NCBI GenBank assembly: GCA_018716115.1 | Contig: DVKF01000005.1 | Span: 397 to 64,396, forward strand | DNA: 64,000 bases | From: Candidatus Alloscybalousia intestinigallinarum | GTDB taxonomy: Bacteria > Bacillota_I > Bacilli_A > RF39 > UBA660 | Direction of reading: 5' to 3' | Shown here: one piece after another, positions 1 through 64,000 of the stretch | Layout: every line of letters begins with the position of its first letter | Numbering within the stretch: the stretch's first letter is position 1 | Made by a program: the position numbers and the translations under genes | Notes under the pieces: model-generated | Databases searched by the model: none | Told to the model about the DNA's origin: nothing | Seen by the model: the letters and a program-made list of their open reading frames with translations, nothing else

Positions 1-3000
1 AGTTCTGAGGTAGATATTAAGAATGAAGGACTACGCAATAAATCTAAGGTAGCTATACTTAAATCTTCAGTATATACACCAATTGGTAAAGAACTAAATC
101 CATGTAAAGATTCACGAACAAAATCTATAGTTACTTTTTCTGGAAGAACTGGAATATTCTTTGCGCGATAAGTATATTGTTGATTTAACGTAGTAATTGT
201 TTCTTTTACCGTTTCTAAAATATGTTCAACATCACTAATATAAGCCGTTTGAAACTCGTAAACCGCTTCTTTCCGAACCAATCCACGACCAGTTATCCGA
301 GAAGGATAAACCCCATTGGTTCTTCCAATAACAGAAGAATATTCAGAATTATCATTAAGTTGTAGAACTAATTTAAGAGAGATATTTTGAACTAAACGAT
401 AACGGATACTATTAATACCAGACGCACTGAGAATAAAATATAAACCATATTTAGCTCCTTCACGAGTTAACTGTAACAAATTTTCTTCATAAACCCCATA
501 AGTATCTAAAAAGGCTTCAAAATTATTAATGATGGTGACTAACATTGGTAACGTTTTTCCACTTTGTTTACAATATAAAGAATAACTACCATTAAAATCA
601 GTAAACAAATCTTTTCTAATTTCTATCTCTTCGTTTAACATCTTAAATAAATTAGTAATCTTTTCTTTATCATCAGACAAGGCAACATCGCCAACATGAG
701 GAGCATCTTTATACATTTTTAATGTCTCTGCTCCTAAATCCATGATATAGAAGTTTACTTCTTCCGGAGAATAAGTCGTCATACTGGAATAAATAATTGT
801 ACTAAGTAAATTTTCTTTTCCACTACCAGATATACCATAAATCGCAACATGTCCATTTTCACTAATCGGTAAAGTCAATAAGTCTTGTCGTTGGTTATTA
901 GGATCATCGAATTCACCAATAATTGGATTTAAGACAAAGTCTTCTTTTTGATAAGCATATTTCTTTTTCATCTCTTCTAAAGAAATAAAATCAGGAATAC
1001 GGTCTAACCATAGTTGTTTCAAATGAATATTATCTTCATTCGCAATACCCACTAAATATTTCATAATATTCGGAAGTTGTTCACCCATATCGACAACTTT
1101 CTTGATTTTCTGATTATTATCATTAACGGTTTTCATCACATGACCAACTTCGTCAATAAAATCTAAAGCGTCATCCATTTTTTTCTGTACTTTTTCTGTT
1201 GGAATATATTTAGCACCACACCAAGCAGATTGTCCTAACGCAAAGAATTCATCATAACCAACTTGTAAATAGAAACGTCCAGTTTCCTTAATCATAGCTG
1301 CATCAGGACGTTTAATCATATCCATACTATCTGATTTACCCTGTACTTTTAAACACACTCTAAATTTACTATTACTCCAAATCTGATCATTAACAACGCC
1401 ACTTGGTTTTTGAGTAGCTAAAATTAAATGTACACCTAAACTACGCCCAATACGAGCAGTAGAAATCAATTGATCCATAAATTCAGGTTGTTGACTTTTA
1501 AGTTCTGCAAACTCATCACTAATAATAAACAAATGAGAAATTGGTTCTTGAACTAATCCTTCTCGATACAACCGTTGATACTTATAAATATCGATAGTTG
1601 CTTCTCCTAAAGCTTCTCGAGCCTGATTAAACATTCGTTGTCTTCTTCTAAGTTCAGATTGAATAGAAGCCAAACTCCTCGTCATCTCGTTAGTATCCAA
1701 GTTAGTAATAGTTCCTACCAAATGAGGAAGTTTTACCCCAGTCTCCCTATTTTCAAAAGCACCAGCTAAGCCACCACCCTTATAGTCAATCAAGACGAAT
1801 TGTACCTCATTAGGATGATAATTAATCGCCATTGATAAAATATAAGTAATGATAAATTCACTTTTTCCACTACCTGTTGAACCAGCTATCAAACCATGAG
1901 GACCATGAAATTTTTCATGTAAATCTAGTTTAAATAATTCACCATTAGGATAAACACCAATCGGTGCTTGTAAAGAGGTAATCGGATCATTCATTCGCCA
2001 GCGATTACGTACATTTAATTGATCAACTAACCCAACACCATACATTTCTAAGAAAGTAATCATATTTGGTAGAGCATCATTCGCATCATCAGAGACAATA
2101 GGAATATTAGATAACTTTTGACTACACGCAGTAAGAGAAATATTAGGAACATAATCCATCACGAAAGTACGTTGTTTAGTCGAAATCATATCGCTTTCTA
2201 CTAATCCTGATGTCTTTTCATGGACATCCATAAAAGTATTACATTCTTTAGGAAGTTCTGAAATACGATTAGCTAGTATCAATAAATGAAAGCCAACATT
2301 TTCTTCTTGATTTAAAATATCTTTAACGATACCTAAATCTTTAACTTTTTTATAATTATCCGTAATGACAATATAATATGGTGGAAAATTCTTATAATCC
2401 GCTTTCTTTTTCGTAGAACTATTATCACTACCCTGACTTCTCTCTGCAAATATAGCTTCTAAATAAGAAGAAATCATTTTCATATTTTCACTATTTGTCG
2501 CAACAAATCGTAATGATTTCTGATTATCCCAACAATGTGGTAAAACTTTTGTGTAGGAATAGCGGACCAAATTATCTTCATCCACTAAAAATACTAGTTT
2601 TAAGTTGGCATAACTATGAAAAGCAATTAACTGTAAAATTAGATTTTGTAAAAATATATATTTCCGGTCTAAATCTCCCATGATAGAAGAAACAGTCCGA
2701 TTTGCAAAAGAAAAACCAACTGGCACATTCATTAAATCGCGTGATTGATTCACAATAGTGTACACTTCTTGAAGTAAATTATCTTCATCAAGAGTGAAAT
2801 GTTCTTCTGGTGCTTTAATATTTAATTCAGCGGGAACCACACCGATTCCTAAACGAACAGCTAAAAAGTCGTTATCGGTAATTCTTCTTTCCCACAAAGT
2901 ACGCTTCTTTACCATAATAATGGCATTACACTCTTCTAATGGAAGATAAATTTCATTAAGCGTTTGAATTTGTTTCTTCATTTCCAATTGAATTTCTGCT

Positions 3001-4043
3001 TCCATCTTCATTAAATATTGATGATATTTTTCTTGACGATACTTCTCACGTTTTATTTTTTGTTTCTTTTGATAACGTCGTGATAAAGTAGGAAGTAAAA
3101 TTGTTCCTAACAACATGGAAAAACACATTACTAAAGAAGGAAGTACAGTATTAAAAGAGCGTGTTCCTTCCATCAACCCCATAATAGCGGTATACCCTGT
3201 CATCAAAGACATCGCACTCATCGTAAGCATAGGACCAATCGTAAAAATGAGGGGAACTTTCTGTGGTTCTTGTTTAGCAGGAGGAGCATCGATTCTAATT
3301 TCTTTTGCTTCTACCGCACTTCTAATTCTTGGCGATTGAGAAAAGTAATCCTCTTCTTGATATAATTCCAAATCAGCAAGTTCAACTTCTGGTAAATCAG
3401 GAGGCAATGCGATACTTGGAGCAGTAGGCTTTTCTTGAAAAAACGTTTTACTTACTTGAACTTTATGATTAGGATTATTAATGACCAAAAAGTTACCCAT
3501 ATAAACAATTCTTAATCCATAAATAAAAATAATATCACCAATTTTCAAAGGAGAGTAACGACCAAGATTTTTTTGATTTACATAAACACCCGAAGTAAAA
3601 GCCTCTAGAAATGGAACATTTTCTTTATACTCCATTTTCGCATGAACATTACCAACTAATGGAAGATCATAAATAATTGCGTTTTCTCCACTACGTCCTA
3701 TCGTAAATGGTTCATTCGGTTTTAATACATCTAAAAGAATGTTACTAGTATCACAATTAGGAGAACAATATAAAATAAACTTTTCAGTCAAATCTCCACT
3801 ACGAAGAAAATAAAACTGATAATCTTCTAAAACGATTTGGTCAGAAATCAACTGATTATCTGACATAATAAACTCTATATCTGTATTACTTTTTGATACC
3901 CAATGGTTATTACTAACAAATATATTGATAAAATCTTTTTTCTTTCCTCTTTTATCAATATAAGAAACCCAATAATTACCTTCAACTCGTTCAGGTAACA
4001 TAAACTCATCTATTTTATTCTCTCTTAAAATTAATAATTTCAT
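1..4043 (-). CDS. essC: Type VII secretion system ATPase EssC (FtsK/SpoIIIE family). It is truncated at the C-terminus by the window edge. The N-terminus MKLLILRENKIDEFMLPERVEGNYWVSY has the FHA domain typical of EssC. Two P-loop domains fall inside the window (GSTGSGKSE...IDYKGGG and GISGSGKENLL).
   Basis: I translated the reverse strand by eye and found one continuous frame from the ATG at 4043 to position 1 with no stop. The track shows no ORF here because the stop lies outside the window. FtsK-type Walker A motifs were read at about 1800-1870 and 790-850. A GGGAG RBS sits 8 nt upstream of the ATG. Confidence 0.85.
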   Translation of the reverse strand, partial: MKLLILRENKIDEFMLPERVEGNYWVSYIDKRGKKKDFINIFVSNNHWVSKSNTDIEFIMSDNQLISDQIVLEDYQFYFLRSGDLTEKFILYCSPNCDTSNILLDVLKPNEPFTIGRSGENAIIYDLPLVGNVHAKMEYKENVPFLEAFTSGVYVNQKNLGRYSPLKIGDIIFIYGLRIVYMGNFLVINNPNHKVQVSKTFFQEKPTAPSIALPPDLPEVELADLELYQEEDYFSQSPRIRSAVEAKEIRIDAPPAKQEPQKVPLIFTIGPMLTMSAMSLMTGYTAIMGLMEGTRSFNTVLPSLVMCFSMLLGTILLPTLSRRYQKKQKIKREKYRQEKYHQYLMKMEAEIQLEMKKQIQTLNEIYLPLEECNAIIMVKKRTLWERRITDNDFLAVRLGIGVVPAELNIKAPEEHFTLDEDNLLQEVYTIVNQSRDLMNVPVGFSFANRTVSSIMGDLDRKYIFLQNLILQLIAFHSYANLKLVFLVDEDNLVRYSYTKVLPHCWDNQKSLRFVATNSENMKMISSYLEAIFAERSQGSDNSSTKKKADYKNFPPYYIVITDNYKKVKDLGIVKDILNQEENVGFHLLILANRISELPKECNTFMDVHEKTSGLVESDMISTKQRTFVMDYVPNISLTACSQKLSNIPIVSDDANDALPNMITFLEMYGVGLVDQLNVRNRWRMNDPITSLQAPIGVYPNGELFKLDLHEKFHGPHGLIAGSTGSGKSEFIITYILSMAINYHPNEVQFVLIDYKGGGLAGAFENRETGVKLPHLVGTITNLDTNEMTRSLASIQSELRRRQRMFNQAREALGEATIDIYKYQRLYREGLVQEPISHLFIISDEFAELKSQQPEFMDQLISTARIGRSLGVHLILATQKPSGVVNDQIWSNSKFRVCLKVQGKSDSMDMIKRPDAAMIKETGRFYLQVGYDEFFALGQSAWCGAKYIPTEKVQKKMDDALDFIDEVGHVMKTVNDNNQKIKKVVDMGEQLPNIMKYLVGIANEDNIHLKQLWLDRIPDFISLEEMKKKYAYQKEDFVLNPIIGEFDDPNNQRQDLLTLPISENGHVAIYGISGSGKENLLSTIIYSSMTTYSPEEVNFYIMDLGAETLKMYKDAPHVGDVALSDDKEKITNLFKMLNEEIEIRKDLFTDFNGSYSLYCKQSGKTLPMLVTIINNFEAFLDTYGVYEENLLQLTREGAKYGLYFILSASGINSIRYRLVQNISLKLVLQLNDNSEYSSVIGRTNGVYPSRITGRGLVRKEAVYEFQTAYISDVEHILETVKETITTLNQQYTYRAKNIPVLPEKVTIDFVRESLHGFSSLPIGVYTEDLSIATLDLLRSPSFLISTSE

Positions 4044-4072
4044 ATCCCGACTCCCATTATTCTTATACAACA

Positions 4073-4102
4073 ATTATACAAAATAAAGGGGTAAAGTGGC
4101 AA
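4073..4102 (-). promoter_or_regulatory. Putative sigma-A promoter for essC: TTGCCA, 18 nt spacer, TATAAT.
   Basis: Hexamers were read on the minus strand between the upstream terminator and the essC start. Confidence 0.35.
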
Positions 4103-4202
4103 GAAAATATAGAAAGAAAGTAAAAATAGAAAATTGTAAAATACAAATTATTAAAAGTTGTCAATCAATTTATTATTAATAACCAATTCTTATATAATCT
4201 TT

Positions 4203-4249
4203 AACAAAAAAAAGATGCTATTGGATTTTATTAGCATCTTTTAAAATAC
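4203..4249 (-). terminator. Rho-independent terminator closing the upstream effector operon, with stem AGATGCTA/TAGCATCT followed by T8 on the minus strand.
   Basis: An 8-bp inverted repeat with an 11-nt loop and a U-tract lies 40 nt downstream of the 4286 stop. Confidence 0.6.
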
Positions 4250-4285
4250 CAAAAAGATTAAATAAAGTTAAAAATTTACTTAATA

Positions 4286-5479
4286 TTATTTGGCTTCGAA
4301 ATAAAAATTCTTAACATCATCAACATCAAAGCTGTAAAAAGCAGTCCCATCTTTTTTCATCAAATCATAGCGATTAGTATCCGAATTATAAACAAGGGAA
4401 TCAAACTTATTATTGTTATTTTCAAAATTAAACTGCACACCAGGTCTAACTAGTCTTGCATTTTCAGGAAAAGGTATAGTTTCATGATTTGAAGATAAAT
4501 TGTCCATATCCACATCATAGCGTCCAGTATCCGGATCTATTGTCGTACCAACTGGCTCAATAGTAGTACCATCCCCAGCTGATACTGATGTTGAATTAGA
4601 ACTGGTGTTTTCTATATCTGTAAAATCATTAAATAAAGCAGCATTTTTATCCATCATAGAACTATCAAGAGTATTTCCCGTTTGACTATCATAAATAGTA
4701 CCACCATTTTCCATATAAGTATAAATTTGCTCCGGAGACCAATTTTTTGCCGTTTCCAAATCCACTTGGGAAGGATAATTTTCGTTACCATTCGAAATAG
4801 AAGAAGTGGTTACGTCTGTATCAGAAGTCCCAACTGAAGCCTCCCCTGCAGTACCATTTTCTAAATCAGCATTCATTTCTTCAGTAAAAGTAGCTACTGC
4901 CTCATCCGTAGCATCAGGAAGATTAACCCCTTCTTCAGTTGTATACCCCATTACCGTACCATCTTTTACTATTTGAATTGTTCCATCCTCTCTTGGAACT
5001 AATTGCAATTCGCCTTCCCAATACTGTTTATGTACCTTATCTTCAGCAATAAAACTTCCCAATGCCGCACTACCTGCAGTAGCTGAAATTTTTGAAAAAT
5101 CAAGTTGACTTGAGGTTATATTTCCATCTCCTAATTTACTTGCTAACTCCAAAGCAGCTAAACTTTCATCTAGTTTCGATTGTAACTCTAAAATTTCTTG
5201 ATCTGATGTTTCATATGTAGCTATTGTTTCATTCACCAAGAAAGAAGCAAACTTTTGTACCCCTTCTACGTATTTATTACAACTCGTAGAAAATACATTA
5301 ATTTGTTCATAAAAATCTTTAGATGATTGTTTATCTTTATAAGTTACACCATTTTCCATTAATGATTCTAATTTTTGCAAAACATCTTTCAAAGCCTGAT
5401 CTAATTCTTCTGACTTAGAAAATAACCTTTGCGAATGCTGAGTTACCGCTTCAACACTTAACCCTAAATTTTGTCCCAT
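4286..5479 (-). CDS. LXG-like putative T7SS substrate or polymorphic-toxin-type protein. It has a helical N-terminal ~120 aa, an S/T/D/N-rich linker and a short C-terminal domain.
   Basis: The ORF track gives 397 aa. The N-terminal pattern LSVEAV...YKDKQSSKDFYEQINVFSTSCNKYVEGVQKF resembles the LXG or YeeF N-domain. It sits in an operon with a WXG100 gene directly upstream, matching the Lap-type adaptor arrangement. Confidence 0.4.
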   Translation of the reverse strand: MGQNLGLSVEAVTQHSQRLFSKSEELDQALKDVLQKLESLMENGVTYKDKQSSKDFYEQINVFSTSCNKYVEGVQKFASFLVNETIATYETSDQEILELQSKLDESLAALELASKLGDGNITSSQLDFSKISATAGSAALGSFIAEDKVHKQYWEGELQLVPREDGTIQIVKDGTVMGYTTEEGVNLPDATDEAVATFTEEMNADLENGTAGEASVGTSDTDVTTSSISNGNENYPSQVDLETAKNWSPEQIYTYMENGGTIYDSQTGNTLDSSMMDKNAALFNDFTDIENTSSNSTSVSAGDGTTIEPVGTTIDPDTGRYDVDMDNLSSNHETIPFPENARLVRPGVQFNFENNNNKFDSLVYNSDTNRYDLMKKDGTAFYSFDVDDVKNFYFEAK

Positions 5480-5490
5480 ATCAAAACCTC

Positions 5491-5817
5491 CTAATTCAAA
5501 TCGCTATCAATAGCTGCCTTTCTAGCATCAGCATTTTCTTGCGTTATCCGAGCGGCTTGTTTTAAACTACGAGCAACACTATCCAAAGTGTCGTTTAAAA
5601 GTTTCAAATCACCATCATATTTTGTAATATTTTTAATATATTCATCTGCGGATTCACCCTTCCAAGCACTCTGTATTTTAGAAACTTCATTAGAAATGTC
5701 CCTTCGTATATCCGCAATTACTTCTGAAGTATGATGAACTATATCAGCGTGATCATTTAAAACAGCAGGTTCATAAGAATAACTCCCACCTACTCCTAAC
5801 CCTATATCATTAGCCAT
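5491..5817 (-). CDS. WXG100 family protein (EsxA-like, or a Lap-like targeting factor).
   Basis: The protein is 108 aa and helical, with a central W-x-G (SAWKGESADEY) at about residue 51. Size and position match the WXG100 family. Confidence 0.75.
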   Translation of the reverse strand: MANDIGLGVGGSYSYEPAVLNDHADIVHHTSEVIADIRRDISNEVSKIQSAWKGESADEYIKNITKYDGDLKLLNDTLDSVARSLKQAARITQENADARKAAIDSDLN

Positions 5818-5913
5818 ATTATTTCACTCTCCTATCATTTTTATCTTTAAGTTAACTATAGCAAAACGAAAAAAAATAGTAAAGTCTTTTACAGAACTTT
5901 ACTAATTTTTACA

Positions 5914-6981
5914 TTAACGATACTTATTTCCACCTGACGTTAGTTGTACTCCTTTAGGACTGCTAGAAGATCGAAATGAGCGAAAGGTATGTGTAGGCTG
6001 TAACTCCCCTTTTAAATACCCTTCGACAATTTGAGCTGTACTTGGATCATATTGATGATTCGCATATTTTTGATAATGACCATCCAAATAAGAAGCGAAT
6101 TGTCCTTTTTCTGTAACAACATCATATGGATTACTTCCACCCCAATTTCCATCTTCTGCACGGTTCATAATGGCTGACATTACATTCTTTACTTCTTCTG
6201 GATTATGCCCAGCTTCATGTTGAACTACCGCACATATGGTATCAAATTGTTCTGGAGTAATGGTATAGTTTGGGGTCGCTACCCCTATGCCAGAAGCAGA
6301 ACTACTAGGCACAGAAGCTTGAGCTAAATTTTCTCCTAAGTGTACGGTTGTCGTAGTAACTGTCTCCTCCGGCTGAGTACCAAGCACTGTTTCTGTCGTA
6401 GCTTGGTTTCCTAAAGGAGTCGTAACCGAAGCAGCAGCCGTTGCTACTGTAGATGCTGCTGCCATATCGCTAACTGTCAAATTAGAAACTGTCGCATCAT
6501 CAGTAGAAGATACTTCTGGATGAGACGCAAGTGAATTTTCTTCAACTACAGGTTGTGCGACTACTGGACTCTCACTAGAAGAAGAAATAGTAAGAGCAGA
6601 AAGATTAGGCGTAATCTCTGTAATTGGAGTAAACGCAGGTGTAGCCACAACTTCGTCTACTAATACTCCTTCCGCACCTAAAGTGGCATTTTGAATTTGA
6701 ATATTATTTTGCACATTAGTCTGTAAAGCTAGGGCAAAATCACTCAAATTATTTCCGATTAAACCAACAAAATTGATTAAATGAATCAAATTAGGCTGAT
6801 AATTAACCAATTCTGTAACATATTGCGTAGCATCGCTACCTACCCAATTATTCTGAATTTGAAAGGCAACTCCATAAATATTTTTTACTGTATCAAGAAC
6901 TCCAGAAACATCTGTATTCTTAATTGTGTTCGCAGTATCCATTAGTACTCTAACATTAGCCAAATAATCAACCATATTCAT
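5914..6981 (-). CDS. Fusion protein with an N-terminal WXG100-like domain (NNWVGSDATQY), a long S/T/A/V-rich linker and a C-terminal SleB-type cell-wall hydrolase domain (Hydrolase_2).
   Basis: The C-terminal AVVQHEAGHNPEEVKNVMSAIMNRAEDGNWGGSNPYDVVTEKGQFASY matches the SleB cell-wall-hydrolase signature (E-A-x-G-E ... V-x-N-R ... GQF). The N-terminal 100 aa have a W-x-G at about residue 45. Its own promoter lies upstream. Confidence 0.6.
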   Translation of the reverse strand: MNMVDYLANVRVLMDTANTIKNTDVSGVLDTVKNIYGVAFQIQNNWVGSDATQYVTELVNYQPNLIHLINFVGLIGNNLSDFALALQTNVQNNIQIQNATLGAEGVLVDEVVATPAFTPITEITPNLSALTISSSSESPVVAQPVVEENSLASHPEVSSTDDATVSNLTVSDMAAASTVATAAASVTTPLGNQATTETVLGTQPEETVTTTTVHLGENLAQASVPSSSASGIGVATPNYTITPEQFDTICAVVQHEAGHNPEEVKNVMSAIMNRAEDGNWGGSNPYDVVTEKGQFASYLDGHYQKYANHQYDPSTAQIVEGYLKGELQPTHTFRSFRSSSSPKGVQLTSGGNKYR

Positions 6982-7014
6982 TACCTCCGTACTTTAATGA
7001 TATATTCTATAAAA

Positions 7015-7043
7015 AGTATAAAAGTTATCCCATTAAAAGTCAA
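7015..7043 (-). promoter_or_regulatory. Sigma-A promoter of the effector operon: TTGACT, 17 nt spacer, TATACT.
   Basis: The hexamer pair has near-consensus spacing about 30 nt upstream of an ACGGAGG RBS. Confidence 0.45.
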
Positions 7044-7047
7044 TGAA

Positions 7048-8025
7048 CTAACCCCTAAAATGACAAATCAATCTTTTCTCATGATTAATCATTTGATAAA
7101 AAAGAAGATCTTCCGTTAAAACAACAATTTCTTTTAAATAAATGGTCTGAGATAAAACTTCCATAATCGCAAGTAAGAGTAATAAAGAAAATTCTTCTAA
7201 CAAAGAAGGAGAAATACCACTAATATAAATGGTCCCACTATATTCCATTTCTTTTTCAAGCACCATAAACGCATCGTAAAATTCTTTAATTATTCGACTT
7301 TCATCTGCATGCTGATTACTAATTTGAGTTAAATTTGAATAATCAGGTAAAAGAGGTATAAACTTTTCTGTGGAAAACTTATTCTGATTAACGTCACTTC
7401 CAATTATAATACCTGAAGCCACATTACCTAAACGAACAGAAACATTCTTACGTAAAATCTTCTGTAAATCATAAAAATGACAACCTAAAATAGAAACATC
7501 ATAAAAAAGTTGGGCTAATTTCAAAAAAGAATAATTCATCGGAATATAATCATTATCAAAATAAAGATGACTACTTCGACAATACGGACATAAACATAAT
7601 CCCTTCTTATTAACCATAGAAATTTTATCCACATAAAACACTTGTAAACAATGATAACAAGCCGCAATATTATTATAGTCCAACTTAGAAACATCACTAC
7701 GATTGTCTTTCAAATTTCTAATTTCTACCAAAATTTCTTTCAAAGAATAATCACTGATTGGTAAATAATCATCAACATATTCTAAAAGACGTTGAATTAA
7801 TAAACGAAGTTGATTATTTTTTACATTTTTTGTATTCGCGATTTTATATAGAGAGATTAACATCTCTTCTTCACTCATCTTAGATATAGGAGTATCAGAA
7901 AAATTCATATAAAGTTGGTGATAATTTCTAGGTACCCGAAGAAAATAAGAGACATCTTCATATAATTGAGGTAAACGTTTTATTTCTAATTTTTGATATT
8001 TTTCTAACCACCAGTATTTCTTCAT
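7048..8025 (-). CDS. Hypothetical protein with Cys pairs (CYHC...CLCPYC).
   Basis: The 325-aa ORF has no recognisable catalytic motif and no TM segment. It lies between the T7SS effector operon and a zinc-ribbon membrane protein. Confidence 0.5.
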   Translation of the reverse strand: MKKYWWLEKYQKLEIKRLPQLYEDVSYFLRVPRNYHQLYMNFSDTPISKMSEEEMLISLYKIANTKNVKNNQLRLLIQRLLEYVDDYLPISDYSLKEILVEIRNLKDNRSDVSKLDYNNIAACYHCLQVFYVDKISMVNKKGLCLCPYCRSSHLYFDNDYIPMNYSFLKLAQLFYDVSILGCHFYDLQKILRKNVSVRLGNVASGIIIGSDVNQNKFSTEKFIPLLPDYSNLTQISNQHADESRIIKEFYDAFMVLEKEMEYSGTIYISGISPSLLEEFSLLLLLAIMEVLSQTIYLKEIVVLTEDLLFYQMINHEKRLICHFRG

Positions 8026-8086
8026 TGATTATAAAACCTCACTATCTATATGTATTATATAGCAAAATCGCTAAAAAAACAAAGCA

Positions 8087-8974
8087 CTATACGGTACTTT
8101 GTTCTCGTGTAAATTCAATGACTTCTAATGTTCTAGGAATATAGAGAATCAATCGATTATAATTTTCTTTATCTAATTTAATTAAAAATCCATCCTGAAA
8201 ATAGGAACTAAGTGAAGATTCACCACTCGAATATTCTAAATTAAGAGAAGTATCTACCCAATAATAGTAATAATCTTGATCAGCAAATATCACATCCCCA
8301 TCTCGAGAAATAGAATAACCACCACTCGCATAAATAGATCCCGTTAAATAATCACTAGAGGTATCTCTGCGATCGAAATAAAGATAATACTTATCATCGA
8401 TATCAGATAAATACAATAATTGATTATCTTCATTTACCCAATATCCATATATTTTTTGTTCATAATACCCAGCCATAAAAGCATCTTTGAAATAATCACC
8501 AATCGTTGTAGAATAACCATTATCTAATACAATATGAATAGAAAATACAGCTAGAATAATCGATAAAATAATGGTAGTAATTCCACCAAAAATACTAAAT
8601 AATAACGAACTAACTTTTACTCCCTTAGAAGCACGTTTTAAATTTACTAAACATAAGATAAACGCTATACAAGCTAGGAGAAGTCCAAGACCCCATTTAA
8701 AAAAACAAAGTGGAATCGCTAAAATAGATAAGACAATCGCAAGATAAGAAAAACGATTATCTACCTCATAATTCTGCTTAAACCGAGGCGAATCCACATA
8801 TTGAATTCTCTCTTTTTTTGAAGATTGTTTCTCAGCATTATCTTCTTTATCTTCCCATAATGAAGTAACGCGATAGGAAGCAAAAGGATCATCATAAGTA
8901 GATAGATGCTCACCACAATAAGGGCAAAATTTAGCATCATTCATAATTTCTGCGCTACATTTTGGACACTTCAT
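8087..8974 (-). CDS. Zinc-ribbon membrane protein with an N-terminal CPKC...CPYCG ribbon, two or more TM helices and a Y/D/S-rich C-terminal domain.
   Basis: The motif MKCPKCSAEI...KFCPYCG is followed by hydrophobic stretches (LAIVLSILAIPLCFF, ITTIILSIILAVFSIHIVL). It is a paralogue of the protein at 55881-56786. Confidence 0.6.
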   Translation of the reverse strand: MKCPKCSAEIMNDAKFCPYCGEHLSTYDDPFASYRVTSLWEDKEDNAEKQSSKKERIQYVDSPRFKQNYEVDNRFSYLAIVLSILAIPLCFFKWGLGLLLACIAFILCLVNLKRASKGVKVSSLLFSIFGGITTIILSIILAVFSIHIVLDNGYSTTIGDYFKDAFMAGYYEQKIYGYWVNEDNQLLYLSDIDDKYYLYFDRRDTSSDYLTGSIYASGGYSISRDGDVIFADQDYYYYWVDTSLNLEYSSGESSLSSYFQDGFLIKLDKENYNRLILYIPRTLEVIEFTREQSTV

Positions 8975-9029
8975 AAAAACACCACCATTTACTATAGTAT
9001 ATCATATCAAAAAAAGAAGAGAATAAAAA

Positions 9030-9062
9030 CAAGAGTATTTTGTCCGATTTGCGGTATAATGA
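9030..9062 (+). promoter_or_regulatory. Putative promoter with a TATAAT -10 at about 9055 for gpsA.
   Basis: A TTGTCC -35-like hexamer and a TATAAT were read upstream of the GAGGAAGTG RBS. Confidence 0.35.
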
Positions 9063-9082
9063 ATATATGAGGAAGTGAAAAA

Positions 9083-10057
9083 ATGAAAGTAGCCATCATC
9101 GGAACAGGAGCTTACGGTCTAGCTTTAGCTCTTACCATAGTAGAAAATAAACACCAAGTTATGATGTGGACAAAATTTGAACAAGAAAAAAGAATAATTG
9201 AAGAAAATCATCAATATGAAAAAGTATTACCTAATATCAAAATACCAAGAAGTATTCAAATTACTCTCGATATGAAAGAATGTATCGATCAAGCTGAATT
9301 AATTATGATAGCTGTACCTGCTGGATTTGTTAATGATATTTGTCTAGAAATGAAAAATTGGATAAAACCAAATCAACATATCTGCATTGCTTCTAAAGGA
9401 ATTGAGCAAGGAACTTATTTATTTATCAATGATGTAGTAAAAAAACATATAGATACTCCAAATATTGCGGTTATTTCTGGTCCTAGTTTTGCTATTGATA
9501 TTGCATCAAAAATGCCAATTGGCTTAACACTTGCAACAAAAAATAAAGAAACTGATTCCATCATAAAAAGCGCACTAGAAAACAGTCATTTCAAGTTACG
9601 AAGTACTGGTGATATTTATGGAACGGAAATCTGTGGTGCAATCAAAAACGTCATTGCGATTGCCTCAGGAATGTTAAATGGATTAAATGCCCCAGAATCC
9701 ACCCAAGCAATGTTCATTACCGAATCCTTACATGATATCAAAGCATTAATTCAAAAACTAGGTGGAGATGGAAAAACAATTCTTTCCTTCGCAGGATTTG
9801 GAGATTTATTATTAACCTGTACTAGTAAAAAAAGTAGAAACTTTACCTTTGGTCAATATTTAGCCACTAAAAGTCAATCAGAAATCGAAGAATATATAAA
9901 TACTCATACTATAGAAGGATTATATACCTTAAAAGCAATCTATAAATTAATTTCTGATAAAGAAGTAGATATTCCGATTATCAACTTAATCTACGATACA
10001 GTATTTCATCAAAAAAATCCAAAAGAGTTACTCACTTTCTTAATTGAAAAAGAGTAA
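9083..10057 (+). CDS. gpsA: NAD(P)H-dependent glycerol-3-phosphate dehydrogenase.
   Basis: MKVAIIGTGAYGLALA is a Rossmann N-terminus. The full-length pattern matches GpsA (ISGPSFA, GAIKNVIAIA). Confidence 0.9.
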   Translation: MKVAIIGTGAYGLALALTIVENKHQVMMWTKFEQEKRIIEENHQYEKVLPNIKIPRSIQITLDMKECIDQAELIMIAVPAGFVNDICLEMKNWIKPNQHICIASKGIEQGTYLFINDVVKKHIDTPNIAVISGPSFAIDIASKMPIGLTLATKNKETDSIIKSALENSHFKLRSTGDIYGTEICGAIKNVIAIASGMLNGLNAPESTQAMFITESLHDIKALIQKLGGDGKTILSFAGFGDLLLTCTSKKSRNFTFGQYLATKSQSEIEEYINTHTIEGLYTLKAIYKLISDKEVDIPIINLIYDTVFHQKNPKELLTFLIEKE

Positions 10058-10066
10058 CTCTTTTAT

Positions 10067-10666
10067 TTAAGCTGCTGGAATATTTAAAATAAAATTCTCA
10101 GATTGAACGATCTCATCATTTTCATTTAAAATTCTAATCAATAAATTATTTCTTTTCCCCGGTACAAAACCAGTCAACGTATAATAGTGTTTACTTTGAA
10201 GCAAATCATTTCCATTCGCATCCAGCATTCGCTGATAAACCAAGTCTTCATCAGTCGCAATACTATCGGTTGTGACGTAATACTCAAACTTATATTTTTC
10301 CCCTGTATGAAAATAAATATTCACACTCTCTTCATCTTCTAAAAAAGGATCATATAAGATAAGCGGAGAACTAATTTTATAATTATCTATCAATAAGCGA
10401 TCGATTTTTTTCTGGACAATTTCGCGATATAAATCATGAGAAATATCTAGAGTCTCTGGCATCTCAACCACAAAAATATTATCCCCTATTTGATAATCTT
10501 CGACAAACTCGATATTATCCTCTATCCATTCGATGTCATTTTCATGACGATTGACATAATCCTCATAAGATTTTTTTCCATAATCATAGATAAACATCGT
10601 TGCCCAGACTAAAATAAGACCTAAAATACCATATTTTAAAATTCGTTTTATCCAACATTTTTTCAC
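10067..10666 (-). CDS. Hypothetical membrane-anchored protein.
   Basis: The protein is 199 aa with an N-terminal TM segment (ILGLILVWATMFIY). Confidence 0.5.
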   Translation of the reverse strand: MKKCWIKRILKYGILGLILVWATMFIYDYGKKSYEDYVNRHENDIEWIEDNIEFVEDYQIGDNIFVVEMPETLDISHDLYREIVQKKIDRLLIDNYKISSPLILYDPFLEDEESVNIYFHTGEKYKFEYYVTTDSIATDEDLVYQRMLDANGNDLLQSKHYYTLTGFVPGKRNNLLIRILNENDEIVQSENFILNIPAA

Positions 10667-10721
10667 TTTGCTTCACCTTTTTTCAATTATACTACAACTT
10701 TATCAAAGTAAGAAAGAAAAA

Positions 10722-11219
10722 TTATCGTTTACTTCTTAAATCAGGATAACGATAATCATAATTTTGATCATTACGAGCTTTTCGGTAATAGCCAACCCTC
10801 TCGGCAGTATTAATACTAAATTTATTATAAATACTAATATCTCCTCGTAACTGTTTTAAATTTTCTACATGATTTAACAAATAATCAGAAACTTCTTTAA
10901 GTACCAAATAAGAAAGATCTTGACCACGATAATCCTCATGAAGACCGTACTCTAATTTCATGATGCCAGCAAAATTCAAATCTCCTAGATGTAAGTAACC
11001 CATTAACTTCCCATCCAATTCTAATAAATAAGAATGATTAGGCATCAGCTTATTAAAATCATTAGAAACATTAGAAGTTGGAGCGAGTTGTTCTTGGATG
11101 TGTCGAAAACCATATTTTAGAAAGAGTGGATCAGAAGATAAATCTCGCCGAAATTTTAAGTGTTCTTTTTTGTCTAAACAAAAATCTGTAATCGTTAATT
11201 TACCAATCGGAAGCTTCAT
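10722..11219 (-). CDS. Probable GNAT-type acetyltransferase.
   Basis: The protein is 165 aa. A YRGQDLSYLVLKEV segment resembles the acetyl-CoA binding motif. The match is weak. Confidence 0.35.
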   Translation of the reverse strand: MKLPIGKLTITDFCLDKKEHLKFRRDLSSDPLFLKYGFRHIQEQLAPTSNVSNDFNKLMPNHSYLLELDGKLMGYLHLGDLNFAGIMKLEYGLHEDYRGQDLSYLVLKEVSDYLLNHVENLKQLRGDISIYNKFSINTAERVGYYRKARNDQNYDYRYPDLRSKR

Positions 11220-12487
11220 CTTCTTTTCTCCAATAAACGACTGACTGCGGCCATAACTCCTAATTTACCATAGTCATAAGTAAGAGCACCTTGCTGATAA
11301 GCAATATATGGTTCTCGAATTGGTCCGTCACAAGAAAGCTCGATAGATGAACCTTGAATAAAACTTCCAGCCGCCATAATCACTTGGTCATCATATCCTG
11401 GCATATCCCAAGCTTCAGGTACTGCCGCACTGTCAATTGGCGAAGCCATTTGAATTCCTTGACAATAGTGAATTAAATCTGTAGGATTACCAAAAATGAT
11501 ATTTTGAACGATATCCACTCGCTCTTCATCATATTTTGGTTCTACTAAATAACCTAATTCTTCCAATACTAAACTAGTCAACACGGCAGTTTTTAAACTT
11601 GACGCAACGACACTTGGTGCCATAAACAATCCTTGTAAAATAGCTTTATTTATTCCTAAACTAGGACCAACTTCTCTTCCCTCACCAGGTACTGTAAGCC
11701 TCTCTCCTGCTAAATCGACTAATTCCTTTTTGCCGGCAATATAAGCACCATTTGGCGCAAGACCCCCACCTAAATTTTTAATTAAGGATCCAACGATTAC
11801 ATCACACCCGACTTCTAAAGGACTCTTTTCCTCGACAAATTCACAATAACAATTATCTACCATAATAATCGCGTTAGGTTGAATCTCGCGAATAACCGGA
11901 ACAATACGCTCAATTTTAGAAATAGAAATACTCTTTCTTGTGGAATATCCTTTAGAACGTTGAATTTCAATTAAGCGAACTGGATGATTCCTCAAAAAAG
12001 TACGAATTGCTTCAACATCAAAATCGTTATCTACTAAATCTATTTCAGAATAATCAATACCAAAACTCTTCAAACTACTGGCATTTTCTTTAATTCCAAT
12101 CACTTCATGTAAAGTATCATAAGGAGTTCCCGTAATACTTAACATTCTATCACCCGGTCTCAAAAAAGAAAATAAACTAACTGTAAGCGCATGCGTACCA
12201 GAAATAAATTGTCCCCTAACTAACGCATCTTCTGCCCCTAAAACATCCGCAAATATCTTTTCAATTACTTCTCGACCAATATCATTATACCCATATCCTG
12301 TTGTTTCTGAAAAATGAACTTCGCTCACTTTATGTTTACGAAAACTAGCTAAAACACGGTTACTATTCCGGAAACAAACTTCGTCAATTTTTGAATAAAT
12401 ATTGGCTACTTTTTGTTCTGATTTCTGAAACAGGTCAACAACAAAAGTAGGTATTTCCAAATCATCTATCTTCATATTCATCCTCAC
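11216..12487 (-). CDS. ynbB: PLP-dependent enzyme of the YnbB, 'aluminium resistance' or Met-gamma-lyase-like family.
   Basis: The 423-aa protein has characteristic GYGYNDIGRE and GSLIKNLGGGLAPNGAYIAGKKELV segments. Confidence 0.65.
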   Translation of the reverse strand: MRMNMKIDDLEIPTFVVDLFQKSEQKVANIYSKIDEVCFRNSNRVLASFRKHKVSEVHFSETTGYGYNDIGREVIEKIFADVLGAEDALVRGQFISGTHALTVSLFSFLRPGDRMLSITGTPYDTLHEVIGIKENASSLKSFGIDYSEIDLVDNDFDVEAIRTFLRNHPVRLIEIQRSKGYSTRKSISISKIERIVPVIREIQPNAIIMVDNCYCEFVEEKSPLEVGCDVIVGSLIKNLGGGLAPNGAYIAGKKELVDLAGERLTVPGEGREVGPSLGINKAILQGLFMAPSVVASSLKTAVLTSLVLEELGYLVEPKYDEERVDIVQNIIFGNPTDLIHYCQGIQMASPIDSAAVPEAWDMPGYDDQVIMAAGSFIQGSSIELSCDGPIREPYIAYQQGALTYDYGKLGVMAAVSRLLEKRR

Positions 12488-12527
12488 CTTTCTTTTTTAT
12501 TTATCATTTTTCTCTTTTGTTAAAGAA

Positions 12528-13013
12528 TTAGGATAGCGACTTAACTAATGGTTTAGAATGGACATGTTTTTCCTTAATCAAATCATAGAGTAAAGCTAAG
12601 CAATTTTCATCTGGAATTGTAGTTTCGTCATAAAGATCTTCTTGGAAGCCATCTTTTAAATCAGAATACGAATAAAAACAAATCATTTCCTGACAACGTT
12701 TAAAATAACTTTTATATCTTTTTAACCAAGCATACTGATGATCAGTAAGCACCGGTGGAAGATAAAACACCTTATGGGTTAAGGTTTCTTGAATTGCGAC
12801 ATAACCCAATTGGGCGATAAAACGTGACCAGACATAACCATTATAATTTTCTTCTTGAACAAGTTCTTGAAATTGTGGGAAAAAAATACTATTCTGACGA
12901 CAAAATTCGAAAATAGCTAAGCCATGACGCGAACAATCAGAATCCAAAGTACGATGAAAATCTTTAAAAGTCTCTGTCTCCTCGGGAACGATTATCATCA
13001 TAGACTCACGCAT
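12528..13013 (-). CDS. Hypothetical protein.
   Basis: The ORF encodes 161 aa with no recognised motifs. Confidence 0.5.
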   Translation of the reverse strand: MRESMMIIVPEETETFKDFHRTLDSDCSRHGLAIFEFCRQNSIFFPQFQELVQEENYNGYVWSRFIAQLGYVAIQETLTHKVFYLPPVLTDHQYAWLKRYKSYFKRCQEMICFYSYSDLKDGFQEDLYDETTIPDENCLALLYDLIKEKHVHSKPLVKSLS

Positions 13014-13033
13014 AATTCCACCTCATGAATTGC

Positions 13034-13780
13034 TTATACATAAAAGCCACCATCTACTCGAATGACCGAGGCATTAATATAGCTTGCTTGATCACTTGCT
13101 AAAAAGACAACTACATGCGCGATTTCTTCACTACTCGCAAACCGTCCAACCATAATTTTCTTTTCTTCATCACGAATCATTTCTGGATCTAACTCTTGGT
13201 TCATCGGCGTATTCACCCATCCTGGTGCGACAGTATTAACTAACACATAAGGAGCATATTGGATAGCTAAATTTTTCGTCAAAGAAATAACCCCTGCCTT
13301 AGAAGCATCATAGTCTATACTCTCCGGATAAACAGTATCGATACCATTCGTACTCGCAATATTGATTATTCGACCCATTTTTTGTTTACACATCACATCG
13401 CCAACATATTTTGCCATCAAGAAAGTGCCAATCAAATTGACATCTAAAGTATGTCTAAAATTGTCAACTGTCTTATCCTCGAAAGTTGTATCAATCGCAA
13501 TCCCGGCATTGTTCACTAAAACATCTATTTGCCCAAATTTATCTAAAACCGTATTAAGCATCCGCTTCACATCTTCTTCATTACTGATGTCTCCTTGTAC
13601 CAACAACGTATCGACATGATAATGAGATTGAATAAATTTTTCAATATTTATCGCAGCTTCTTGATGATGACAATAATGAATGACCACATCTGCACCGCAT
13701 GAAGCAAACTCTTTAACGGTAGCTTCTCCTATTCCACTAGAAGCACCAGTCACCCAAACTACTTTTCCATGAAAATCCAT
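13034..13780 (-). CDS. SDR family oxidoreductase (FabG-like).
   Basis: VVWVTGASSGIGEA is a glycine-rich NAD(P) loop. NNAG and Y-x3-K-type motifs are also present. Confidence 0.8.
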   Translation of the reverse strand: MDFHGKVVWVTGASSGIGEATVKEFASCGADVVIHYCHHQEAAINIEKFIQSHYHVDTLLVQGDISNEEDVKRMLNTVLDKFGQIDVLVNNAGIAIDTTFEDKTVDNFRHTLDVNLIGTFLMAKYVGDVMCKQKMGRIINIASTNGIDTVYPESIDYDASKAGVISLTKNLAIQYAPYVLVNTVAPGWVNTPMNQELDPEMIRDEEKKIMVGRFASSEEIAHVVVFLASDQASYINASVIRVDGGFYV

Positions 13781-13784
13781 CCTA

Positions 13785-14315
13785 TCACCCTCTTTTCAAA
13801 ATTCCTTCCATAATGATTGGCTTGTCGACAAAAAAAGTATTTTCCATGTAAAATTTCTGTCTAGTATTAAAAAAATAACGAGCCAAATAAATTTTATTTA
13901 GCGTATAGCGAATACCTTGCTTTCGCAAATAAAAACAGGTAAACGTCTTACAACCAATATTCTTAATATCGCAGCCGCCACCCTTTTTTAAATGAGGACA
14001 ATCGGCATTCTTTGAATAACTGTGGCAACAACCATTTATATAAGTATCCTTTTTAACGTTTCTTTCCATCATATCTCGACGTCTCTTACATAAATCATGA
14101 CAAAAACCACAAATATCTTTTTCTCTAAACTCATTATCCAAATAATCACAAATTAAATCATAAAGATAACTGTACCTTTCTTCCTTATCCGTTTTTTCTA
14201 AAACAGAATCGATTACTTTCATTTTTTGATCGATTTCTTTATCTCCGATCTTTTCTAAATATCTTTTTGTCTTATCATACAATTTCTGATCTTTCTTACT
14301 TCTCATAAAAAACAC
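13785..14315 (-). CDS. Cys-rich protein, possibly of the YkgJ-type CxxCxxCC Fe/Zn-chelating family.
   Basis: Multiple Cys clusters were read (CGFCHDLC, NGCCHSY, CPHLKKGGGCDIKNIGCKTFTC). Confidence 0.35.
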   Translation of the reverse strand: MFFMRSKKDQKLYDKTKRYLEKIGDKEIDQKMKVIDSVLEKTDKEERYSYLYDLICDYLDNEFREKDICGFCHDLCKRRRDMMERNVKKDTYINGCCHSYSKNADCPHLKKGGGCDIKNIGCKTFTCFYLRKQGIRYTLNKIYLARYFFNTRQKFYMENTFFVDKPIIMEGILKRG

Positions 14316-14393
14316 TCATTTCTAATTCACATCTATTGTATCATAAGGACTCCGATTTGGCATAGAAAAACAAAAAAAGAAACGAGAAGATTA

Positions 14394-14436
14394 CAAAAAG
14401 ACATTTTCTCAGTGAAGAAGAAAATGTCTTTTACTA
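14394..14436 (-). terminator. Bidirectional rho-independent terminator with an 11-bp stem AGACATTTTCT/AGAAAATGTCT.
   Basis: A perfect inverted repeat is flanked by A-run and T-run tracts between two minus-strand genes. Confidence 0.55.
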
Positions 14437-14456
14437 TTATAGTATTCATGAAATTA

Positions 14457-14996
14457 TTAATGAAACGATTGACTTTCTAATGGAATAGTCACTTGAATAT
14501 CTTGATCATTTTGATCAATAAATTCGATTCGAACTACAATCACTTGAGAAAAATCTTTAATCATTTTAGAAGTAAAAGCAGTTTTACCAACAGTATGTTC
14601 TTCGATCGTTGTTCGAAAATTTTTTAAATGTTCCTGAAGCGAAAACAACTCATCCGATGAAGTGGTTTTTGCTTGTAAAAGTTCTTCCTGATCATCAAAC
14701 TGGGCGATTACAGAAATCGTTACTTCTTTTACTTGAATGTCCTTAAAACTATAATCTGCATTCGAAATCTGAAAAGAATGATACTTCGAGGTAAAAGTAG
14801 CAGATCCCGCTACACTAAAATTTCCAGAATTTCCTGTAAAAGTGTAGAAAACAAATTTTTGACTAGTTAAATGTAAAACAAAGTAAAGAACTAACAAAAT
14901 AGAAACCAAGCCCCAGATAATAATCAACCATCTAGGAAGCAAAACCTTATTTTTAAACCGATTAAAAAAAATTACTTTTTTCATAATAATCACCAT
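14457..14996 (-). CDS. Hypothetical membrane-anchored protein.
   Basis: The protein is 179 aa with a TM segment (LIIIWGLVSILLVLYFVL). Confidence 0.5.
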   Translation of the reverse strand: MVIIMKKVIFFNRFKNKVLLPRWLIIIWGLVSILLVLYFVLHLTSQKFVFYTFTGNSGNFSVAGSATFTSKYHSFQISNADYSFKDIQVKEVTISVIAQFDDQEELLQAKTTSSDELFSLQEHLKNFRTTIEEHTVGKTAFTSKMIKDFSQVIVVRIEFIDQNDQDIQVTIPLESQSFH

Positions 14997-15123
14997 ACCT
15001 TACCATGGATAACATATAGAAAACACTTAATCTACATGTTTAACCACTATTTTTTATACCGTCCCCACCACAAAGTTTACCTATATTTCAATTATATCAA
15101 ATGCCACAAAAAAAAGAAAGACC

Positions 15124-17565
15124 CTATTCTCCGATTCTTTCTATAACATGTTCATATGGTAAAATTTCTCTTACAAATGTTGAACGATTAGGCTCTGTAT
15201 AAGGACACAAGATAAAAATACGGTTCTTTGTTCTCGTTAAAGCGACATAAAACAATCTTCTTTCTTCACTGAAAGAGGTACCAGAACGTTCAAAAACACT
15301 AAGAAGTGGCTCATCTTCCATTTGACTAGGGAATCCTTTTTCCCCCTCTTCTGCATTTAGTAAGATAACATCATCATAACCTAGACCTTTCGAACTATGG
15401 ATAGTCATAAACTCAATCTGTAATTCAGGATGTTTCTTATCAATAACCCTATTTTCCGAAGGAACCGTTCCTAACATGAAATGATTACTTAAAATCTTAT
15501 CAATATCACTACGATATCTACCTAATAATAAGATTTTCCGATTAGGATCTTCCTGATAAATTTTATCTAAAATCAATGCTAGTGTATCATCAATCGACTG
15601 TAAATGAAGCCGTTGCATCTTCTCTCTTCTCCTACGACTGGCATATACTTTCTTACCTTCGGAGGTAAGTTCAAAACTATCATCATAGTAATAAATTTGT
15701 ACAGGATCATCTAAGTGTTTTGCGGATACTAATTGTTTATCGAAATACTCATCGCTTTGACTGATAAAGTCTCCAGCTACATCGATTAACTCCTGACTAT
15801 TTCGATAAGTATTGGTAATCTTAACAATTTCAGCATAACCCATATAACGATAAAATTGAGTAAACAAATCAACATCAGTACCAGAAAAAGAATAAATGGC
15901 TTGCCAATCATCCCCTACGGCAACAATCTTACTGTGAAATAAATCCGCAATATTTTTCGCTAATTGATAACGTTGTCTAGAAATATCTTGATATTCATCA
16001 ATGATAATATAATCATAATCCAAATTCTTTTGCTTTTTAGAAACTAATTCGACTCCTAAACTAGAATAATGAATCATATCTTCAAAATCCACTTTCCGTT
16101 GTTGATGAATATGATGTTGATAATAACGATAAAATCGCTTAGCTAAACGAAGTTGATGACGTAAAGCATCATCAGGAGTATTCGCAATAAAACGGTCAAA
16201 ATCTTCCTCACGATAATTTTCTTCCTTAAAACGAGCAATGAAAGCAAGTAATAAATGAATAAGTCGATAGAACGGACTATCTTGATTAGTCTCTAACAAA
16301 GTTTTTAAAATTTCTTCCGGTTCGCGTTCTTTCTTCACGACATTTTTCTCATTTAAATAAGTACCTAAATTCTTCAAAAAATATTCTTTTTTGTTTTCGT
16401 ATCTTCCATAAAGTTCTACTAACTCTGTTTGATATTTACGATGAACTTTTTTCTTTTCAAAAATCTCATTTTGATAATCCCGATCAAGCGAAGAAACTGT
16501 TCCATCTAAATTCTTTGTTGCCAAGCCATAGTACTCAATATAAATCGGATGATGAATATCGGATATCGTAAAATCTGGAGAATAACTTCTTCGACCATTT
16601 ACCACGTAAGGATAAACAGCTTCGTATTCATAAGGAATAGAATGCTTATATAAATAATTCGCAATTTTTACTTCTCCTTCAGATTTCATGTATTCGCCAC
16701 GAATTGAGCGATAATTCGGTTTTCTAGAACGATTTTTTATGCGTTTTTCAATTTCCTTTTCTAAAGTTCCATCCCTCTTACATTCTTTAATCTTACGCTT
16801 AACTAGATATTGAAAATATTCATCATAACTCTCATAAGTATAACATTCATCATAAAAAGAAACATAATCACCAAAAGCATCAATGACTTCTTTTAATAAT
16901 ACTTTATTAGGAAATATTCTCGTTTTGAAGCATTCTGCTAATACATGAAATTGATCTCCACTATTAATGACTTGAACTGGTTTCTGATCGAAAATAATTC
17001 GTAAAAACTCCATTCCTAATTTATGAAAAGTTAACACTCTAACTCCAAGTTGAAAATCATAATTAATCCTTCGATCTAATTCTTCAGCCGCTTTGTTCGT
17101 AAAAGCAAGTAACAATATCTTTTCACGTGGCACATTTTTCTTTTCTACTAAATATTTTACTTTGGCCGCCATCGTCGTCGTTTTTCCACTTCCCGCACCT
17201 GCGATGACTAATGAATAATCCTCATCAATTAAAATTGCCCGCCGTTGATCCTCATCTAACAGAATATTTGGATCCACTTTGGCAAACATCAAATCAAAGT
17301 AACGAGCATACTCCACTAACTTTTCTTGAAGAAAAGAATCGTTATGGGCTTTGATTAAATCGCTACCTTGATTCGTAATCTTCATCAGTTCTTGATATAA
17401 AGAAGATGCTTCATCCAAATATTTAGGAAACAACTCGAAAACATCCCGATATGTTTCCATAAAAGAATCATATTCGCTAGTCGCTATATAAGAGTCGCGT
17501 GATAAAAAGTCTTGAAAATCGTGAACACATGTCTCAGCCCGACTGTCAAAATAACTCTCTTCCAT
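15124..17565 (-). CDS. helD: UvrD/PcrA-superfamily helicase, HelD (helicase IV)-like.
   Basis: Motif I is LVIAGAGSGKTTTMAAKV. An N-terminal extension precedes the helicase core and C-terminal UvrD motifs follow. The likely true start is the ATG at 17565, with an AAGGGGTG RBS. Confidence 0.7.
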   Translation of the reverse strand: MEESYFDSRAETCVHDFQDFLSRDSYIATSEYDSFMETYRDVFELFPKYLDEASSLYQELMKITNQGSDLIKAHNDSFLQEKLVEYARYFDLMFAKVDPNILLDEDQRRAILIDEDYSLVIAGAGSGKTTTMAAKVKYLVEKKNVPREKILLLAFTNKAAEELDRRINYDFQLGVRVLTFHKLGMEFLRIIFDQKPVQVINSGDQFHVLAECFKTRIFPNKVLLKEVIDAFGDYVSFYDECYTYESYDEYFQYLVKRKIKECKRDGTLEKEIEKRIKNRSRKPNYRSIRGEYMKSEGEVKIANYLYKHSIPYEYEAVYPYVVNGRRSYSPDFTISDIHHPIYIEYYGLATKNLDGTVSSLDRDYQNEIFEKKKVHRKYQTELVELYGRYENKKEYFLKNLGTYLNEKNVVKKEREPEEILKTLLETNQDSPFYRLIHLLLAFIARFKEENYREEDFDRFIANTPDDALRHQLRLAKRFYRYYQHHIHQQRKVDFEDMIHYSSLGVELVSKKQKNLDYDYIIIDEYQDISRQRYQLAKNIADLFHSKIVAVGDDWQAIYSFSGTDVDLFTQFYRYMGYAEIVKITNTYRNSQELIDVAGDFISQSDEYFDKQLVSAKHLDDPVQIYYYDDSFELTSEGKKVYASRRRREKMQRLHLQSIDDTLALILDKIYQEDPNRKILLLGRYRSDIDKILSNHFMLGTVPSENRVIDKKHPELQIEFMTIHSSKGLGYDDVILLNAEEGEKGFPSQMEDEPLLSVFERSGTSFSEERRLFYVALTRTKNRIFILCPYTEPNRSTFVREILPYEHVIERIGE

Positions 17566-17609
17566 TATGAACACCCCTTATTCTATATATTAGTATACAA
17601 GAAAGTTGG

Positions 17610-17627
17610 AAAAAGAGCAAAGAAAAA
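17610..17627 (-). promoter_or_regulatory. Conserved 19-nt element TATACTAATATATAGAATA immediately upstream of the helD-like RBS. A second copy lies at 18491-18508.
   Basis: The same string sits in the same position relative to the RBS of two adjacent genes. It contains a -10-like TATACT. Confidence 0.35.
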
Positions 17628-17678
17628 GATAGAAGTTTTTTAAAAACCCTACCTGATTTTTTAAATCGCTATTTCCCC

Positions 17679-18476
17679 TTATACTCCCATTGAATTTGTT
17701 TCTGGCAAAGTAGAGCCGCCATCAATAACTATTCCTTGCGCAGTAATGTAACTTGCTTCATCACTAGCTAAAAAAGCAGCTAATTCACCAAGTTCTTCAA
17801 TTGTACCTAAACGTTTCATTGGAATTGCATTAGCAATACCAGCAACTACAGATTCTGGATCGCTAGGATTACTTGTTTTCGCCATACCATCTACCATTGG
17901 CGTTCTAATATATCCTGGTAAAATTGCATTAACACGAATATGATCACTAACTACTTCACTAGCTAAAGCTTTAGTAAAGCCCATTAACGCTGCTTTGGTT
18001 GTTGCATACGCTACTTCACCACTATCTGCAACCATCACCCCAGTTACACTGGATAAATTGACAATCGACGATGAAGCATTTTTCTTCAAATAAGGAAGAG
18101 CTGCTTTCGTTACATTCCATGTACCTTTAATATTGATATCAAAATGAGTATCTCTTAATTCATCTGACATAGTTTCAAAATTTTCCAAATAGCATACTCC
18201 CGCATTATTCACAATAATATCAATATGACCAAGTTTATCATATACATCTTTCATACAAGCAGTAACCATTCTCATATCACGAATATCTACTTTGTATCCA
18301 GTCACTGTAGATTCAGGAAATTGGTTACGTAGTTCGATAATCGTATTCGCAATTTTATCTGAATAATCAAAAAGAACCACTTGAGCATCATACTTTAAAA
18401 ATACTTTCGCAATTCCTAAACCATTTCCCATTGCTCCACCGGTTACAATAGCTACTTTATCTTTTAATTTACTCAT
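17679..18476 (-). CDS. SDR family oxidoreductase.
   Basis: The glycine-rich loop is VAIVTGGAMGNGLGIA. NNAG and Y/K catalytic motifs are present. Confidence 0.8.
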   Translation of the reverse strand: MSKLKDKVAIVTGGAMGNGLGIAKVFLKYDAQVVLFDYSDKIANTIIELRNQFPESTVTGYKVDIRDMRMVTACMKDVYDKLGHIDIIVNNAGVCYLENFETMSDELRDTHFDINIKGTWNVTKAALPYLKKNASSSIVNLSSVTGVMVADSGEVAYATTKAALMGFTKALASEVVSDHIRVNAILPGYIRTPMVDGMAKTSNPSDPESVVAGIANAIPMKRLGTIEELGELAAFLASDEASYITAQGIVIDGGSTLPETNSMGV

Positions 18477-18490
18477 AACTTATCTCCTCT

Positions 18491-18508
18491 ATTCTATATA
18501 TTAGTATA
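18491..18508 (-). promoter_or_regulatory. Second copy of the TATACTAATATATAGAATA element, upstream of the SDR gene.
   Basis: The sequence is identical to 17610-17627 over 18-19 nt. Confidence 0.35.
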
Positions 18509-18669
18509 TCAAAACTAGGAAAACAAAACAAGCTTTGTTTATACCCAGTCATTGTCTACTAAAATTTTAACTTCATAAATAAAATAAGCCTAATCTCGAA
18601 AAAACTTAACTCGTGAATCATTGTATCATAGATGTCTTTTACAGTTCTTCATCATTTTATTGAATAAAA

Positions 18670-18885
18670 CTAAGAAATAATTTTTACTTCAACAGCTTCA
18701 GGATCCGTATAATAAAGTGGAAAAAAGGTAACTCTCATTCCAACTTTTGGCACTTGGTGATGGTAGACATCCCGATAAAAGAACAAATAGATAGTCCCAT
18801 CATCACCAACGATATAGCCACAATCTCCGTATAGTAAACTGACAATTTTTCCCCTTAAGCGTTTTCTATTATTCTTTACCGCCAA
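18670..18885 (-). CDS. Small hypothetical protein (71 aa).
   Basis: The ORF-track reading frame is the only evidence. Confidence 0.3.
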   Translation of the reverse strand: MAVKNNRKRLRGKIVSLLYGDCGYIVGDDGTIYLFFYRDVYHHQVPKVGMRVTFFPLYYTDPEAVEVKIIS

Positions 18886-18973
18886 AGCCTCATCATACTC
18901 CTCGTATTTTACGAAAAGTATACCACAAAAGAAAAGTTATCTCATTTTTTACACGAATTAGGAATAAAATTTA

Positions 18974-19897
18974 ATGAAGGTGATAACTATGTATCCAATG
19001 TATCCATACATCGGAAAAAAGAAAATCTGTAAAGAAATCCCCCTTTCCTTTCCCGCAAGCCATCAAGATTCACAACCTGGAATCGAATACCTAATGGATC
19101 CTAAACCAATCTTTGACAATCCCAATCAACGAGGAAGTAATAAACTATTGGGGAAGGTGGCTGTCATTACCGGTGGTGATAGTGGTATCGGTAGAAGTGT
19201 CGCTGTTCAATTTGCGAAAGAAGGTGCCGATATTGCGATAGTTTATTTTGATGAAGTTGAAGATGCGGAATTCACGAAAAATTATATCCGCAAAATGGGA
19301 AGAAAATGCATCACAATTAAAACAGATTTAAGGCAAAAAGAAAATAGTCAATATGCCATAAATTGTGTCATCAATACTTATCATAAAATTGATATCTTGG
19401 TAAACAATATCGCTGTTCAATTTTTACAAGATAGTATTTTAAATATCACAGAAGAACAATTACTACTCACTTACCAAACTAATGTCTTTTCCTATTTTTA
19501 TATGATACAAGCAACACTACCTTATCTAAAAGAACACTCTACAATTATTAATACAACTTCGGTCACTGCCTATCAAGGAAACAAAAAATTAATCGATTAT
19601 AGTAGTACTAAGGGCGCAATTGTTGCCCTAACTAGATCACTTGCACTTTCCTTAGCTGAGAAAAAAATTCGTGTTAATGGTGTCGCACCCGGTCCGATTT
19701 GGACACCATTAATTCCTGCTTCTTATTCTGCTAAAGAAGTGGAAACCTTTGGAACCTATACTTCTAAAACACCACTCATGCGGGCAGGTCAACCATTTGA
19801 AGTTTCCCCATGTTACGTTTTTCTAGCTAGTGATGATTCTCGATATATGACTGGGCAAATTCTTCATCCTAATGGAGGAATTATTACTGGTAGTTAA
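18974..19897 (+). CDS. SDR family oxidoreductase (YghA/YhdF-like).
   Basis: The glycine-rich loop is KVAVITGGDSGIGRSVAV. The protein is about 300 aa with an N-terminal extension typical of this SDR subgroup. Confidence 0.8.
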   Translation: MKVITMYPMYPYIGKKKICKEIPLSFPASHQDSQPGIEYLMDPKPIFDNPNQRGSNKLLGKVAVITGGDSGIGRSVAVQFAKEGADIAIVYFDEVEDAEFTKNYIRKMGRKCITIKTDLRQKENSQYAINCVINTYHKIDILVNNIAVQFLQDSILNITEEQLLLTYQTNVFSYFYMIQATLPYLKEHSTIINTTSVTAYQGNKKLIDYSSTKGAIVALTRSLALSLAEKKIRVNGVAPGPIWTPLIPASYSAKEVETFGTYTSKTPLMRAGQPFEVSPCYVFLASDDSRYMTGQILHPNGGIITGS

Positions 19898-21681
19898 TCC
19901 TCACTCACGGTAAAAGAATGTGGATAATCACGAACTAATTCGCGAACAAAACAAGATTCTTTACCCTTGGGAATTAATAAATAAACATAATTTTTTGTTC
20001 TTGTTAAAGCGACATAAAATAATCTTCTCTCCTCACTAAAACGATAATTTTCTTCCTCGAGAGAAACAAATTTCAACACATCTGAATCTTCGATTTGATT
20101 AGGAAACCCCATCTTACCTTCCGCAACATGAAGCAAAATAACATTGTCTTCTTCTAATCCTTTTGATTTATGAACCGTCAGATAACGAAGAGGAATTTCT
20201 TGATAGGGTAAATAAATTAATTTACCTGTTTTTTCATCGTAGCGAAACTCCTGATCAATAGAAGAATAAATATCCCGATTATTTCTTCCCAACACTAAAA
20301 TAGCGGTTTGAAAACTATGATAAACTTCTTTGACGACTTTTTTGAAAGTTCGTACAGCATTCTGATAATAAATAAGACGAATTGGCTGTTTTAGTCTTTT
20401 CATTGCCTGTAAATTTTTCGAAAGTTGATGAGGGTTCTTCATTACAAAACTCCCAGCAACAGTAACTAATTCTTGACTATTTCGATAAGTTTTTTCTATT
20501 TTCATCACGATTGGATGAGGAAAATAACGTTCAAAATGAAGAAAAATCGATAAATCGCAGCCAGTAAATCGATAAATCGATTGAAAATCATCTCCTACTG
20601 CCATAAATTTCGCCTGTGTCATTTTCAAAATTGCCTGAACCAATTTGACACGTACCAAAGAACTGTCTTGATATTCATCAATAATTAAATAACGACACGA
20701 AAAAGGCATTCCTTTTTTTAAAACCGAATCTGTTGCCAATCGAATCATATCATCAAAGTCAATCTCTCCTTGAGAAGATAGCTCATTTTCATATAGGTGA
20801 TAAAATAAATACGCAAAACTTAAAAAGGTCTTTTGCTTTTCGCGCTTTCTCAAAGAAAAGCTTTTTTTATTTTGAGAAAAAAAGTGAATAAAATCCTCTA
20901 AAGAATAAGCATTTGTCTTAAATAGACGAATAAACTTAACGATTAACTTTTGAAACAACACCCGTTCTTCTTTAGGCAAAAAATGATGATAACTATACGT
21001 TGGTGAAAAAGGAAAATAATGAATTTCCAGATACCGAAGTAAACCTTTCATCATTTTAGGATAAAGAAAAATCGTAGTTTGAAAGTATTCCTCAATTAAA
21101 TATTCTAACAAATCAGCTGGTGCCACTCGATAAGGATAATGACTATTCTTTCTTAAAATATGAAGAGCTAATCGATGAAAAGTATAAATACGAATTGGAT
21201 ACTTAAATGTCTTATCGATACTTTTTTGTAGACTTTTGGTCGAATCATTAGTAAAAGAAAGAACGATAATCTCGGATGGAGAAATATTCAAACGCTCAAC
21301 AAGATAACGAATCTTGCCAATAATGGTAAGACTCTTACCGCTTCCAGCTCCCGCAATGACCAATTGATGAATTTCATCGGTAAGAACTACCCGTCTTTGT
21401 AAATCATCTAGGGAATAACCTTGAATATCCCGAAGAAGTAGGTCACAATTTTTTTCTTCTTTTTGAAGCCATAATTCATTCAGTTTGACTAAATATTCTT
21501 CCAAATTTTCGTAATCGTGACAAAAAGTAGCGAAGCTAATATCTTCATTTCGATATACAATTACTCGTTGATAAAGAGGCGCATACTTTTCTTTTAATGC
21601 CAAGCGTTTTCGATAATCCAAATAGCCATGATCAGAAAGTTCTCTAATCTGACGATAAAACTCATCTACTTGTTCTCGCAT
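19894..21681 (-). CDS. UvrD-superfamily helicase, short HelD-like paralogue.
   Basis: Motif I is LVIAGAGSGKSLTIIGKI. The protein is 595 aa. It is divergent from the 816-aa paralogue. Confidence 0.65.
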   Translation of the reverse strand: MREQVDEFYRQIRELSDHGYLDYRKRLALKEKYAPLYQRVIVYRNEDISFATFCHDYENLEEYLVKLNELWLQKEEKNCDLLLRDIQGYSLDDLQRRVVLTDEIHQLVIAGAGSGKSLTIIGKIRYLVERLNISPSEIIVLSFTNDSTKSLQKSIDKTFKYPIRIYTFHRLALHILRKNSHYPYRVAPADLLEYLIEEYFQTTIFLYPKMMKGLLRYLEIHYFPFSPTYSYHHFLPKEERVLFQKLIVKFIRLFKTNAYSLEDFIHFFSQNKKSFSLRKREKQKTFLSFAYLFYHLYENELSSQGEIDFDDMIRLATDSVLKKGMPFSCRYLIIDEYQDSSLVRVKLVQAILKMTQAKFMAVGDDFQSIYRFTGCDLSIFLHFERYFPHPIVMKIEKTYRNSQELVTVAGSFVMKNPHQLSKNLQAMKRLKQPIRLIYYQNAVRTFKKVVKEVYHSFQTAILVLGRNNRDIYSSIDQEFRYDEKTGKLIYLPYQEIPLRYLTVHKSKGLEEDNVILLHVAEGKMGFPNQIEDSDVLKFVSLEEENYRFSEERRLFYVALTRTKNYVYLLIPKGKESCFVRELVRDYPHSFTVSED

Positions 21682-21838
21682 CTATCCATCACCACAATCA
21701 CCTTAAAAGAAAAAGACAAGATTGTCAAAAGATAGAAAATGAAAAAGTGCAATGAAAAAAGAAAGAAAAAAAGAAAAAAAGGCCCAATTATAAAATTTTG
21801 AACCGTTTCTCTTCTACAATATAGAAAAACACTTTATT

Positions 21839-23980
21839 TTAAAATTCTAAATCTTTTTGCATAGCTTCTACTTCAATGTAATCCGTCAAATAGTGCTTTT
21901 TAGATAAATGCTTAGGTACATATTGGATATTTTTTTCTTGAATCACTAAATCTCCCGTTTCTAATTGGAACGGATCAATTGGCTCTTGTTTTATTGTATT
22001 TAATACTTGAAGCAATTCTTCTTTAGAGATTTCTTGATCAAGATGTAGAAAAATAGGAATCCGATAAATAGACTCAATATGAGAAGCAATCCCATGACGA
22101 AGAAAAACTAGTTGTAGAGTAGTCAAAGATTTTGTCCCTAAATAAGGAAATAAAGCATAATAATGATCAGAAAGTAGTACGATATGCTCATGATCTAAAG
22201 TGGCATTACAGAATAACTGTCTACTCTTGTCTAATAGATTTTTGGCATTAGCGCGTAAATAAGGATAAGAATCTTTACTACTTAAAATCTCTTTCATCTT
22301 TTTTAAGATTTTGGTGGCAATAATAATCTCGTCTGGTCCTTCCCAATAACTCTTAGAAATTCCTTTTATTTTTTTTACAAAAATCTGTCGCTTTTCCGCA
22401 TTAATTTCCACGACTCGCCAACTATTTCCTGCTAAAATCAATGTTTCTCCAACTGGCACCAAAGTATTTATAGTACCAATTTCTCTGGACTCTTCACGAA
22501 CCGAATATTCGATTTCATTTTCAAACACCGTTAAAAACTGATACTTAGAAATCGTTTGACTCCCCTTTTCGCCAATCAACAAATCTCCTTCTTCATCCAT
22601 TTCTAATTGATCAATTTCTAACCAATAATGTAGTAAGTCACGATAATCTTCCTGAGAAACTTGCTGGAATGGGGAAAGAGTAAGCATGTACTCTGCTAAA
22701 GCGCTTGGCGTTATACTTCCTATCGACGTTAAGTAACACATGGTTTGATGATATAAAAGCGGATAAGGAAGTTTAGCTTGCCGCAAAGGTTCAATCCACT
22801 TTTCCTTTGTATATAATTCAATCAAAGCAATGCAAAGAATCATATCCCAATCAATTTGTTGATAAAACTCTTTATTTTTCTGCTCAGTATCGTCTTGATC
22901 TTTTTTGTCAAACAGAAACATCATCTCACTGATGCCTGTTCTTCTACCGCTTCGACCTAACCGTTGAACAAAACTAGAAACACTATATGGTGTCCCTGTT
23001 TCAATAATTCGCTCCAAGTCGCCGACATCAATCCCCAATTCCAAAGTGACAGTCGCACCCACTACCGTCTTATAATCACTCGTTCTCATTTCCCGTTCTG
23101 CATATTCTCTTAAACCACCAGAAACATTGCCATGATGAGTAAAATAGAGATCGGGAGTCTGTTTTTTTGCCGCTAGTAATTTTAAATTGGCAATATTGAG
23201 TTCTACTTCACTTCTACTATTAGAGAAAATAATGCATCGTTTTCCAAAAGATAAATGATAAAGCTTATCATAGAAATCAGTCTCTACTACTGCATCATCA
23301 ATGGAAAGGTGAATCGTCCGTTTCTCCCCACTTGCTTGAGGAACTACGCACTTCCGATTCGTTCCTGATGATAGCCAATCTGCGACTTCTAAAGAATTTC
23401 CCACTGTCGCACTTAACCCTATTCTTCTTGGAGAACAACCAGTCAAGCGACTTAAGCGTTCTAACAAAGAAAGCAGTTGAATGCCTCGATTTTCTCCCAT
23501 AAAATAATGAACTTCATCAATCACGATATAACGTAAATCAGAGAAAAACAAAATAGCTTCCTGTTTACGAAAAGTAAGCATAGCTTCTAATGATTCCGGG
23601 GTAATTTGTAACAAACCTTTGGGATTCTTTCGTAATTTATTTTTATGTGAAACAGATACATCACCATGCCACTTATAAACTGGAATATCTGCTTCGATTA
23701 AAAGATCAGAAAGTCGTTCAAACTGATCGTTAATTAACGCTTTTAAAGGACTGATGTATAAGATACCAACTGAAGAAGAAGGATGTTGATAAAGATCTGT
23801 TAAGATTGGTAGAAACGCCGCTTCGGTTTTCCCACTAGCTGTACCACTAGATAATAATAAATGATTATCCGTATTTAAAATAATATCGATACTAGCCACC
23901 TGAATATCTCGTAACTCTTCCCAACGATTACGATAAATATAATCTTGAATAAAAGGAGCTAACTGATTAAAGGCACTCAT
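21839..23980 (-). CDS. DEXH-box (Lhr-like) superfamily-2 helicase, the third gene of a TerB-ATPase-helicase defence triad (Shango SngC-like).
   Basis: Motif I is SSGTASGKTEAAFLPIL. Motif II is VIDEVH. Motif III is SATVGN. Motif VI is QRLGRSGRR. The start overlaps the upstream ATPase gene by 4 nt. Confidence 0.7.
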   Translation of the reverse strand: MSAFNQLAPFIQDYIYRNRWEELRDIQVASIDIILNTDNHLLLSSGTASGKTEAAFLPILTDLYQHPSSSVGILYISPLKALINDQFERLSDLLIEADIPVYKWHGDVSVSHKNKLRKNPKGLLQITPESLEAMLTFRKQEAILFFSDLRYIVIDEVHYFMGENRGIQLLSLLERLSRLTGCSPRRIGLSATVGNSLEVADWLSSGTNRKCVVPQASGEKRTIHLSIDDAVVETDFYDKLYHLSFGKRCIIFSNSRSEVELNIANLKLLAAKKQTPDLYFTHHGNVSGGLREYAEREMRTSDYKTVVGATVTLELGIDVGDLERIIETGTPYSVSSFVQRLGRSGRRTGISEMMFLFDKKDQDDTEQKNKEFYQQIDWDMILCIALIELYTKEKWIEPLRQAKLPYPLLYHQTMCYLTSIGSITPSALAEYMLTLSPFQQVSQEDYRDLLHYWLEIDQLEMDEEGDLLIGEKGSQTISKYQFLTVFENEIEYSVREESREIGTINTLVPVGETLILAGNSWRVVEINAEKRQIFVKKIKGISKSYWEGPDEIIIATKILKKMKEILSSKDSYPYLRANAKNLLDKSRQLFCNATLDHEHIVLLSDHYYALFPYLGTKSLTTLQLVFLRHGIASHIESIYRIPIFLHLDQEISKEELLQVLNTIKQEPIDPFQLETGDLVIQEKNIQYVPKHLSKKHYLTDYIEVEAMQKDLEF

Positions 23981-25299
23981 AGTTCAAAACTCGCAAACTC
24001 ATCACTTACTTCTTGATTCATAAAAGCCTGAGACTGTTGTTGAAATTCATCACTCTGAATAATAGTAAGTAAATTCTTTTCTGGATACTGATAAAGCGTA
24101 TTTAAAAGCTCAATAAAATCACGGATAATTTCTCGTGGCGTAATATTCGTTACCGCGCCAACTCGACTAAATTCTATCTGAATAAAACTAATTAATTCAT
24201 CTAAAGTAATTTTTCTCTGATATTGATATAAATCAGCATGGATATCGGCTAATTTTTCAACTAAAATCGTCATTTCAGACGGCGTTAAAGGTTTTAAGCG
24301 AATGATAGGCGCTAAAAAATCACGGGCTTCATCGTTTGCAAAACGACTATCCTCTAAACGAGATTTTAAAGCTTCATAACTGAAAATACCACGTCTCGTA
24401 TCTTCGACACATTGAGGAGTACCACCCATAATTACCCCTAAATACTCGGCTTTTCCTTGTAAAATATCATTATACATCGTCAAAATCTTTTCATAATTAT
24501 TCTGTCTTGCAACACTCATTGGAATCTTATATAAGTTAACGAGTTCATCGATCAATACTAACATGCCTTTATAACCAGCTTTTACCATGAAAACCGCTAA
24601 TAATTTTACATAGTCATACCAATTTTCATCAGTAATCATAATATTAACACCCAATAGTTCCTTACATTCACTCTTCGTCGTGATTTCACCACGAAGCCAT
24701 CTAAGTGCAGCTCCTTTTTTCTCGTCGTCTCCTTCTTTATAACCATTCCAATAAGTCAAGATAATTTTCGCAAAATCAAAACCATGAACCATCCCCTCTA
24801 CCTGACTAACTACTCGGTAAATTTCTTTTTCTACTTGCTCTGAAAATTTAGGATCATCAACTTTAAGATCACCATTCATCAATACATCATTCTGAATAGA
24901 AGAAATCCATTTTTCTAAAATAAGAGGTAAGGCTCCACCATCTGGTTTTGTCTTGGTCGACATATTCCGAACCAATTCTCGGTAAGTCGCTAAACCTTGC
25001 CCTTTCGTTCCCGTTAGCCTTCTTTCCGGGGATAAATCGGCATCCATGACCACAAAGCCTTTATCCATCACATGATTTCTAATCATCTGTAACAAAAAGC
25101 TCTTTCCACTACCGTACTTTCCTACAATAAAGCGAAAAGTTGCGCCACCTTCTTCAATAAAATTAACATCATTAAGTAAAGCATTAAGTTCCTTTTCTCT
25201 TCCTACCGCAATATAACCTAATCCTGTTCTAGGAACAACCCCGCCCTTTAAAGAATTTAATAAAATCGTTGCGATTCGTTTTGGCACTTTACCATTCAT
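23977..25299 (-). CDS. P-loop ATPase (SngB-like, DUF2791-type).
   Basis: Walker A is VGKYGSGKSF. Walker B is MLVLIDELV. The gene lies in an operon between the TerB-type protein and the helicase. Confidence 0.65.
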   Translation of the reverse strand: MNGKVPKRIATILLNSLKGGVVPRTGLGYIAVGREKELNALLNDVNFIEEGGATFRFIVGKYGSGKSFLLQMIRNHVMDKGFVVMDADLSPERRLTGTKGQGLATYRELVRNMSTKTKPDGGALPLILEKWISSIQNDVLMNGDLKVDDPKFSEQVEKEIYRVVSQVEGMVHGFDFAKIILTYWNGYKEGDDEKKGAALRWLRGEITTKSECKELLGVNIMITDENWYDYVKLLAVFMVKAGYKGMLVLIDELVNLYKIPMSVARQNNYEKILTMYNDILQGKAEYLGVIMGGTPQCVEDTRRGIFSYEALKSRLEDSRFANDEARDFLAPIIRLKPLTPSEMTILVEKLADIHADLYQYQRKITLDELISFIQIEFSRVGAVTNITPREIIRDFIELLNTLYQYPEKNLLTIIQSDEFQQQSQAFMNQEVSDEFASFEL

Positions 25300-25347
25300 C
25301 GTAAACCCTCCTTGTATATTTTTGTTTATTTCTTTTTGATTTTTCCT

Positions 25348-27015
25348 TTAATTTTTCTCTTTCCCACTATGAAGTACTATCTGTAACTCTTTCCAATAAT
25401 CCTCATAGATATTAACTTGATCTCCTAAATCTTCAATTAAATTATCTCCAATATAGTCGAGAGCTTTTAAATTGATATCTTCTAAAACAACCTCTAATAA
25501 TTGAGCTTCTTCTTTAACAATTGTTTCTAGTTCATTTCTCGAAGCTCCATTTATGATATTATTCAAAATCTTTTTCTCAAAAGAAGTCAAATGATCAACC
25601 AATATATCCATTCCCATTTCTAGCTCTGAATCTTGTTCTGGGATTAAACTAGAAGCACTCTCTAAAGTAGATGGTGAAGAAGAAGGTTCTAACTGTATAG
25701 ACGTATCCGTTTTTTCTTCTTCAGTAAGTATTTTTTCTTGAATTCTAACTGTCGATTCTCGAATATTTTGAAAAGAATCTTTATCGATAACGACACTTTG
25801 CCTTCTCTTAATTAAAGCCTCTTCTTTTAATTGTTTCATCTTCTCATCTAAAAATAAATCTACGGCCTTTACTATTGTCTCTATAAAGGCATCATCTTCT
25901 ACCAATGGTAATAAGACTTTTCTTTGTATACTAATTTTTCCTAAGTCTTTCAAAGTAAGAGTTAACTTTCGTTTATAATTCGTCTTTTCCCGAATCCTAA
26001 TTTCTACCATTTTTAAGATAATCCCCATAACTACCCGAAGATTAGGGCTCTCCATAAACATTTTCTTATTACAAATTTTCTTTTGGAATGTATATTGTTC
26101 GATTGGAGAAAAATCAATTTTATTTTCGTAATTTTCTCGTTGTTCCACATAAGGTAACTGTCGAAATAATGGATAATCTGAAATTGTATGCATCTTTCCT
26201 AGAACTAAAGCTTTAAAATCAGCATTATGTTCTGCAAAATAGCGACTAAGATGTTCAAAAACAGTAGGAATGGCTTCTTCGATAAAATAACCATATGTAC
26301 TTTCATAAAATTTACTTTTTTTCACCTTATAACTGGCTTGTTTATCCAAATAAGTCAAAAGTCCTCGATAGTCACCTTGAACGATTTTTATTCTCGCTTG
26401 ATAAGTCTCCCAATCAGTAGTAGACAATAGCCTAGGAAGAATATCATTATAAGAAACAGGAATAGCATAATTAACCATAAAATCTTTCAAAGCAATCACT
26501 AAAATCTGACGGAAATATACTTCCTCAATATCGTTCCAATAGACTTCTAAAATTTTTTTCAATTTTGAATAAGCATCAAGAACAGAGTCAGCACCAATCA
26601 AATTAATTAACTCCGCAAAATAAATCAAAAGATAACCGCTAAAAATTTTAGGGTATTCACCCTTTCGAATTTTAGAACGCCAAGTAAAATAAGTTCTGAG
26701 TTCCGGCACTCTCAATGAGTCGTAATTCCAGGAATAGAAAAAAACTGGCGAAATCACTTGTGGATAATCATCTTCAACATCAACCATAAACTTTGCTTGC
26801 TGAATAAAGATCCAATTTCTAATTTTCGCATAATCTGTTCCTAAAAATTCCACTTGAAAATACGTATCTTCAGCGATTCTTTTCATTTCTTTTAACTTCG
26901 TTAACATCTTCTGATCATTAGAAAAAGAAGTATCACTCGCATATTTAATTTTTTCTGATACATAACTAGGTAAAGATTGATTAAGCTCTTCTAATACTTT
27001 TTCTCTTGTTTCCAA
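25348..27015 (-). CDS. Large TerB-N/TerB-C-type protein (SngA-like). I could not verify the domain call by eye.
   Basis: The 555-aa ORF is the first gene of the triad. It has a TTG start with a strong GGGGGTGA RBS. The assignment rests on gene context. Confidence 0.4.
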   Translation of the reverse strand: METREKVLEELNQSLPSYVSEKIKYASDTSFSNDQKMLTKLKEMKRIAEDTYFQVEFLGTDYAKIRNWIFIQQAKFMVDVEDDYPQVISPVFFYSWNYDSLRVPELRTYFTWRSKIRKGEYPKIFSGYLLIYFAELINLIGADSVLDAYSKLKKILEVYWNDIEEVYFRQILVIALKDFMVNYAIPVSYNDILPRLLSTTDWETYQARIKIVQGDYRGLLTYLDKQASYKVKKSKFYESTYGYFIEEAIPTVFEHLSRYFAEHNADFKALVLGKMHTISDYPLFRQLPYVEQRENYENKIDFSPIEQYTFQKKICNKKMFMESPNLRVVMGIILKMVEIRIREKTNYKRKLTLTLKDLGKISIQRKVLLPLVEDDAFIETIVKAVDLFLDEKMKQLKEEALIKRRQSVVIDKDSFQNIRESTVRIQEKILTEEEKTDTSIQLEPSSSPSTLESASSLIPEQDSELEMGMDILVDHLTSFEKKILNNIINGASRNELETIVKEEAQLLEVVLEDINLKALDYIGDNLIEDLGDQVNIYEDYWKELQIVLHSGKEKN

Positions 27016-27050
27016 ATGATATCACCCCCAGTCATAGAATATTCACTATT

Positions 27051-27078
27051 AGTATACCACCAAACAAATGTACGTCAA
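27051..27078 (-). promoter_or_regulatory. Sigma-A promoter for the triad: TTGACG, 16 nt spacer, extended -10 TGGTATACT.
   Basis: Near-consensus hexamers were read on the minus strand about 35 nt upstream of the RBS. Confidence 0.5.
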
Positions 27079-27236
27079 GGTAATCAAGGAGAATTACTTA
27101 GAAAAACAACTAAACTTCCCCATCCATTAAACGTTTTTAGTATACCATAAAACAAACAAAAATAATACTAGATGATTGGCTAGAAAAAAGAAATATGATA
27201 TACTAAGAACACTTTAGAAAGCGAGGAAAATATTAG

Positions 27237-27806
27237 ATGGAAAATGTAGAATTGGTTGGCATTGCTTATGAGATTGGGGAATGTGGACCAAACCCTCAAG
27301 CGATTAGTATAATTATATATGAAGTATGGCTAGACGAGGGAAAGATAAAATTTGGAAAAAGCCAAGAAGCTGGAATGTTTAAATGTGGCTCTACAATAGA
27401 ACAAGGATTATTAACTAATCGTATTAGAGAATTAAGAGAAAACGGATATTTAACTAGAGTAGAATGGCTCGAAAAATATAAGAAAGAAAAAAATAAAATA
27501 GAAAATCTTTCACCAGAAGATATTAGAGAAAGCAGTCTATTTTCCTTCTTACAACCTGATGATTATGAAAAGGCTGCCCTACTTTGCCTAATCATTAAAA
27601 AACTAGGTTATTTCAATCTCGAAGATATAAAAATACTCTATATGATTATCGAAGAATATGAACTTCACCAAGATGTAGATATGATTGCCAATATTACGAC
27701 TTTTCTAGCAGAAACATTATGCAAAAAACAAGTGGAAGATACAGAACTATTCGAGAAACAAAAAAAGAAGGGACTTGTCCTACCATTTAAAAAGAGAAAT
27801 AAATAG
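27237..27806 (+). CDS. Hypothetical protein.
   Basis: The ORF encodes 189 aa with no recognised motifs. Confidence 0.45.
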   Translation: MENVELVGIAYEIGECGPNPQAISIIIYEVWLDEGKIKFGKSQEAGMFKCGSTIEQGLLTNRIRELRENGYLTRVEWLEKYKKEKNKIENLSPEDIRESSLFSFLQPDDYEKAALLCLIIKKLGYFNLEDIKILYMIIEEYELHQDVDMIANITTFLAETLCKKQVEDTELFEKQKKKGLVLPFKKRNK

Positions 27807-27821
27807 AAAACAGGAAAGCTA

Positions 27822-28064
27822 CTATTCGACCAATAGATGATCCTTTTCAAGGTCATGCAAAAATCGATACTCGCTTTTCTTTATTTTGGCATTCTTATTG
27901 ATAAATACTTCTCTACTAGAAATCAAAATTTCAATCACAATTTGTCTTAGTCCTACTTTAATTACTTTCTTGTAAGTAGGAAACAATAAATTCTCTTGAT
28001 AGCGATATCGATAATATTCAAGTATTTTTAAATCGATATCTCCTCTAATTCTAATCGCAATCAC
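27822..28064 (-). CDS. Small hypothetical protein downstream of the sigma factor gene.
   Basis: The 80-aa ORF runs co-directionally with the sigma factor gene. Confidence 0.3.
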   Translation of the reverse strand: MIAIRIRGDIDLKILEYYRYRYQENLLFPTYKKVIKVGLRQIVIEILISSREVFINKNAKIKKSEYRFLHDLEKDHLLVE

Positions 28065-28185
28065 CTCTAATTATAGTGTTTACAATTAGACAGAATTCAT
28101 GAGGTAAAACAAGAATTTTAAAGAAGGAAAAAGTAAATATTCATTTTAATAATAACAAAACAAAATGAAAAATAGCAGATTATCA

Positions 28186-28773
28186 TTATAAAAATTCCCG
28201 CAAATTTTCTTTTAAAATTTTTAAACATCGGTGATATTCTTTGGAAATAAAGGGCTGTTTAACGCCAAATTTTTGAGCAAGTTCTCCCTGAGTCATATGT
28301 GAATAAGAAAAAAGAGAAAAAGAGTGACAAATAATTTCACGATGAAAATCATCTAACTTGCTAATTTCACGAAATAGTGCTTCATATAATTCTGCTTGTA
28401 CCAATTGTTCATCAAAACAAAGAAAGTCTGTCTTTGCTACATAATACTCTAAAGCAACAGTATCCTTATCAGAATAAATTTCTTGATCCAAAGAAAGGTC
28501 TTTTCCCCCAATCGGGCGTCTTTTTTGCGCATGGCACATTCTCATATAATTCGCAATTTCATTTTTTATACATTTACAAAGAAAAGTACTGATTTTATAC
28601 CCCTTAGCTGGATCAAAGTTTCTAACCCCTTCAATTAACCCAATCTTTCCGATTGAAAACAGATCTAAATACGATAAATTTAAATCGTTATATTGAAAAT
28701 GATACCGCTTAATTACAAGCCCAATCAACTTTATATTTTCTAAAACTAACCGCTCTTGCTGAGGTGTGATCAT
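28186..28773 (-). CDS. RNA polymerase sigma factor, sigma-70 family (a small SigH-like or group-3-like protein).
   Basis: Region 2 is DLFSIGKIGLIEGVRNFDPAKGYKISTFLCKCIKNEI. A region-4 HTH is present (MTQGELAQKFGVKQPFISKEYHRCLKIL). Confidence 0.7.
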   Translation of the reverse strand: MITPQQERLVLENIKLIGLVIKRYHFQYNDLNLSYLDLFSIGKIGLIEGVRNFDPAKGYKISTFLCKCIKNEIANYMRMCHAQKRRPIGGKDLSLDQEIYSDKDTVALEYYVAKTDFLCFDEQLVQAELYEALFREISKLDDFHREIICHSFSLFSYSHMTQGELAQKFGVKQPFISKEYHRCLKILKENLREFL

Positions 28774-28979
28774 ACTTCTCTCCTCTTAACTTTTCTTTAA
28801 TAACAACATATTATCTACTAATAAGTATTGTAAAAAAGGATAGAAATAAATTCAAGTATCTTATATAAAAATTTAGCAATAAAACGTCCAAAACTATCAA
28901 TATCTAAGCATCAAAAAAGTTGACAAATTATTTTCGTTTTTAAATAGCGAAAACAACTAATCAACCTTAAACAAAATAA

Positions 28980-29237
28980 TTAAAGAATATTTTTTAAACT
29001 AGTTTCAAAAGCCGTTAAACCATATTCCTTATTATAATAATTAGGAAATTCATTTAAATGTGCTAAAGCAATTTTCATTATTAAAATCAAATCGTTATTC
29101 GTCACATTAGTTTGTGGATTCTGTGTTCCATGTTCTAATTCTATATCTACTCCCGTGATTAAATCATCAAGGGTAAACTGATCAAATTTAACACCAAGCA
29201 TTTTAGCGGCAGATAGAATTTCTTGTCTACTATACAT
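28980..29237 (-). CDS. Small hypothetical protein (85 aa).
   Basis: The ORF-track frame is the only evidence. It contains an LGVKFDQ...ELEHG...KIALAHL pattern. Confidence 0.4.
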   Translation of the reverse strand: MYSRQEILSAAKMLGVKFDQFTLDDLITGVDIELEHGTQNPQTNVTNNDLILIMKIALAHLNEFPNYYNKEYGLTAFETSLKNIL

Positions 29238-29340
29238 AGTATCGTATCCTCCTAATAAATAGAGTATGTATAGAATAAAAATCCGTGAAAAGTGATTCTA
29301 AACAAATATCCACCAAACTTAGTAAAGAATTAAAACTAAA

Positions 29341-30360
29341 CTATTTTACCTTTTCTTTTTTGTCCTTATTTTTAGACACTTTTCTACCTTTATTTTTGGC
29401 AGTTATACTATGGTAATAAGCCACAATATAGTCTTCGAGAGAATTCATTGTAAGAACCAAGAATTCATAATTGCTCATATAGTGTAACACTTCAGAAAAT
29501 CGACCTACTGAATAATATCCAGATACTAAATCTTCATCACTCTCTAAATCATCGTAGCTATCCTTAAAGAAAGTAATAAAATAAGGATTATTCTCGAAAA
29601 TTTTGTCTAAATACTGATGAGCCTTTTCATCATTACCTAATTTGTAATATAAAGCAAATAATGGAAATAACATTTCTAAATTATTTTCAGGATATTTCTT
29701 ATACAATTTTAATGCCTCTTTTTCATTTTCTAATAATGCATAAGTAGCCATTAGTAAATAACGAGCGCCTGTATTATCACTGTTATTCAATTTTAAGATT
29801 TCCTTACAAGATTCAACTCCTTGCGTATATTTACCATAATCAAGCAGATTAGTCGTCTTTAAATATAATCCACGTATATAAGGACGAGTTTCAAAAATAC
29901 CATAAAACATTCCAATGTTGTCTTTATCAAAAAAGCCCTCTTTTTGTAATCTTTCCTTTTCTTTAGCTAATCCTTCAGCTAATAATTCATCTCTTTTTAA
30001 TGGATTTTCTTCTAAACTAACTTGAAACAACAAAGCATCAAAGCAAGCCGGACAAAATTCATAAGCTTCTTTAGCTAGTTTTACCGCTTTCTTTTCTGAA
30101 GTAGTATTCTGTGCTTTTTCTAAAAGTGCATAGGCCTTATCTAAATCAGTTTCTTCATATTCTAATTCACCAGCATTATATTTTTGAATAAATTCCTGCA
30201 ATTTTTCGTTAAGTTCCTTTTCATTTTTTGCATCAGAATTTTTCAAAAAGTCATTTAACATATTATTTAATTGATTATTCATACTATCTACCTCCTCATA
30301 ACAACAAATAATATTAAATCTTCCTGATTTTATTTTCGATGATATTAATAATTGGGTCAA
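29341..30360 (-). CDS. TPR-repeat protein.
   Basis: Repeated helical 34-aa-like units carry A/Y/L signature positions (AYALLEKA, AKEAYEF, ATYALLENEKEALKLY). Confidence 0.55.
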   Translation of the reverse strand: MTQLLISSKIKSGRFNIICCYEEVDSMNNQLNNMLNDFLKNSDAKNEKELNEKLQEFIQKYNAGELEYEETDLDKAYALLEKAQNTTSEKKAVKLAKEAYEFCPACFDALLFQVSLEENPLKRDELLAEGLAKEKERLQKEGFFDKDNIGMFYGIFETRPYIRGLYLKTTNLLDYGKYTQGVESCKEILKLNNSDNTGARYLLMATYALLENEKEALKLYKKYPENNLEMLFPLFALYYKLGNDEKAHQYLDKIFENNPYFITFFKDSYDDLESDEDLVSGYYSVGRFSEVLHYMSNYEFLVLTMNSLEDYIVAYYHSITAKNKGRKVSKNKDKKEKVK

Positions 30361-30440
30361 GAAAAATTAATGGATAATTCTTTAGCAATACTGCATCTCA
30401 TCCGACTTCATTTCTTTAGTTGGACATAGTATAACACAAT

Positions 30441-30478
30441 AAAAATAAAAAAGCCAAATATTTTCAAAAACATTGGCT
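30441..30478 (-). terminator. Rho-independent terminator at the distal end of the island operon, with stem AGCCAA/TTGGCT followed by a U-tract.
   Basis: The inverted repeat and T-run sit about 230 nt downstream of the last island gene. Confidence 0.45.
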
Positions 30479-30708
30479 ATTCAACTCTAATGATAGTGGG
30501 CGATGAGCATTATCCTTTAAAAATATAAGATAAAAATCGATTCCTTGTGTTGTATGTTAGCTCTGGTTGAAGGAGATTGCAAGTATAAATTCATTTTTAT
30601 GTAGCCATTAAATTATATCATCATATTTATATTAACAAAAAAGAATACACTCCGTAGTTAAGACGCGGTATACGCCCTTATTAAAAATATATTTTGTTTT
30701 TACAAATA

Positions 30709-31464
30709 TTATAACTCTTGAATATATTTTTCCATTTTATCATATACAAATTTATAAATATCTTCCTCAGATACTACATCAATTAATCTTACGCTTGCGT
30801 ATAAAGATATATCTTTAGCTATTTCTTTGTAAATACTATTTTTCACCTTATTTCCATATTTGTCATATATATCTTTTTCCGCTTTTATTATACCTAATAC
30901 AATATGCTTTTCACTAGAACTTGAACGCCAAGTAAGATTTCTAAATCTTTCTGGATTTTCAATAACAAATCTTGTCAATTCATATTTGTCATCTAATCTT
31001 TCATCTACTGTAAGTGCAACTCTAAAATAACATCTTGATAATACTCCAAAAAATATACTTCTTCTATCGCTTTGACCAAATACCCAGTGGTTTAAAAATG
31101 TAGAATCTGACTTTACAGGCATAGCTTGAATTGCTGCTTTGTATCCTTTCTCAAAATTAACCCAAGCCCAAAATCTCTCATCAGTAAGTATATATAAAGG
31201 TAATTCTTTTAATGATTCATATAAAATTATAGAATTATCAAAATCAACTTCGTCATAATTACCATTTAAACTAACTTTTAATTCAAAATCATTTATTTTT
31301 TGTTTCATTGGTTCATATAGTTTTCCATTATATATCTTCTTTATCCATTCAGAATTGTTTTTTTCTGTTTTTAGATAATTATTAGCAGTTAAGCTATTAG
31401 ATTTCAATGTTGCTAGCGCTTCATCTGTCATAAATTCAATATTAATTTTATTATTCATCATCAT
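30709..31464 (-). CDS. Hypothetical protein, last gene of the island operon.
   Basis: The protein is 251 aa. Its start overlaps the upstream gene by 14 nt. The sequence is very AT-rich. Confidence 0.55.
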   Translation of the reverse strand: MMMNNKINIEFMTDEALATLKSNSLTANNYLKTEKNNSEWIKKIYNGKLYEPMKQKINDFELKVSLNGNYDEVDFDNSIILYESLKELPLYILTDERFWAWVNFEKGYKAAIQAMPVKSDSTFLNHWVFGQSDRRSIFFGVLSRCYFRVALTVDERLDDKYELTRFVIENPERFRNLTWRSSSSEKHIVLGIIKAEKDIYDKYGNKVKNSIYKEIAKDISLYASVRLIDVVSEEDIYKFVYDKMEKYIQEL

Positions 31465-32365
31465 TATCTCCTCTTACCAATTTACTAAATTCCTGTTTAA
31501 ACAAATCACTTATAGCTGTTACACTAGCATAATTCATTAATTGCTGAGATAATTCTACTACATTTAACTTTTTAAATTTATTTTCATCTAAATCTTCGTT
31601 AAATTGATTTTTATAAGCATATTCAATTGAGCCAAACCAACTATAATCGATATGTATATTATCCAAAGTAACTTCACCATATAACATTTGATCTTGAATA
31701 CTTTGTAAACAAGAAATTAATGCTGGTATTGTTAAAATTGAAAAAAATATTTCTTGATAATTATCATTATTTTTCATATTTTCATAACATCCAAATTGTT
31801 CCTCTGGCAAATGAATGACTATTTTTTTGCTAGTAGGTTCAATTTTCATCACATTATTACTAATGAATTCATCCTTTATTATAGAAAATATTGATGAAAC
31901 CTTTTTATCTTTACTTTCATCATATTCAATTTTTGTTGTAAAACCGTCATCTATTGCTAGAATATCATATTTTTCAATATTAAAAGTATAGCCTTGATAA
32001 TCTTCTAAAAAATCATCACTTATGTAAGAAAAATCTTCTGTAGCATAAACAAAACATGAAATAACTACCTGATCTCTTAAATTCATTACTGGTACAATTA
32101 TGTCTTTTGGATTTCTTGAAATTTTAAAACTTTTCCTGAAAATTGTTGAAGAACATTCAACTATTACAGTAGCATCAATTTTTCCTTGTTCAAATAATTC
32201 AATCAGTGTTTGATTATCTAATTCTATATGAGCATTTTTTAATACTAAGTTATTATCATCTTCTACATCATCATATATTAATGCAAAATTTGAATTTTGA
32301 AAGCAACTAGCATTTTTTGAATTATTAATTGTAGGATATGGAAATAATTTTTTACCTATTCGCAT
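31451..32365 (-). CDS. Hypothetical protein in the island operon.
   Basis: The protein is 304 aa. It overlaps the genes on both sides. Confidence 0.55.
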   Translation of the reverse strand: MRIGKKLFPYPTINNSKNASCFQNSNFALIYDDVEDDNNLVLKNAHIELDNQTLIELFEQGKIDATVIVECSSTIFRKSFKISRNPKDIIVPVMNLRDQVVISCFVYATEDFSYISDDFLEDYQGYTFNIEKYDILAIDDGFTTKIEYDESKDKKVSSIFSIIKDEFISNNVMKIEPTSKKIVIHLPEEQFGCYENMKNNDNYQEIFFSILTIPALISCLQSIQDQMLYGEVTLDNIHIDYSWFGSIEYAYKNQFNEDLDENKFKKLNVVELSQQLMNYASVTAISDLFKQEFSKLVRGDNDDE

Positions 32366-34253
32366 ACATTTTCACCTCAAAAGTATACAATTCTCTTAAA
32401 TCAGTATCAAGTTCTATTCTATACTTCTTACCTTCCTCTATTTTTATATTTTTTAATTTACTGTCCACAATATCTAACGGTATACCATTTACTCTACAAC
32501 CACTTATATTAATGTTATATCTAGTATTAGAATCATCCAAATATTTTAACTCTAATTCGCAATTATTTTCAGTATATAAAGATTCAAAAGAAATTATCAA
32601 TTTTCCAGATTTTTTATCAGGAACAAACAATCTGTATTGCATACCACTCAATTGTGCAAGTGTCATTATTTCTTTATCAGAATCTTCATTTGTATACCCA
32701 GTTTCATTATTAGAATCATGTGTATCACCACCTGATGAATTATTACTACCATTTGGAATTGGTGAGCCTTCACCATCTTCTTTATGATCACCTAATCCCG
32801 GTAAAAGAGAATTGCCTTCATCATCTGGTTTAATTCCAATTTTATCTTTAACCTTATTTTTTACTTTTTTAACAATTTTGGGTTTTTCTATTATGACATC
32901 TGCTTCTCCAGTTCCAATATTACTATCATCTATACCTGGTAAGTATTCACTAGCACCTTCTACATCAGTTTCTTTTATTCTACTTGTTGATAGTTTATCA
33001 TATACATAATTAATAATTGAATCATTTAAAGTCTTTAATATATGACGTAACTCACTTTTCAAATCATCATCATCAATTCTATTAATTTCCCAATTTGTAT
33101 GTTGTGGATTTTCAATATCTCTTAATAATGAATTTAAAGTGTTATCACCTATAATACACATTGCTGAACATGGAACGTTTGATATTCTTGGTAAAGTTTT
33201 TATTTTCATATATGGATATCTTATCATTACACATTCATTAGTTGCCAAATCAGATTCATCCTTACTAAAGCCCTTTAGCAAAATATCCACTTTACCATAA
33301 TCTTCTATCTCTAAAGTATTTTTAAATACGTCGGAATCAGTTAATAATATATATTGTGATTTAATATTATTGTAACTTCTTTTTAAGATATAATCATCAT
33401 TTTCAATTAATTCACCTAAATTATTCTTATTAATTGTTAAATCATCAACTACAATCTCAAGATCTTCATAATATATAGCACACATAAAACTATCTAATAT
33501 TTTTGTTATGAGTTCTTTTTTCCAATTATTATTTTTTCTAAACCCTAATATATAAATGTCCGTACCTGTTGTTTCCCTTTTATAAGACTTATCTAAATTA
33601 AAATCTTCAAGTATAGGCATATTTTTATTATCAAGTCCAAAATAACCGGTTCCCTGTGTTTTTTCATCAGTACCTTCCATTCTTGTCGAACACAATTTGC
33701 ATATACCTATATATCCTTTTTCACCATCCATATTTAATGTTGAATAAAAAACTGTATTAAATGAACTAGCAACAAAAGAAGCAAACTTACCTATACCTTT
33801 TGATCCACCTTTCGAACCATTCTTATCACTTATTCCAGTACCTCGTGTTAGAAGGTAGAATGGACTATCTTCTAAATCATTTATGCCTTTTAATCCAACA
33901 GTATTAAAGTCACTTACTCTAATACAATGTATAATACTATTATTTAAATTGTTCTTCATATTAGAAAGTGTTTGATATAACTTTGAATTGTTTTTTCTAT
34001 AATCAAGACATGAATTAATTTCCTTTTCTATCCTATCTACACCTGGAATTTCATTCCTCAGTATATCAAAAGTTTTAAATTCAATTCTTGCAGTTTCTCC
34101 AGCTATTCTTGCATCAATTGAATTTTGACATGACTCTCTAGCAAGTGATGCTATTGGATCTTGGGCAAACGTTTCCATATCCGGTGTATCTATTCCTTGC
34201 TCTTGAAGATAATTATTTCCTGGGAATCTCCACATTTTTTCTTTATCAAACAT
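32352..34253 (-). CDS. GHKL-superfamily ATPase (HATPase_c_3, MORC or MutL-like) with a ~350-aa C-terminal extension.
   Basis: The N-box is LARESCQNSIDA. The G1 box is TRGTGISDKNG. The G2 box is GSKGIGKFASF. Confidence 0.7.
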   Translation of the reverse strand: MFDKEKMWRFPGNNYLQEQGIDTPDMETFAQDPIASLARESCQNSIDARIAGETARIEFKTFDILRNEIPGVDRIEKEINSCLDYRKNNSKLYQTLSNMKNNLNNSIIHCIRVSDFNTVGLKGINDLEDSPFYLLTRGTGISDKNGSKGGSKGIGKFASFVASSFNTVFYSTLNMDGEKGYIGICKLCSTRMEGTDEKTQGTGYFGLDNKNMPILEDFNLDKSYKRETTGTDIYILGFRKNNNWKKELITKILDSFMCAIYYEDLEIVVDDLTINKNNLGELIENDDYILKRSYNNIKSQYILLTDSDVFKNTLEIEDYGKVDILLKGFSKDESDLATNECVMIRYPYMKIKTLPRISNVPCSAMCIIGDNTLNSLLRDIENPQHTNWEINRIDDDDLKSELRHILKTLNDSIINYVYDKLSTSRIKETDVEGASEYLPGIDDSNIGTGEADVIIEKPKIVKKVKNKVKDKIGIKPDDEGNSLLPGLGDHKEDGEGSPIPNGSNNSSGGDTHDSNNETGYTNEDSDKEIMTLAQLSGMQYRLFVPDKKSGKLIISFESLYTENNCELELKYLDDSNTRYNINISGCRVNGIPLDIVDSKLKNIKIEEGKKYRIELDTDLRELYTFEVKMYANR

Positions 34254-36753
34254 GATTTAACCTCCTTACTTCAAAATCAGTATTTGAATATTTATTTCCT
34301 GTATTAATTATTTCATAATCATCAGAATAAAACGTTCTCAATATTCCTATTAATAAATATTTGTTCCAGCCATATTTAATTTTAGGTAGTAGAGAATATC
34401 CCTTAAAATTTTCTGTATTTATAACTCCAAAATTATTTAAAATTAAATCAACAGATTTTTTAATATTTTCTAATTCACCTGAACAAATATTCAACTTATC
34501 TTTTTTTAACATTGTACTAATATCAATTTGAACATAATCATCACTCATATCTTCCATAAATTGCAAATAATTATATATACCGGTAATATTCATTTTTCTT
34601 TGATAATCTTGAATTGTTTTTATATTAAACTTTTCATATTTTTCAATGTAACTTCTAATAACAGTATAATTAGTATTAATAGATGTATCCTCATTACTTA
34701 TAAAAGGTCTATGATAATAATATTCTGGATACATTACCTTCATCATAGAAAACAATTGAAAATGTCCATTTTTAAGATTCAATTTTTTATATAATTCCTT
34801 ATTTGTTAATAATAATCTAGCATATATTTTTTTTGATGATAACAAATGAGAATTTAATAAACTAAATTGATTATCTATAAATTCTTTTAACTCTACTTTT
34901 GTTTTAGCATCTATATTTAATTTAAATAAATACACAAATTCATATGAAGAAATAAAAACTAAGCCATTATCTATTTCATTATATAAAATACTGTAAAGTG
35001 TATAATCCTTTACTCCTGGAAATTTTAATTTTAAACCATTTAATGTAAATTCATAATCAAATGATTTCATTAAATTTACTAGTTCATTAACAGGTGAAAT
35101 ATCTTTACTTCCATTAACAATATAATCTCTTTTAGAAATCATATCATCTGTTAATCTTTTATCAATACACCCTTTTAAATAATAGTGATTGTCAATGCCA
35201 AGTTTTAATAATTCTCTATTAAACTTTTCGTATATACTTCTATAATACACAAAATTATTTTCAGATATATAGTTTAAAATCTTATCCACTAATTCTTCTG
35301 GTAATTCAACGCAATATTTTTCTGACAAATATGTACCTCTATTTATTTGAATAAAATTACCCCTACCAATCATCGCTTCTATCGAATGTCTTGATGGTAT
35401 TTCCTCATCAATTCTATATTTATCTTTTGCTATTTCAACTAATTTATTGTAATCTTCATCTTCACCAACTCTATAACCATTTTGAAAATTTTTTTCCACA
35501 ATATCTAAATATAAATCCCTAGTGTTATAACCTTTCTTTATATATAAATTATTACTAATTTTCTTATAGTGATTTTCTAAAATTGATAGCATAAAGTCAT
35601 CAGCATCTGCTGTTTCATAATAATCAGCAACAATACCGATATCTTTTATAATATCATTAATCATTTCATCTATATTGTTAATTGTACTGTCATAAATAAC
35701 ATTATATTTTGAACAATACATTATTGGTAAATTGCCATATTCGTATAATAAAAGAATCTTGTTAGCTATATCAGAATCATATTTTTTAATTATTTGTGAC
35801 TTTGTAATATATTTGGTTTGGTTATTAGTCTCATTATGGAATATTGCTTTTAAAATATGCTCAATTTTAATTGCATTTTTTCTTATTTTTTGTAATGTTT
35901 TTGCTTCAATTTGTCTTATTCTTTCTCTCGTTAAACCATATCCTGATCCAATTTCCTCTAAAGCAAGTTTGTTATTAGAAATATATCCATTTCTCTTTAC
36001 AAGAATATCAAGTGATTTTGAATTTATTTTTACAAATGCATTATTGATAACCTCTTTAGTTGATTTTGTACATTCATTTATAACGTTTATTAAATTTGGA
36101 ATTTGTAAAGAAAATATTAGTAATATAAAATATTCCGAGCAATTCATTAAATCGTCTAAAGTAATTATTTGGTTTTGAAAAAGAATATTAGCTGTTGTAT
36201 CATTAAATTTAAAAATATCATTTAATGCCATCTTGTTATAGACATTATTGATTCTCGGTATATTCTTTTTCAAAAAATTATAATAATTATCAAATTCACA
36301 TAATAGATTGTATAAAACAGATTGTGCAAAATCAATTTTAATATTTTTTTCTTTTATATTTAAATTTAAATAGTCTTTCAGTTTATTTATAAATAAAATA
36401 TATGATATACATTCTTCTTTATTAACAGAGCTTACATTCTCTGATTCTGCTATTTCAATTAATGATAGAGAAATTATTATATTTTCTTTCTTATTTTTTG
36501 ATAAATTGAATTTACTTTTATACTTTTCACCTAAATAATCATCTATATATTTTTTTAACTGGGAAAACTTAATTGTATCTGACCCATATATATTAACTAT
36601 ATAATTAAAAATTCCTTGATAAGACGTGGGACCATTGTTATATAAAAATTTGGATATTATAAAATCAAAGTATTGTTTTGTATATTTATATAATTCACAT
36701 TCATTTATAATTAATCTGTTTTGATGGAACATTTGATTAAATTCATTTATCAT
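34246..36753 (-). CDS. Large hypothetical protein (835 aa) with an internal sigma-70 region-4-like HTH.
   Basis: The segment LALEEIGSGYGLTRERIRQIEAKTLQKIRKN matches the sigma region-4 signature. No other motifs were recognised. Confidence 0.6.
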   Translation of the reverse strand: MINEFNQMFHQNRLIINECELYKYTKQYFDFIISKFLYNNGPTSYQGIFNYIVNIYGSDTIKFSQLKKYIDDYLGEKYKSKFNLSKNKKENIIISLSLIEIAESENVSSVNKEECISYILFINKLKDYLNLNIKEKNIKIDFAQSVLYNLLCEFDNYYNFLKKNIPRINNVYNKMALNDIFKFNDTTANILFQNQIITLDDLMNCSEYFILLIFSLQIPNLINVINECTKSTKEVINNAFVKINSKSLDILVKRNGYISNNKLALEEIGSGYGLTRERIRQIEAKTLQKIRKNAIKIEHILKAIFHNETNNQTKYITKSQIIKKYDSDIANKILLLYEYGNLPIMYCSKYNVIYDSTINNIDEMINDIIKDIGIVADYYETADADDFMLSILENHYKKISNNLYIKKGYNTRDLYLDIVEKNFQNGYRVGEDEDYNKLVEIAKDKYRIDEEIPSRHSIEAMIGRGNFIQINRGTYLSEKYCVELPEELVDKILNYISENNFVYYRSIYEKFNRELLKLGIDNHYYLKGCIDKRLTDDMISKRDYIVNGSKDISPVNELVNLMKSFDYEFTLNGLKLKFPGVKDYTLYSILYNEIDNGLVFISSYEFVYLFKLNIDAKTKVELKEFIDNQFSLLNSHLLSSKKIYARLLLTNKELYKKLNLKNGHFQLFSMMKVMYPEYYYHRPFISNEDTSINTNYTVIRSYIEKYEKFNIKTIQDYQRKMNITGIYNYLQFMEDMSDDYVQIDISTMLKKDKLNICSGELENIKKSVDLILNNFGVINTENFKGYSLLPKIKYGWNKYLLIGILRTFYSDDYEIINTGNKYSNTDFEVRRLNHV

Positions 36754-36974
36754 AATTCCACCCTCTTTTGTCCTTTTTTCTTATCCTTATCAAATAATTC
36801 TTTTTGTTTATCTAATTCATTTTGAATCAGATTAAATATTTCATCTATTTGATCATCAGTATATTCATAAAATGAAGTATTAGATAAATTATGTAATTTT
36901 GAAATTAAATCTACTATTTTATTTACTCTATTGTTAGCAATTCTTTTAAAATTTTCTTGCTTGATATTATTCAT
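36750..36974 (-). CDS. Small protein (~74 aa) and first gene of the five-gene core. I chose the start at MNNIKQ because it has a GGAGGT RBS.
   Basis: The ORF-track frame was trimmed to the ATG with a good RBS. A TTGACA -35-like hexamer lies upstream. Confidence 0.45.
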   Translation of the reverse strand: MNNIKQENFKRIANNRVNKIVDLISKLHNLSNTSFYEYTDDQIDEIFNLIQNELDKQKELFDKDKKKGQKRVEL

Positions 36975-37073
36975 ATAATACCTCCAAATCAATCTTAGGG
37001 TATCACAAAAATATAATATTGTCAAAATATTTTTAAAATATTATTAAAATGTTATACAAAAAAAAGAGTATTT

Positions 37074-37964
37074 CTACTCCTCATTGTTTGAGTTTAACTC
37101 AATTTTATAATTTGTAAAAGCTATCTCAGTCGACGAAAATAGTTTTATAGGATTGATTGTACGCAAGATTTCCTTCATGTTATTTTTTATAAATTTGCCA
37201 TATATTTCATCTGCTTGTTTTGAATCTGACATCGATATCATTATGTATTTTCCTTTTAATTCAGTAATTGTTCTTACAAATAATTTGTGATCAAATATAT
37301 CTTTTGTATATAGTTCTTGTTTTTGACTTACTAATGAATCATCTGGTAAATAAGGTGGATCAAAATACATGAAACTATTATCTATTTTTCCATCTTCTTT
37401 CATTTTATTTAAAAAGGTTTTATAATCTAAATTATAAAAATTTACAGGTTGAATTAATTTTGATAGTTCCATCAAATAATCAGCATTTAATACTATTTTT
37501 TCCTTTCGCCCAAAAGGGACATTAAACTTACCCGCTTTATTTTCTCTATAGACACCATTAAATCCCGTTTTCATTAAGAAATAGAACAATATTGACTTAT
37601 TATCTAAATCTTTTTCTTCATTAAATTGCATTCTTAACTCATAATAGTACTCTTCTTTTTTAGGCGTATCATAATTATTATATACTTCTACTAACTCTCC
37701 TATTTGTTTTATAATATGATGTGGATTATTTTGAAGAAGCTTATAAAAATTTATTATATGTGGATTAACATCATTAACATAAAAGTTTTTATAATTTAAT
37801 GTATTATTTTTTTTTAGTACATTTATAAGCACAACGCCAGAGCCAAGAAAGCATTCTATATAGTTTTCTCTATTAGGTTTAAAAGCATTTAACATTTCAA
37901 CTAATACTTTTTTCTTTGAACCAGCCCACCTAATAGGAGAATTTAAGACCTTACCAGCTATCAT
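37074..37964 (-). CDS. Dam-class (D12) N6-adenine DNA methyltransferase.
   Basis: The N-terminal motif is NSPIRWAGSKKK. The FxGxG motif is ECFLGSGVV. The catalytic motif is DPPY (MYFDPPYL). Confidence 0.9.
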   Translation of the reverse strand: MIAGKVLNSPIRWAGSKKKVLVEMLNAFKPNRENYIECFLGSGVVLINVLKKNNTLNYKNFYVNDVNPHIINFYKLLQNNPHHIIKQIGELVEVYNNYDTPKKEEYYYELRMQFNEEKDLDNKSILFYFLMKTGFNGVYRENKAGKFNVPFGRKEKIVLNADYLMELSKLIQPVNFYNLDYKTFLNKMKEDGKIDNSFMYFDPPYLPDDSLVSQKQELYTKDIFDHKLFVRTITELKGKYIMISMSDSKQADEIYGKFIKNNMKEILRTINPIKLFSSTEIAFTNYKIELNSNNEE

Positions 37965-38027
37965 TTTGACCTCCTATTATTTTATTAAATTATACCATTA
38001 TTTTCTTGTTTTTAAAATATTTTTATG

Positions 38028-38867
38028 TTAAGTAAATAATTCTTTTACAATTAAATCTTCAGAGTGCAAATTATTATTTTTACCTAATAATAAATTCTCA
38101 TAAAATTTAATTAAATAAATTTTATCTTCTTTTATATTTAAATAATTATTGAAATAATTACTTCTAACTAGCGCATTTCTAAAATATACTGATTTATCTT
38201 TAAATAATGAATTATCTACATCGTATCCTAAACTGATTAAATATTTTTCTATGAATACTGCTGTTGTTCTAGTGTTGCCTTCTCTAAAGGGATGTACTTG
38301 CCATATACTAGATGTAAAATCAGTAATATTTTTAATCACGTCTACAATATTCATATTTTTGTAGTCTTTCTCTTTTTCTAGACTAATATCGTATTCTAAG
38401 GATTCAGTTAGGGTTTTAGAGTCTCCATAAGCAACTGAATCATTATTTAATATTTTTTCATGTTTAGAAAAATCAATTTTTCTAAACTCTCCTGCAAATT
38501 CATATACATCTTGGAATAAATATTTATGAATATATTTTAGATAATCTACTGATAATCCAAAATTATCTTGATCTAATAATTCAACAATTCTCATAGATAC
38601 AAAGTCACATTCTAATTCATTATGATTAATATCTTTTTGTTGTTCTTTTGTAGTGTAATACTCCCTTAAACTTTGTTCTACTTCTTTGATTGTTAATTCA
38701 CCTAAAATGTTTTTTTCTTTTATTTGTTCCAAGTATTTAGATGGTTTTAAGTTATCTACTTGTTGTAATCCTATTGCCATATCCCATTGTAATTGTTTTA
38801 TATAACCTTTAGGTTTTTGTTCTTCTTGATATGGATTCATACTAGAATCTAAATCTTTTTCACTCAT
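38028..38867 (-). CDS. Fic/Doc family protein with a degenerate Fic motif HPFREGNTRTT.
   Basis: HPFxEGN-x-R was read at about residue 190 and follows the Fic core layout. The canonical HPFx[DE]GNGRxxR has the second Gly replaced by Thr and the final Arg by Ala. Confidence 0.7.
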   Translation of the reverse strand: MSEKDLDSSMNPYQEEQKPKGYIKQLQWDMAIGLQQVDNLKPSKYLEQIKEKNILGELTIKEVEQSLREYYTTKEQQKDINHNELECDFVSMRIVELLDQDNFGLSVDYLKYIHKYLFQDVYEFAGEFRKIDFSKHEKILNNDSVAYGDSKTLTESLEYDISLEKEKDYKNMNIVDVIKNITDFTSSIWQVHPFREGNTRTTAVFIEKYLISLGYDVDNSLFKDKSVYFRNALVRSNYFNNYLNIKEDKIYLIKFYENLLLGKNNNLHSEDLIVKELFT

Positions 38868-38990
38868 ATAACCTCACCTAACGTTTCTATATCATTGTAC
38901 CATATTATTGTTGTTTTCTAAAGAAATTTTGTGATTATACATAGTAGCTATTTTTCTATTTAATTATCAAATATCATCAATTTCTTTCTA

Positions 38991-39023
38991 ACAACAAAAA
39001 AATCGACTCATAAGAATCGATTT
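38991..39023 (-). terminator. Rho-independent terminator downstream of tRNA-His, with stem AAATCGA/TCGATTT followed by T-rich tract.
   Basis: An inverted repeat with a U-tract was read on the minus strand about 30 nt after the tRNA 3' end. Confidence 0.55.
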
Positions 39024-39055
39024 CTATCTTTAAGTCTTTCGACTTTTTTTCATTC

Positions 39056-39132
39056 TGGGGCGAATAGTGGGGATCGAACCCACGCATACCAGAGCCACAA
39101 TCTGGCGTGTTAACCACTTCACCATATTCGCC
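39056..39132 (-). tRNA. tRNA-His (anticodon GUG) with an encoded G-1 and CCA.
   Basis: The reverse complement folds as a cloverleaf. The acceptor is GCGAATA/TATTCGC with G-1:C73. The anticodon stem is CCAGA/TCTGG with loop TTGTGGC. The T-arm is GTGGG-TTCGATC-CCCAC. The gene is 77 nt. Confidence 0.85.
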
Positions 39133-39146
39133 ATAAATACATTAAC

Positions 39147-39176
39147 TATTTTATCAACAAATATAGTGTTTGGCAA
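39147..39176 (-). promoter_or_regulatory. Putative promoter of the tRNA-His gene: TTGCCA, 17 nt spacer, TAAAAT.
   Basis: The hexamer pair lies about 20 nt upstream of the mature tRNA 5' end. Confidence 0.35.
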
Positions 39177-39257
39177 GAACTTTTTTCACTTTTTATCCCA
39201 AATATCAAAAAATTAGAAAACAATTCAATAATAAATTGTGCTTAAGCATCAACAACA

Positions 39258-39302
39258 ACGATAAAACGGACTAAAGAACATCCTCGTTCTTTACATCCGT
39301 TT
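39258..39302 (-). terminator. Terminator of the 39307-40419 gene, with stem AAACGGA/TCCGTTT and a nested AAGAAC/GTTCTT pair.
   Basis: A long inverted repeat is followed by a short U-tract. Confidence 0.4.
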
Positions 39303-39306
39303 TCTT

Positions 39307-40419
39307 TTATTTCACCTGATAAGGATTATCGTAAGTACCGTCTCCACTCACATAAATGGCATCCTTAGCCAAATAAATAACTGGTCTTAAATAAGAATTG
39401 GTAGACGCACGAGTAAGTCCGATAATACCACTAGAATCTATACGATATACTCGATAAGTCGTATCACTATCACCGGTCAACAACCACCAACTAGACTCCA
39501 ATAAATTCAAATAATTATAATTTGAACATGACTGAGTTGAAGCCGAATTACAATTCTCATCTAAACTAACATTAATATAATCATATAATGGAAGCAACCC
39601 AATATATCTATCCTCTAACACTTGCGACTTCTCGATAGATCCATCATTATATTGAATTGTTTCTCCTCGTTTCCCAATCGCTAAATCATGAGCAACAATT
39701 AATAACTTGTCACTTGCGCTAAACAAATCTTCCCCATTATATAAATTCGTTAACGCATCGTTCGCTCTACTAACACTATAATCATTAATACCATCATTAC
39801 GATTACGATCGGTATTAAAACGATCATCCCATACTGAACGAGCATACTTTTCATCCATAATTAACATTGGACTACCATCTTCAAACTTGACAATCCGCCA
39901 CATTCTACCAGCAAATTTAATATAATTATTAGGATTTTCCCCCCGATAAACAAGTTCCCCGTTCATATCATACAATCCCTGACCAGTCACTACAGTATGT
40001 TCTACACTTCTAACATGATCGACAAATGTCTCGGTTTCATATTTATCCCCACATTTTAAATTAGCAACATAGCGATAATTATTATTCACATTAGTAACCG
40101 TTACGGTTGCAGTACAAGAAACTCCTTCATCTGGTACCATTTTCTGTAAATCCCCTAAATAACCACTTGAAGTCAAAGTCGTACTATTTACACTAACTTC
40201 ATCATTAGGACTCTTTGGCAATAAATTTTGATGCTTTCCATAATACTCTCTTGCCGCCTCAATAATCTTATTTTCTACCGAAGAATACGTGCTACTTACA
40301 AAAAAAGCATTATATAGTAATAGGCAAACAATGATCAAAATAACTACACCTACGATACCACCAAAAATCATGATCAATTTCTTTTTCCCAATACTATTGA
40401 TTAATTCCTTCATTTCCAT
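39307..40419 (-). CDS. Membrane-anchored extracellular protein of unknown function.
   Basis: The protein is 370 aa with an N-terminal TM segment (LIMIFGGIVGVVILIIVCLLLY). Confidence 0.55.
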   Translation of the reverse strand: MEMKELINSIGKKKLIMIFGGIVGVVILIIVCLLLYNAFFVSSTYSSVENKIIEAAREYYGKHQNLLPKSPNDEVSVNSTTLTSSGYLGDLQKMVPDEGVSCTATVTVTNVNNNYRYVANLKCGDKYETETFVDHVRSVEHTVVTGQGLYDMNGELVYRGENPNNYIKFAGRMWRIVKFEDGSPMLIMDEKYARSVWDDRFNTDRNRNDGINDYSVSRANDALTNLYNGEDLFSASDKLLIVAHDLAIGKRGETIQYNDGSIEKSQVLEDRYIGLLPLYDYINVSLDENCNSASTQSCSNYNYLNLLESSWWLLTGDSDTTYRVYRIDSSGIIGLTRASTNSYLRPVIYLAKDAIYVSGDGTYDNPYQVK

Positions 40420-40633
40420 TTCTCCTCGTATAATATATTTTGTAAGTTATTTTTGGCTTACAATTTAACATCTTTACAGATACTTTCATTATAACAAAGA
40501 ACACCATGTTTTTCAATTATTACCACATTTTAATTACGAAAAAATATCACGCCTTCCAAAGAATAAAAAAGTAAACTCTACTTTCTATAAAAAGAGCATA
40601 AGAAAAGGATACTAGAAAGTACCCCTCTTCTTT

Positions 40634-40789
40634 TTAACAACAGTTATTTCTTCCACGGTCAAATCCTGAGCCACAAAATAAGAAGAAAATAACAAATACA
40701 ATGATTACAATCCATAACCAATTAGTGCCGCCATCATTATATCCATATCCAGGATAGCCATAACTTGGGCATCCACAACCATACATCAT
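40634..40789 (-). CDS. YjcZ-like 'tiny TM' sporulation protein of 51 aa. It is not in the ORF track because it falls below the size cut-off.
   Basis: I translated MMYGCGCPSYGYPGYGYNDGGTNWLWIVIIVFVIFFLFCGSGFDRGRNNCC by eye. It has a G/Y-rich N-terminus and one TM segment. An AAAGGAGTG RBS sits 8 nt upstream. Confidence 0.55.
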   Translation of the reverse strand: MMYGCGCPSYGYPGYGYNDGGTNWLWIVIIVFVIFFLFCGSGFDRGRNNCC

Positions 40790-40942
40790 ACTTTTTTACA
40801 CTCCTTTCACTATATTATATTAACATTCAAAAAAAAAGAGTGGTATGAACACCCAGTTTTAAAAAATAAATTCATAAACTACTAAATAGAGCCCAGACTC
40901 ATCCCTAAATTTATCATACATTAAATTAGAGGAGAGATTTTA

Positions 40943-41392
40943 ATGAATAATCATTACAATTTTGATCAATTTGATCGCCAACAAATGGATATATTTAATC
41001 AAACATTTCTAAATTCTAATCCCGCATCATCACTTAATCAACCACTACAAGAACCATATGAAGGATTCATTCGTGGTAACTTATTTGATCAACTTTACCG
41101 TCAATACCAAAATTATCGACCTACAAAATTAGTGCCTAACAATGAACAAGCTGAGCTTCTATTAAATGTAGATCAATTATCCTTTGCAGCCCATGAAATC
41201 AATTTATATTTAGATGTTTATCCTAATGACACTCAGATGATAGCTCTATTTAATCGCTATCAACAACTAGCTAACGAAGCCACAAAAGCTTATGAAAAGA
41301 AATATGGTCCGCTAACAATTAATGCCCTATCTAATCGCGATCAATTTAGTTGGGAAGCTTATGCTTGGCCTTGGGAAATGGAGGAAAACTAA
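40943..41392 (+). CDS. cotJB: Spore coat protein CotJA-CotJB fusion.
   Basis: The C-terminal half (EINLYLDVYPND...YGPL...AWPWEMEE) matches CotJB. The N-terminal segment EGFIRGNLFDQLYRQY is CotJA-like. The gene ends 1 nt before cotJC. Confidence 0.6.
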   Translation: MNNHYNFDQFDRQQMDIFNQTFLNSNPASSLNQPLQEPYEGFIRGNLFDQLYRQYQNYRPTKLVPNNEQAELLLNVDQLSFAAHEINLYLDVYPNDTQMIALFNRYQQLANEATKAYEKKYGPLTINALSNRDQFSWEAYAWPWEMEEN

Positions 41393-41393
41393 C

Positions 41394-41960
41394 ATGTGGA
41401 AATATGAGAAAAGATTACAATATCCAATTTCAATCAAAAAAAAGGATTTACGGATGGCAAAATATTTAGTTACTCAATATGGAGGTTCTAATGGAGAAAT
41501 GGCCGCAGCTTTACGTTACTTAAATCAACGATATACTATGCCAGATAATCGTGGCAAAGCCCTTCTTACAGATATCGCCACTGAAGAACTAGCTCATATT
41601 GAAATGATATCTACTATGGTATATCAATTAATGAAAAATGCTACAATCGATGAATTAGAAAAAGCAGGATTAGCAAGTCACTATGCTGAACATAATCGTT
41701 CCTTATACCCTACTGATGCTAATGGAGTACCGTTTACCATTACTTATGTTGCAACAACTGGAGATTACTTAGCCGATCTATCTGAAGATATGGCAGCAGA
41801 ACAAAAAGCCCGCGCCGTATATGAAAACTTAATCGATTTAACTGAAGATCCGGATGTAATTGGTCCACTACTATGGTTAAGGCAAAGAGAAATCGTACAC
41901 TTTCAACGATTTAAAGAACTATATGATTACTATAGTCAAACCAAAATACAACCAAGATAA
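41394..41960 (+). CDS. cotJC: Spore coat protein CotJC (Mn-catalase family).
   Basis: The protein starts MWKYEKRLQYP and contains YGGSNGEMAAALRYLNQRY. The start is the internal ATG at 41394. Confidence 0.85.
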   Translation: MWKYEKRLQYPISIKKKDLRMAKYLVTQYGGSNGEMAAALRYLNQRYTMPDNRGKALLTDIATEELAHIEMISTMVYQLMKNATIDELEKAGLASHYAEHNRSLYPTDANGVPFTITYVATTGDYLADLSEDMAAEQKARAVYENLIDLTEDPDVIGPLLWLRQREIVHFQRFKELYDYYSQTKIQPR

Positions 41961-42019
41961 AAAAACAAAAATTTAAACATCCAAATATAATTTACCCAAG
42001 TATGAAGATAAATATTTTT

Positions 42020-42049
42020 AGAAATACCTAGCCCGTATTTCTTTTTTTA
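42020..42049 (+). terminator. Terminator after cotJC, with stem AGAAATAC/GTATTTCT followed by T7.
   Basis: An inverted repeat and a T-run were read downstream of the cotJC stop. Confidence 0.6.
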
Positions 42050-42113
42050 TGAAATTAGACAACTATTTATCAATATAAAGCCCCCATCTTTTAACCTCCT
42101 AGACAAACATCAA

Positions 42114-42159
42114 GTAAGAAAAAAAGAATACCACCTTTCCCTCTTTTTGGCAGTATTCT
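42114..42159 (-). terminator. Terminator of the AAA+ gene, with stem AAGAATAC/GTATTCTT followed by a U-tract on the minus strand.
   Basis: An inverted repeat and a T-run were read. The loop is long (~21 nt). Confidence 0.4.
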
Positions 42160-42225
42160 TTAAGATTCCTAATACTAAAATAACAAATAATAAAACTTTA
42201 CCTGACTCTAAACTATCTATAAACT

Positions 42226-44964
42226 TTAATTACGATTATTGGTTTCTTCTTCACGAATAATATCTTTAAATTTCTGATCGAAACGAACTAACTCTTTTTT
42301 TATTACATCAGGATAAATATTCTTTGAATTTTCGATTGCTTTTCTAACATCGATAATCGTAACTTCTTTTCGATTAGCAAAAACAGCTTGAGAAAACGCT
42401 TGAGCAAGTAATGTTAAACAAATATCTGGATATCGTGAACCAATTCCATAAATTCGTTTATACTCCGAAGTAATATCGACAATAAAAGCCATAATTTCTG
42501 ATTGAACAAACTGGGTATACTTTAATTTCGCTCCGGTAGTCTTTTCAATCTTAGGTAAAGTACCCATTAAAATCTTAATGGTCATCTCACGATCAGGTTC
42601 AGATACATCTACTTTTTGAAAACGTCTAACAAAAGCTTTATCCCGTAAAATATAGCGTTCATACTCTTCCGTTGTTGTGGCACCAATCACTTTGATACTA
42701 CCACGACCTAAACTTTCCTTAAACATATTCGCAAAATCCATAGCTGATTCATTAGTAGAACCAATCAACATATGAATCTCGTCAATAAAGAGAATAATTT
42801 TTTCCAATCCTTTAAGTTCATCCACCAAAGTCTGTAACCTTGTTTCTCCTGTTGGCAAAGTACCAAGTAAAGAAGGTGTTTTTACACTGACAATACAGTA
42901 GCCTTTCAAAGCATCTGGAACATTATCTCTTTGTAATTGGTAAGCTAATCCCTCCACTATACTAGTTTTACCAATACCAGGCTTACCAACCAATATACCT
43001 GACTTTTCTGGAGTTAACAAAATCAAAATTAATTGCTTAATTTCTTCCGCCCGACCAATTGCGGGATTGGTAATATATTCTTTAGCACAAAAATCTTCAC
43101 CATAACGAGCAAGAATACTTATTTTTCCTTCTTGATTCGCCTTTTCTCTTAATTTTGGTAATAAATCAGAAAGATGCACTTGAACATTAGCAAAACTTTG
43201 ATCATAATCAAAATTATCCTTTTTTTCATCATAAACATTAGTTGGTGCTTCCTCTTCTACTTTCTTTTCTTCTTTTATTGGCTCCATTCTAAAGTTCACT
43301 CCCGGATTTGCCTTAGGATCAATAGGAACGACTACCGAATCCAAATCAGGAACACCAACAATTTGTTCGATCAAATCTTGAATACTTTTTACTTCAGAAG
43401 GAGGTGTCTCATCCTGTTTTAATTGTTGATCAATATTAACAATACCGGTATCTGATTGTTCTGAAGAAGAGATAGAGTTATCAGAATCATTATGCGAATC
43501 AAAATCAGTACTTACCTTCTCTTTAGTATTCTCCTGAATATCGCCAACCGGTACTGAAGCGGAAGTAGATTCTATAGGAGTAGAAGAAGGAGAGCTTGGG
43601 GAAAAAACATTTTTTGGCTTCTCTCTTTTTTCCCGAACAATACTTTTTCCACCAGCTTTGTAAATCAACTCGGTTTCTGGTTCATTCTTTTTAAATAAAT
43701 CATATCCTTGTTGGGCAGCTTCAATTTTCTTTTTTTCTTCTTCTTCCTCTTGTTTTCTACGTATTAATTCTTTTTCAAGCTCTTCATTAACTCCCGTTGC
43801 GATATTTAAATCATCAGTTTTTACCGTACCAGACATAAAATCAGGTACAACCAATTGTTGAAATGAATTTTTATCCGCTTCTACTCTAACATTTTGCTCT
43901 TGATTCGTTATAAATTGTGTCGGAGTACTAGCATTACGAAAAGAAGAAAAATCTAAAATATTAGCATTCTTTTGATCATACTGAACATTCTTTTCTGCCG
44001 CAGGAATTTCTTCCTTCTTTAACAAGAAGTCGATCGGAGCTTTCTCTTCCTCTTTCTCTTGTTGAACAAATACAGGTGCCGAAGCTTTAGTCGGTGTATT
44101 ATCTTTCGCACCAACTACGGGCTCATCAGGAACAATAGTATCCGTAAAACTAGTACTATCATTAAAATTATATTCTTTATTTAATTCTGATACCGCAGTA
44201 TTAAATTCAGGAGTAGAAACTCCGACTGTAGTAACACTAGGTGGATTAGAGGCTTCCTCACGATTGAAAGAAGATGAATCCCGTGACTGAGCATCTACGA
44301 AAGTAGGTATTTCAGGAGGAGTTTGAATATCATCCTGAGATTGAGAAGGTACCGAAGAAGGAAACGAATTTGCATCTGGTAAATTCTGTTCTTGAGCATC
44401 ACTTTGAACTGGTGAAAAATCTCCAACATGAACGACTTCTAAATTAGGAGTCGTTTTCTTTTTCTTCGTAAATTTATCTTCTAAAGTATTCAAAAAAGAT
44501 TTTTTGTTATGATCTGCCTGCGCAATAGCCACAGAATCAAAGGCAGTATCTTCAACTACTGGCTTATCCTCTTTTAAATCAGTATGAGCATTATGACCAA
44601 AAAAGTCAAATACGTTCTCATTTGCACTGGATGGTTGATCGTAGTGATTATGAACTACTTGTTCAAAACTACTAGCTTGAGAAACATTCGGATTATCGGT
44701 TGTAAAATTACTAGCATTATAAACCGGTGTCGATGTTGGGGTTGAAGAAACAGCTGGTGCCGGTTTGGATTGCCCACTAGAGGCAATATCCATTAATGAA
44801 GGTCCTATAGATTGAACAGGAGCATCGACTGGCTTAATTGGAGCTTCTGCTTCAGAAGATGCAATAGAATCATAATAATCATCAGAAAAAATAAAACGAT
44901 TTTGTCTTTTCGTATTCCCGTTATCAGACTGTGAAGAAAAACCAAAGTCCATATTATTATCCAT
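42226..44964 (-). CDS. AAA+ ATPase with a ClpA/ClpB D1-type domain only, preceded by a ~600-aa low-complexity N-terminal region rich in S/T/P/E/D/N/Q.
   Basis: The C-terminal 300 aa align by eye to Clp D1 (GRAEEIKQLI..LVGKPGIGKTSIVEGLA...ILFIDEIHMLIG...GATTTEEYERYILRDKAFVRRFQKV). No D2 domain is present. Confidence 0.65.
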   Translation of the reverse strand: MDNNMDFGFSSQSDNGNTKRQNRFIFSDDYYDSIASSEAEAPIKPVDAPVQSIGPSLMDIASSGQSKPAPAVSSTPTSTPVYNASNFTTDNPNVSQASSFEQVVHNHYDQPSSANENVFDFFGHNAHTDLKEDKPVVEDTAFDSVAIAQADHNKKSFLNTLEDKFTKKKKTTPNLEVVHVGDFSPVQSDAQEQNLPDANSFPSSVPSQSQDDIQTPPEIPTFVDAQSRDSSSFNREEASNPPSVTTVGVSTPEFNTAVSELNKEYNFNDSTSFTDTIVPDEPVVGAKDNTPTKASAPVFVQQEKEEEKAPIDFLLKKEEIPAAEKNVQYDQKNANILDFSSFRNASTPTQFITNQEQNVRVEADKNSFQQLVVPDFMSGTVKTDDLNIATGVNEELEKELIRRKQEEEEEKKKIEAAQQGYDLFKKNEPETELIYKAGGKSIVREKREKPKNVFSPSSPSSTPIESTSASVPVGDIQENTKEKVSTDFDSHNDSDNSISSSEQSDTGIVNIDQQLKQDETPPSEVKSIQDLIEQIVGVPDLDSVVVPIDPKANPGVNFRMEPIKEEKKVEEEAPTNVYDEKKDNFDYDQSFANVQVHLSDLLPKLREKANQEGKISILARYGEDFCAKEYITNPAIGRAEEIKQLILILLTPEKSGILVGKPGIGKTSIVEGLAYQLQRDNVPDALKGYCIVSVKTPSLLGTLPTGETRLQTLVDELKGLEKIILFIDEIHMLIGSTNESAMDFANMFKESLGRGSIKVIGATTTEEYERYILRDKAFVRRFQKVDVSEPDREMTIKILMGTLPKIEKTTGAKLKYTQFVQSEIMAFIVDITSEYKRIYGIGSRYPDICLTLLAQAFSQAVFANRKEVTIIDVRKAIENSKNIYPDVIKKELVRFDQKFKDIIREEETNNRN

Positions 44965-45139
44965 AAATTGCCTCCCTATAATTCTATTTTATTATATCAT
45001 GCTACAAGAAAAGAAAAAAGAAAATAATAAAATTTCCTAATATTTTACCAACAAACTCTTTCTATTTAGCCCTCAATTTTTCATGATTTCTAATAAAACT
45101 ATTCTTTTTAAACTACCATACTTATTTAGGCAAAAACAC

Positions 45140-46264
45140 TTATGGTCCTACCTGATCCTTATCTTTCCATAACAGTAAATCCTTAAAAGAATCAATTAAT
45201 AACTTTCTAGTATCTTTATCCATATGTCTATTCTCTTTTACTAAAGCAATTAACTTATTCACTTTCGTAATTTTTAATTCACTGAGTCCTTTAATACCTG
45301 CTCGTTCAAAAACAGAAAATAACGCTAGTACAATTTTTTCCCGTTTTTCATCATCATAGCGATAAATCCACCGCATAACCCGACGTTCGAACTTTTTACT
45401 TTTAGGAGATAATTTTCCCCTTAAAAAGCTATTCTTTCCAACTAACCAACTGACCCCATCATGTTGTAAGAACCCGCGATAACTACTCTTAACCACCACA
45501 TAATTTTCCGGATGTCTTAAAAGCATACCAACAACACTCTCTTCTGGAACAAACATTCGTAATTTTCTTAACATTTGCCGATACATTTTAGATTCATGTT
45601 CTTTTTTTCGAAAACCAGGACCATCATTATTATAAATCTCTATAATCTTACGACGAGTCCAAAAATCACATAACATATACCCAGCCATCGCTAAATTACC
45701 GCCTTTAGAATGACCACCTATTCTTACTTTTGGTCCAAAAAAAGAGATTGTTTCATCTAAATAATCCGCAGCTTTTTGTTGCGCAACTACAGGAAATTGA
45801 TAAGATAATTTAAAATCTTCTTTCCAACCATAAATAGAATCATCAGTTCCCTCAAAAGCAATATAAATGGTACCATCACCTAATAACATAGACATGGCAC
45901 CAAACTGAGTGCGTTCTTCTACATCGTTGACATAATGATAAATCAAAATATCTTGATATCTTTTTGATGCCGCCATCAATTTAAAATAAGAGATAATTTT
46001 CTGAATGGAAGGTGCTGTTCGCAACTTCTTAATATCTTTTGGCGTATAACGGTTAAAGTACAAAGTAGCAAGCATTTTTAAAGATATCTTCTCTTTAGGA
46101 GAAAATGGCATAAACAGTTCAAAATCAATATAACTAAGTTCAGAAAGTAACAAATTATCTACTTCATTAAATGGCATTTCATCAAATGTTACATTTTTAT
46201 TTGCCTGTATATATTCACGTAATGTCATGATATTCCCCACATTTCCGTGAATAGTATAACACAC
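45140..46264 (-). CDS. Alpha/beta-hydrolase (lipase-like, Mbeg1/DUF2974-type).
   Basis: A GGHSKGGNLAMAGYM nucleophile-elbow motif is present. Confidence 0.55.
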   Translation of the reverse strand: MCYTIHGNVGNIMTLREYIQANKNVTFDEMPFNEVDNLLLSELSYIDFELFMPFSPKEKISLKMLATLYFNRYTPKDIKKLRTAPSIQKIISYFKLMAASKRYQDILIYHYVNDVEERTQFGAMSMLLGDGTIYIAFEGTDDSIYGWKEDFKLSYQFPVVAQQKAADYLDETISFFGPKVRIGGHSKGGNLAMAGYMLCDFWTRRKIIEIYNNDGPGFRKKEHESKMYRQMLRKLRMFVPEESVVGMLLRHPENYVVVKSSYRGFLQHDGVSWLVGKNSFLRGKLSPKSKKFERRVMRWIYRYDDEKREKIVLALFSVFERAGIKGLSELKITKVNKLIALVKENRHMDKDTRKLLIDSFKDLLLWKDKDQVGP

Positions 46265-46519
46265 AGCTTAAAAATATCAAAATTTTTCAATTGAGAATTG
46301 CCAAGTAAACCGTACTCCTCTTTTATCTCACAGTTACCCTCTTCTAAAAGCAAGCCTTATTTCTAGAATTCATCATATTTCATTTTCGAAATCAATCGAG
46401 TTTATTGACACTAAAACTTGAATATGCTACTATCATTTTACAAGTTAAAGTTAACTTTAGGTCAAGCATTTTATATAGACTTAAACACCTTATATAAGAA
46501 AATAGAAAGGAAGTAAAAC

Positions 46520-46987
46520 ATGTATACAATCGGAGAAGTTTCTAAAATGGTAAATTTACCTATACCCACCCTTAGATACTATGATAATGAAGGACTATTA
46601 ACAGATATCGAAAGAGACTCATCAGGAATAAGAAAATTTAATGATAAGACGCTTGAATCGTTAAGAGTGATTGAATGTTTAAAAAAATCTGGTATGCAAA
46701 TTAAAGAAATCAAAGAATTTATGAAATGGTGTTCGCTTGGAGATCAAACAATAGCAAAGCGAAAAGAAATGTTTATTCGTCAAAAAGAACATATTGAACA
46801 AGAAATCAACGAATTAGAAACTGCTTTAGCGATGATCAAATTCAAATGTTGGTACTACGATGAAGCGTTAAAAGACGGTACAGAAAAAAGAGTAAAAAAA
46901 CTTGATCCTAATGACATGCCGGAAGAAATAAAGCAATTATTTGAACATACCCATCAACCATATCAAAAAGAGCCCATAACTAAATAA
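46520..46987 (+). CDS. MerR family transcriptional regulator.
   Basis: The N-terminal HTH is YTIGEVSKMVNLPIPTLRYYDNEGLL. Confidence 0.8.
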   Translation: MYTIGEVSKMVNLPIPTLRYYDNEGLLTDIERDSSGIRKFNDKTLESLRVIECLKKSGMQIKEIKEFMKWCSLGDQTIAKRKEMFIRQKEHIEQEINELETALAMIKFKCWYYDEALKDGTEKRVKKLDPNDMPEEIKQLFEHTHQPYQKEPITK

Positions 46988-47089
46988 GGCTCTTTTATTA
47001 TGATAATCTAAAACGATACAAAGATTAAATCCATCAATGATAAATCAAAAAATACTATTTTACATATTCATTTTCTAATAGAATTTCTA

Positions 47090-47917
47090 TCATGAAGATA
47101 ATTTTTTTATCCATTCATGACAATCTGCATGAACAGCAATTGCCTTATTTTCTATCGAATAGAAAAAATCTAAATATTGATTATTGACTCTTACTAACCG
47201 TGTATCTAAAAACTCCAAAGTCATTTTCTCAAAAGGCAACCGAATAATACTTGGCGTATTAAACCCAACACCTAACTCCAATAATAAAAGTTTTCTATTC
47301 TTGTTTTCGCGAATAAACTGTTGATAATTACGATTTAGTCTTTGCCAATTATCATCCTCAACAAAAAATTCATTTTTTCTTAAATTGACATCCATTTTTT
47401 CACCACATCTTGGACAATAAGGGACAAGGTTAGAAGGAATTCTACAATCTTTATCTTCTTTTAACCATTTATTCACTAACTCTAAATCATCATAAAGCTT
47501 ACAATGACAACAAACCGCACACTGAATCTTAGATAAAGAGCCTTGTACTTCAAATACCTTTTCTTTTGAAAAACCAGCTTTTGAAAACTGTCCATCTACA
47601 TTAGTTGTAATGACAAAGTAATTTTTATCCTTTACTAACTGATATAAATTCTTATATGTATCCTTGGCATCAACATTATATAAATAATTAATATGCTTTG
47701 CCCAATAACTCCATCGTTCTTCTTCCGTTGAAAAAGAATAAAAAGAAGAAGTATACATATCCGTCATATGATACTTTTCTACAAGCTCAGGAAAATGTTC
47801 AGCAAAACCTTCTTTGCCATAGGAAATTCCCGCTGCGGTAGAAAGACCTGCTCCTGCACCGATAATAATGGCATCAGAATCATAAATTAATTTTTTTATT
47901 TCTGAATATTCGTTCAT
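47090..47917 (-). CDS. Sir2-family protein of the SirTM type, linked to a macrodomain gene.
   Basis: Motifs read are IIGAGAGLSTAAGI, ITTNVDGQ and a Zn ribbon CAVCCHC...CPRCG. The gene lies immediately downstream of a macrodomain gene and overlaps it slightly. Confidence 0.7.
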   Translation of the reverse strand: MNEYSEIKKLIYDSDAIIIGAGAGLSTAAGISYGKEGFAEHFPELVEKYHMTDMYTSSFYSFSTEEERWSYWAKHINYLYNVDAKDTYKNLYQLVKDKNYFVITTNVDGQFSKAGFSKEKVFEVQGSLSKIQCAVCCHCKLYDDLELVNKWLKEDKDCRIPSNLVPYCPRCGEKMDVNLRKNEFFVEDDNWQRLNRNYQQFIRENKNRKLLLLELGVGFNTPSIIRLPFEKMTLEFLDTRLVRVNNQYLDFFYSIENKAIAVHADCHEWIKKLSS

Positions 47918-48677
47918 AAATTTCTTGATCCTCCTCAGTAAATACATCAAAGATTACCCTATCCAAAGTTCCCGGATTATCTTTTAAAAATTCACATACC
48001 GTAGCTACGGCAATTTCAGCGGCTAATGCTTTAGGAAAATGAAAAACGCCAGTAGAAATAGAAGGAAAGGCAATTGTACGAATCTGCTTTTTTTGGGCTA
48101 ATTCTAAGCAAGAATAATAACAAGAACGTAATTTATCTTTATCCTCTTTCGTTACATGTCCACCAATCATTGGACCTACTGTATGAATAACGTACTGAGA
48201 GGGTAAATTATATGCGCCCGTTATTTTAGCCTGTCCCACCTTCTCTTCTTTACCATTCATCATTTCGTTACAAGAAAGACGAAGTCTAATCCCCGCATAA
48301 GTATGAATAGCATTATCGATACAAGAATGATTAGGAATAAAACAACCAAGTAAAGAAGTATTACCAGCATTGACGATGGCATCAACCTGAAGAGTAGTAA
48401 TATCACCACGCCATACACTAAGGACATGAAATTGATCTTCTATACAAGGAATTTCATCGATAACAGTTATCTTCTTCTCTTTAAGTTCTAATTGTAAAAG
48501 CTCGTCTTCTAACTTTAAAATATTTTCATCTAATGGGTATGGTGGCCTAATATTGACAATGCCTCGTAATAATTTTCTCTTTTCTCGATAATTTTGCGAA
48601 ATAAACAAAGAGAAAGATTGTTCAGCTTCTTGGCAAAAATAAGTAAGTAACTGATCAACTAACTGTTCTTTTTTCAT
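47880..48677 (-). CDS. Macrodomain protein (ADP-ribose binding or hydrolysing).
   Basis: Motifs read are GDITTLQVDAIVNAGN and GQAKITGAYNLPSQYVIHTVGP. Confidence 0.75.
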   Translation of the reverse strand: MKKEQLVDQLLTYFCQEAEQSFSLFISQNYREKRKLLRGIVNIRPPYPLDENILKLEDELLQLELKEKKITVIDEIPCIEDQFHVLSVWRGDITTLQVDAIVNAGNTSLLGCFIPNHSCIDNAIHTYAGIRLRLSCNEMMNGKEEKVGQAKITGAYNLPSQYVIHTVGPMIGGHVTKEDKDKLRSCYYSCLELAQKKQIRTIAFPSISTGVFHFPKALAAEIAVATVCEFLKDNPGTLDRVIFDVFTEEDQEIYERIFRNKKINL

Positions 48678-49000
48678 TTTTTCACATCCTGATCCTTATA
48701 TTTTTCGCCAAAAGCTCTCATACAATCTAAAACATCCCTTAATGCTTCCCCTTTTTCTGATAATGAATACTCCACTTTCGGAGGAACGACAGGATATACT
48801 TTTCTCTTAATTATACCGTCTCGTTCTAATTCTCTTAAATTTTCAGTAAGAACTTTAGCAGATATACCAACAACACTTCTAGAAAGTTCATTATAACGTT
48901 TAGTCCCGGTTAATAAATCACGTAAAATGATAATCTTCCATTTATTACTGATAATGGAAGCGGTATATTCAACTGGACAATTGGTATAGGTTTTCGCCAT
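48674..49000 (-). CDS. HxlR-type (MarR-like) transcriptional regulator.
   Basis: CPVEYTASIISNKWKIIILRDL...RYNEL is the HxlR signature. Confidence 0.8.
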   Translation of the reverse strand: MAKTYTNCPVEYTASIISNKWKIIILRDLLTGTKRYNELSRSVVGISAKVLTENLRELERDGIIKRKVYPVVPPKVEYSLSEKGEALRDVLDCMRAFGEKYKDQDVKK

Positions 49001-49092
49001 TTATTCATCAACTCCTACTCACATTATAAAGGATAACTTTCTATTTTGGTAGTACGCACCTTTTAGTAACTATAGAAAAAAAGTGAATGTAA

Positions 49093-49902
49093 TCACCTTT
49101 TATCACTTGAAAAAAAGAAACTTGCTGTCATTTCTAGATAATTCTTTCCGCTATAATTAGGAAACTCTTGTTCCATCTTTTGAATAAAACTAGAGGCACC
49201 TTTACAATCACTAGCTATATTTAATAACGTTTCAATATAAGCAATTTTTGTATCAACCGCACTGATTTCTTCTGGAACATAATGCGAAGTCAGAATAAGA
49301 CGATAATCTTTCTCCATATATTCTTTTAACGTCGCAATGATTTGATTAGCATGGCTAGCTCCTGCAACAATTGAATGACAAGTACTTCCTAACATATGCG
49401 TATAAATACAATTGATCTCTGGAATTTCTATATCGTAAGCATCCGCAGTAGGAATAATATTCAAGCGAATACCACCTAATGTAAATTCTCCCTGATTAAT
49501 ATAATCGGTTATATGATGGATTTCACAATCGAACTTTTCACCAAAGGATTCTGTAAATTGATCAATTAAAGCTTTACCACCACCTACATGGCCATACTCA
49601 TCTGCGTGATGAGTCGCATATTTTCTCGCATCTTTCAAAAAAGTTCCACCACCCATATGATAAGCAAGTAGTACTCCATCAATCGTTACGTCTAACGAAC
49701 GAATATAAGCTTCTAACTCCTCATTATTATCGTAAAATGTTGGTGACTCGATAACAATTAATCGATGATTTTTTTCTAATAAGATGACTTGGTCATTTAA
49801 CTCATCATTAGTACAATAATTATGTAGTTTCATAGAACCAAAATCATATACAAATACATTTCCTTTTGTTAATGGAATCGTTTTCATCTTTTTATTTTTC
49901 AC
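49093..49902 (-). CDS. Hypothetical protein, possibly a metal-dependent hydrolase.
   Basis: The protein is 269 aa and His-rich (THHADEYGH, EIHHITD). It has no clean HxHxDH motif. Confidence 0.3.
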   Translation of the reverse strand: MKNKKMKTIPLTKGNVFVYDFGSMKLHNYCTNDELNDQVILLEKNHRLIVIESPTFYDNNEELEAYIRSLDVTIDGVLLAYHMGGGTFLKDARKYATHHADEYGHVGGGKALIDQFTESFGEKFDCEIHHITDYINQGEFTLGGIRLNIIPTADAYDIEIPEINCIYTHMLGSTCHSIVAGASHANQIIATLKEYMEKDYRLILTSHYVPEEISAVDTKIAYIETLLNIASDCKGASSFIQKMEQEFPNYSGKNYLEMTASFFFSSDKR

Positions 49903-50032
49903 TCCTTTGTTTTTTCAAAGAAGGTCGTGCACGTTTCTTTGATAAATTCATTGTATGACAAAAAGATTGTTTTTAAAAGAATGCACTTTTTTGTAAGATA
50001 CTTACCAATTGGTAGAAATTTAAAAATGACAT

Positions 50033-50064
50033 AGAAAAAAGATTGTATTTTTTTCACAATCTTT
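50033..50064 (-). terminator. Rho-independent terminator with a 9-bp stem AAAGATTGT/ACAATCTTT followed by a U-tract.
   Basis: A perfect inverted repeat with a 9-nt loop lies downstream of the membrane-protein operon. Confidence 0.55.
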
Positions 50065-50388
50065 ACGATTCACGCTCTACAAATTGTTCAACATGCAGAT
50101 AAAGATGATACTTCTTCTAAGAAAAGCAATCTCCCTCATCATTTCAGAATGATGTTAAATATCTAATGTCTCCTGATTTTTCCAAGGGTCGATTAATAAA
50201 ATGATTCTGGAATCATCCAGCAGAAAAAAAGTATTCATAACTCTCATTTTTCTCTTCGGCAAACTTCTTGGTACTTCCATTTTGTCCAGTCCAGTATAAT
50301 AGATATTAATAATCAAGCTCAAAATCATTTTCTCTATCATAAAATACAAATTTAACAATAAGAAAGAGTCCAAAAGCCACCAACACTA

Positions 50389-51276
50389 CTAGGATTCGAT
50401 CTTCGAAATGGAACGATTTGATTTTACAATCATATAAATTGCCATAATCGAATTGATGAGAACAATAGCGATTCCGACACTCCCTGTCATAATAGTTTTA
50501 AACGAAACGTCATCTCCGAATCGTTCAATCATCGCAACTTCCAAGGATAACATGGAAATCATCGCTACTGTCAAATTAATACACTTACTGGCTAAAATGA
50601 GTGGATGATTCGCTTTACGATATCGAAACGCATTATAAATGGCAACAATAATCAGATAAAAGTCATAAAGAGCAACTACATAGATAATAGAACCTGCATA
50701 CTCAATTGTTTGGTTACTATGCAAAATGAGAACGACCATTCTAGCAAAAACAACATTTAAAAATAAAGAAACAATGCCGCAACCCTTTAATTTACGATAT
50801 TCTAAAATTCCATCTTGATTCAATTCTTTTGTTCTGGCAAGCAAAGACACACGCATAAAACTAAGCAAAAAGTAGTAAACAGCAAACGTAAAAAACCAAT
50901 AAGAACGATAATAAATGCCAATAACCAAATTAAAAATAGCATAAGCAATATTAAAAAGTGTGGAAAAAGAAAGTGTGATTTTCATAATTTTAGATAAATT
51001 CTTTTCATAAAATTGATACAATTTAGTTTCTTTTACCCAATCCGTACTAAAACGACACGCTTGATAAAACCAAATACAGAACAATATCAAAGAATAAGTA
51101 GACAATAAATAACTAACATACGAAAGTGGTGTATCCTCTAAGTGACAAGCAAACACATAGATAAGTAACCCAAACCCCAAAAGAAACAAGAAAAATCCTA
51201 ACACTCGATTAGGAAAAAATAATTTATGAAGAAATTTTTTCATCTTACCAACTCCAACCGCAAAAAAGGAGAACAA
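50389..51276 (-). CDS. Polytopic membrane protein of unknown function.
   Basis: The protein is 295 aa with at least six hydrophobic helices. Confidence 0.55.
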   Translation of the reverse strand: MFSFFAVGVGKMKKFLHKLFFPNRVLGFFLFLLGFGLLIYVFACHLEDTPLSYVSYLLSTYSLILFCIWFYQACRFSTDWVKETKLYQFYEKNLSKIMKITLSFSTLFNIAYAIFNLVIGIYYRSYWFFTFAVYYFLLSFMRVSLLARTKELNQDGILEYRKLKGCGIVSLFLNVVFARMVVLILHSNQTIEYAGSIIYVVALYDFYLIIVAIYNAFRYRKANHPLILASKCINLTVAMISMLSLEVAMIERFGDDVSFKTIMTGSVGIAIVLINSIMAIYMIVKSNRSISKIES

Positions 51277-51290
51277 AGTCTCCTATCTAT

Positions 51291-51686
51291 TTACTCTTTA
51301 TTACTTTTTAAATAAGAATAGATTGGATAATCTAAAACACATATTAGTAATCCAATAACTCCCGCTATAATACCAACAAGCATATCAGCTTGACTTGGAT
51401 CAGTAACCATTACTCGACTCATTCCAAATCCCATCACTAAAGCTCCGATAATACCAACTATCCAAGCAATTACAATTCCCCAATTAATGGGAGCATGTTC
51501 CTTTTTAGGATGGGATTGACGATATACCGGTATAATACAAAGTAATACGATAAAACCAATAATGGCAACAACTACTCCAACCTGAAATAAATCCCATTCT
51601 GGTATTAAGCACATGCACATACCAATAGCAAATATTAATCCGCCAATTGTTCCTAAGATGATTTCCAATAACGTATCTTTTTTCAT
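51291..51686 (-). CDS. Small membrane protein.
   Basis: The protein is 131 aa with four hydrophobic segments. Confidence 0.55.
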   Translation of the reverse strand: MKKDTLLEIILGTIGGLIFAIGMCMCLIPEWDLFQVGVVVAIIGFIVLLCIIPVYRQSHPKKEHAPINWGIVIAWIVGIIGALVMGFGMSRVMVTDPSQADMLVGIIAGVIGLLICVLDYPIYSYLKSNKE

Positions 51687-51692
51687 TTTAAA

Positions 51693-51935
51693 TCACATCC
51701 TATTTCTTTTTTCACATTTTTCTTGTTGAAGGCGCTTTTTCGCATCTTCTACTGTTTCGCCATCTTTTGTTAAAAATTGATCAACAAATTTATCCTCAAT
51801 TTTCTTATAACCATCGACAACACCGTTTTCAATTTTCTTATATCCACCAACGACGGTATCTTCGATTTTTTGATATCCTTCCACAACTGCATGTTCAATT
51901 TTTTTATTTGCTTCTACTAACTTTGATTTTGCCAT
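51693..51935 (-). CDS. Small repeat protein with four copies of a VVxGYxKIE unit.
   Basis: The unit is repeated in tandem: HAVVEGYQKIEDTVVGGYKKIENGVVDGYKKIEDKFVDQF. Confidence 0.45.
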   Translation of the reverse strand: MAKSKLVEANKKIEHAVVEGYQKIEDTVVGGYKKIENGVVDGYKKIEDKFVDQFLTKDGETVEDAKKRLQQEKCEKRNRM

Positions 51936-52052
51936 AATTTTCTCCTTTCATTTAAACAACACTTGTTTGTTTAATACATTTTTAGTATAATTAATCATAA
52001 TTTCAAAAACAACCATCAATTTAACAACATTTGTTGGAATAAAGGAGATTAC

Positions 52053-52586
52053 ATGAACACACCTAACAATAAAAGAAGAAAAAATTCACAAGAAAAAATA
52101 GAGAGAACATTCGTTCACTTCTTACAAACTAGAGAAATCAACGAAATCTCAGTAACAGATATCTGTAAAGAAGCACATCTAAATCGTTCCACATTTTACG
52201 CTAACTACTTAGATGTATACGATTTAGCCGATAAAATCGTTAAAAAAATTGAAGAAGATGTATCCTATCTTTACCAGGAAGAACGTGAAACCAAAAATAA
52301 TTCTAATGACTTTTTAAAACTATTTCGCCACATCAAAGAAAATCAAATCTTTTATAAAACTTATTTCAAACTTAATCAAGATAAACATTTTATCATTCGA
52401 GAATATGATACCAACCTATCAAAAATCATGTATGATGACCAATTTATCGACTACCATATTGAGTTTTTTATGGCAGGTTTAAACGCTATCGTTAAAAAAT
52501 GGCTTAATAACGGTTGTAAAGAAAGTCCTGAAGAAATCGATCAAATATTAAAAGAAGAATATAAAAATAAAACTACCAATAAATAA
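52053..52586 (+). CDS. TetR family transcriptional regulator.
   Basis: The N-terminal HTH is ISVTDICKEAHLNRSTFYANY. Confidence 0.8.
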   Translation: MNTPNNKRRKNSQEKIERTFVHFLQTREINEISVTDICKEAHLNRSTFYANYLDVYDLADKIVKKIEEDVSYLYQEERETKNNSNDFLKLFRHIKENQIFYKTYFKLNQDKHFIIREYDTNLSKIMYDDQFIDYHIEFFMAGLNAIVKKWLNNGCKESPEEIDQILKEEYKNKTTNK

Positions 52587-52643
52587 AATATTTATAATTA
52601 TCATCAAGCATAAACAACACACAACATATTTCGATACAAAAAA

Positions 52644-52682
52644 AGCAACTAAAACATGTAATAGTGGTTGCTTCTTTTTTTA
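52644..52682 (+). terminator. Terminator after the TetR gene, with stem AAGCAAC/GTTGCTT followed by T9.
   Basis: An inverted repeat and a T-run were read. Confidence 0.6.
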
Positions 52683-52909
52683 AACATTTAAAAATAACTA
52701 TGATTTATCTAATAAATAACTTTTTACTATTTTGTATCTTCTTTATTCAATTCTAACTACTATCCGTCTATACTATTTTTGATATAACGATTAAGATCCC
52801 AATTTCTAAAAAAAATAACTTTAGTATCTAATTTCAATCATACAAAATATCATTCAACCAAAGAATAAATAAACGAACAAAAGAAAAATTAAATTCCATA
52901 TTTGATGTT

Positions 52910-53563
52910 TTATACAAGAGAACTACGATGATAATCCGTAACATCACTTCCTAATTTTTGATATAATTCCTTTACTGTTAACTGCTTATTCATAATAGCT
53001 TGCAACTCATCATTAGTGACACCAATTAATTCTACAAAATGTAGCTTTCCATTAGGCGTATCAATTTCTTGAAATTCAGGATCAGGGATAGTAATAAATC
53101 CAGTAATATTAGAACGCATCTTCGTATCAATTCCTTCCGTTTGACCACTATATAGATACTCATACGGATTAAAAATTTCACCTTTAGTAAAGGTTAAGCG
53201 AGCAATCATTTGTAAAATGCCACAAATACCCATAATTTCTGCCTCGGTATCCTCATAGTTATCTTTCTTTAATTTAAAAGTAAATTCCATCCCATAGCCA
53301 CTAATTTCAGGATTTTTACTTTCTTTACCATATAGTTCTGACAAACCGTATGTGACAAAATGCCAATAATCTTGTCCTTCATAAACACTAATACCATCTA
53401 ATGGATCATTTCCTCCTAATCGCCATCTAATAATGGTGCCATAGTGTTTAGGATTTTTCTGATCAGGATATACACGATTGCACTCCTTTGTTATCGCATC
53501 CCATCCTAAAAATTGATCTTCTTCTGATCCAAGGGATTCATTATTTTTCTCTATCTCTTTCAT
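52910..53563 (-). CDS. SUFU (suppressor-of-fused)-like domain protein.
   Basis: The pattern HYGTIIRWRLGGNDPLDGISVYEGQDYWHFVTYGLSELY fits the SUFU fold family as recalled. Bacterial members are predicted immunity proteins. Confidence 0.5.
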   Translation of the reverse strand: MKEIEKNNESLGSEEDQFLGWDAITKECNRVYPDQKNPKHYGTIIRWRLGGNDPLDGISVYEGQDYWHFVTYGLSELYGKESKNPEISGYGMEFTFKLKKDNYEDTEAEIMGICGILQMIARLTFTKGEIFNPYEYLYSGQTEGIDTKMRSNITGFITIPDPEFQEIDTPNGKLHFVELIGVTNDELQAIMNKQLTVKELYQKLGSDVTDYHRSSLV

Positions 53564-53703
53564 TTTCTATTTTTCCTTTCCATTTTTCTTTAAAATCTTC
53601 TACTGCGCACCGTTATTAACTCTATGTCTCATTAAAATAAAATCTATACCTGACATTCTTTAACATAAACTTTAGCCAAATTCTTCATTCTTCATAAAAG
53701 CAA

Positions 53704-55881
53704 CTAATCTAATTGTTCATAATTTTGTGTAAAACGGATAGCAACAAAATTATCTGCAGTATTCCAAGAATAGCCTATATTATCAGTTCCAGTTACCGTT
53801 GGCGCATACTCAAAGCCATATGAACCAAAAAGATTTTTTCGTAACGTAATATAAGTATTACCATTTTGCCCATCAGCAATATAATATGGATTATACGGAT
53901 AGTTATTATCATATACATATAATCTATACTCATTGCCAACCTGATCCATTTTTTGAATAGCATAAGCATTTATATCGTGACCATGATAAAGTTTATCACC
54001 ATCATAAGCAAGTTTAATTAAGGTTACTGTTACAATCTTTCCACTATCAAAGATATTAGACAACTTTTGAATCATATTTGAAGATACTGTATCGTCACCT
54101 AAGCTAAACACACCTAACACACCTGGTATTTTTTTAAACGGTTCCCAGATACTACCAGTTTCATGATTAGAAATTAAATAAGCTGTGTTGATTTCAGATA
54201 ACATTTCGTAATCTAACTGACTAGTTAATTGATTAAAGTCTAAAATTCTAGTCGCTTCTTTATCGTCTGGTCCTAATGGAGCTCTTAATGGCGTATAATT
54301 CAATTTAAAATCATAAAGATTACGATTAGCAATCAAACTTCTAAAATTATCTTTCGCTAAATGATGCCCATAGACTAACTCTCCATTACTATTAGTCGTT
54401 AAGTGCATTGCACCATTATAAATCTGTTCAGCTACAGCCGCCATACCAGCACAATTACCATGTCCGCTATAAGAAAAATTTCTAAAAGAAAAGCCATTTT
54501 CATTTTGTCTAAATCCCGAATCATGTACTTCAATTGCCTCTTCATCAGGTCCTAATGGATAAACATTATTTAATTCAACATAATTATTTTCATAAAGGCA
54601 TGGATGAGATACTCTTTCATAATAGGCTTCGCCACTATCCTTATATTTTAACTCTCCCATCTCTTCTTTGTCACTTTTACCGTCACCATCAGTATCTGCG
54701 AGATATGGATTAGTTACAATTAAATTACCATACTGATCTCTCATACCAGCTGTTTCTATTCCATCAGGAATTCCATCACCGTCAGTATCAATTTCTCCAT
54801 CAACGCCGACAACAGAATTGGTAATTTCTTCAAATATATTGGCAAGTTCAGAACTATTGATTTCATAAAAACTGCCTGATGTTCCCTCAGCAACCGCTTT
54901 AATCGCATCAAAATTTAAAGATTCGTCTCCTAACCCGATCCCAAAAATAATAATATCTTCTCGTGATGCTTCTCGGATTAAGCTTTCTTTTTCTCTATTT
55001 AAATTAGAATCTACACCATCCGTTAATAAAATGATTATTTTTTGCGCTTCTGAATCACTATTTTCTTCTTTTAATAAAGTAATTCCCTCTTCTACCGCCC
55101 AAACAATATTGGTACCACCACTGCTTTTAAATGCTTCTAATGCGTCACTAGCTAAAGTTTTATCTAAAGTAAAATCTTGAATCACTGTTGCCGAAGAAGA
55201 AAATTTTATAATAGAATACTTATCTTTATCACCAAGCGACGTAATGGCATTTAATGTAGAAGATAACCGCTTATCCGTCTGATCATTTTGCCCCATAGAA
55301 CCAGAATCATCAACGACAAAAGCTACATTAAAAGTAGTATTTTCTTCTCTAATCTTAGCCATGTCTTTTTCCCAGATCTCATCCCACATCGCACCATCAC
55401 CTAGGGTATATTCACTAAAATGATCCGTAGTCATTGTCACTGTAGACTTCTTGGTATTTACCTTCGAAGGCATCTTAACCACTTCGTTATTTTCCTCATC
55501 ATACCAGAAAATAGATAAATCTTCTTCATTAGTTCCTTCTGGAAGTTTGTCTTTATCATACTTTATCGTTATTGTAGCTTTATCTAATTGAGTATTACTA
55601 AAATTTCCAGAAATATCAAACGAACTTCCCACCTTAGCCGCAACATCATTAATATTAGCTTCTTTATCATCTAAATTTGTAATTTTTACTTTAGAGAGAG
55701 GATTTCCAAAAACCTTATAATCCACCGATATATGCTCAACAACTCCGTTTTCACTCTCAAATTTCGCCGTTACACTTTTTTCAGAATTACCTCCTAGAAA
55801 AGTAAAATAAAAGAAAAGAAAATTCAAAACAACAAGTACTGACAAAATAATATTAATATTCTTCCTAATAAAACGTTTCAT
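53704..55881 (-). CDS. Secreted or membrane-anchored von Willebrand factor A domain protein with DxDGDG Ca-binding repeats (thrombospondin-type-3-like).
   Basis: The MIDAS motif is VVDDSGSMG. The segment DTDGDGIPDG...DTDGDGKSD was read. An N-terminal TM segment is present. Confidence 0.7.
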   Translation of the reverse strand: MKRFIRKNINIILSVLVVLNFLFFYFTFLGGNSEKSVTAKFESENGVVEHISVDYKVFGNPLSKVKITNLDDKEANINDVAAKVGSSFDISGNFSNTQLDKATITIKYDKDKLPEGTNEEDLSIFWYDEENNEVVKMPSKVNTKKSTVTMTTDHFSEYTLGDGAMWDEIWEKDMAKIREENTTFNVAFVVDDSGSMGQNDQTDKRLSSTLNAITSLGDKDKYSIIKFSSSATVIQDFTLDKTLASDALEAFKSSGGTNIVWAVEEGITLLKEENSDSEAQKIIILLTDGVDSNLNREKESLIREASREDIIIFGIGLGDESLNFDAIKAVAEGTSGSFYEINSSELANIFEEITNSVVGVDGEIDTDGDGIPDGIETAGMRDQYGNLIVTNPYLADTDGDGKSDKEEMGELKYKDSGEAYYERVSHPCLYENNYVELNNVYPLGPDEEAIEVHDSGFRQNENGFSFRNFSYSGHGNCAGMAAVAEQIYNGAMHLTTNSNGELVYGHHLAKDNFRSLIANRNLYDFKLNYTPLRAPLGPDDKEATRILDFNQLTSQLDYEMLSEINTAYLISNHETGSIWEPFKKIPGVLGVFSLGDDTVSSNMIQKLSNIFDSGKIVTVTLIKLAYDGDKLYHGHDINAYAIQKMDQVGNEYRLYVYDNNYPYNPYYIADGQNGNTYITLRKNLFGSYGFEYAPTVTGTDNIGYSWNTADNFVAIRFTQNYEQLD

Positions 55882-56786
55882 TAATCTTCAACTCCTTGTT
55901 CAGTATATTGTTGATAATTAGATTTAGTCGTAATGACAAAATTCTTTGCCCAGTCTTCATCACTTTGAATATCAATAGTAAGAACACCATTCTTTAAATC
56001 GTAACGATCAAATTCTTGATATTTACCATTATATTCAACTAGTAATATAGCATTCTTTTCTTCTACTTTATACTCAATTTTTCCAATAAAAGAATAAACA
56101 CTAAAAGTTCGTTCGATGGCACCTACTCTAGTATCTTTCGAATACTCCTTAAAAGTTCCATCTATCTCTGAAGCTAAATCAGAAGGTATCAATTTCACGG
56201 TTGATTTTACCGTTTTTGTTTCAAACTGCATATCTTTTTCCGAATAAACACTATGGATATCTAACCCTTTTTTTACTTTCAAATAGTCAGAAATATCATC
56301 ACCTGAAGTAGAATATTTTAACGGATCCGAATGATAAATATTCACTTCTTCTCCATCCGTCAACCCATCTCCATCAGTATCCTTAAAAATTGGATTTGTT
56401 CCAAGCTCAAGTTCTTGAGAAGTACTTAAACCATCATCATCTAAATCCTGTTGTTTCTCTTCATCTGTAAATTCTAAATCCCCACTATATGTTTCTACAA
56501 TTGGTTCATCGTCTTCTGTCGCATATTGAGGCTCAACTTTCTTACTTTCTTCTTTATCTTGATAACGATTAAAATTTCTAACAGAAAAAAACATACTTGT
56601 TCCCATAACCGCTCCTACCCCGATCACAAAAACAATTATCAATACTAAAGAAATTCTAAATTTCAATCGATATTTTTTCTCGTCCTGCTTCTTCTGATTC
56701 TCCTCAATATACTCCGTTAAAAGTGCCCCACAATGACCACAAAATTTAACTGCTTCTGTCTCATGTTTACATTTTGGACAAATCAT
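55881..56786 (-). CDS. Zinc-ribbon membrane protein with TSP3-like DxDxDG repeats.
   Basis: MICPKCKHETEAVKFCGHCG is followed by a TM segment and then DDDGLSTSQELELGTNPIFKDTDGDGLTDGEE. The stop overlaps the vWA gene start. Confidence 0.65.
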   Translation of the reverse strand: MICPKCKHETEAVKFCGHCGALLTEYIEENQKKQDEKKYRLKFRISLVLIIVFVIGVGAVMGTSMFFSVRNFNRYQDKEESKKVEPQYATEDDEPIVETYSGDLEFTDEEKQQDLDDDGLSTSQELELGTNPIFKDTDGDGLTDGEEVNIYHSDPLKYSTSGDDISDYLKVKKGLDIHSVYSEKDMQFETKTVKSTVKLIPSDLASEIDGTFKEYSKDTRVGAIERTFSVYSFIGKIEYKVEEKNAILLVEYNGKYQEFDRYDLKNGVLTIDIQSDEDWAKNFVITTKSNYQQYTEQGVED

Positions 56787-57244
56787 ACCTTTTCCTTCTT
56801 TCCTCTAACCTTTACCCCAATAATACTGTACTAAATTATTGGCAATATGTTCCTTGATAAAATCATAAAGATAAATAAAAGTAAATCCTTATTTTTTATC
56901 TCTATACAAAATTACTACTTGACTACAGTCTTTCAAAACAAAATATATTGAGAATAATTCGCTCAATTAAAATGAACTTTTCTATTGCCAATTCTCCAAA
57001 TATAAAACAGCAATAATCCAAAACTAATCCAGTAACAATTTTCAATAAAAAACAATTCTTACTTACCTTTACCCTAATTCTAGCAAATCAAATTTAACTC
57101 CTACAAGAAAACTTTCTAACCATTTCTATATACAACTATCTATCGGGATTATATATACTATTATACCAAACATCTCTTCATTATTCTCAAAAATTGGAAA
57201 ATCTTTCCACAAAAAAATTCTGACTATTAAAGTCAAAACAATTC

Positions 57245-57952
57245 CTATCTTAAATCAACTATTTTATCGACTAAAAAATCAATATCTATAACATATCTCT
57301 TTATATTTTTTCTATCTAAATACACAAAAAAAGTAGTAATCTTGTTTTCTTGAATCAAATTTACTGGATCAAACCATAAATTCTTACTTTTAAATATATA
57401 TTTTTTATGATCTATTGGGTTATCCCACTCACAAATAATATTATATGGGTGTCTACCATTTAACCGATACCCTCTATTAAGTACAGTTTCTAAATATCTA
57501 GCTTCCACCTTTTCTCCATAAGTTTTTAATTTGTTTTCTCTTTTCTTTTGATATTTTTTTATCCAAATTCCTACTCCGCCAATGATTAGAAAGAGCAACC
57601 CAAAGCCTGGAAATAACAAAACTAAAAGATCTAGCGACTTTACCCCAATTTTATTCGGATTTTTCTCATCATAATAAATTGGTATTTCGCTACCCTCATA
57701 AAAACTAGAAGAATAACTATTCAACTCTGATTCATACTCCTTATCTCCTACACGATAAGAAACATAAACATGATAATCAGTATCACCAGAATAACTATGA
57801 TAGGGAATAATTTCTGTAATAACACCTGTTGTTTCTATTTTGTGATCATAGCGAAAAACTGGTAAACAAATTACTGTTCCTAATAAAATAAATAATACGC
57901 CAAGCCCCATAAAGACAAGCCAAACTAAATTTTCTAATTTATTACTTTTCAA
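57245..57952 (-). CDS. Membrane protein (DUF3592-like).
   Basis: Two TM segments flank a beta-rich segment. Confidence 0.45.
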   Translation of the reverse strand: MKSNKLENLVWLVFMGLGVLFILLGTVICLPVFRYDHKIETTGVITEIIPYHSYSGDTDYHVYVSYRVGDKEYESELNSYSSSFYEGSEIPIYYDEKNPNKIGVKSLDLLVLLFPGFGLLFLIIGGVGIWIKKYQKKRENKLKTYGEKVEARYLETVLNRGYRLNGRHPYNIICEWDNPIDHKKYIFKSKNLWFDPVNLIQENKITTFFVYLDRKNIKRYVIDIDFLVDKIVDLR

Positions 57953-57986
57953 TGTATTTCCCCACTTAACTTAAAATTCAAATCAA

Positions 57987-59303
57987 TTAAAGACTATTCT
58001 TATATGTCTCAATTTTTTGTAATATATCAGCAAACTGTTTTTCATGACCACTACTTGTTGGCCGATAATATTTCTTATTTTTTAAACTGTCTGGAAGACA
58101 TTGCATGGCCGTAATTTTATTTTCATAATCATGAGCATATTGATATCCCTTACCATTACCCAATTCACTATCCAACTTAGTTACTGCGTTTCTCAAATGA
58201 AGAGGAACTTTCTCCTGCATTGTATTTCTAGCATCTTCTGCTGCATCTGTATATGCGGTATACAAAGAATTCGATTTAGGACTTAGACTCAAATAGACAA
58301 CTACTTGCGCAAGATTCACATTACACTCCGGCATTCCGTTATAATGACAAGCACTATAAGCACTAGTTGCCTGAAGCAAAGCATTAGGATTCGCTAAACC
58401 AATATCTTCTGAAGCAAAACGAATTAATCTCCTAGCAACATATAATGGATCTTCTCCTGCTTCTAGCATCCGCGCTAAATAATAAAGAGCCGCATCAGGA
58501 TCACTATTTCGCATCGATTTATGAAGGGCAGAAATCAAATTATAATGTTCTTCGCCCTTTTTATCATACAAAAACACCTTGCTTTGCAAAGAATGTTCTA
58601 AAGTCTCTTTAGTAATTATTTTCTTATTCTTCTTGACCGGTGTAATATTAATCACGTTTTCTAACGTATTTAATGCCGTTCTCGCATCCCCATGACTAAC
58701 ATCCGCAATAATTTCTAAACACTCATCATCAATTTGAACCCTTTTATATTCATAGGTTTCTTTTAACGCCCGTTGCAATATCTGAAAAATATCTTGCTTA
58801 GATAAACTCTTTAATACATAAACTTTAGTACGAGATAATAAAGCAGAATTCACTTCAAAAGAAGGATTCTCAGTAGTAGCCCCAATTAAAATAATATTAC
58901 CATTTTCTACATGGGGTAAAAAAGCATCTTGTTGACTTTTATTAAAGCGATGAATTTCATCAACAAAAACAATTGTCTTTTTTCCGTTAGCTTTATTAAA
59001 TTTAGCAATCTCAATTAATTCTTTAATTTCTTTAACTCCTGCAGTTACTGCGGAAAGTTCATAAAATAAAGAATTCGTCTGTCTCGCAATGATTTTAGCT
59101 AAAGTCGTCTTTCCAACCCCAGGTGGTCCCCAAAATATCATTGAAGTAATTGCATCATTCTCAATCATTTTCCGAATTGGAGAATCTTCACCAACAATTT
59201 CCTCTTGACCAAAAAATTGATCCAAAGTAGTTGGTCTCATCTTTTCAGCTAATGGTTTAAACTCATAATGTTCATCTGAATCTGAATCAAACAAATTATT
59301 CAT
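57987..59303 (-). CDS. rarA: Replication-associated recombination protein A (AAA+).
   Basis: Motifs read are [15 protein letters not shown] and [24 protein letters not shown]. The protein is full length (438 aa). Confidence 0.9.
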
Positions 59304-59558
59304 ATTATCACCTACTGTTCAAACTTTTATTTATAGTATACCACAAGAAAAAAAGAAAGACTATTAACCGTAAAACAATTGAATGAATAACTCTGACATA
59401 CCTTTAAAACAAAAGTAAATATTTACAGCATTTCTAATAAAATTAATTAAACAAAAAACAGAGTCTTTCGACTCCCTTAAAAAATATATTTAAAAAAGAC
59501 AAATCAAAAATTTATGATATAACTTCTATAATAAAATTATATTCAGATAACTTTATTT

Positions 59559-59854
59559 TTAAAATTTCCAATGTTCTATCTTTGTCTTATTTCCATTCTT
59601 ATCTTTTATTGTTGTATCGCTAATCGCTTCCCAATCAAAAGGAGTTGATTCTGCCACTTTATTTCCATTTTCATCTCTATAAGTTGTTTCTTGATATTTA
59701 CCAAAGTTCCATGTCGTAGCACTTATTTATTTGCGCTGAATACCTTGAAGATGGAACATAACCTATTGTTCCATAACCATCCCACTCATTTATTCTAGGT
59801 ATAATAATAAGATCAATAAAAAGGCAACAAACAAGAAATAATACCTTCATCATT
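59559..59854 (-). pseudogene. Frameshifted gene for a small secreted protein.
   Basis: The reverse strand reads MMKVLFLVCCLF..., a signal-peptide-like start, then stops after 51 codons. The +1 frame continues ...TTWNFGKYQETTYRDENGNKV...IEHWKF. The shift occurs near the AAATAAATAAG run. Confidence 0.3.
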
Positions 59855-60465
59855 ATTAAATTTAACTACTAAAAAAGCCAATGTAAAAAGGGCAATATGA
59901 TACAATTGCCGAAATTACTCGATTACTTTGCTAACACTTTCACACTACAAATTCCTTACTTTTAGAATTTTTCTGTTACAACCTCTGATAAATGCTTATA
60001 TAACTTCTTGAATATATTTTAGTCTACTCTACATTTACAAAAACTCATAGAATATATCAATAGCCTTAACTTTTCTGAATACCTTATTTCGAATTTTTAA
60101 CCCCCAAATTATGGGTTAATCCATAACTTCAAATCTCATCTCACAGTAAATGACTGATAATTTCACTTATCGTTAGCCGTATTTTTACTAGCACCAATTA
60201 TCTAATTCATAAATAACATCTTAAAATTCCTACATGATTGCAATCTTCTTTTTTACAATAAAATATATTGTTTATATGATTTAAAAGTCTAAAATATTAT
60301 CACTAACCAAAATGGTAAAGTCTTAGTATTTCACCATACAAAGAATTTATAGATGATTTCGAATCTAGATTATATTGGAAAATATCCGATAATACCAATT
60401 CCAAAAAAGAAAAATTTTCCACTTAGCTAACTTTATCTATTAAAAAGGGAATAATTAAAGATTTT

Positions 60466-62952
60466 TTATTGATTTTTTTTCTTTCTTTTATTTATCCATT
60501 TAACAAGATCAAAAGGTAATACGGCGATTAATACCAAAAAGAGAATGATTCCCCACCACATTAAGGTTAAAGGTGTAGTATTAGCAATATTATTAAAGAA
60601 TGGAGTATAAACTAATAATATTAACCCGATAATAACACCAAGATTAACAATCAAAGATACCTTATCCTTGAAACTCTTCACAAAAGCTTTTATTGTAAAT
60701 TCAGTACTTCTTAACTGATAAGTAATAAGCATAATCGACAATACTAAAACTGAATAAGATACAGTAACAGACAAACTAATATTAAAATGATTATATATTA
60801 AAACAAAATAGGTAATAAAAACTACTAAAAAAATGAATAATCCTTGTAAAATACTACTAACCGCTGTTTTTAAAGTTAATATCGATTCTTTTATTTCTCT
60901 AGGCTTTTCATGCATAATATCTTTAGAAGCTTTTATTCTTTGAAAAACAATGGATGAAGTTGGATCAATTAATAACTCAAGTAGCATCACGTGTATAGGC
61001 AACAGCAAAGTCGGAAGTTTAAACAATGGTACAAACAAAGATAGTAATGCGATAGGAATATGAATAGCTATAATATATGATATGGCTTTTCTAATATTAT
61101 TATATATATTTCTTCCATTTTCAATTGCTTTAACAATAGTATTAAAATTATCATCTAACAAAATTAAATCCGCAGACTCTTTGGCTACATTTGTCCCTCT
61201 TTCTCCCATTGCAATTCCAACATTAGCTTTTTTTAAAGCTGGAGCATCATTGACTCCATCCCCTGTCATAGCAACAATTTTATTGGCTTTTTGTAAAGCA
61301 GTTACTATTCTCATTTTATGATTTGGATACACTCTAGCAAAAATATTTACAGTTTTTACTTTTTCAAACAAATCCTCATCTGACATTTCTTCTAATTCAT
61401 TTCCTGTAATAACATTCTCATAATTTACGAGATTTATCTTTTTAGCAATTGCTTTTGCAGTATCTCCATTATCACCAGTTATCATAATTACTCTAACTCC
61501 CGCCGAATAACAATCCCTTAACGACGACTTAACGCCAAAACGAGGGGGATCATATAATGCGATTAACCCTTCAAAAGTTAGATTTGACTCGAATAAATCT
61601 TTCGGAACATCAGTAATATGATCTTGTTTCGCTACTGCTAAGACACGAAAACCATTATTAGAATATTCATCAATTTTTTCTTTTATTTTTTTATAAATTG
61701 TCGTATCTAAATGACATAAAGGCAAAACATTTTCATATGCCCCTTTTACACACAATAGTTGATTATCCCATATTTGTCCTGTCATTTTTGCTTCCGGAGT
61801 AAATGCATATTCTTTAGTAATTTCAAAATAATGCTTAAGATTATTTTTAGATTCGCAATATTCTTTTATAGCAATCTCCATTGGATCATATGCCACAACG
61901 GGACAAGATAAATATGAAGTTTCTAAAAAAGTAGCACCATACTCATATACATCTTGAACCTCCATTTTATTTTCAGTTAATGTTCCCGTCTTATCTGTAC
62001 ATAAAACATTTACAGATCCTAAAGTTTCTATTGCTTTCATATTTCTAGTTAGAATTTTTTTCTTTGTTAAATTCCAAGCTCCCATAGCCAAAAAGACTGT
62101 TAGAACTACTGGTATCTCTTCCGGAATAGTAGCCATTGCTATAGTAACACCTGATAAAATAGATTCGATAATTCTTTCAGAAAAGATCAATTCAGAATGA
62201 CTAATGTAATTGATTAACACTGTCATAAGAAATACAATACCACTAATAATAGTACAGATAAACACTAACTGATTTATTTGATTCCCGAGTGGAGTTTTTT
62301 CTAAAACTATATTATTAATTGATTCCCCGATGCGACCAAACTCAGTATTTTTTCCAATCGATACTATCTCGATAATTCCTAAACCATTTGTTACATTGGT
62401 ACCAGAATAACACATATTTAATTTGAAATGATTTTTTTCGTCTTCTTCACATTTCTTATAAACAATTTGTGATTCTCCGGTCAAAGAAGATTCATTAACG
62501 CCTAAGCTTTGCACATACAAGATTTTACCATCAGCTGGCACACTATCTCCCTCTTCAAGTATTACGACATCCCCTACAACAACCTCTTCACTCGAAATAA
62601 TCTCTTCTTTTCCATCTCTGATTACTTTAACATTTAAAGAGGATAATTTATTTAATTCTTCAAGTGCTTTATCAGTTTTTGCTTCCTGTATAAATTCTAT
62701 AAAACAAATTACAAATACAAATACTAACATAATAATTCCGTCATTATATTCACCGACGATAAAATAAATACTTGCAGCAATAATCAAAAGAAGAAACATC
62801 GGTTCTTTAAAGATACTAAGTATTTTTAAAATTAAAGGTTGTTTCTTTTTTTCAACCAACCGATTTATACCGTACCGTTCCCTAGAATTAATCACTTCGA
62901 CAGCCGATAATCCAGTAATATTTTTTAAAAAATTCTTTTCATTCTTTTCCAT
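60466..62952 (-). CDS. P-type cation-transporting ATPase (P2-type). Ca2+ or Mn2+ export is the likely function.
   Basis: Motifs read are CTDKTGTLTENKM, MITGDNGDTA and VAMTGDGVNDAPALKKANVGIAMG. The protein is 828 aa with about 10 TM helices. Confidence 0.85.
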   Translation of the reverse strand: MEKNEKNFLKNITGLSAVEVINSRERYGINRLVEKKKQPLILKILSIFKEPMFLLLIIAASIYFIVGEYNDGIIMLVFVFVICFIEFIQEAKTDKALEELNKLSSLNVKVIRDGKEEIISSEEVVVGDVVILEEGDSVPADGKILYVQSLGVNESSLTGESQIVYKKCEEDEKNHFKLNMCYSGTNVTNGLGIIEIVSIGKNTEFGRIGESINNIVLEKTPLGNQINQLVFICTIISGIVFLMTVLINYISHSELIFSERIIESILSGVTIAMATIPEEIPVVLTVFLAMGAWNLTKKKILTRNMKAIETLGSVNVLCTDKTGTLTENKMEVQDVYEYGATFLETSYLSCPVVAYDPMEIAIKEYCESKNNLKHYFEITKEYAFTPEAKMTGQIWDNQLLCVKGAYENVLPLCHLDTTIYKKIKEKIDEYSNNGFRVLAVAKQDHITDVPKDLFESNLTFEGLIALYDPPRFGVKSSLRDCYSAGVRVIMITGDNGDTAKAIAKKINLVNYENVITGNELEEMSDEDLFEKVKTVNIFARVYPNHKMRIVTALQKANKIVAMTGDGVNDAPALKKANVGIAMGERGTNVAKESADLILLDDNFNTIVKAIENGRNIYNNIRKAISYIIAIHIPIALLSLFVPLFKLPTLLLPIHVMLLELLIDPTSSIVFQRIKASKDIMHEKPREIKESILTLKTAVSSILQGLFIFLVVFITYFVLIYNHFNISLSVTVSYSVLVLSIMLITYQLRSTEFTIKAFVKSFKDKVSLIVNLGVIIGLILLVYTPFFNNIANTTPLTLMWWGIILFLVLIAVLPFDLVKWINKRKKKNQ

Positions 62953-63200
62953 AAGTACCTCCTACAATTTAGATAACTCCATATCACCAAATTTGTAGGG
63001 TGCCTCTTAAAAATATAAAAACACCCCGAATCAGTATATTAGCAACTACTGTCCCGTGGGTGTAATATTCCACTGTCACGTAAGTGACCCGACCCCATGA
63101 CAAATATCACGGCCTGTTCAGTTTGTACTGTAGTATTATATGCAGTGCAAAGAGTTATTGCAATAATATCATATGCATCACGCTTTGTCAATGATTCCTA
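62953..63200 (-). promoter_or_regulatory. Promoter (TTGACA, 17 nt spacer, TATTAT) plus a ~200-nt GC-rich structured 5' leader. The leader has a terminator-like hairpin with a U-tract before the ATPase RBS. It may be a riboswitch or attenuator.
   Basis: Hexamers were read on the minus strand. The leader contains GTCACTTACGTGAC and CACCC...GGGGTG-TTTTTATATTTTT hairpins and is unusually GC-rich for this genome. Confidence 0.3.
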
Positions 63201-64000
63201 AAAGGGAAAAACTTTAAAAAAATTTACCAAATATGAAGACTGATTTAAAAGAAAGTACTATTTCTGGACTGTATAAAAAATTCGTAGTATTTCTCCACTT
63301 TTTCAAACGGCAAGTTTGTTTAGTAACTATTTATCTAAAAAAATTTTTCTTTTCTTTATTGTTACATAGAATTTTAAATCATTTGTCATTCTCTTATACT
63401 CCTTGTAAAACACAAGCATGCGGGAACATTTTTATAAAGTTTAAAGTTGGTTCTTCATAAATTCTACTTTCTTTAAATATTTCTTCAAATTCTGAGAAAC
63501 AAATAGTAATTAATCTTTTATAGCTATTCTTACAACTGATATTTAATTGAGTGAAATAAAAATATATCCCTGTCATAGCTTTTAAATTTACGTACAAATC
63601 TTTCTTTGATAAATCATGGTATTTCACTTCTCAACTGGTAAGTGATAAATTCCTGTTAACTCCAGAAATATTGTTAAATCATCTAATTTAAAATTATTGA
63701 TTTGGTTTTTTATATCGTCAAAATCTTTTAATTATATTTAACCCCTTTTGGTTCGATTAATACTTCACCATACTCTGTAGATAACATTATTTTAGAAACA
63801 TCTACACTTAATACTAAGCTCATTACTTAGCCATTTCTGAATTTAAGACTTCTGTTTACAATATTATTTCATCAAGTTTGTTATATAGATTCCATCTTAA
63901 ATTAATTTAATAATAGAAATAAAAACTGAACTGTCAATTTGTTAGATCTAAGAGTTCTGTAATTTGCCGTTCTTACTTAAATTCTTAGTAAATTAATTTA

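Follow-up and report, generated by a model that had tools for sequence, protein, structure and literature searches.

Reviews list two questions as open: by what means T7SSb substrates get across the thick Gram-positive wall of the cell that produces them, and by what means the toxins among them then get across that of the prey (PMC13492133, PMC10765036). The only characterised answer to wall crossing by T7SSb substrates is EssH: the T7SSb of S. aureus needs a dedicated wall hydrolase that is associated with the machine, and EssH, an enzyme with a CHAP domain (amidase/endopeptidase), is exported by the Sec pathway and expressly stated not to be a substrate of the T7SS (PMC13059805). According to the authors of that 2026 study, the ESS loci of Bacilli and Streptococci contain no obvious hydrolase (PMC13059805). 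We analysed a 64,000-nucleotide stretch of DNA (the window) from Candidatus Alloscybalousia intestinigallinarum (GCA_018716115.1 DVKF01000005.1:397-64396), in which a gene close to the gene for EssC encodes a WXG100-like head joined to a SleB-like peptidoglycan hydrolase domain. The question that this locus raises is whether the protein, here called the WXG-hydrolase, is an antibacterial effector or a hydrolase that facilitates secretion, the two roles that the initial annotation had offered. Enzymes with a WXG or LXG head and T7SS-associated hydrolases are each already known as kinds; full-text searches of the literature for WXG100 together with Hydrolase_2, or for SleB together with type VII, gave nothing relevant.

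The gene and its T7SS locus

The reading frame at 5914..6981 on the minus strand, exactly the extent initially annotated, encodes 355 aa when counted from the first ATG. The sequence GGAGG (6984-6988) is located 2 nt ahead of this ATG and 8 nt ahead of a second ATG at 6975. Since the gene calls of the homologues, every one of them, open with MVDYL, the true start is probably the ATG at 6975, which gives a protein of 353 aa. Residue numbers in this text follow the 355-aa frame.

5914..6975, minus strand: whole gene of the WXG100-linker-SleB-like protein, 353 aa; stop codon 5914-5916

The frame is not a chance one, because it was found whole, as a single intact ORF, in at least eight independent metagenome assemblies and because its dN/dS is low. 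In comparisons with three relatives (dS 0.64-1.2), dN/dS was lowest in the C-terminal domain (0.02-0.06), higher in the N domain (residues 1-103; 0.08-0.13) and highest in the linker (0.26-0.31). The gene is real and under strong purifying selection. The sole database name on the family is 'peptidase'. A tblastn search of plasmid and phage collections gave no match to the gene, and within those sets this ruled out an endolysin or a plasmid-borne gene.

The host organisms are uncultured gut Bacilli, and one of the MAGs is labelled 'Tenericutes'. The possibility of a wall-less producer, which this label suggested, was dropped: since the genome of a close relative encodes MreC and an M23 peptidase (M23 domain confirmed), the lineage is walled. 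In that genome SpoIVFA/SpoIVFB-like genes adjoin mreCD; their M50 assignment was read from sequence only.

The gene stands third in a same-strand block that is opened by the gene of a zinc-ribbon/TM-like protein (295 aa) and continues with a Cys protein (325 aa), the WXG-hydrolase, a WXG100 protein (108 aa), an LXG-like protein (397 aa) and EssC.

8087..8974, minus strand: zinc-ribbon protein, 295 aa; zinc ribbon at the N-terminus, TM-like hydrophobic segments at about residues 73-154
7048..8025, minus strand: Cys-motif protein (CxxC...CxCxxC), 325 aa, cytoplasmic, always directly upstream of the WXG-hydrolase
7015..7043, minus strand: TTGACT-17-TATACT, promoter-like, within the 66-nt gap that precedes the gene; a consensus match only
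5865..5915, minus strand: terminator-like hairpin and T-tract right after the stop codon; dG -13.4 kcal/mol, z -3.3
5491..5817, minus strand: stand-alone WXG100 protein, 108 aa; Pfam WXG100 E 2.3e-11, TIGR03930 over cut-off
4286..5479, minus strand: LXG-like protein, 397 aa; N-terminus helical and ESAT-6-like, central motif invariant, C-terminus variable
3..4043, minus strand: EssC (FHA and FtsK/SpoIIIE ATPase); 1347 aa lie inside the window, whose left edge truncates the gene

The gene had been placed at the head of a T7SS effector operon. The T7SS context turned out to be stronger than had been claimed, as EssC is encoded two genes downstream; the other part of the claim needs one correction, in that the gene heads the core locus and not an effector operon only. 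A full-length orthologue of EssC in a relative (93% identical) scored 1067.9 bits on TIGR03928 against a cut-off of 778.4, and by this family model it is classed as the T7SSb EssC equivalog. In relatives, EssC is followed by an 84-aa EsaB/YukD-like protein (a likeness by sequence; no family model matched), then by five small WXG100-like helical proteins and after these by pilin-leader LRR proteins. EssB, EsaA and EssA were not detected within 10 kb of the locus. Of the proteins of the locus, the LXG-like one is likely to be its polymorphic effector; the Cys-motif protein may be part of the T7SS.

The promoter region as a whole was not enriched over shuffles. The terminator-like hairpin, which the terminator scan missed on account of its AT-rich stem, is conserved in loci L001, L005 and L009, and a TG-extended -10-like site for the next gene comes after it. 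Because this hairpin separates the WXG-hydrolase gene from the rest, co-transcription with the T7SS genes is not assured, and on these predictions, which are at the level of a consensus, the gene may be a transcription unit of its own.

Three parts of the protein

The protein consists of a WXG100 hairpin, a long acidic disordered linker and a SleB-fold lytic transglycosylase.

6679..6975, minus strand: WXG100-type helical hairpin, residues 3-101; W-V-G turn at 6838-6846
6598..6681, minus strand: invariant extended segment that follows the hairpin, without secondary structure (pLDDT 61-78); residues 101-128, LGAEGVLVDEVVATPAFTPITEITPNLS
6262..6666, minus strand: low-complexity acidic linker, residues 106-240, about 135 residues
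5917..6261, minus strand: SleB-fold (Hydrolase_2) lytic-transglycosylase-like domain, residues 241-355; candidate catalytic Glu256 at 6214-6216

When the scores of family models are taken alone, the WXG100 call is weak: Pfam WXG100 (PF06013) matched residues 13-87 with E 0.0028 and 18.3 bits, under the gathering cut-off of 27.3 bits, and TIGR03930 matched with E 0.0011 and 19.1 bits, under the cut-off of 44.85; the two matches together cover residues 13-89. We searched a profile of the N domain exhaustively against 1.84 billion representative proteins. Seven proteins were returned at E <= 0.001, namely P0006, P0013 and P0014 (truncated or fragment copies), P0015, P0016, P0017 (on a chimeric contig) and P0018 (a spurious repeat protein). 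P0016 is a bona fide WXG100 protein of 100 aa that reaches 35.6 bits on Pfam WXG100 against the cut-off of 27.3. When hhalign compared the N domain with P0016, the probability was 97.5%, 76 columns were aligned at 38% identity and the W-x-G motifs fell in register; P0016 as a tblastn query over the whole window matched the N domain with E 5.7e-13. The neighbouring 108-aa WXG100 protein also aligns in register. The W46-V47-G48 motif (6838..6846), which aligns in register with the WTG of P0016 and the WKG of this neighbour, is invariant across all homologues and sits in the turn that joins two long predicted helices. The N domain contains a helix-turn-helix hairpin of about 100 residues.

An AF2 model was built from a composite 9-sequence alignment, with a mean pLDDT of 58.9 and values of 70-85 in the two domains, i.e. 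medium confidence; an earlier run with a 3-sequence N-domain alignment (pLDDT 41.6) was not used. Neither the full protein nor the profiles of its N and C domains matched a SleB or WXG100 entry in sequence searches of the PDB; such matches came from fold searches only. In the AF2 model the N-terminal region forms two long helices with the W-V-G turn between them, as expected for a WXG100 hairpin. Profile comparison, the AF2 model and the fold search together identify the N-terminal part as a WXG100 homologue, in agreement with the ESAT-6-like domain that had initially been read from the W-x-G motif. Unlike the LXG toxins, in which the LXG domain has about 200 residues, the protein has a head of about 100 residues, and Pfam LXG (PF04740) had no match in it at E <= 1.

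A Kyte-Doolittle scan of the whole protein found no TM-like or signal-like hydrophobic segment; the protein is without a Sec or Tat signal and without a membrane segment. For this reason we read the WXG100 hairpin as its export and docking module. The invariant segment of residues 101-128 could likewise be a docking or export motif. When we looked for an export motif in the protein sequence, none was identified, and this result, together with the Pfam WXG100 score under cut-off, would fit a hairpin that is not an export signal, in which case the protein would remain in the cytoplasm and be a regulator, a partner of WXG100 proteins in the manner of a chaperone, or a relic without activity. It is very improbable that this is so, as the homology to bona fide WXG100 proteins is significant and a catalytically intact-looking wall enzyme, held at a dN/dS of 0.02-0.06, would find no substrate in the cytoplasm. 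Export of a WXG100-headed protein also has a precedent in EsxW of B. anthracis, which has a large C-terminal domain and is known to be secreted (PMC3297441).

The linker (residues 106-240) consists to 73% of S/T/A/V/P/E and has 14 D/E and no K/R, which confirms the long S/T/A/V stretch that the initial annotation had noted between the domains. It is the fastest-evolving part of the protein, with a deletion of 36 residues in P0006, and two islands, residues 101-128 and about 195-226, are invariant.

In its C-terminal part the protein has a Hydrolase_2 domain of SleB fold, with a candidate for the expected catalytic glutamate. Pfam Hydrolase_2 (PF07486) matched residues 266-340 with E 2.8e-7 and 31.5 bits, over the gathering cut-off of 27 bits, and the SleB catalytic-domain fold was found by the fold search; the SleB signature that had been annotated here is thus well founded. 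The candidate catalytic residue, Glu256 of an HEAG motif within VVQHEAGHNPEE, ends the first helix of the domain in the AF2 model and is invariant in all relatives, including proteins that are only 41% identical. An hhalign comparison with an approximate SleB sequence placed Glu256 within one residue of the catalytic Glu of SleB. A catalytic glutamate is described for SleB, and a T6SS effector with the SleB fold cannot do without the equivalent Glu (PMC11148199).

The C-domain alignment as a query returned only already known proteins, and a word-index protein search with the C domain by itself gave no candidates. The closest relatives of the enzyme domain outside T7SS loci are DUF348-G5-Hydrolase_2 proteins (P0008-P0012, 38-45% identity), which share all of its invariant residues, Glu included; unlike the WXG-hydrolase, they are membrane-anchored, probably Sec-dependent, without a WXG head and without a known link to a T7SS. 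We take DUF348-G5-Hydrolase_2 to be the architecture of RpfB/YabE-type vegetative wall-remodelling enzymes, which would mean that the enzyme clade is not restricted to the spore cortex. As SleB itself requires the muramic-delta-lactam of the spore cortex, activity of the C domain on the vegetative wall is an assumption.

The possibility exists that the protein is an ordinary autolysin, or an enzyme of growth, separation or germination, for which the T7SS or cell lysis is merely the way out and which has no role at the machine. Hydrolase_2 domains occur in enzymes of the spore cortex or of the wall in general, outside the family the enzyme domain is closest to RpfB/YabE-like wall-remodelling proteins, a relative genome has SpoIVFA/SpoIVFB-like genes beside mreCD, and a transcription unit of its own would also fit. 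We nevertheless consider this improbable. Features of spore germination were sought, and we found no hydrophobic N-terminus, no PG-binding domain and no YpeB-like neighbour; the protein thus differs from SleB and CwlJ (Hydrolase_2; PDB 4fet, 4f55), to whose structures the similarity was too low for phmmer or hmmsearch against the PDB, in having neither signal peptide nor PG_binding_1 domain nor YpeB partner, and in a context of T7SS and not of sporulation. The exhaustive search, in which only seven of 1.84 billion representative proteins matched the head at E <= 0.001, also counts against such an enzyme, as does the distribution of the enzyme domain among relatives, given in the next section.

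Conservation and exchange among relatives

The order TM protein, Cys protein, WXG-hydrolase, WXG100, LXG-like protein and EssC is kept in loci L001-L007, L009 and L010, and the gene downstream of the WXG-hydrolase encodes a WXG100 protein in every locus. The enzyme domain, 90-96% identical to its relatives, is the most conserved sequence in the syntenic block; EssC is 91-95% and the flanking housekeeping genes are mostly 81-90% identical. The identity of the adjacent 108-aa WXG100 protein ranges from 72% through 31% to undetectable, and that of the LXG-like protein is 40-65%, with its C-terminus replaced between lineages. Since both of these vary while the enzyme domain is the most conserved, the alignments identify the WXG100 and LXG-like pair, and not the hydrolase, as the diversifying cassette. 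LXG toxins are recognised by a polymorphic toxin domain at the C-terminus and by a cognate immunity gene directly downstream; the WXG-hydrolase was found to have neither, and no immunity-like gene (lipoprotein or exported small protein) was adjacent in any of three contexts.

In L013, a distant relative, the slot between the Cys protein (47% identity) and the WXG100 protein is occupied by P0015. The head of P0015 is homologous to the WXG head (E 4.7e-7 in the exhaustive N-domain profile search) and is followed by a similar K/R-poor linker and by a C-domain that is unrelated to the SleB-like domain. This C-domain gave two independent weak matches to the DPBB fold in the same motif, Pfam EXPB1_D1 with E 0.022 and kiwellin with E 0.065, and is tentatively assigned to that fold. 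Bacterial DPBB enzymes (RlpA, MltA and 3D-domain proteins) also cleave glycan strands. Because no gene was added or exchanged with the swap in L013, no immunity partner travels with the enzyme domain. The possibility that the Cys protein or the TM protein is a domain-specific immunity protein was rejected, as both are retained where another domain has taken the place of the enzyme domain. A domain swap without an exchange of neighbours is what a wall-opening slot predicts and what a toxin-immunity module does not.

Two further loci depart from the common order. In L008, a domain of the SleB-like clade is fused behind a 40-residue motif that it shares with the LXG-like protein, and the fusion adjoins an EssC gene. 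In L012, a microhomology deletion has removed the enzyme domain together with EssC; we had considered this locus as a WXG head on another toxin, which would have pointed to a polymorphic toxin, and rejected that, as the deletion fuses the head to a downstream WXG-like gene. On every contig of sufficient length, the SleB-like clade lies in or beside an EssC-containing locus. This association, together with the loss of the enzyme domain along with the T7SS in L012, argues against an ordinary autolysin.

The Cys protein was also used as a marker in metagenomes and led to three more distant loci, which were uninformative on the slot; all three break off at a transposase-like gene some 0.3 kb beyond the Cys gene.

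Several observations would fit an antibacterial T7SS effector that degrades the peptidoglycan of neighbours, or a helper that breaches the prey wall for the LXG-like toxin. A WXG100 head followed by a C-terminal enzyme is the usual build of toxins that a T7SS delivers (PMC3482391), a toxic T6SS effector with a SleB-fold domain, whose activity depends on the equivalent Glu, has been documented (PMC11148199), and the enzyme domain behind the motif of the LXG-like effector in L008 suggests that modules are shuffled among substrates. Reviews state that factors encoded by the aggressor must help toxins across the prey wall (PMC10765036). The producer could be protected by a distal immunity gene or by modification of its peptidoglycan, a means of protection that PMC7439305 indicates for a T6SS case. 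We consider such a role, the main rival to that of a facilitator, rather unlikely, since it sits poorly with the lack of an adjacent immunity-like gene in any of the three contexts, with upstream Cys and TM proteins that remain when the enzyme domain is swapped, and with an enzyme domain that is the most conserved sequence of the region and not polymorphic. The T6SS effector with a SleB-like domain, by comparison, does have a periplasmic immunity partner (PMC11148199), and a catalogue of polymorphic toxins from 2012 lists wall-degrading domains under T6SS, PVC and TcdB heads and not under WXG or LXG heads (PMC3482391).

A possible role in opening the wall

It is highly probable that the domain architecture and the status of a T7SS substrate are, jointly, as described. 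Between the two roles initially proposed, effector and EssH-like facilitator, the extreme conservation of the enzyme domain, the lack of an immunity gene, the fixed slot and the domain swap under the same head argue for the facilitator, without proving it. We hold with moderate confidence that the protein is a conserved T7SS accessory that opens the wall locally for bulky substrates. We infer export by the T7SS and activity on vegetative peptidoglycan, and also that the wall cut would be the producer's own.

As a facilitator, the protein would act as follows. The EssC ATPase would recognise the WXG100 head, either by itself or in a pair with a second WXG100-type protein from the same locus. 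Once the protein is across the membrane, the enzyme domain could, by virtue of the linker, get to the peptidoglycan that surrounds the secretion site; it would cleave glycan strands there by means of Glu256, and the local opening of the wall would let bulky substrates leave, such as the neighbouring 397-aa LXG-like protein.

The nearest parallel in function is EssH. Both are wall hydrolases whose genes head a T7SS locus and are conserved along with it, one and the same task is proposed for the two, and the non-catalytic N-terminal part that EssH needs for its function may be counted as a further likeness (PMC13059805). The contrast that the initial annotation had drawn with the CHAP domain of EssH is correct (PMC13059805): the WXG-hydrolase has a Hydrolase_2 domain of SleB fold, expected to cleave glycan strands, and, unlike EssH, it has a WXG100 head and no signal peptide.

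With the WXG100- and LXG-headed substrates EsxW, TelC and EsaD the protein shares an N-terminal helical targeting domain followed by a functional C-terminal domain, and a gene near essC together with small WXG100-like partner proteins. It differs from the LXG toxins in its conserved, non-polymorphic C-domain and in the lack of an immunity gene, and from TelC in particular, since TelC targets lipid II and not glycan strands. T6EC3 resembles it as a substrate of a specialised secretion system that carries a SleB-like cargo domain and needs the catalytic Glu (PMC11148199); T6EC3 is, however, a Gram-negative T6SS effector with a periplasmic immunity protein, and both its delivery head and the clade of its domain are other ones. 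The lytic transglycosylases of T3SS, T4SS and pili (EtgA, VirB1) are likewise machine-associated glycan cleavers that make a local gap in the wall (PMC13059805), but these are Sec-exported enzymes of lysozyme or Slt-type fold in diderms, whereas the enzyme described here would be a substrate of the very machine that it serves.

A more specific and more tentative proposal, which we regard as possible but would not favour over its alternatives, is that the conserved EsxA-like core WXG100 protein of this T7SS has been covalently fused to a lytic transglycosylase, so that the tool is itself exported as a substrate, and that a sister lineage, with slot and head retained, has exchanged the tool for a non-homologous wall enzyme, probably of DPBB type. 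If so, T7SSb substrates would have a second, mechanistically distinct route across the Gram-positive wall.

The protein is a compact construct in which a linker joins a WXG head to an enzyme that has one candidate catalytic Glu, and it brings to attention that gut Bacilli, abundant and uncultured, have a T7SS of an unusual, minimal kind. If the proposed role is true, the enzyme at the head of the locus is conserved and yet exchangeable for another wall-active domain, and wall opening can be built into the substrate repertoire of the T7SS.

Conserved segments of the hydrolase and the LXG-like protein

The linker of the hydrolase, a WXG100-linker-SleB-like protein, evolves fast, whereas an island within it at residues ~195-226 is invariant; in the AF2 model, this island is predicted with low confidence to form a beta hairpin. 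The 397-aa LXG-like protein, whose gene (4286-5479) lies between the WXG100 and EssC genes, contains a motif of ~66 aa that is near-invariant across lineages and has no match in Pfam. Outside the motif, this protein differs across lineages: both its N-terminus, which is helical, and its C-terminal domain are variable or replaced. The locus L008 of a relative encodes a protein (P0007, 1197-2387) in which the ~66-aa motif is followed by a linker and a SleB-like domain, and its gene adjoins another EssC gene. The positions of the two segments in the window are:

6304-6399, (-) strand, invariant linker island of the hydrolase, ETVTTTTVHLGENLAQASVP
4916-5113, (-) strand, ~66-aa motif within the 397-aa gene, SSQLDFSKIS...HK.YWEGELQLVPREDGTIQIVKDGTVMGYTTEEGVNLP

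Make-up and borders of the locus in relatives

The loci L001-L006 of relatives encode EssC, an 84-aa protein and approximately seven WXG100-like proteins. The 84-aa protein was matched by no family, but judged by its sequence it looks EsaB-like. No family matches to EssB/YukC, EsaA/YueB or EssA/YueC were found within 10 kb on either side of essC in these six loci. The locus may represent a T7SSb that is minimal or divergent; alternatively, the absent components may be encoded elsewhere in the genome. The T7SS block in relatives closes with large LRR_5 repeat proteins (L002 20295-21065+, L012 11093-13042), which have an N-terminal type-IV-pilin-like methylation leader.

On the other side, three contigs of a more distant lineage (L016-L018) carry gpsA and the genes of the zinc-ribbon TM protein and the Cys protein, followed by a gene that, by sequence, looks like an Rpn/YhgA-like transposase, at which all three contigs stop. 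The zinc-ribbon TM protein and the Cys protein are therefore not proven T7SS components. In some relatives, an IS605-family OrfB/TnpB gene forms an insertion between the Met-gamma-lyase and GNAT genes (L001/L002 4574-5710), and it is absent from the equivalent site of the window (~11216).

Other regions of the window

Four neighbouring genes resemble a phage-defence-type island, and two further gene pairs were observed:

19894-27015, (-) strand, UvrD-like helicase, DEAD/DEAH helicase, BrxC/BrxD-type ATPase (PF10923, E 9e-166) and a protein with TerB_N and TerB_C
42226-46264, (-) strand, 912-aa AAA ATPase adjoining an Mbeg1-like protein
53704-56786, (-) strand, 725-aa VWA-domain protein adjoining a bacterial TSP3-repeat protein

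The region ~28000-38000, which may be a foreign island, has a G+C content of 22-29% versus ~32% elsewhere, and encodes an 835-aa protein with a Sigma70_r4 domain as its sole match, a 633-aa protein without a family match, and a TPR protein.

Loss of the T7SS in a close relative

The close relative UMGS592 carries a fusion gene, produced by a deletion that occurred in frame at a 'VNE' microhomology:

L012 9992-11096, hydrolase residue ~108 directly followed by a 151-aa WXG-like gene from its start onwards

The deletion removed the SleB domain, the WXG100, LXG-like, EssC and EsaB-like genes and four small genes, and was followed by a nonsense mutation. The T7SS is lost in the L012 lineage.

Follow-up and report, generated by a model that had tools for sequence, protein, structure and literature searches.

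Shango and related systems

Shango, encoded by sngA, sngB and sngC, protects E. coli and P. aeruginosa against phages (10.1101/2022.05.11.491447; 10.1101/2022.11.11.516204). As cited in these two reports, the Ter-associated system of three genes that Anantharaman, Iyer and Aravind (2012) predicted has the same neighbourhood of a TerB-N/TerB-C protein, an AAA+ ATPase and an SF2 helicase, and Shango is its newer name. No account of the mechanism of Shango was found in the literature searched. A homologous pair made of an ATPase (PF10923) and a Lhr-like DEXH helicase is found in BREX: BrxD-BrxHI, reportedly a module of BREX types 2 and 6. More distant are the Lhr-core/MrfA helicases (M. smegmatis Lhr, 5v9x; B. 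subtilis MrfA, 6znp), whose identity to SngC is only about 23%.

The locus described here was analysed within a 64-kb window, the whole stretch of DNA under study. Its three components and their order are those of Shango in E. coli and in P. aeruginosa PA14 (Millman et al. 2022; Johnson et al. 2023). The cDHS1 Shango of P. aeruginosa occupies a hotspot of the chromosome bordered by core genes and a gene for a small RNA (10.1101/2022.11.11.516204), and a similar arrangement was found here, with tRNA-His. Unlike these systems, the present one belongs to an uncultured low-GC gut lineage of Bacilli, and it is fixed, not patchy, in every species of this genus that was found. In contrast to the Ter-associated system, as the two reports cite it, the locus has neither ter operon genes nor the PF05099 TerB core, the marks of tellurite-resistance TerB and of the ter operon. 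It is an ordinary further example of Shango and not a new kind of system.

We consider it highly probable that sngA-sngB-sngC is a complete and expressed system of the Shango type, forming one operon that runs from a conserved promoter with an extended -10 to a terminator made of a hairpin and a T run, and that its alleles are exchanged between species.

The sngA-sngB-sngC operon and its products

The three genes are adjacent and co-oriented in the order A-B-C, with intergenic distances of 48 nt (sngA-sngB) and -4 nt (sngB-sngC, overlapping at positions 23977-23980) in the ORF list; a single conserved promoter is found at the 5' end and a terminator-like hairpin at the 3' end (Table 1). The ORF list and the sequence agree with the first-pass annotation as to the position of the genes, the TTG start, the strong ribosome binding site and the 4-nt overlap.

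Table 1. Features of the Shango locus and its surroundings (positions in the window).
Feature	Position	Strand	Description	Basis
sngA	25348..27015	-	555 aa, TTG start	Pfam, PADLOC, alignment, AlphaFold2
sngB	23977..25299	-	440 aa, ATG start, P-loop ATPase of BrxC/BrxD family (PF10923)	Pfam, PADLOC, motifs
sngC	21839..23980	-	713 aa, ATG start, SF2 DEXH helicase	PADLOC, motifs, Lhr-core fold
Promoter P1 of the operon	27051..27078	-	-35 TTGACG (27078-27073), 16-nt spacer, extended -10 TGgTATACT (27059-27051)	
Upstream extended -10-like element	27139..27147	-	TGgTATACT, without a good -35	Sequence
Shine-Dalgarno, 6-nt spacer and sngA TTG start	27013..27029	-		Sequence
Terminator-like hairpin	21774..21804	-	GGTTCAA, 10-nt loop, TTGGGCC, then T7	Sequence, RNA fold
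Divergent orphan ORF	27237..27806	+	189 aa, within co-transferred cassette	ORF, dN/dS, cassette extent
80-aa ORF	27822..28064	-	GTG start, upstream of sngA on its strand	Left edge of co-transferred cassette
UvrD/helicase-IV-like (HelD-like) genes	19894..21681 and 15124..17574		Downstream of operon	ORF list, profile matches

In PADLOC the Sng model was the best match for each of the three proteins, end to end: SngA with 3.6e-49 (residues 39-545, nearly its whole length), SngB with 1.6e-186 (618.7 bits) and SngC with 716.6 bits. The E-values of the triad, 1e-49 to 1e-215, are far beyond chance, and all ORFs are full length when compared with their HMM models.

The Shango assignment had been made to depend on TerB domains in the 555-aa protein, which could not be confirmed by eye. 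Both TerB_N (residues 65-166, nt 26518-26823; 2.4e-16, 60.5 bits, cutoff 25) and TerB_C (residues 397-544, nt 25384-25827; 9.4e-13, 49.1 bits, cutoff 26.3) were detected above the Pfam cutoffs, which supports the Shango reading. They were the only domains reported at Pfam E<=0.01, the canonical TerB core PF05099 being absent at that threshold. No TerB-like structure was found for SngA by profile search of PDB sequences or by fold searches, and its matches to solved structures in the fold searches were only winged-helix-sized. The centre of the protein is helical, with a beta-hairpin domain, and residues 430-464 form a disordered acidic/Ser linker (AlphaFold2 pLDDT 83 for SngA). A search for hidden domains in the centre of SngA and in the C-terminus of SngC yielded only WH_Lhr with Pfam at E<=10.

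In alignment A1 the LRTYFTWR core of SngA is invariant and a C-terminal motif, GD..E...YEDY, is found; identity to more distant family members is only 20-25%. At least 1744 clusters of SngA homologues were counted at E<=1e-30 in a representative library of 1.84 billion proteins.

SngB matches PF10923 at 9e-166 (Pfam), and the Walker A and B motifs assigned to it in the first-pass annotation were located, both intact (G60-KYGSGKS and L247-VLIDE). The same applies to the SF2 DEXH motifs of SngC: I (T46-ASGKT), II (D155-EVH), III (S190-AT) and VI (Q339-RLGRSGRR). The four domains of the Lhr core (RecA1, RecA2, winged helix and C-terminal domain) make up SngC, with no nuclease domain. In published work, SngC groups with BrxHI, DruE and DpdJ (PMC12278908).

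The near-consensus promoter reported earlier was recovered as P1, which in the consensus scan agrees with the consensus at 10 of 12 positions and also has the TG. Promoter-like matches as such show no excess in the region (29 found against 28.7 expected in shuffled sequence). The P1 site is essentially invariant in five species, whereas the intergenic background is much less conserved. The upstream extended -10-like element is kept as TG(G/T)TATACTAAAA in 5/5 species and may serve as an operator or as a second promoter in tandem. For the leader, Rfam gave only tRNA and a distant NiCo riboswitch.

The Shine-Dalgarno sequence GGGGGTGA is located at 27029-27022 and the TTG at 27015, 6 nt on. This ribosome binding site is conserved in five species; sngA starts with TTG in the window and L015, but with CTG in L014, L016 and L017. 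A TGA in frame is found 9 nt 5' of the TTG, and the next canonical start (ATG, GTG or TTG) is an ATG at codon 37.

The terminator-like hairpin lies 35 nt past the sngC stop codon and closes the operon ahead of the next gene; it was missed by the consensus scan because its loop exceeds 8 nt. A promoter-like site for the downstream helicase, TTGACA-17-TAAGGT, is found 3' of the hairpin. This 595-aa helicase was considered as a fourth Shango gene and rejected: it has its own promoter-like site past the hairpin, lies outside the recombination tract and is missing downstream of the triad in a second lineage and on a plasmid. A small upstream gene was likewise rejected as a universal part of Shango, the 80-aa ORF not being homologous to the 74-80-aa ORF located ahead of sngA in that second lineage.

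Genomic setting and probable exchange of alleles within the genus

The operon had been described as lying between two HelD-like helicase genes. This has to be corrected: both UvrD/helicase-IV-like genes are downstream, on the same side, and behave as conserved core genes outside the exchanged block described below. Their matches to the GajB model were attributed to generic UvrD similarity, their best NCBIfam match being helicase IV (HelD-like), and Gabija was discarded. The proposed defence-island neighbourhood was supported. The tRNA-His hotspot lies upstream of the operon, a few kb off, and the low-GC insert adjoining it carries further candidate defence genes: the candidate system PDC-M33 A/B/C and, besides it, genes for a D12 methyltransferase and a Fic protein. 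No Ter families were found among roughly 40 ORFs scanned.

The triad was found at one fixed locus in 5/5 congeneric species and in all 22 conspecific contigs read, and its GC content is that of the genome. Its genes are under purifying selection (dN/dS 0.03-0.14), constrained as strongly as the neighbouring core genes. SngB has a dN/dS of 0.035-0.045, SngB and SngC together span 0.03-0.045, and SngA, with 0.12-0.14, evolves three to four times faster than the other two. Of the two small ORFs upstream, the 80-aa ORF has a dN/dS of 0.06-0.11, and the 189-aa ORF evolves fast (0.44-0.64). The latter had no match in Pfam, PADLOC, NCBIfam or PHROG; its homologues form only 6 clusters, mostly 72-98% identical, with one distant at 36%.

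A block of about 6.1 kb, comprising the two small ORFs and sngABC, is about 97% identical between species, with flanks of about 80%; the 189-aa ORF lies inside the 97%-identical block common to L014 and L016. Among L014, L016 and L017, sngA, sngB and sngC are 94-98% identical in nucleotide sequence, against about 83% for the core flanks. Between the window and L014, dS is 0.77-0.87 in Shango and 0.28-0.43 in the flanks. The block has sharp edges, one immediately upstream of the 80-aa ORF and the other where sngC ends (3'), and co-transfer does not extend to the HelD-like gene. This inter-species mosaic is built on metagenome-assembled contigs, which may be chimeric, and three independent assemblies agree on it. 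We conclude, as part of the Shango reading given above, that species have very probably traded alleles of the operon through homologous recombination within the conserved flanking sequences, at a fixed site near the tRNA-His integration hotspot.

Defence systems are usually patchy in distribution. The present one is fixed at one locus in 5/5 species, yet is swapped as a cassette and has relatives on plasmids. It is possible, if on the whole doubtful, that Shango has become a fixed "core defence locus" in this genus, its diversity being supplied by 6-kb alleles swapped through recombination in the flanks, with no mobile-element genes, and that the 80-aa and 189-aa ORFs are lineage-specific accessory or regulatory parts. 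The extreme version of this reading, a triad turned into a housekeeping helicase machine, is considered in the next section.

Proposed mode of action and alternative readings

In the mechanism that we propose for the Shango triad, SngA would be a sensor or a scaffold. The sensor role is conjectural, because neither a canonical TerB domain nor a relative among solved structures was found for SngA. Features cited for it are that SngA is the fastest-evolving of the three proteins and has winged-helix-like modules and an acidic C-terminal module; for this last module, binding of a metal or ligand was predicted in earlier comparative work. Upon an infection cue, SngA may engage the SngB-SngC ATPase-helicase pair, the same two-gene module as BrxD-BrxHI. 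SngC, by analogy with Lhr, would then move 3'->5' along single-stranded nucleic acid and unwind or strip phage replication or transcription intermediates. Since no nuclease or toxin could be recognised, the triad, in which no effector domain was found, would protect by interfering with the DNA metabolism of the phage and not by cell suicide.

The locus offers a clean and intact example of Shango from a poorly known low-GC gut lineage, and its three proteins, compact and modelled with high confidence, could aid structural work on the system. The near-frozen SngB and SngC, set against the faster SngA, suggest hypotheses as to which subunit meets the phage, and the exchange of whole operons at a fixed site suggests hypotheses on how defence alleles spread without mobile elements.

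The triad might, alternatively, have been domesticated as a housekeeping nucleic-acid module acting alongside the neighbouring HelD-like helicases, for example in Lhr-like repair, on RNA:DNA hybrids or in replication-transcription conflicts, and have no immune role. The first-pass annotation had named a housekeeping function conserved in all related genomes as the finding that would speak against defence, and one part of this stood: the position is the same in all five species and in all conspecific contigs. In their low dN/dS, SngB and SngC equal HelD816 and SDR265, and the GC content is native. A second lineage keeps the tRNA-His-to-Shango layout, and identity between the two lineages is 77-80% for SngB and SngC, compared with just 57-61% for a neighbouring AAA protein. 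The context downstream of the triad, however, differs between the lineages, and the inter-species exchange has its sharp edges exactly around the operon, leaving out the HelD-like gene. Close relatives are also found in mobile or defence settings: 692 plasmids carry SngB-like genes, on one of these, from C. estertheticum, the triad adjoins a relaxase and an IS110 element, and in a sister lineage the triad directly follows cas9-cas1-cas2; no phage-borne relatives were found in 50,697 phage records. The swapping of the cassette and these plasmid and CRISPR-Cas9 relatives oppose the housekeeping part of the claim. As to function, Lhr is a repair helicase and SngC shares its core fold, but SngC scores as a Sng protein and far under the Lhr/ligase-associated equivalogs (TIGR04121, 198 bits against a cutoff of 850; PRK13767, 179.6 against 849). 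Unlike Lhr and MrfA, it has no ligase, MPE or MrfB nuclease partner, with no ligase among the neighbour genes, and SngA and SngB invariably accompany it. Homologous triads have been shown by experiment to be anti-phage. A purely housekeeping role is, on this evidence, improbable.

It is more improbable still that sngB and sngC are what is left of BrxD/BrxHI after the decay of a BREX system of type 2 or type 6, with an unrelated first gene. PF10923 is the BrxC/BrxD family, and the PADLOC matches to BrxD (172.7 bits, 3.4e-51) and BrxHI (425.9 bits, 6.6e-128) are significant, but they are secondary to the far higher scores of the SngB and SngC models, and SngB falls below the threshold of the NCBIfam BrxD equivalog NF033438 (175.8 bits, cutoff 350). 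Unlike BREX, the locus lacks the PglX methyltransferase, the PglZ phosphatase and other BREX genes, and a TerB-N/C protein replaces the BREX core. Neither a PglZ nor a PglX domain was detected in any ORF of at least 430 aa in the window, which agrees with the ground on which this alternative had been set aside before. The TerB-N/C gene, moreover, is co-transcribed with the ATPase-helicase pair and stays with it in every relative, those on plasmids and in the second lineage included.

That the operon is a decaying, non-functional relic, as the weak start codon of sngA (TTG or CTG) and the split sngC of some conspecific contigs (L006, L008 and L012) might suggest, is the least credible reading: the apparent sngC pseudogenes are due to N runs or single-base assembly indels and not to mutations, the ORFs are full length and under the purifying selection given above, with intact catalytic motifs, and the promoter and the ribosome binding site are conserved.

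Identity of the three gene products

Three consecutive minus-strand ORFs (sngA, sngB and sngC), with the TTG start of sngA and the 4-nt overlap of sngB and sngC, were found as the first-pass annotation had described them, in a window of low GC content (about 0.30-0.37). The triad had been read there as a Shango defence operon, with BrxD/BrxHI-like products of the last two genes as the alternative.

SngA contains Pfam TerB_N (2.4e-16) and TerB_C (9.4e-13), each exceeding its gathering threshold, and matches the PADLOC SngA model (3.6e-49). The TerB assignment therefore holds for these two domains but not for the canonical TerB core (PF05099), which was not detected by the Pfam search. Helices make up most of the SngA structure model (pLDDT 83); residues 272-321 form a small beta-sheet domain, and residues 430-464 a disordered acidic/Ser linker. 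Searching PDB sequences with a profile gave no match. In an alignment of 20 sequences, the LRTYFTWR block of TerB_N is invariant and TerB_C carries an acidic GD..E...YEDY block. At E<=1e-30, this large family comprises at least 1744 clusters in a set of 1.84 billion representatives, and most of the matches are full-length.

SngB belongs to Pfam BrxC_BrxD (PF10923; 9e-166); no solved relative was found by sequence. SngC shows Pfam DEAD and Helicase_C domains and a weak Lhr winged helix, with scores far under the cutoffs of the Lhr-type equivalogs; nothing else was found in its C-terminal 170 residues in Pfam, even at E<=10. The Walker and DEXH motifs claimed for the two proteins are intact: Walker A (G60-KYGSGKS) and Walker B (L247-VLIDE) in SngB; I (TASGKT), II (DEVH), III (SAT) and VI (QRLGRSGRR) in SngC. 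In an AlphaFold2 model based on 31 homologues (pLDDT 87.7, pTM 0.86), the whole of SngC is predicted to form an Lhr-core of two RecA domains, winged helix and C-terminal domain, which would leave no room for a nuclease.

SngC is reported to cluster with BrxHI, DruE and DpdJ (PMC12278908). A BREX origin would agree with the Pfam family of SngB. However, PADLOC favoured SngB over BrxD (1.6e-186 vs 3.4e-51) and SngC over BrxHI (1.1e-215 vs 6.6e-128), and SngB scored 175.8 bits against the NCBIfam BrxD equivalog, the cutoff being 350. The BREX reading fails because neither PglZ nor PglX is present among the ORFs of at least 430 aa in the 64-kb window. All three products match the Shango models best and, judged by every sequence criterion, the triad falls within the Shango definition. 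These findings identify the locus as a complete operon of an already known system type.

Operon structure and expression signals

The near-consensus sngA promoter of the first-pass annotation was recovered by direct reading and by a consensus scan. A consensus match alone is no proof of a promoter, since promoter-like matches were not commoner in the region than in shuffled sequence (29 vs 28.7); in the intergenic alignment of five species, the promoter block is almost invariant. A terminator-like hairpin follows sngC, and a separate TTGACA-17-TAAGGT site lies beyond it, ahead of the next gene. Together, these signals mark the three genes as a self-contained operon.

The motif TG(G/T)TATACTAA occurs twice upstream of sngA, about 85-88 nt apart, and both copies are conserved in the five species. 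The upstream copy lacks a good -35 and may serve as a second promoter in tandem or as a binding site for a regulator. In the sngA-sngB spacer, a 16-nt T-rich indel polymorphism at about 25328 distinguishes four conspecific contigs (L006, L009, L010, L013) from the window.

The sngA start codon (27013-27015) is TTG in the window and in one other congeneric species (L015), and CTG in three (L014, L016, L017). This start codon is preceded, 9 nt upstream, by an in-frame TGA; no further canonical start occurs before codon 37, and SngA residues 1-36 are conserved in the different lineages. The pattern suggests that a strong Shine-Dalgarno sequence is paired with an initiation codon that is deliberately weak and non-canonical.

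Features of the window
Feature	Position	Strand	Remarks
UvrD/helicase-IV (HelD-like) paralogues	15124-17574; 19894-21681	minus	two SDR genes between
Terminator-like hairpin	21804-21774	minus	7 bp, then T7; 35 nt past sngC stop codon
sngC	21839-23980	minus	713 aa; 4-nt overlap with sngB
sngB	23977-25299	minus	440 aa
sngA-sngB spacer	25300-25347
sngA	25348-27015	minus	555 aa; TTG start
Shine-Dalgarno GGGGGTGA		minus	6 nt before sngA TTG; direct reading
sngA promoter	27078-27073; 27059-27051	minus	-35 TTGACG, 16-nt spacer, extended -10 TGgTATACT
Upstream copy of TG(G/T) motif	27139-27147		second copy at 27051-27059
189-aa ORF	27237-27806	plus
80-aa ORF	27822-28064	minus
Sigma-70-family factor (195 aa), DUF5661 gene, TPR protein	28186-30360	minus	between cassette and island
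Lower-GC block	30709-38867	minus	GC 0.20-0.28
PDC-M33 C, DUF6339 (PADLOC candidate system)	30709-31464	minus	8e-38
PDC-M33 B (PADLOC candidate system)	31451-32365	minus	1e-57
PDC-M33 A (PADLOC candidate system)	32352-34253	minus	5e-140
835-aa protein	34246-36753	minus	sigma-70 region 4 helix-turn-helix
D12 N6-adenine methyltransferase	37074-37964	minus
Fic protein	38028-38867	minus	matches PDC-S72, 3e-82
tRNA-His	39056-39131
Mbeg1-like gene, 912-aa AAA ATPase	42226-46264	minus
SIR2-family gene	47090-47950		286 aa
P-type cation ATPase	60466-62952	minus	828 aa
NiCo (nickel/cobalt) riboswitch	63047-63131	minus	72.3 bits; gathering score 37

Conservation and exchange of the cassette

The triad was found at the same place in 22/22 conspecific contigs read, and the exact Sng proteins occur on many metagenome contigs; the GTDB species representatives with the locus are recorded as MAGs of uncultured Bacilli or Tenericutes. 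Splits of sngC in three conspecific contigs were rejected as assembly artefacts (runs of N or single-base indels). Four other species share the gene order of the window: 80-aa ORF, divergent 189-aa ORF, sngA-sngB-sngC, 595-aa UvrD-like helicase, SDR genes and 816-aa HelD-like helicase. The operon is thus not placed between two HelD-like genes, as had been stated; both lie on one side. The 595-aa copy (dN/dS 0.12-0.15) evolves much faster than the 816-aa copy (0.02-0.07). Gabija was rejected for these genes: the matches to the GajB model are generic, and GajA is missing.

Amino-acid identity to the four species is 93-95% for SngB and SngC and 79-82% for SngA. The dN/dS of SngB and SngC (0.03-0.045) is as low as that of neighbouring core genes; that of SngA is 0.12-0.14. 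Faster SngA evolution fits a subunit contacting a variable phage factor; relaxed constraint would likewise account for it.

A housekeeping function conserved in all related genomes had been named as grounds against the defence reading. In a narrow sense such conservation was observed, the triad being present in every related genome recovered, but the history of the locus is unlike that of a core gene. Nucleotide identity of the core flanks is 93-94% between the window and L014, about 90% between L015 and L016 and about 83% for all other pairs; that of the sng genes is 94-98% among L014, L016 and L017, and 81-88% for the window allele vs all others. Synonymous divergence from the closest species is 0.77-0.87 for the operon of the window and 0.28-0.43 for its flanks. 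In a sliding comparison of L014 with L016, identity is 93-99% between a point shortly upstream of the 80-aa ORF and the sngC 3' end, and beyond either limit it drops sharply, to about 70-83%; the same contrast was seen in comparison with the window. This sharp contrast indicates that species have exchanged a cassette of about 6.1 kb (80-aa ORF, 189-aa ORF and sngABC) through recombination in its flanks, as read from metagenome assemblies, three independent ones of which agree, with slightly different alleles. Fixation at one locus across the genus, whole-cassette exchange and the weak sngA start codon are modest additions to what is known of the system.

Both orphan ORFs travelling with Shango lack a family match. 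Constraint is strong on the 80-aa ORF (dN/dS 0.06-0.11); the 189-aa ORF (0.44-0.64) is preceded by a good ribosome-binding site, and its homologues fall into only 6 clusters.

Proposed function and neighbourhood

No mechanism for Shango was given in the literature searched. The system gives E. coli and P. aeruginosa a protection that is modest on plates and stronger in liquid culture (10.1101/2022.05.11.491447; 10.1101/2022.11.11.516204), and TerB proteins may survey the membrane (10.1101/2022.05.11.491447). Domain identities, intact catalytic motifs, operon structure and selective constraint are shown by the data above; from the anatomy of the proteins we infer a division of labour, a polarity and a target. 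In the best-supported model, SngA would be a sensor or scaffold coupled to a SngB-SngC ATPase-helicase motor, whose target would be phage nucleic acid, along which it would move 3'->5' in the manner of Lhr, without nuclease or toxin.

In a second, sister lineage, SngB and SngC are 77-80% identical, with identical lengths, and SngA only 43-48%. The downstream context differs (NUDIX, amidohydrolase, SpaA, glycosyltransferases), and in one genome the triad directly follows cas9-cas1-cas2. In L022, of the sister lineage, a type II CRISPR-Cas locus (186-5682) with cas9, cas1, cas2 and a weakly Csn2-like gene precedes sngA by about 800 nt. SngC has abundant homologues throughout Clostridia and Bacilli, at about 50% identity. 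The plasmids with SngB-like genes number 692, and no such gene was found in the phage collection searched; one of these plasmids, from Clostridium estertheticum, has a TerB-N protein/ATPase/helicase triad with a relaxase on one side and an IS110 element on the other.

The suggested defence-island neighbourhood was borne out by the lower-GC block next to tRNA-His, with PDC-M33 A/B/C, methyltransferase and Fic genes; the GC content of the Shango operon itself is native. The block is absent in L016, where the tRNA is directly followed by the TPR gene, and largely absent in L014, in which the Fic gene alone was detected. In both lineages, tRNA-His and the Mbeg1-like/AAA pair lie a few kb upstream of the triad, with a variable segment between.

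Between cassette and island, the 195-aa sigma factor is weakly SigK/SigE-like and matches a PHROG sigma factor (3e-28); L014 has different genes there, including one for a 354-aa radical-SAM protein. The Mbeg1-like/AAA pair, which in both lineages (L024, 460-4452) is placed upstream of tRNA-His as well as of Shango, includes an ATPase with weak TniB, STAND and IetA-like matches. A SIR2-family gene lies farther along the window, and the NiCo riboswitch stands directly upstream of the P-type cation ATPase gene.

Follow-up and report, generated by a model that had tools for sequence, protein, structure and literature searches.

The gut Firmicute Candidatus Alloscybalousia intestinigallinarum, an uncultured organism, carries a three-gene operon in which the gene for an HxlR-type regulator is followed by the genes of a macrodomain protein and a sirtuin, i.e. 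a regulator combined with the writer and eraser of an ADP-ribosylation system (hxlR-macro-sirTM). This operon is probably autoregulated and inducible by thiol stress, and the reversible ADP-ribosylation carried out by its lone writer/eraser pair would be independent of the lipoyl carrier protein GcvH-L. The DNA analysed here (the window) comprises 64,000 nt of contig DVKF01000005.1 (assembly GCA_018716115.1).

Gene order and identity of the encoded proteins

The three genes are minus-strand ORFs running in the same direction, within the stretch (47090 to 49000) given in the initial annotation. Directly upstream of hxlR, a fourth gene of the same strand is located:

48674 to 49000, minus strand: hxlR, first gene of the operon, 108 aa
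47880 to 48677, minus strand: Zn-Macro gene (macro), 265 aa
47090 to 47917, minus strand: sirTM, 275 aa from the ATG start
49093 to 49887, minus strand: MBL-fold gene (Up264), uncharacterised metallo-beta-lactamase-fold protein, 264 aa, directly upstream of hxlR

The hxlR stop codon and the macro start codon have the four nucleotides ATGA in common. The overlap between macro and sirTM amounts to 38 nt, which bears out the earlier description of a macrodomain gene followed, with slight overlap, by a Sir2-family gene. With a TTG start (ORF 47090 to 47950) this overlap would increase to 71 nt. The likely start, however, is the ATG at 47917, found 12 nt past a GAGGAGG sequence; the corresponding 275-aa product is identical in the public gene calls of 19 contigs. 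Downstream of sirTM, no terminator was seen, folding of this region being no better than that of shuffled sequences (z = -0.23). A MerR/NmlR-like gene (46520 to 46987) and an Mbeg1-like gene (45140 to 46264) were rejected as members of the module, since both are confined to contigs with an identical sirtuin and occur in none of the diverged loci.

The sirtuin matches PF02146 (41 bits, E = 2e-10), consistent with a Sir2 fold, and contains the Rossmann NAD-binding motif GAGAG (residues 20 to 24) and the zinc cysteines C133, C137, C168 and C171. In place of the catalytic HG, Q125-G126 is found, which aligns with the QG of the S. pyogenes SirTM (SpySirTM; FEVQGS versus FHIQGE) and is invariant in 22 sirtuin homologues. 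Replacement of HG by QG has been defined as a feature of SirTMs (PMC4518038). N106 (ITTNVD), also invariant among the homologues, aligns with ITTNAD of 5A3A and thereby with the catalytic Asn of SpySirTM (N118). The closest PDB match is SpySirTM itself (5A3A, E = 4e-49), followed by a fungal Macro-SirTM fusion (8RSN, E = 7e-28). By these sequence features the protein is a class-M SirTM and a predicted protein mono-ADP-ribosyltransferase.

The product of macro matches PF01661 (123 bits) and scores 334.8 bits with the NCBIfam model of protein-ADP-ribose hydrolases (NF003163, cutoff 272). Its closest PDB match is MorMacro (8RSI, E = 1.3e-75); SauMacro (5KIV/8RSL) and SpyMacro (8RSM) are further matches, and the macro part of the fungal fusion 8RSN was retrieved with E = 3.4e-39. 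The protein harbors the zinc loop Cx(4)HxC (C112-FIPN-H117-S-C119), which replaces the glycine-rich catalytic loop in Zn-Macros (PMC11490716), the Dx3H dyad (D121-NAI-H125) and, at the position of the NAAN motif, NAGN (residues 103 to 106) with one conservative substitution. The Pfam macro domain starts only after some 100 residues; the alignment with MorMacro begins at residue 4 and thus covers this N-terminal part, which may correspond to the three-helix-bundle extension of Zn-Macros. The macro gene product is a Zn-Macro, predicted to be a zinc-dependent protein-ADP-ribose hydrolase.

Homologues of the sirtuin are publicly named "NAD-dependent SIR2 family protein deacetylase", and 8RSI is labelled O-acetyl-ADP-ribose deacetylase in the PDB. 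Such names would suit a CobB-type NAD-dependent deacylase whose product is removed by a MacroD-type O-acetyl-ADP-ribose deacetylase. This is scarcely credible in view of the invariant exchange of the catalytic His for Gln and the zinc loop of protein-ADP-ribose hydrolases in the macrodomain. Furthermore, the CobB/deacylase NCBIfam models all failed with the sirtuin (28 to 55 bits, cutoffs 221 to 395), and published SirTMs show no appreciable deacylase activity, but are substrate-specific protein ADP-ribosyltransferases (PMC4518038). On the basis of the QG motif and the sub-threshold scores, a CobB-type deacetylase was rejected; the SirTM/Zn-Macro pair is genuine.

The HxlR protein matches PF01638 (114.3 bits, residues 16 to 104), a winged helix-turn-helix domain. 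Its N-terminal cysteine (C8-P-V-E11) is found in the same context as Cys14 of HypR (peptide EGCPVEF), the redox sensor of this B. subtilis regulator (PMC3351151). A CPVE-type cysteine is kept in 11 of 12 HxlR proteins encoded next to a SirTM. Pfam family and reactive-cysteine context are shared with the MarR/DUF24 regulators HypR, YodB, CatR and HxlR of B. subtilis, and DUF24 regulators respond to diamide, NaOCl, quinones or aldehydes (PMC3351151).

Conserved boxes, promoters and the upstream MBL-fold gene

The promoter, the box and the terminator went undetected when the intergenic regions were scanned by simple means for promoters, terminators and inverted repeats; all three were found by cross-locus alignment and folding:

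49023 to 49028, minus strand: -10 hexamer TATAAT of the putative hxlR-macro-sirTM promoter (cross-locus alignment)
49049 to 49071, minus strand: box 1, AGTTACTAAAAGGTGCGTACTAC, putative HxlR operator over the -35 region (cross-locus conservation)
49076 to 49100, minus strand: intrinsic-terminator-like hairpin with U-run at the end of the MBL-fold gene (folding)
49950 to 49955, minus strand: -10-like hexamer TACAAT 5' of the MBL-fold gene, downstream of box 2
49977 to 50006, minus strand: box 2, GGTAAGTATCTTACAAAAAAGTGCATTCTT, putative HxlR operator of the MBL-fold gene (matches the box core)

The hxlR promoter escaped the simple scan because of its weak -35 region; box 1 in front of hxlR is not a simple palindrome. 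The TATAAT hexamer is invariant in six aligned loci (WIN, L006, L007, L043, L044 and L047) at a constant distance to box 1 and the start codon, and box 1 is the most conserved intergenic block of this alignment. The box core, AAARGTGCRTWCT, has just two matches in the 64 kb window, one in each box. Box 2 is kept 5' of the MBL-fold gene in L006, L007, L019, L043-50 and L074, and forms a perfect 13-nt inverted repeat in L043 (AAAAAGTAAGTAT / ATACTTACTTTTT). The spacing between TACAAT and box 2 is roughly that of TATAAT in homologous loci. Both boxes are kept in L006, L007 and L043-50, while L054 has the hxlR-proximal box, here as well 5' of hxlR. Both are regarded as putative HxlR operators, and their sequences differ from the 7-2-7 repeat of the HypR operator, GTATCAAAATTGATAC (PMC3351151).

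With a relaxed version of the box, 30 matches were obtained over 908 kb of sequence from related loci, where a rough composition estimate would predict about 2; all 30 are on the SirTM strand. Those matches of distant lineages that were mapped are positioned at the head of gene runs ending in Macro-SirTM, and the boxed distant-lineage loci include ones labelled Roseburia, Prevotella and Paenibacillaceae.

The protein encoded upstream of hxlR shows the alpha-beta/beta-alpha arrangement of the MBL fold; database homologues were the sole alignment input of the structure prediction. None of the Pfam MBL models matched the protein, and the canonical HxHxDH motif is absent, the region reading YHMGGG with a single His (H77). 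Together with the other invariant His and Asp residues (H100, D120, H124, D152, H164, H171 and H202) this suggests a non-canonical metal site. The gene is found directly beside Macro-SirTM, with or without HxlR, in L019, L055, L056 and L074, and as a remnant in L009. The statement of the initial annotation that only an HxlR regulator is co-encoded was thus incomplete, because a gene with the same box adjoins hxlR upstream. A four-gene operon including the MBL-fold gene is nevertheless disfavoured, and this gene is best regarded as a separate unit, since the stretch between it and hxlR contains a conserved terminator hairpin and a separate promoter with a box; some read-through might nevertheless occur. 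The hairpin has a 9-bp stem and a folding energy of -10 kcal/mol (z = -4.8; none of 200 shuffles folded as well), and an equivalent one is present at the same position in L043, L044 and L006.

Neighbourhoods of related loci and known systems

Genes within four positions of the sirtuin were counted in 48 non-redundant SirTM loci. These were drawn with peptide patterns from the clade of this sirtuin and are phylogenetically non-independent; because of the clade-specific patterns, the Streptococcus/Staphylococcus type lies outside the sample. A macro gene was present in 39 of the 48 loci, an adjacency which is not due to chance. HxlR genes were found in 16 loci, including those of Methanobrevibacter (two loci with an adjacent HxlR gene, L025 and L030), a PNPOx-like flavoprotein in 13 and an MBL-fold gene in 6. 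Of the 176 ORFs no more than three genes from SirTM, 10 encode HxlR, compared to 3 of 381 ORFs farther away (Fisher p = 0.0009, uncorrected for phylogeny), and HxlR stands beside Macro-SirTM in at least four different arrangements in distant taxa, archaea included. In addition, the SirTM gene runs hold PNPOx/4Fe-4S flavoproteins, nitroreductase, quinone-reductase-like Zn-ADH, flavodoxin, NAD(P)H-binding proteins and Rrf2 regulators. These are types typical of electrophile or redox detoxification. Since two thirds of the lone pairs have no HxlR gene nearby, HxlR is one of several regulators used, along with Rrf2, TetR and LysR.

L044-46 have an MBL-HxlR pair and both boxes but no Macro-SirTM; the primary task of HxlR may therefore be the MBL-fold gene. 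Taken further, HxlR might control only itself and this gene, with macro-sirTM as a chance downstream passenger that has no tie to stress, and the lack of an adjacent HxlR gene in most lone pairs would fit as well. This appears improbable when set against the ATGA coupling of hxlR and macro and the variety of arrangements in which HxlR and the pair adjoin in distant taxa. Moreover, Macro-SirTM runs are headed by the box also in loci whose hxlR is divergently oriented or located downstream, and redox-type neighbours of the same kind recur where Rrf2 replaces HxlR.

The window is also rich in defence-type genes (PDC-M33 at 30.7 to 34.3 kb, Fic/PDC-S72, a BrxC/D-family ATPase and a TerB-domain protein), the genomic neighbourhood of the cluster differs between genomes, and, in formal terms, writer and eraser are reminiscent of toxin and antitoxin. 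The operon could accordingly be imagined as an NAD-consuming Sir2 module for anti-phage defence, with SirTM as toxin and the macrodomain as antidote, comparable to DarT/DarG. This is very improbable: PADLOC models matched none of the four genes (hxlR, macro, sirTM and the MBL-fold gene), the defence clusters lie at a distance of more than 8 kb and are not conserved together with the pair, and the genes that are conserved beside it code for redox enzymes and redox regulators rather than for defence functions. The SirTM family is, in addition, biochemically characterised as substrate-specific (PMC4518038). A defence system was rejected for the lack of PADLOC matches and of co-conservation with the nearby clusters.

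GcvH (PF01597) and LplA (PF03099) domains were detected neither among the called genes about 10 kb to either side of the pair nor among the other ORFs scanned (4.3 to 40.4 kb). Six-frame phmmer searches of the whole 64 kb window, with one E. coli seed each, gave best E values of 1.9 for GcvH and 1.7 for LplA; outside these 64 kb, the genome might yet encode a GcvH-L or another lipoyl protein. OYE and LLM oxidoreductases (PF00724 and PF00296) are not encoded among the annotated window genes. The lack of adjacent genes for GcvH-L and LplA2 reported earlier is thereby confirmed, whereas the accompanying view that SirTM operons normally encode both was overstated. In bacteria, SirTM-macro pairs either form independent operons or, in Lactobacillales and Staphylococcaceae, belong to extended ones (Rack et al. 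2015, PMC4518038), and none of the 48 loci of the clade-biased sample has a detectable GcvH or LplA gene within four genes. Since minimal pairs have been published and no sampled locus has a detectable gene for either partner within four genes, a pair without them is a known and common configuration rather than an anomaly; it is already in the literature and not new.

The published lone pairs of Methanobrevibacter oralis (MorMacro, 8RSI), Enterococcus faecalis and Treponema pedis (PMC4518038, PMC11490716) likewise consist of adjacent, overlapping genes without GcvH-L, LplA2, OYE or LLM. Unlike these, the pair described here follows hxlR as the last two genes of a three-gene operon, with an operator-like conserved box and a co-boxed MBL-fold gene upstream, and HxlR does not appear in the text of either of the two key SirTM/Zn-Macro papers (PMC4518038, PMC11490716). 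The extended operon of Streptococcus pyogenes and Staphylococcus aureus encodes the same families of QG sirtuin and Cx4HxC macrodomain, in the same overlapping macro-then-sirtuin order, and has the oxidative stress theme and flavin oxidoreductase neighbours in common with the lone-pair loci. It differs in the presence of GcvH-L, LplA2, OYE and LLM, none of which was detected in the window. Fungal Mfs1 macrodomain-SirTM fusions (8RSN), implicated in the oxidative stress response, have homologous domains on one polypeptide, whereas separate genes with an attached bacterial regulator are present here. In B. subtilis, DUF24 systems have a similar autoregulatory layout, in which operator boxes (putative in the present case) are found both at the promoter of the regulator itself and at an effector gene nearby. 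Nitroreductase, flavin and quinone-reductase types adjoin related SirTM loci, as in the oxidoreductase regulons of the B. subtilis DUF24 proteins, but none of these characterised regulons has been reported to contain an ADP-ribosylation writer/eraser pair. What is new here, to a modest extent, is the recurrent wiring of the lone pair to HxlR-type redox/electrophile sensors and detoxification genes.

Proposed regulation and candidate substrates

According to the literature, expression of SirTM operons and fusions rises under oxidative stress (PMC4518038, PMC11490716). In the operon described here, the HxlR/DUF24 regulator would bind the conserved box over its own -35 region, while the second box would place the MBL-fold gene under the same control. 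A thiol-reactive signal of the oxidant, quinone or aldehyde type may modify Cys8 of HxlR and thereby change promoter occupancy, so that Zn-Macro and SirTM, being translationally coupled, would be produced together. SirTM would then use NAD+ to mono-ADP-ribosylate an acidic residue of a protein substrate and Zn-Macro would strip this mark, resulting in a reversible switch under redox or electrophile stress.

The sole known SirTM substrate is GcvH-L, encoded in the extended operon (PMC4518038, PMC11490716). Neither MorMacro, the Zn-Macro of a minimal operon, nor the Zn-Macros of fusion proteins demodify GcvH-L (Ariza et al. 2024, PMC11490716), and a dependence on lipoylation is therefore not expected here; the substrate of this SirTM would be a protein other than GcvH-L. 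According to the 2024 structural study, it is not yet known what the lone pairs and the fusion proteins modify or which physiological role they have (PMC11490716). The proposal of the initial annotation, a different target protein or a redox-response module, fits both the literature and the survey of gene neighbourhoods.

As a refinement of the autoregulated, thiol-stress-inducible operon proposed here, the substrate might be encoded in cis, with SirTM modifying the MBL-fold protein or HxlR. The only known SirTM substrate is operon-encoded as well, several lineages have an MBL-fold gene immediately next to Macro-SirTM, and hxlR is translationally coupled to macro. This refinement is nonetheless rather unlikely, given that an MBL-fold gene is present in only 6 and HxlR in 16 of the 48 loci, that the MBL-HxlR combination occurs without the pair, and that other loci carry different neighbours such as PNPOx or nitroreductase. 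If correct, the cluster would by itself switch a detoxification enzyme, or its regulator would be subject to feedback at the post-translational level.

More generally, and as a proposal of fairly low probability, lone pairs in gut Firmicutes, Bacteroidota and methanogens might be lipoylation-independent effectors of thiol/electrophile stress regulons. Wired to HxlR or Rrf2, they could act on adjacent detoxification proteins (the MBL-fold protein here, PNPOx/FeS flavoproteins and nitroreductases elsewhere) or on the regulator itself, in which case reversible ADP-ribosylation would gate electrophile detoxification. For these pairs, the survey offers a predicted inducing condition (thiol-reactive oxidants and electrophiles), a regulator and a short list of candidate substrates, and it carries the SirTM/Zn-Macro system beyond pathogens, to methanogens and to uncultured commensals that are abundant in the gut.

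The hxlR-macro-sirTM operon and its host

Four co-directional open reading frames (ORFs) on the minus strand occupy positions 47090-49887. Alignment of the intergenic DNA between the uppermost gene, encoding a 264-aa metallo-beta-lactamase (MBL)-fold protein, and hxlR from six loci (59-70% protein identity) revealed three conserved elements: a terminator-like hairpin, a box and a -10 hexamer.

Genes and sequence elements of the locus
47090-47950, minus: ORF of the sirtuin, SIR2 (Pfam PF02146, 41 bits)
47880-48677, minus: macrodomain, Macro (Pfam PF01661, 123 bits)
48674-49000, minus: HxlR-type regulator (Pfam PF01638, 114 bits)
49049-49071: conserved box 1, about 23 nt, AGTTACTAAAAGGTGCGTACTAC (six-locus alignment)
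49076-49100: hairpin and U-run directly after the stop of the 264-aa gene (-10 kcal/mol, z = -4.8, 0 of 200 shuffles as stable)
49093-49887, minus: MBL-fold gene (264 aa); no assignment for ORF 49093-49902 in the Pfam scan
49977-50006: box 2, repeating the box core 5' of the 264-aa gene and followed by a -10-like hexamer

The hxlR stop codon overlaps the macro start in an ATGA, and the macro stop codon lies at 47880-47882. The sirtuin gene most likely starts with the ATG at 47917, which is preceded by GAGGAGG. This start would yield a protein of 275 aa and make the gene overlap macro by 38 nt, in line with the slightly overlapping macrodomain and Sir2 genes described in the initial annotation. 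Public gene calls give the identical 275-aa sirtuin for 19 contigs from metagenomes, and on one of them (ENA ERZ27234788 k141_87627) the surrounding gene order is unchanged. The exact protein was also called in run ERR3414575, the source of a chicken-isolate metagenome-assembled genome (MAG) in our sample. The host is an uncultured low-GC Firmicute (approx 31% GC), and the closest genome loci belong to uncultured Bacilli MAGs and 'Firmicutes bacterium CAG:582'. The presence of the spore-coat genes CotJB and CotJC (Mn-catalase family) at approx 40.4-41.96 kb indicates an endospore former.

Judged by motifs and structural matches, the two enzymes are a bona fide writer/eraser pair of a class-M sirtuin (SirTM) and a zinc-dependent protein-ADP-ribose hydrolase (Zn-Macro). 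The best solved relative of the sirtuin is SirTM of S. pyogenes (5A3A, E=4e-49), followed by a Fusarium macro-SirTM fusion (8RSN, E=7e-28), whereas ordinary sirtuins match only at E of about 1e-5. The class-M hallmark, QG replacing the catalytic HG (PMC4518038), is seen at Q125-G126. It does not vary among 22 homologues, and neither do the zinc cysteines and N106, the counterpart of the catalytic N118 of the S. pyogenes enzyme. The macrodomain scored 334.8 bits with NF003163 (protein-ADP-ribose hydrolase), above the curated cutoff of 272, and carries both defining Zn-Macro features (PMC11490716), the Cx(4)HxC zinc loop (C112, H117, C119) and the Dx3H dyad. Of the solved structures, MorMacro (8RSI, E=1.3e-75) is closest to it; the S. 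aureus and S. pyogenes enzymes rank lower. The assignment to the SirTM class, made initially from gene order, is thus borne out by the QG motif, the best structural match and the Zn-Macro partner. Grouping with CobB, named there as a refutation, was not observed: NCBIfam CobB/deacylase models gave 28-55 bits against cutoffs of 221-395, and the QG motif excludes a CobB-type deacetylase.

Occurrence of GcvH-L and LplA2

No GcvH or lipoate-ligase family member was found in the precomputed Pfam annotation approx 10 kb to either side, nor in Pfam scans of further ORFs at 4.3-40.4 kb. When the full 64 kb were searched in six frames with phmmer, seeded with GcvH and LplA of E. coli rather than with GcvH-L itself, the best E was only 1.7. 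Within the scanned 64-kb window the pair therefore stands without GcvH-L and LplA2, as first noted. The accompanying view that both are normal operon partners was not supported. Bacterial SirTM-macro pairs form either independent or extended operons, and the extended type is that of Lactobacillales and Staphylococcaceae (Rack et al., PMC4518038). No GcvH or LplA hit lies within four genes of SirTM in any of 48 non-redundant loci (clustered at 90% identity), a sample retrieved with peptide patterns of the window's clade, which leaves out the Streptococcus/Staphylococcus type. A SirTM-macro pair without GcvH-L and LplA2 is hence an already known configuration. The substrate of such pairs is likewise a recognised open question: MorMacro and the Zn-Macros of fusion proteins are unable to demodify GcvH-L, and the targets of minimal and fusion SirTM systems are still elusive (Ariza et al., PMC11490716).

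The HxlR regulator and the promoter box

Cys8 of the HxlR protein lies in the context N-C-P-V-E, which agrees with the peptide EGCPVEF around the redox-sensing Cys14 of B. subtilis HypR. This cysteine and the following glutamate are conserved in DUF24 paralogues, a family that uses thiol switches to sense diamide, NaOCl, quinones or aldehydes (PMC3351151), and the cysteine is kept in 11 of 12 SirTM-adjacent HxlR proteins. HxlR genes occur within four genes of the pair in 16 of the 48 loci. Of 176 ORFs at most three genes from SirTM, 10 are HxlR genes; at greater distances in these loci the count is 3 of 381 (Fisher p=0.0009, phylogeny ignored). HxlR genes adjoin the pair in Bacilli, Clostridia, Bacteroidota and Methanobrevibacter, either upstream on the same strand, divergently, or downstream and convergent. 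In two Methanobrevibacter MAGs, the HxlR-family gene is located at 7998-8381 (locus L025) and 8756-9130 (L030), and the intergenic DNA contains palindromes of the GTTAC-N6-GTAAC type. By analogy with these archaeal pairs, a regulator may have escaped notice in the 'minimal operon' described for M. oralis.

TATAAT is invariant approx 20 nt 3' of box 1, so that the box overlaps the -35 position. With one mismatch allowed, the box core has only two matches in the whole window. The two-box layout is common to the homologous loci L006, L007 and L043-L050, and equivalent hairpins are found in L043, L044 and L006. The upstream box of L043 is a perfect 13-nt inverted repeat, and L054, an hxlR-macro-sirTM locus without the MBL-fold gene, has a box in front of hxlR. 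A relaxed pattern gave 30 matches in 908 kb of related loci versus about 2 by chance (rough composition-based estimate), all 30 on the SirTM strand. Those mapped in distant lineages head gene runs ending in Macro-SirTM or SirTM-Macro, by locus label in Roseburia (L017, L063), Ruminococcus (L019), Prevotella (L020), Paenibacillaceae (L026) and several unassigned contigs. We infer that the box is the putative operator of the HxlR-family regulator. HxlR might serve the MBL-fold gene only, with the pair as a pure passenger, but the ATGA coupling of hxlR and macro argues against this, as does the independent association of HxlR or the box with the pair in distant taxa.

Neighbouring genes and proposed mode of action

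HxlR had been regarded as the only co-encoded partner. It does head the operon, but the MBL-fold gene with its own box lies directly upstream. The uncharacterised family of the 264-aa protein numbers 457 database entries, none with a Pfam domain; the protein lacks the HxHxDH motif and has an invariant His/Asp set. In the window's lineage its gene accompanies HxlR-Macro-SirTM, and in L055, L056 and L074 it directly adjoins Macro-SirTM without HxlR. Loci L044-L046 (e.g. L044, 6001-7206) contain the MBL-fold gene, hxlR and both boxes without Macro-SirTM downstream, so that this module is separable from the ADP-ribosylation pair. In L009 (uncultured Clostridia, chicken), C-terminal MBL-fold residues (…YPTYSGLNYLDMTAGYFFPQ) upstream of macro at approx 9090-9160, with no intact gene, appear to be a decayed remnant of this neighbour.

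Among other genes near lone pairs, those for PNPOx-like flavoproteins, many of them 4Fe-4S fusions, recur in 13 of 48 loci, those for Rrf2 regulators in 6 and those for NAD(P)H-binding proteins in 5; boxed genes in single lineages encode a nitroreductase, a radical-SAM/SPASM protein, a quinone-reductase-like Zn-ADH and a flavodoxin. These redox neighbours recall the OYE and LLM flavoenzymes found in the extended operon, and DUF24 regulators usually control similar gene types. A SirTM homologue with 60% identity (L053, 5001-5837, NCBI GCA_947629655.1) lies between a TetR_C_8 regulator and a cyclophilin-like protein; with no macrodomain gene alongside, it would be a writer without adjacent eraser. 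Convergent to sirTM, a MerR-family regulator (46520-46987, plus; best NCBIfam match NmlR, a stress regulator, sub-threshold) was seen only on contigs with the identical sirtuin and is therefore probably unrelated to the module.

The window also harbors PDC-M33, a PADLOC candidate defence system, as three consecutive genes (30709-34253, minus; components C, B and A, E=8e-38, 1e-57 and 5e-140). At approx 28-38 kb, GC falls to 22-29% from approx 31-33% elsewhere, a drop suggestive of a defence island gained by horizontal transfer. Beside it (34246-38867, minus), three genes encode an 835-aa protein with a sigma-70 region-4 HTH as sole recognisable domain, a D12-class N6-adenine DNA methyltransferase (37074-37964) and a Fic-domain protein matching PDC-S72 (38028-38867, E=3e-82). 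What appears to be another defence-type cluster lies at 19894-27015 (minus), with genes for two helicases, one UvrD-like and one DEAD/ResIII, a BrxC/BrxD-family ATPase (PF10923, E=9e-166) and a TerB_N/TerB_C protein. A 912-aa protein (42226-44964, minus) combines a long low-complexity Ser/Pro/Asp-rich N-terminal half with a C-terminal AAA+ ATPase; the protein has weak IetA-like matches in PADLOC (E=2.6e-6). These separate clusters might favour a defence or toxin-antitoxin role for the pair, but PADLOC lends no support to it.

We consider an HxlR-autoregulated, thiol-stress-responsive SirTM/Zn-Macro operon the likely reading overall. HxlR would occupy its own promoter at the box, and modification of Cys8 by a thiol-reactive oxidant or electrophile would change this occupancy, with the adjacent MBL-fold gene responding via its own box. 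Through translational coupling, Zn-Macro and SirTM would be made together, and they would remove and attach mono-ADP-ribose on a substrate other than GcvH-L. By analogy with GcvH-L, a cis-encoded substrate, either the MBL-fold protein or HxlR, is attractive, though each gene is missing from some lone pairs. The data directly establish gene identities, motifs and coupling, the boxes and the terminator, and the neighbourhood statistics; DNA binding, inducer, direction of regulation, catalysis and substrate are predicted. Nearly all the uncertainty concerns regulation and physiology rather than which enzymes form the pair.

HxlR is not mentioned in PMC4518038 or PMC11490716, and its pairing with SirTM, a macrodomain or a sirtuin was not found among the top-ranked full-text literature matches. 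Three findings are thus apparently new: that lone pairs are recurrently coupled to HxlR-type regulators, the conserved operator-like box and the uncharacterised MBL-fold partner family. This overturns nothing, and it makes the question of the substrate and physiology of lone pairs more directly testable.
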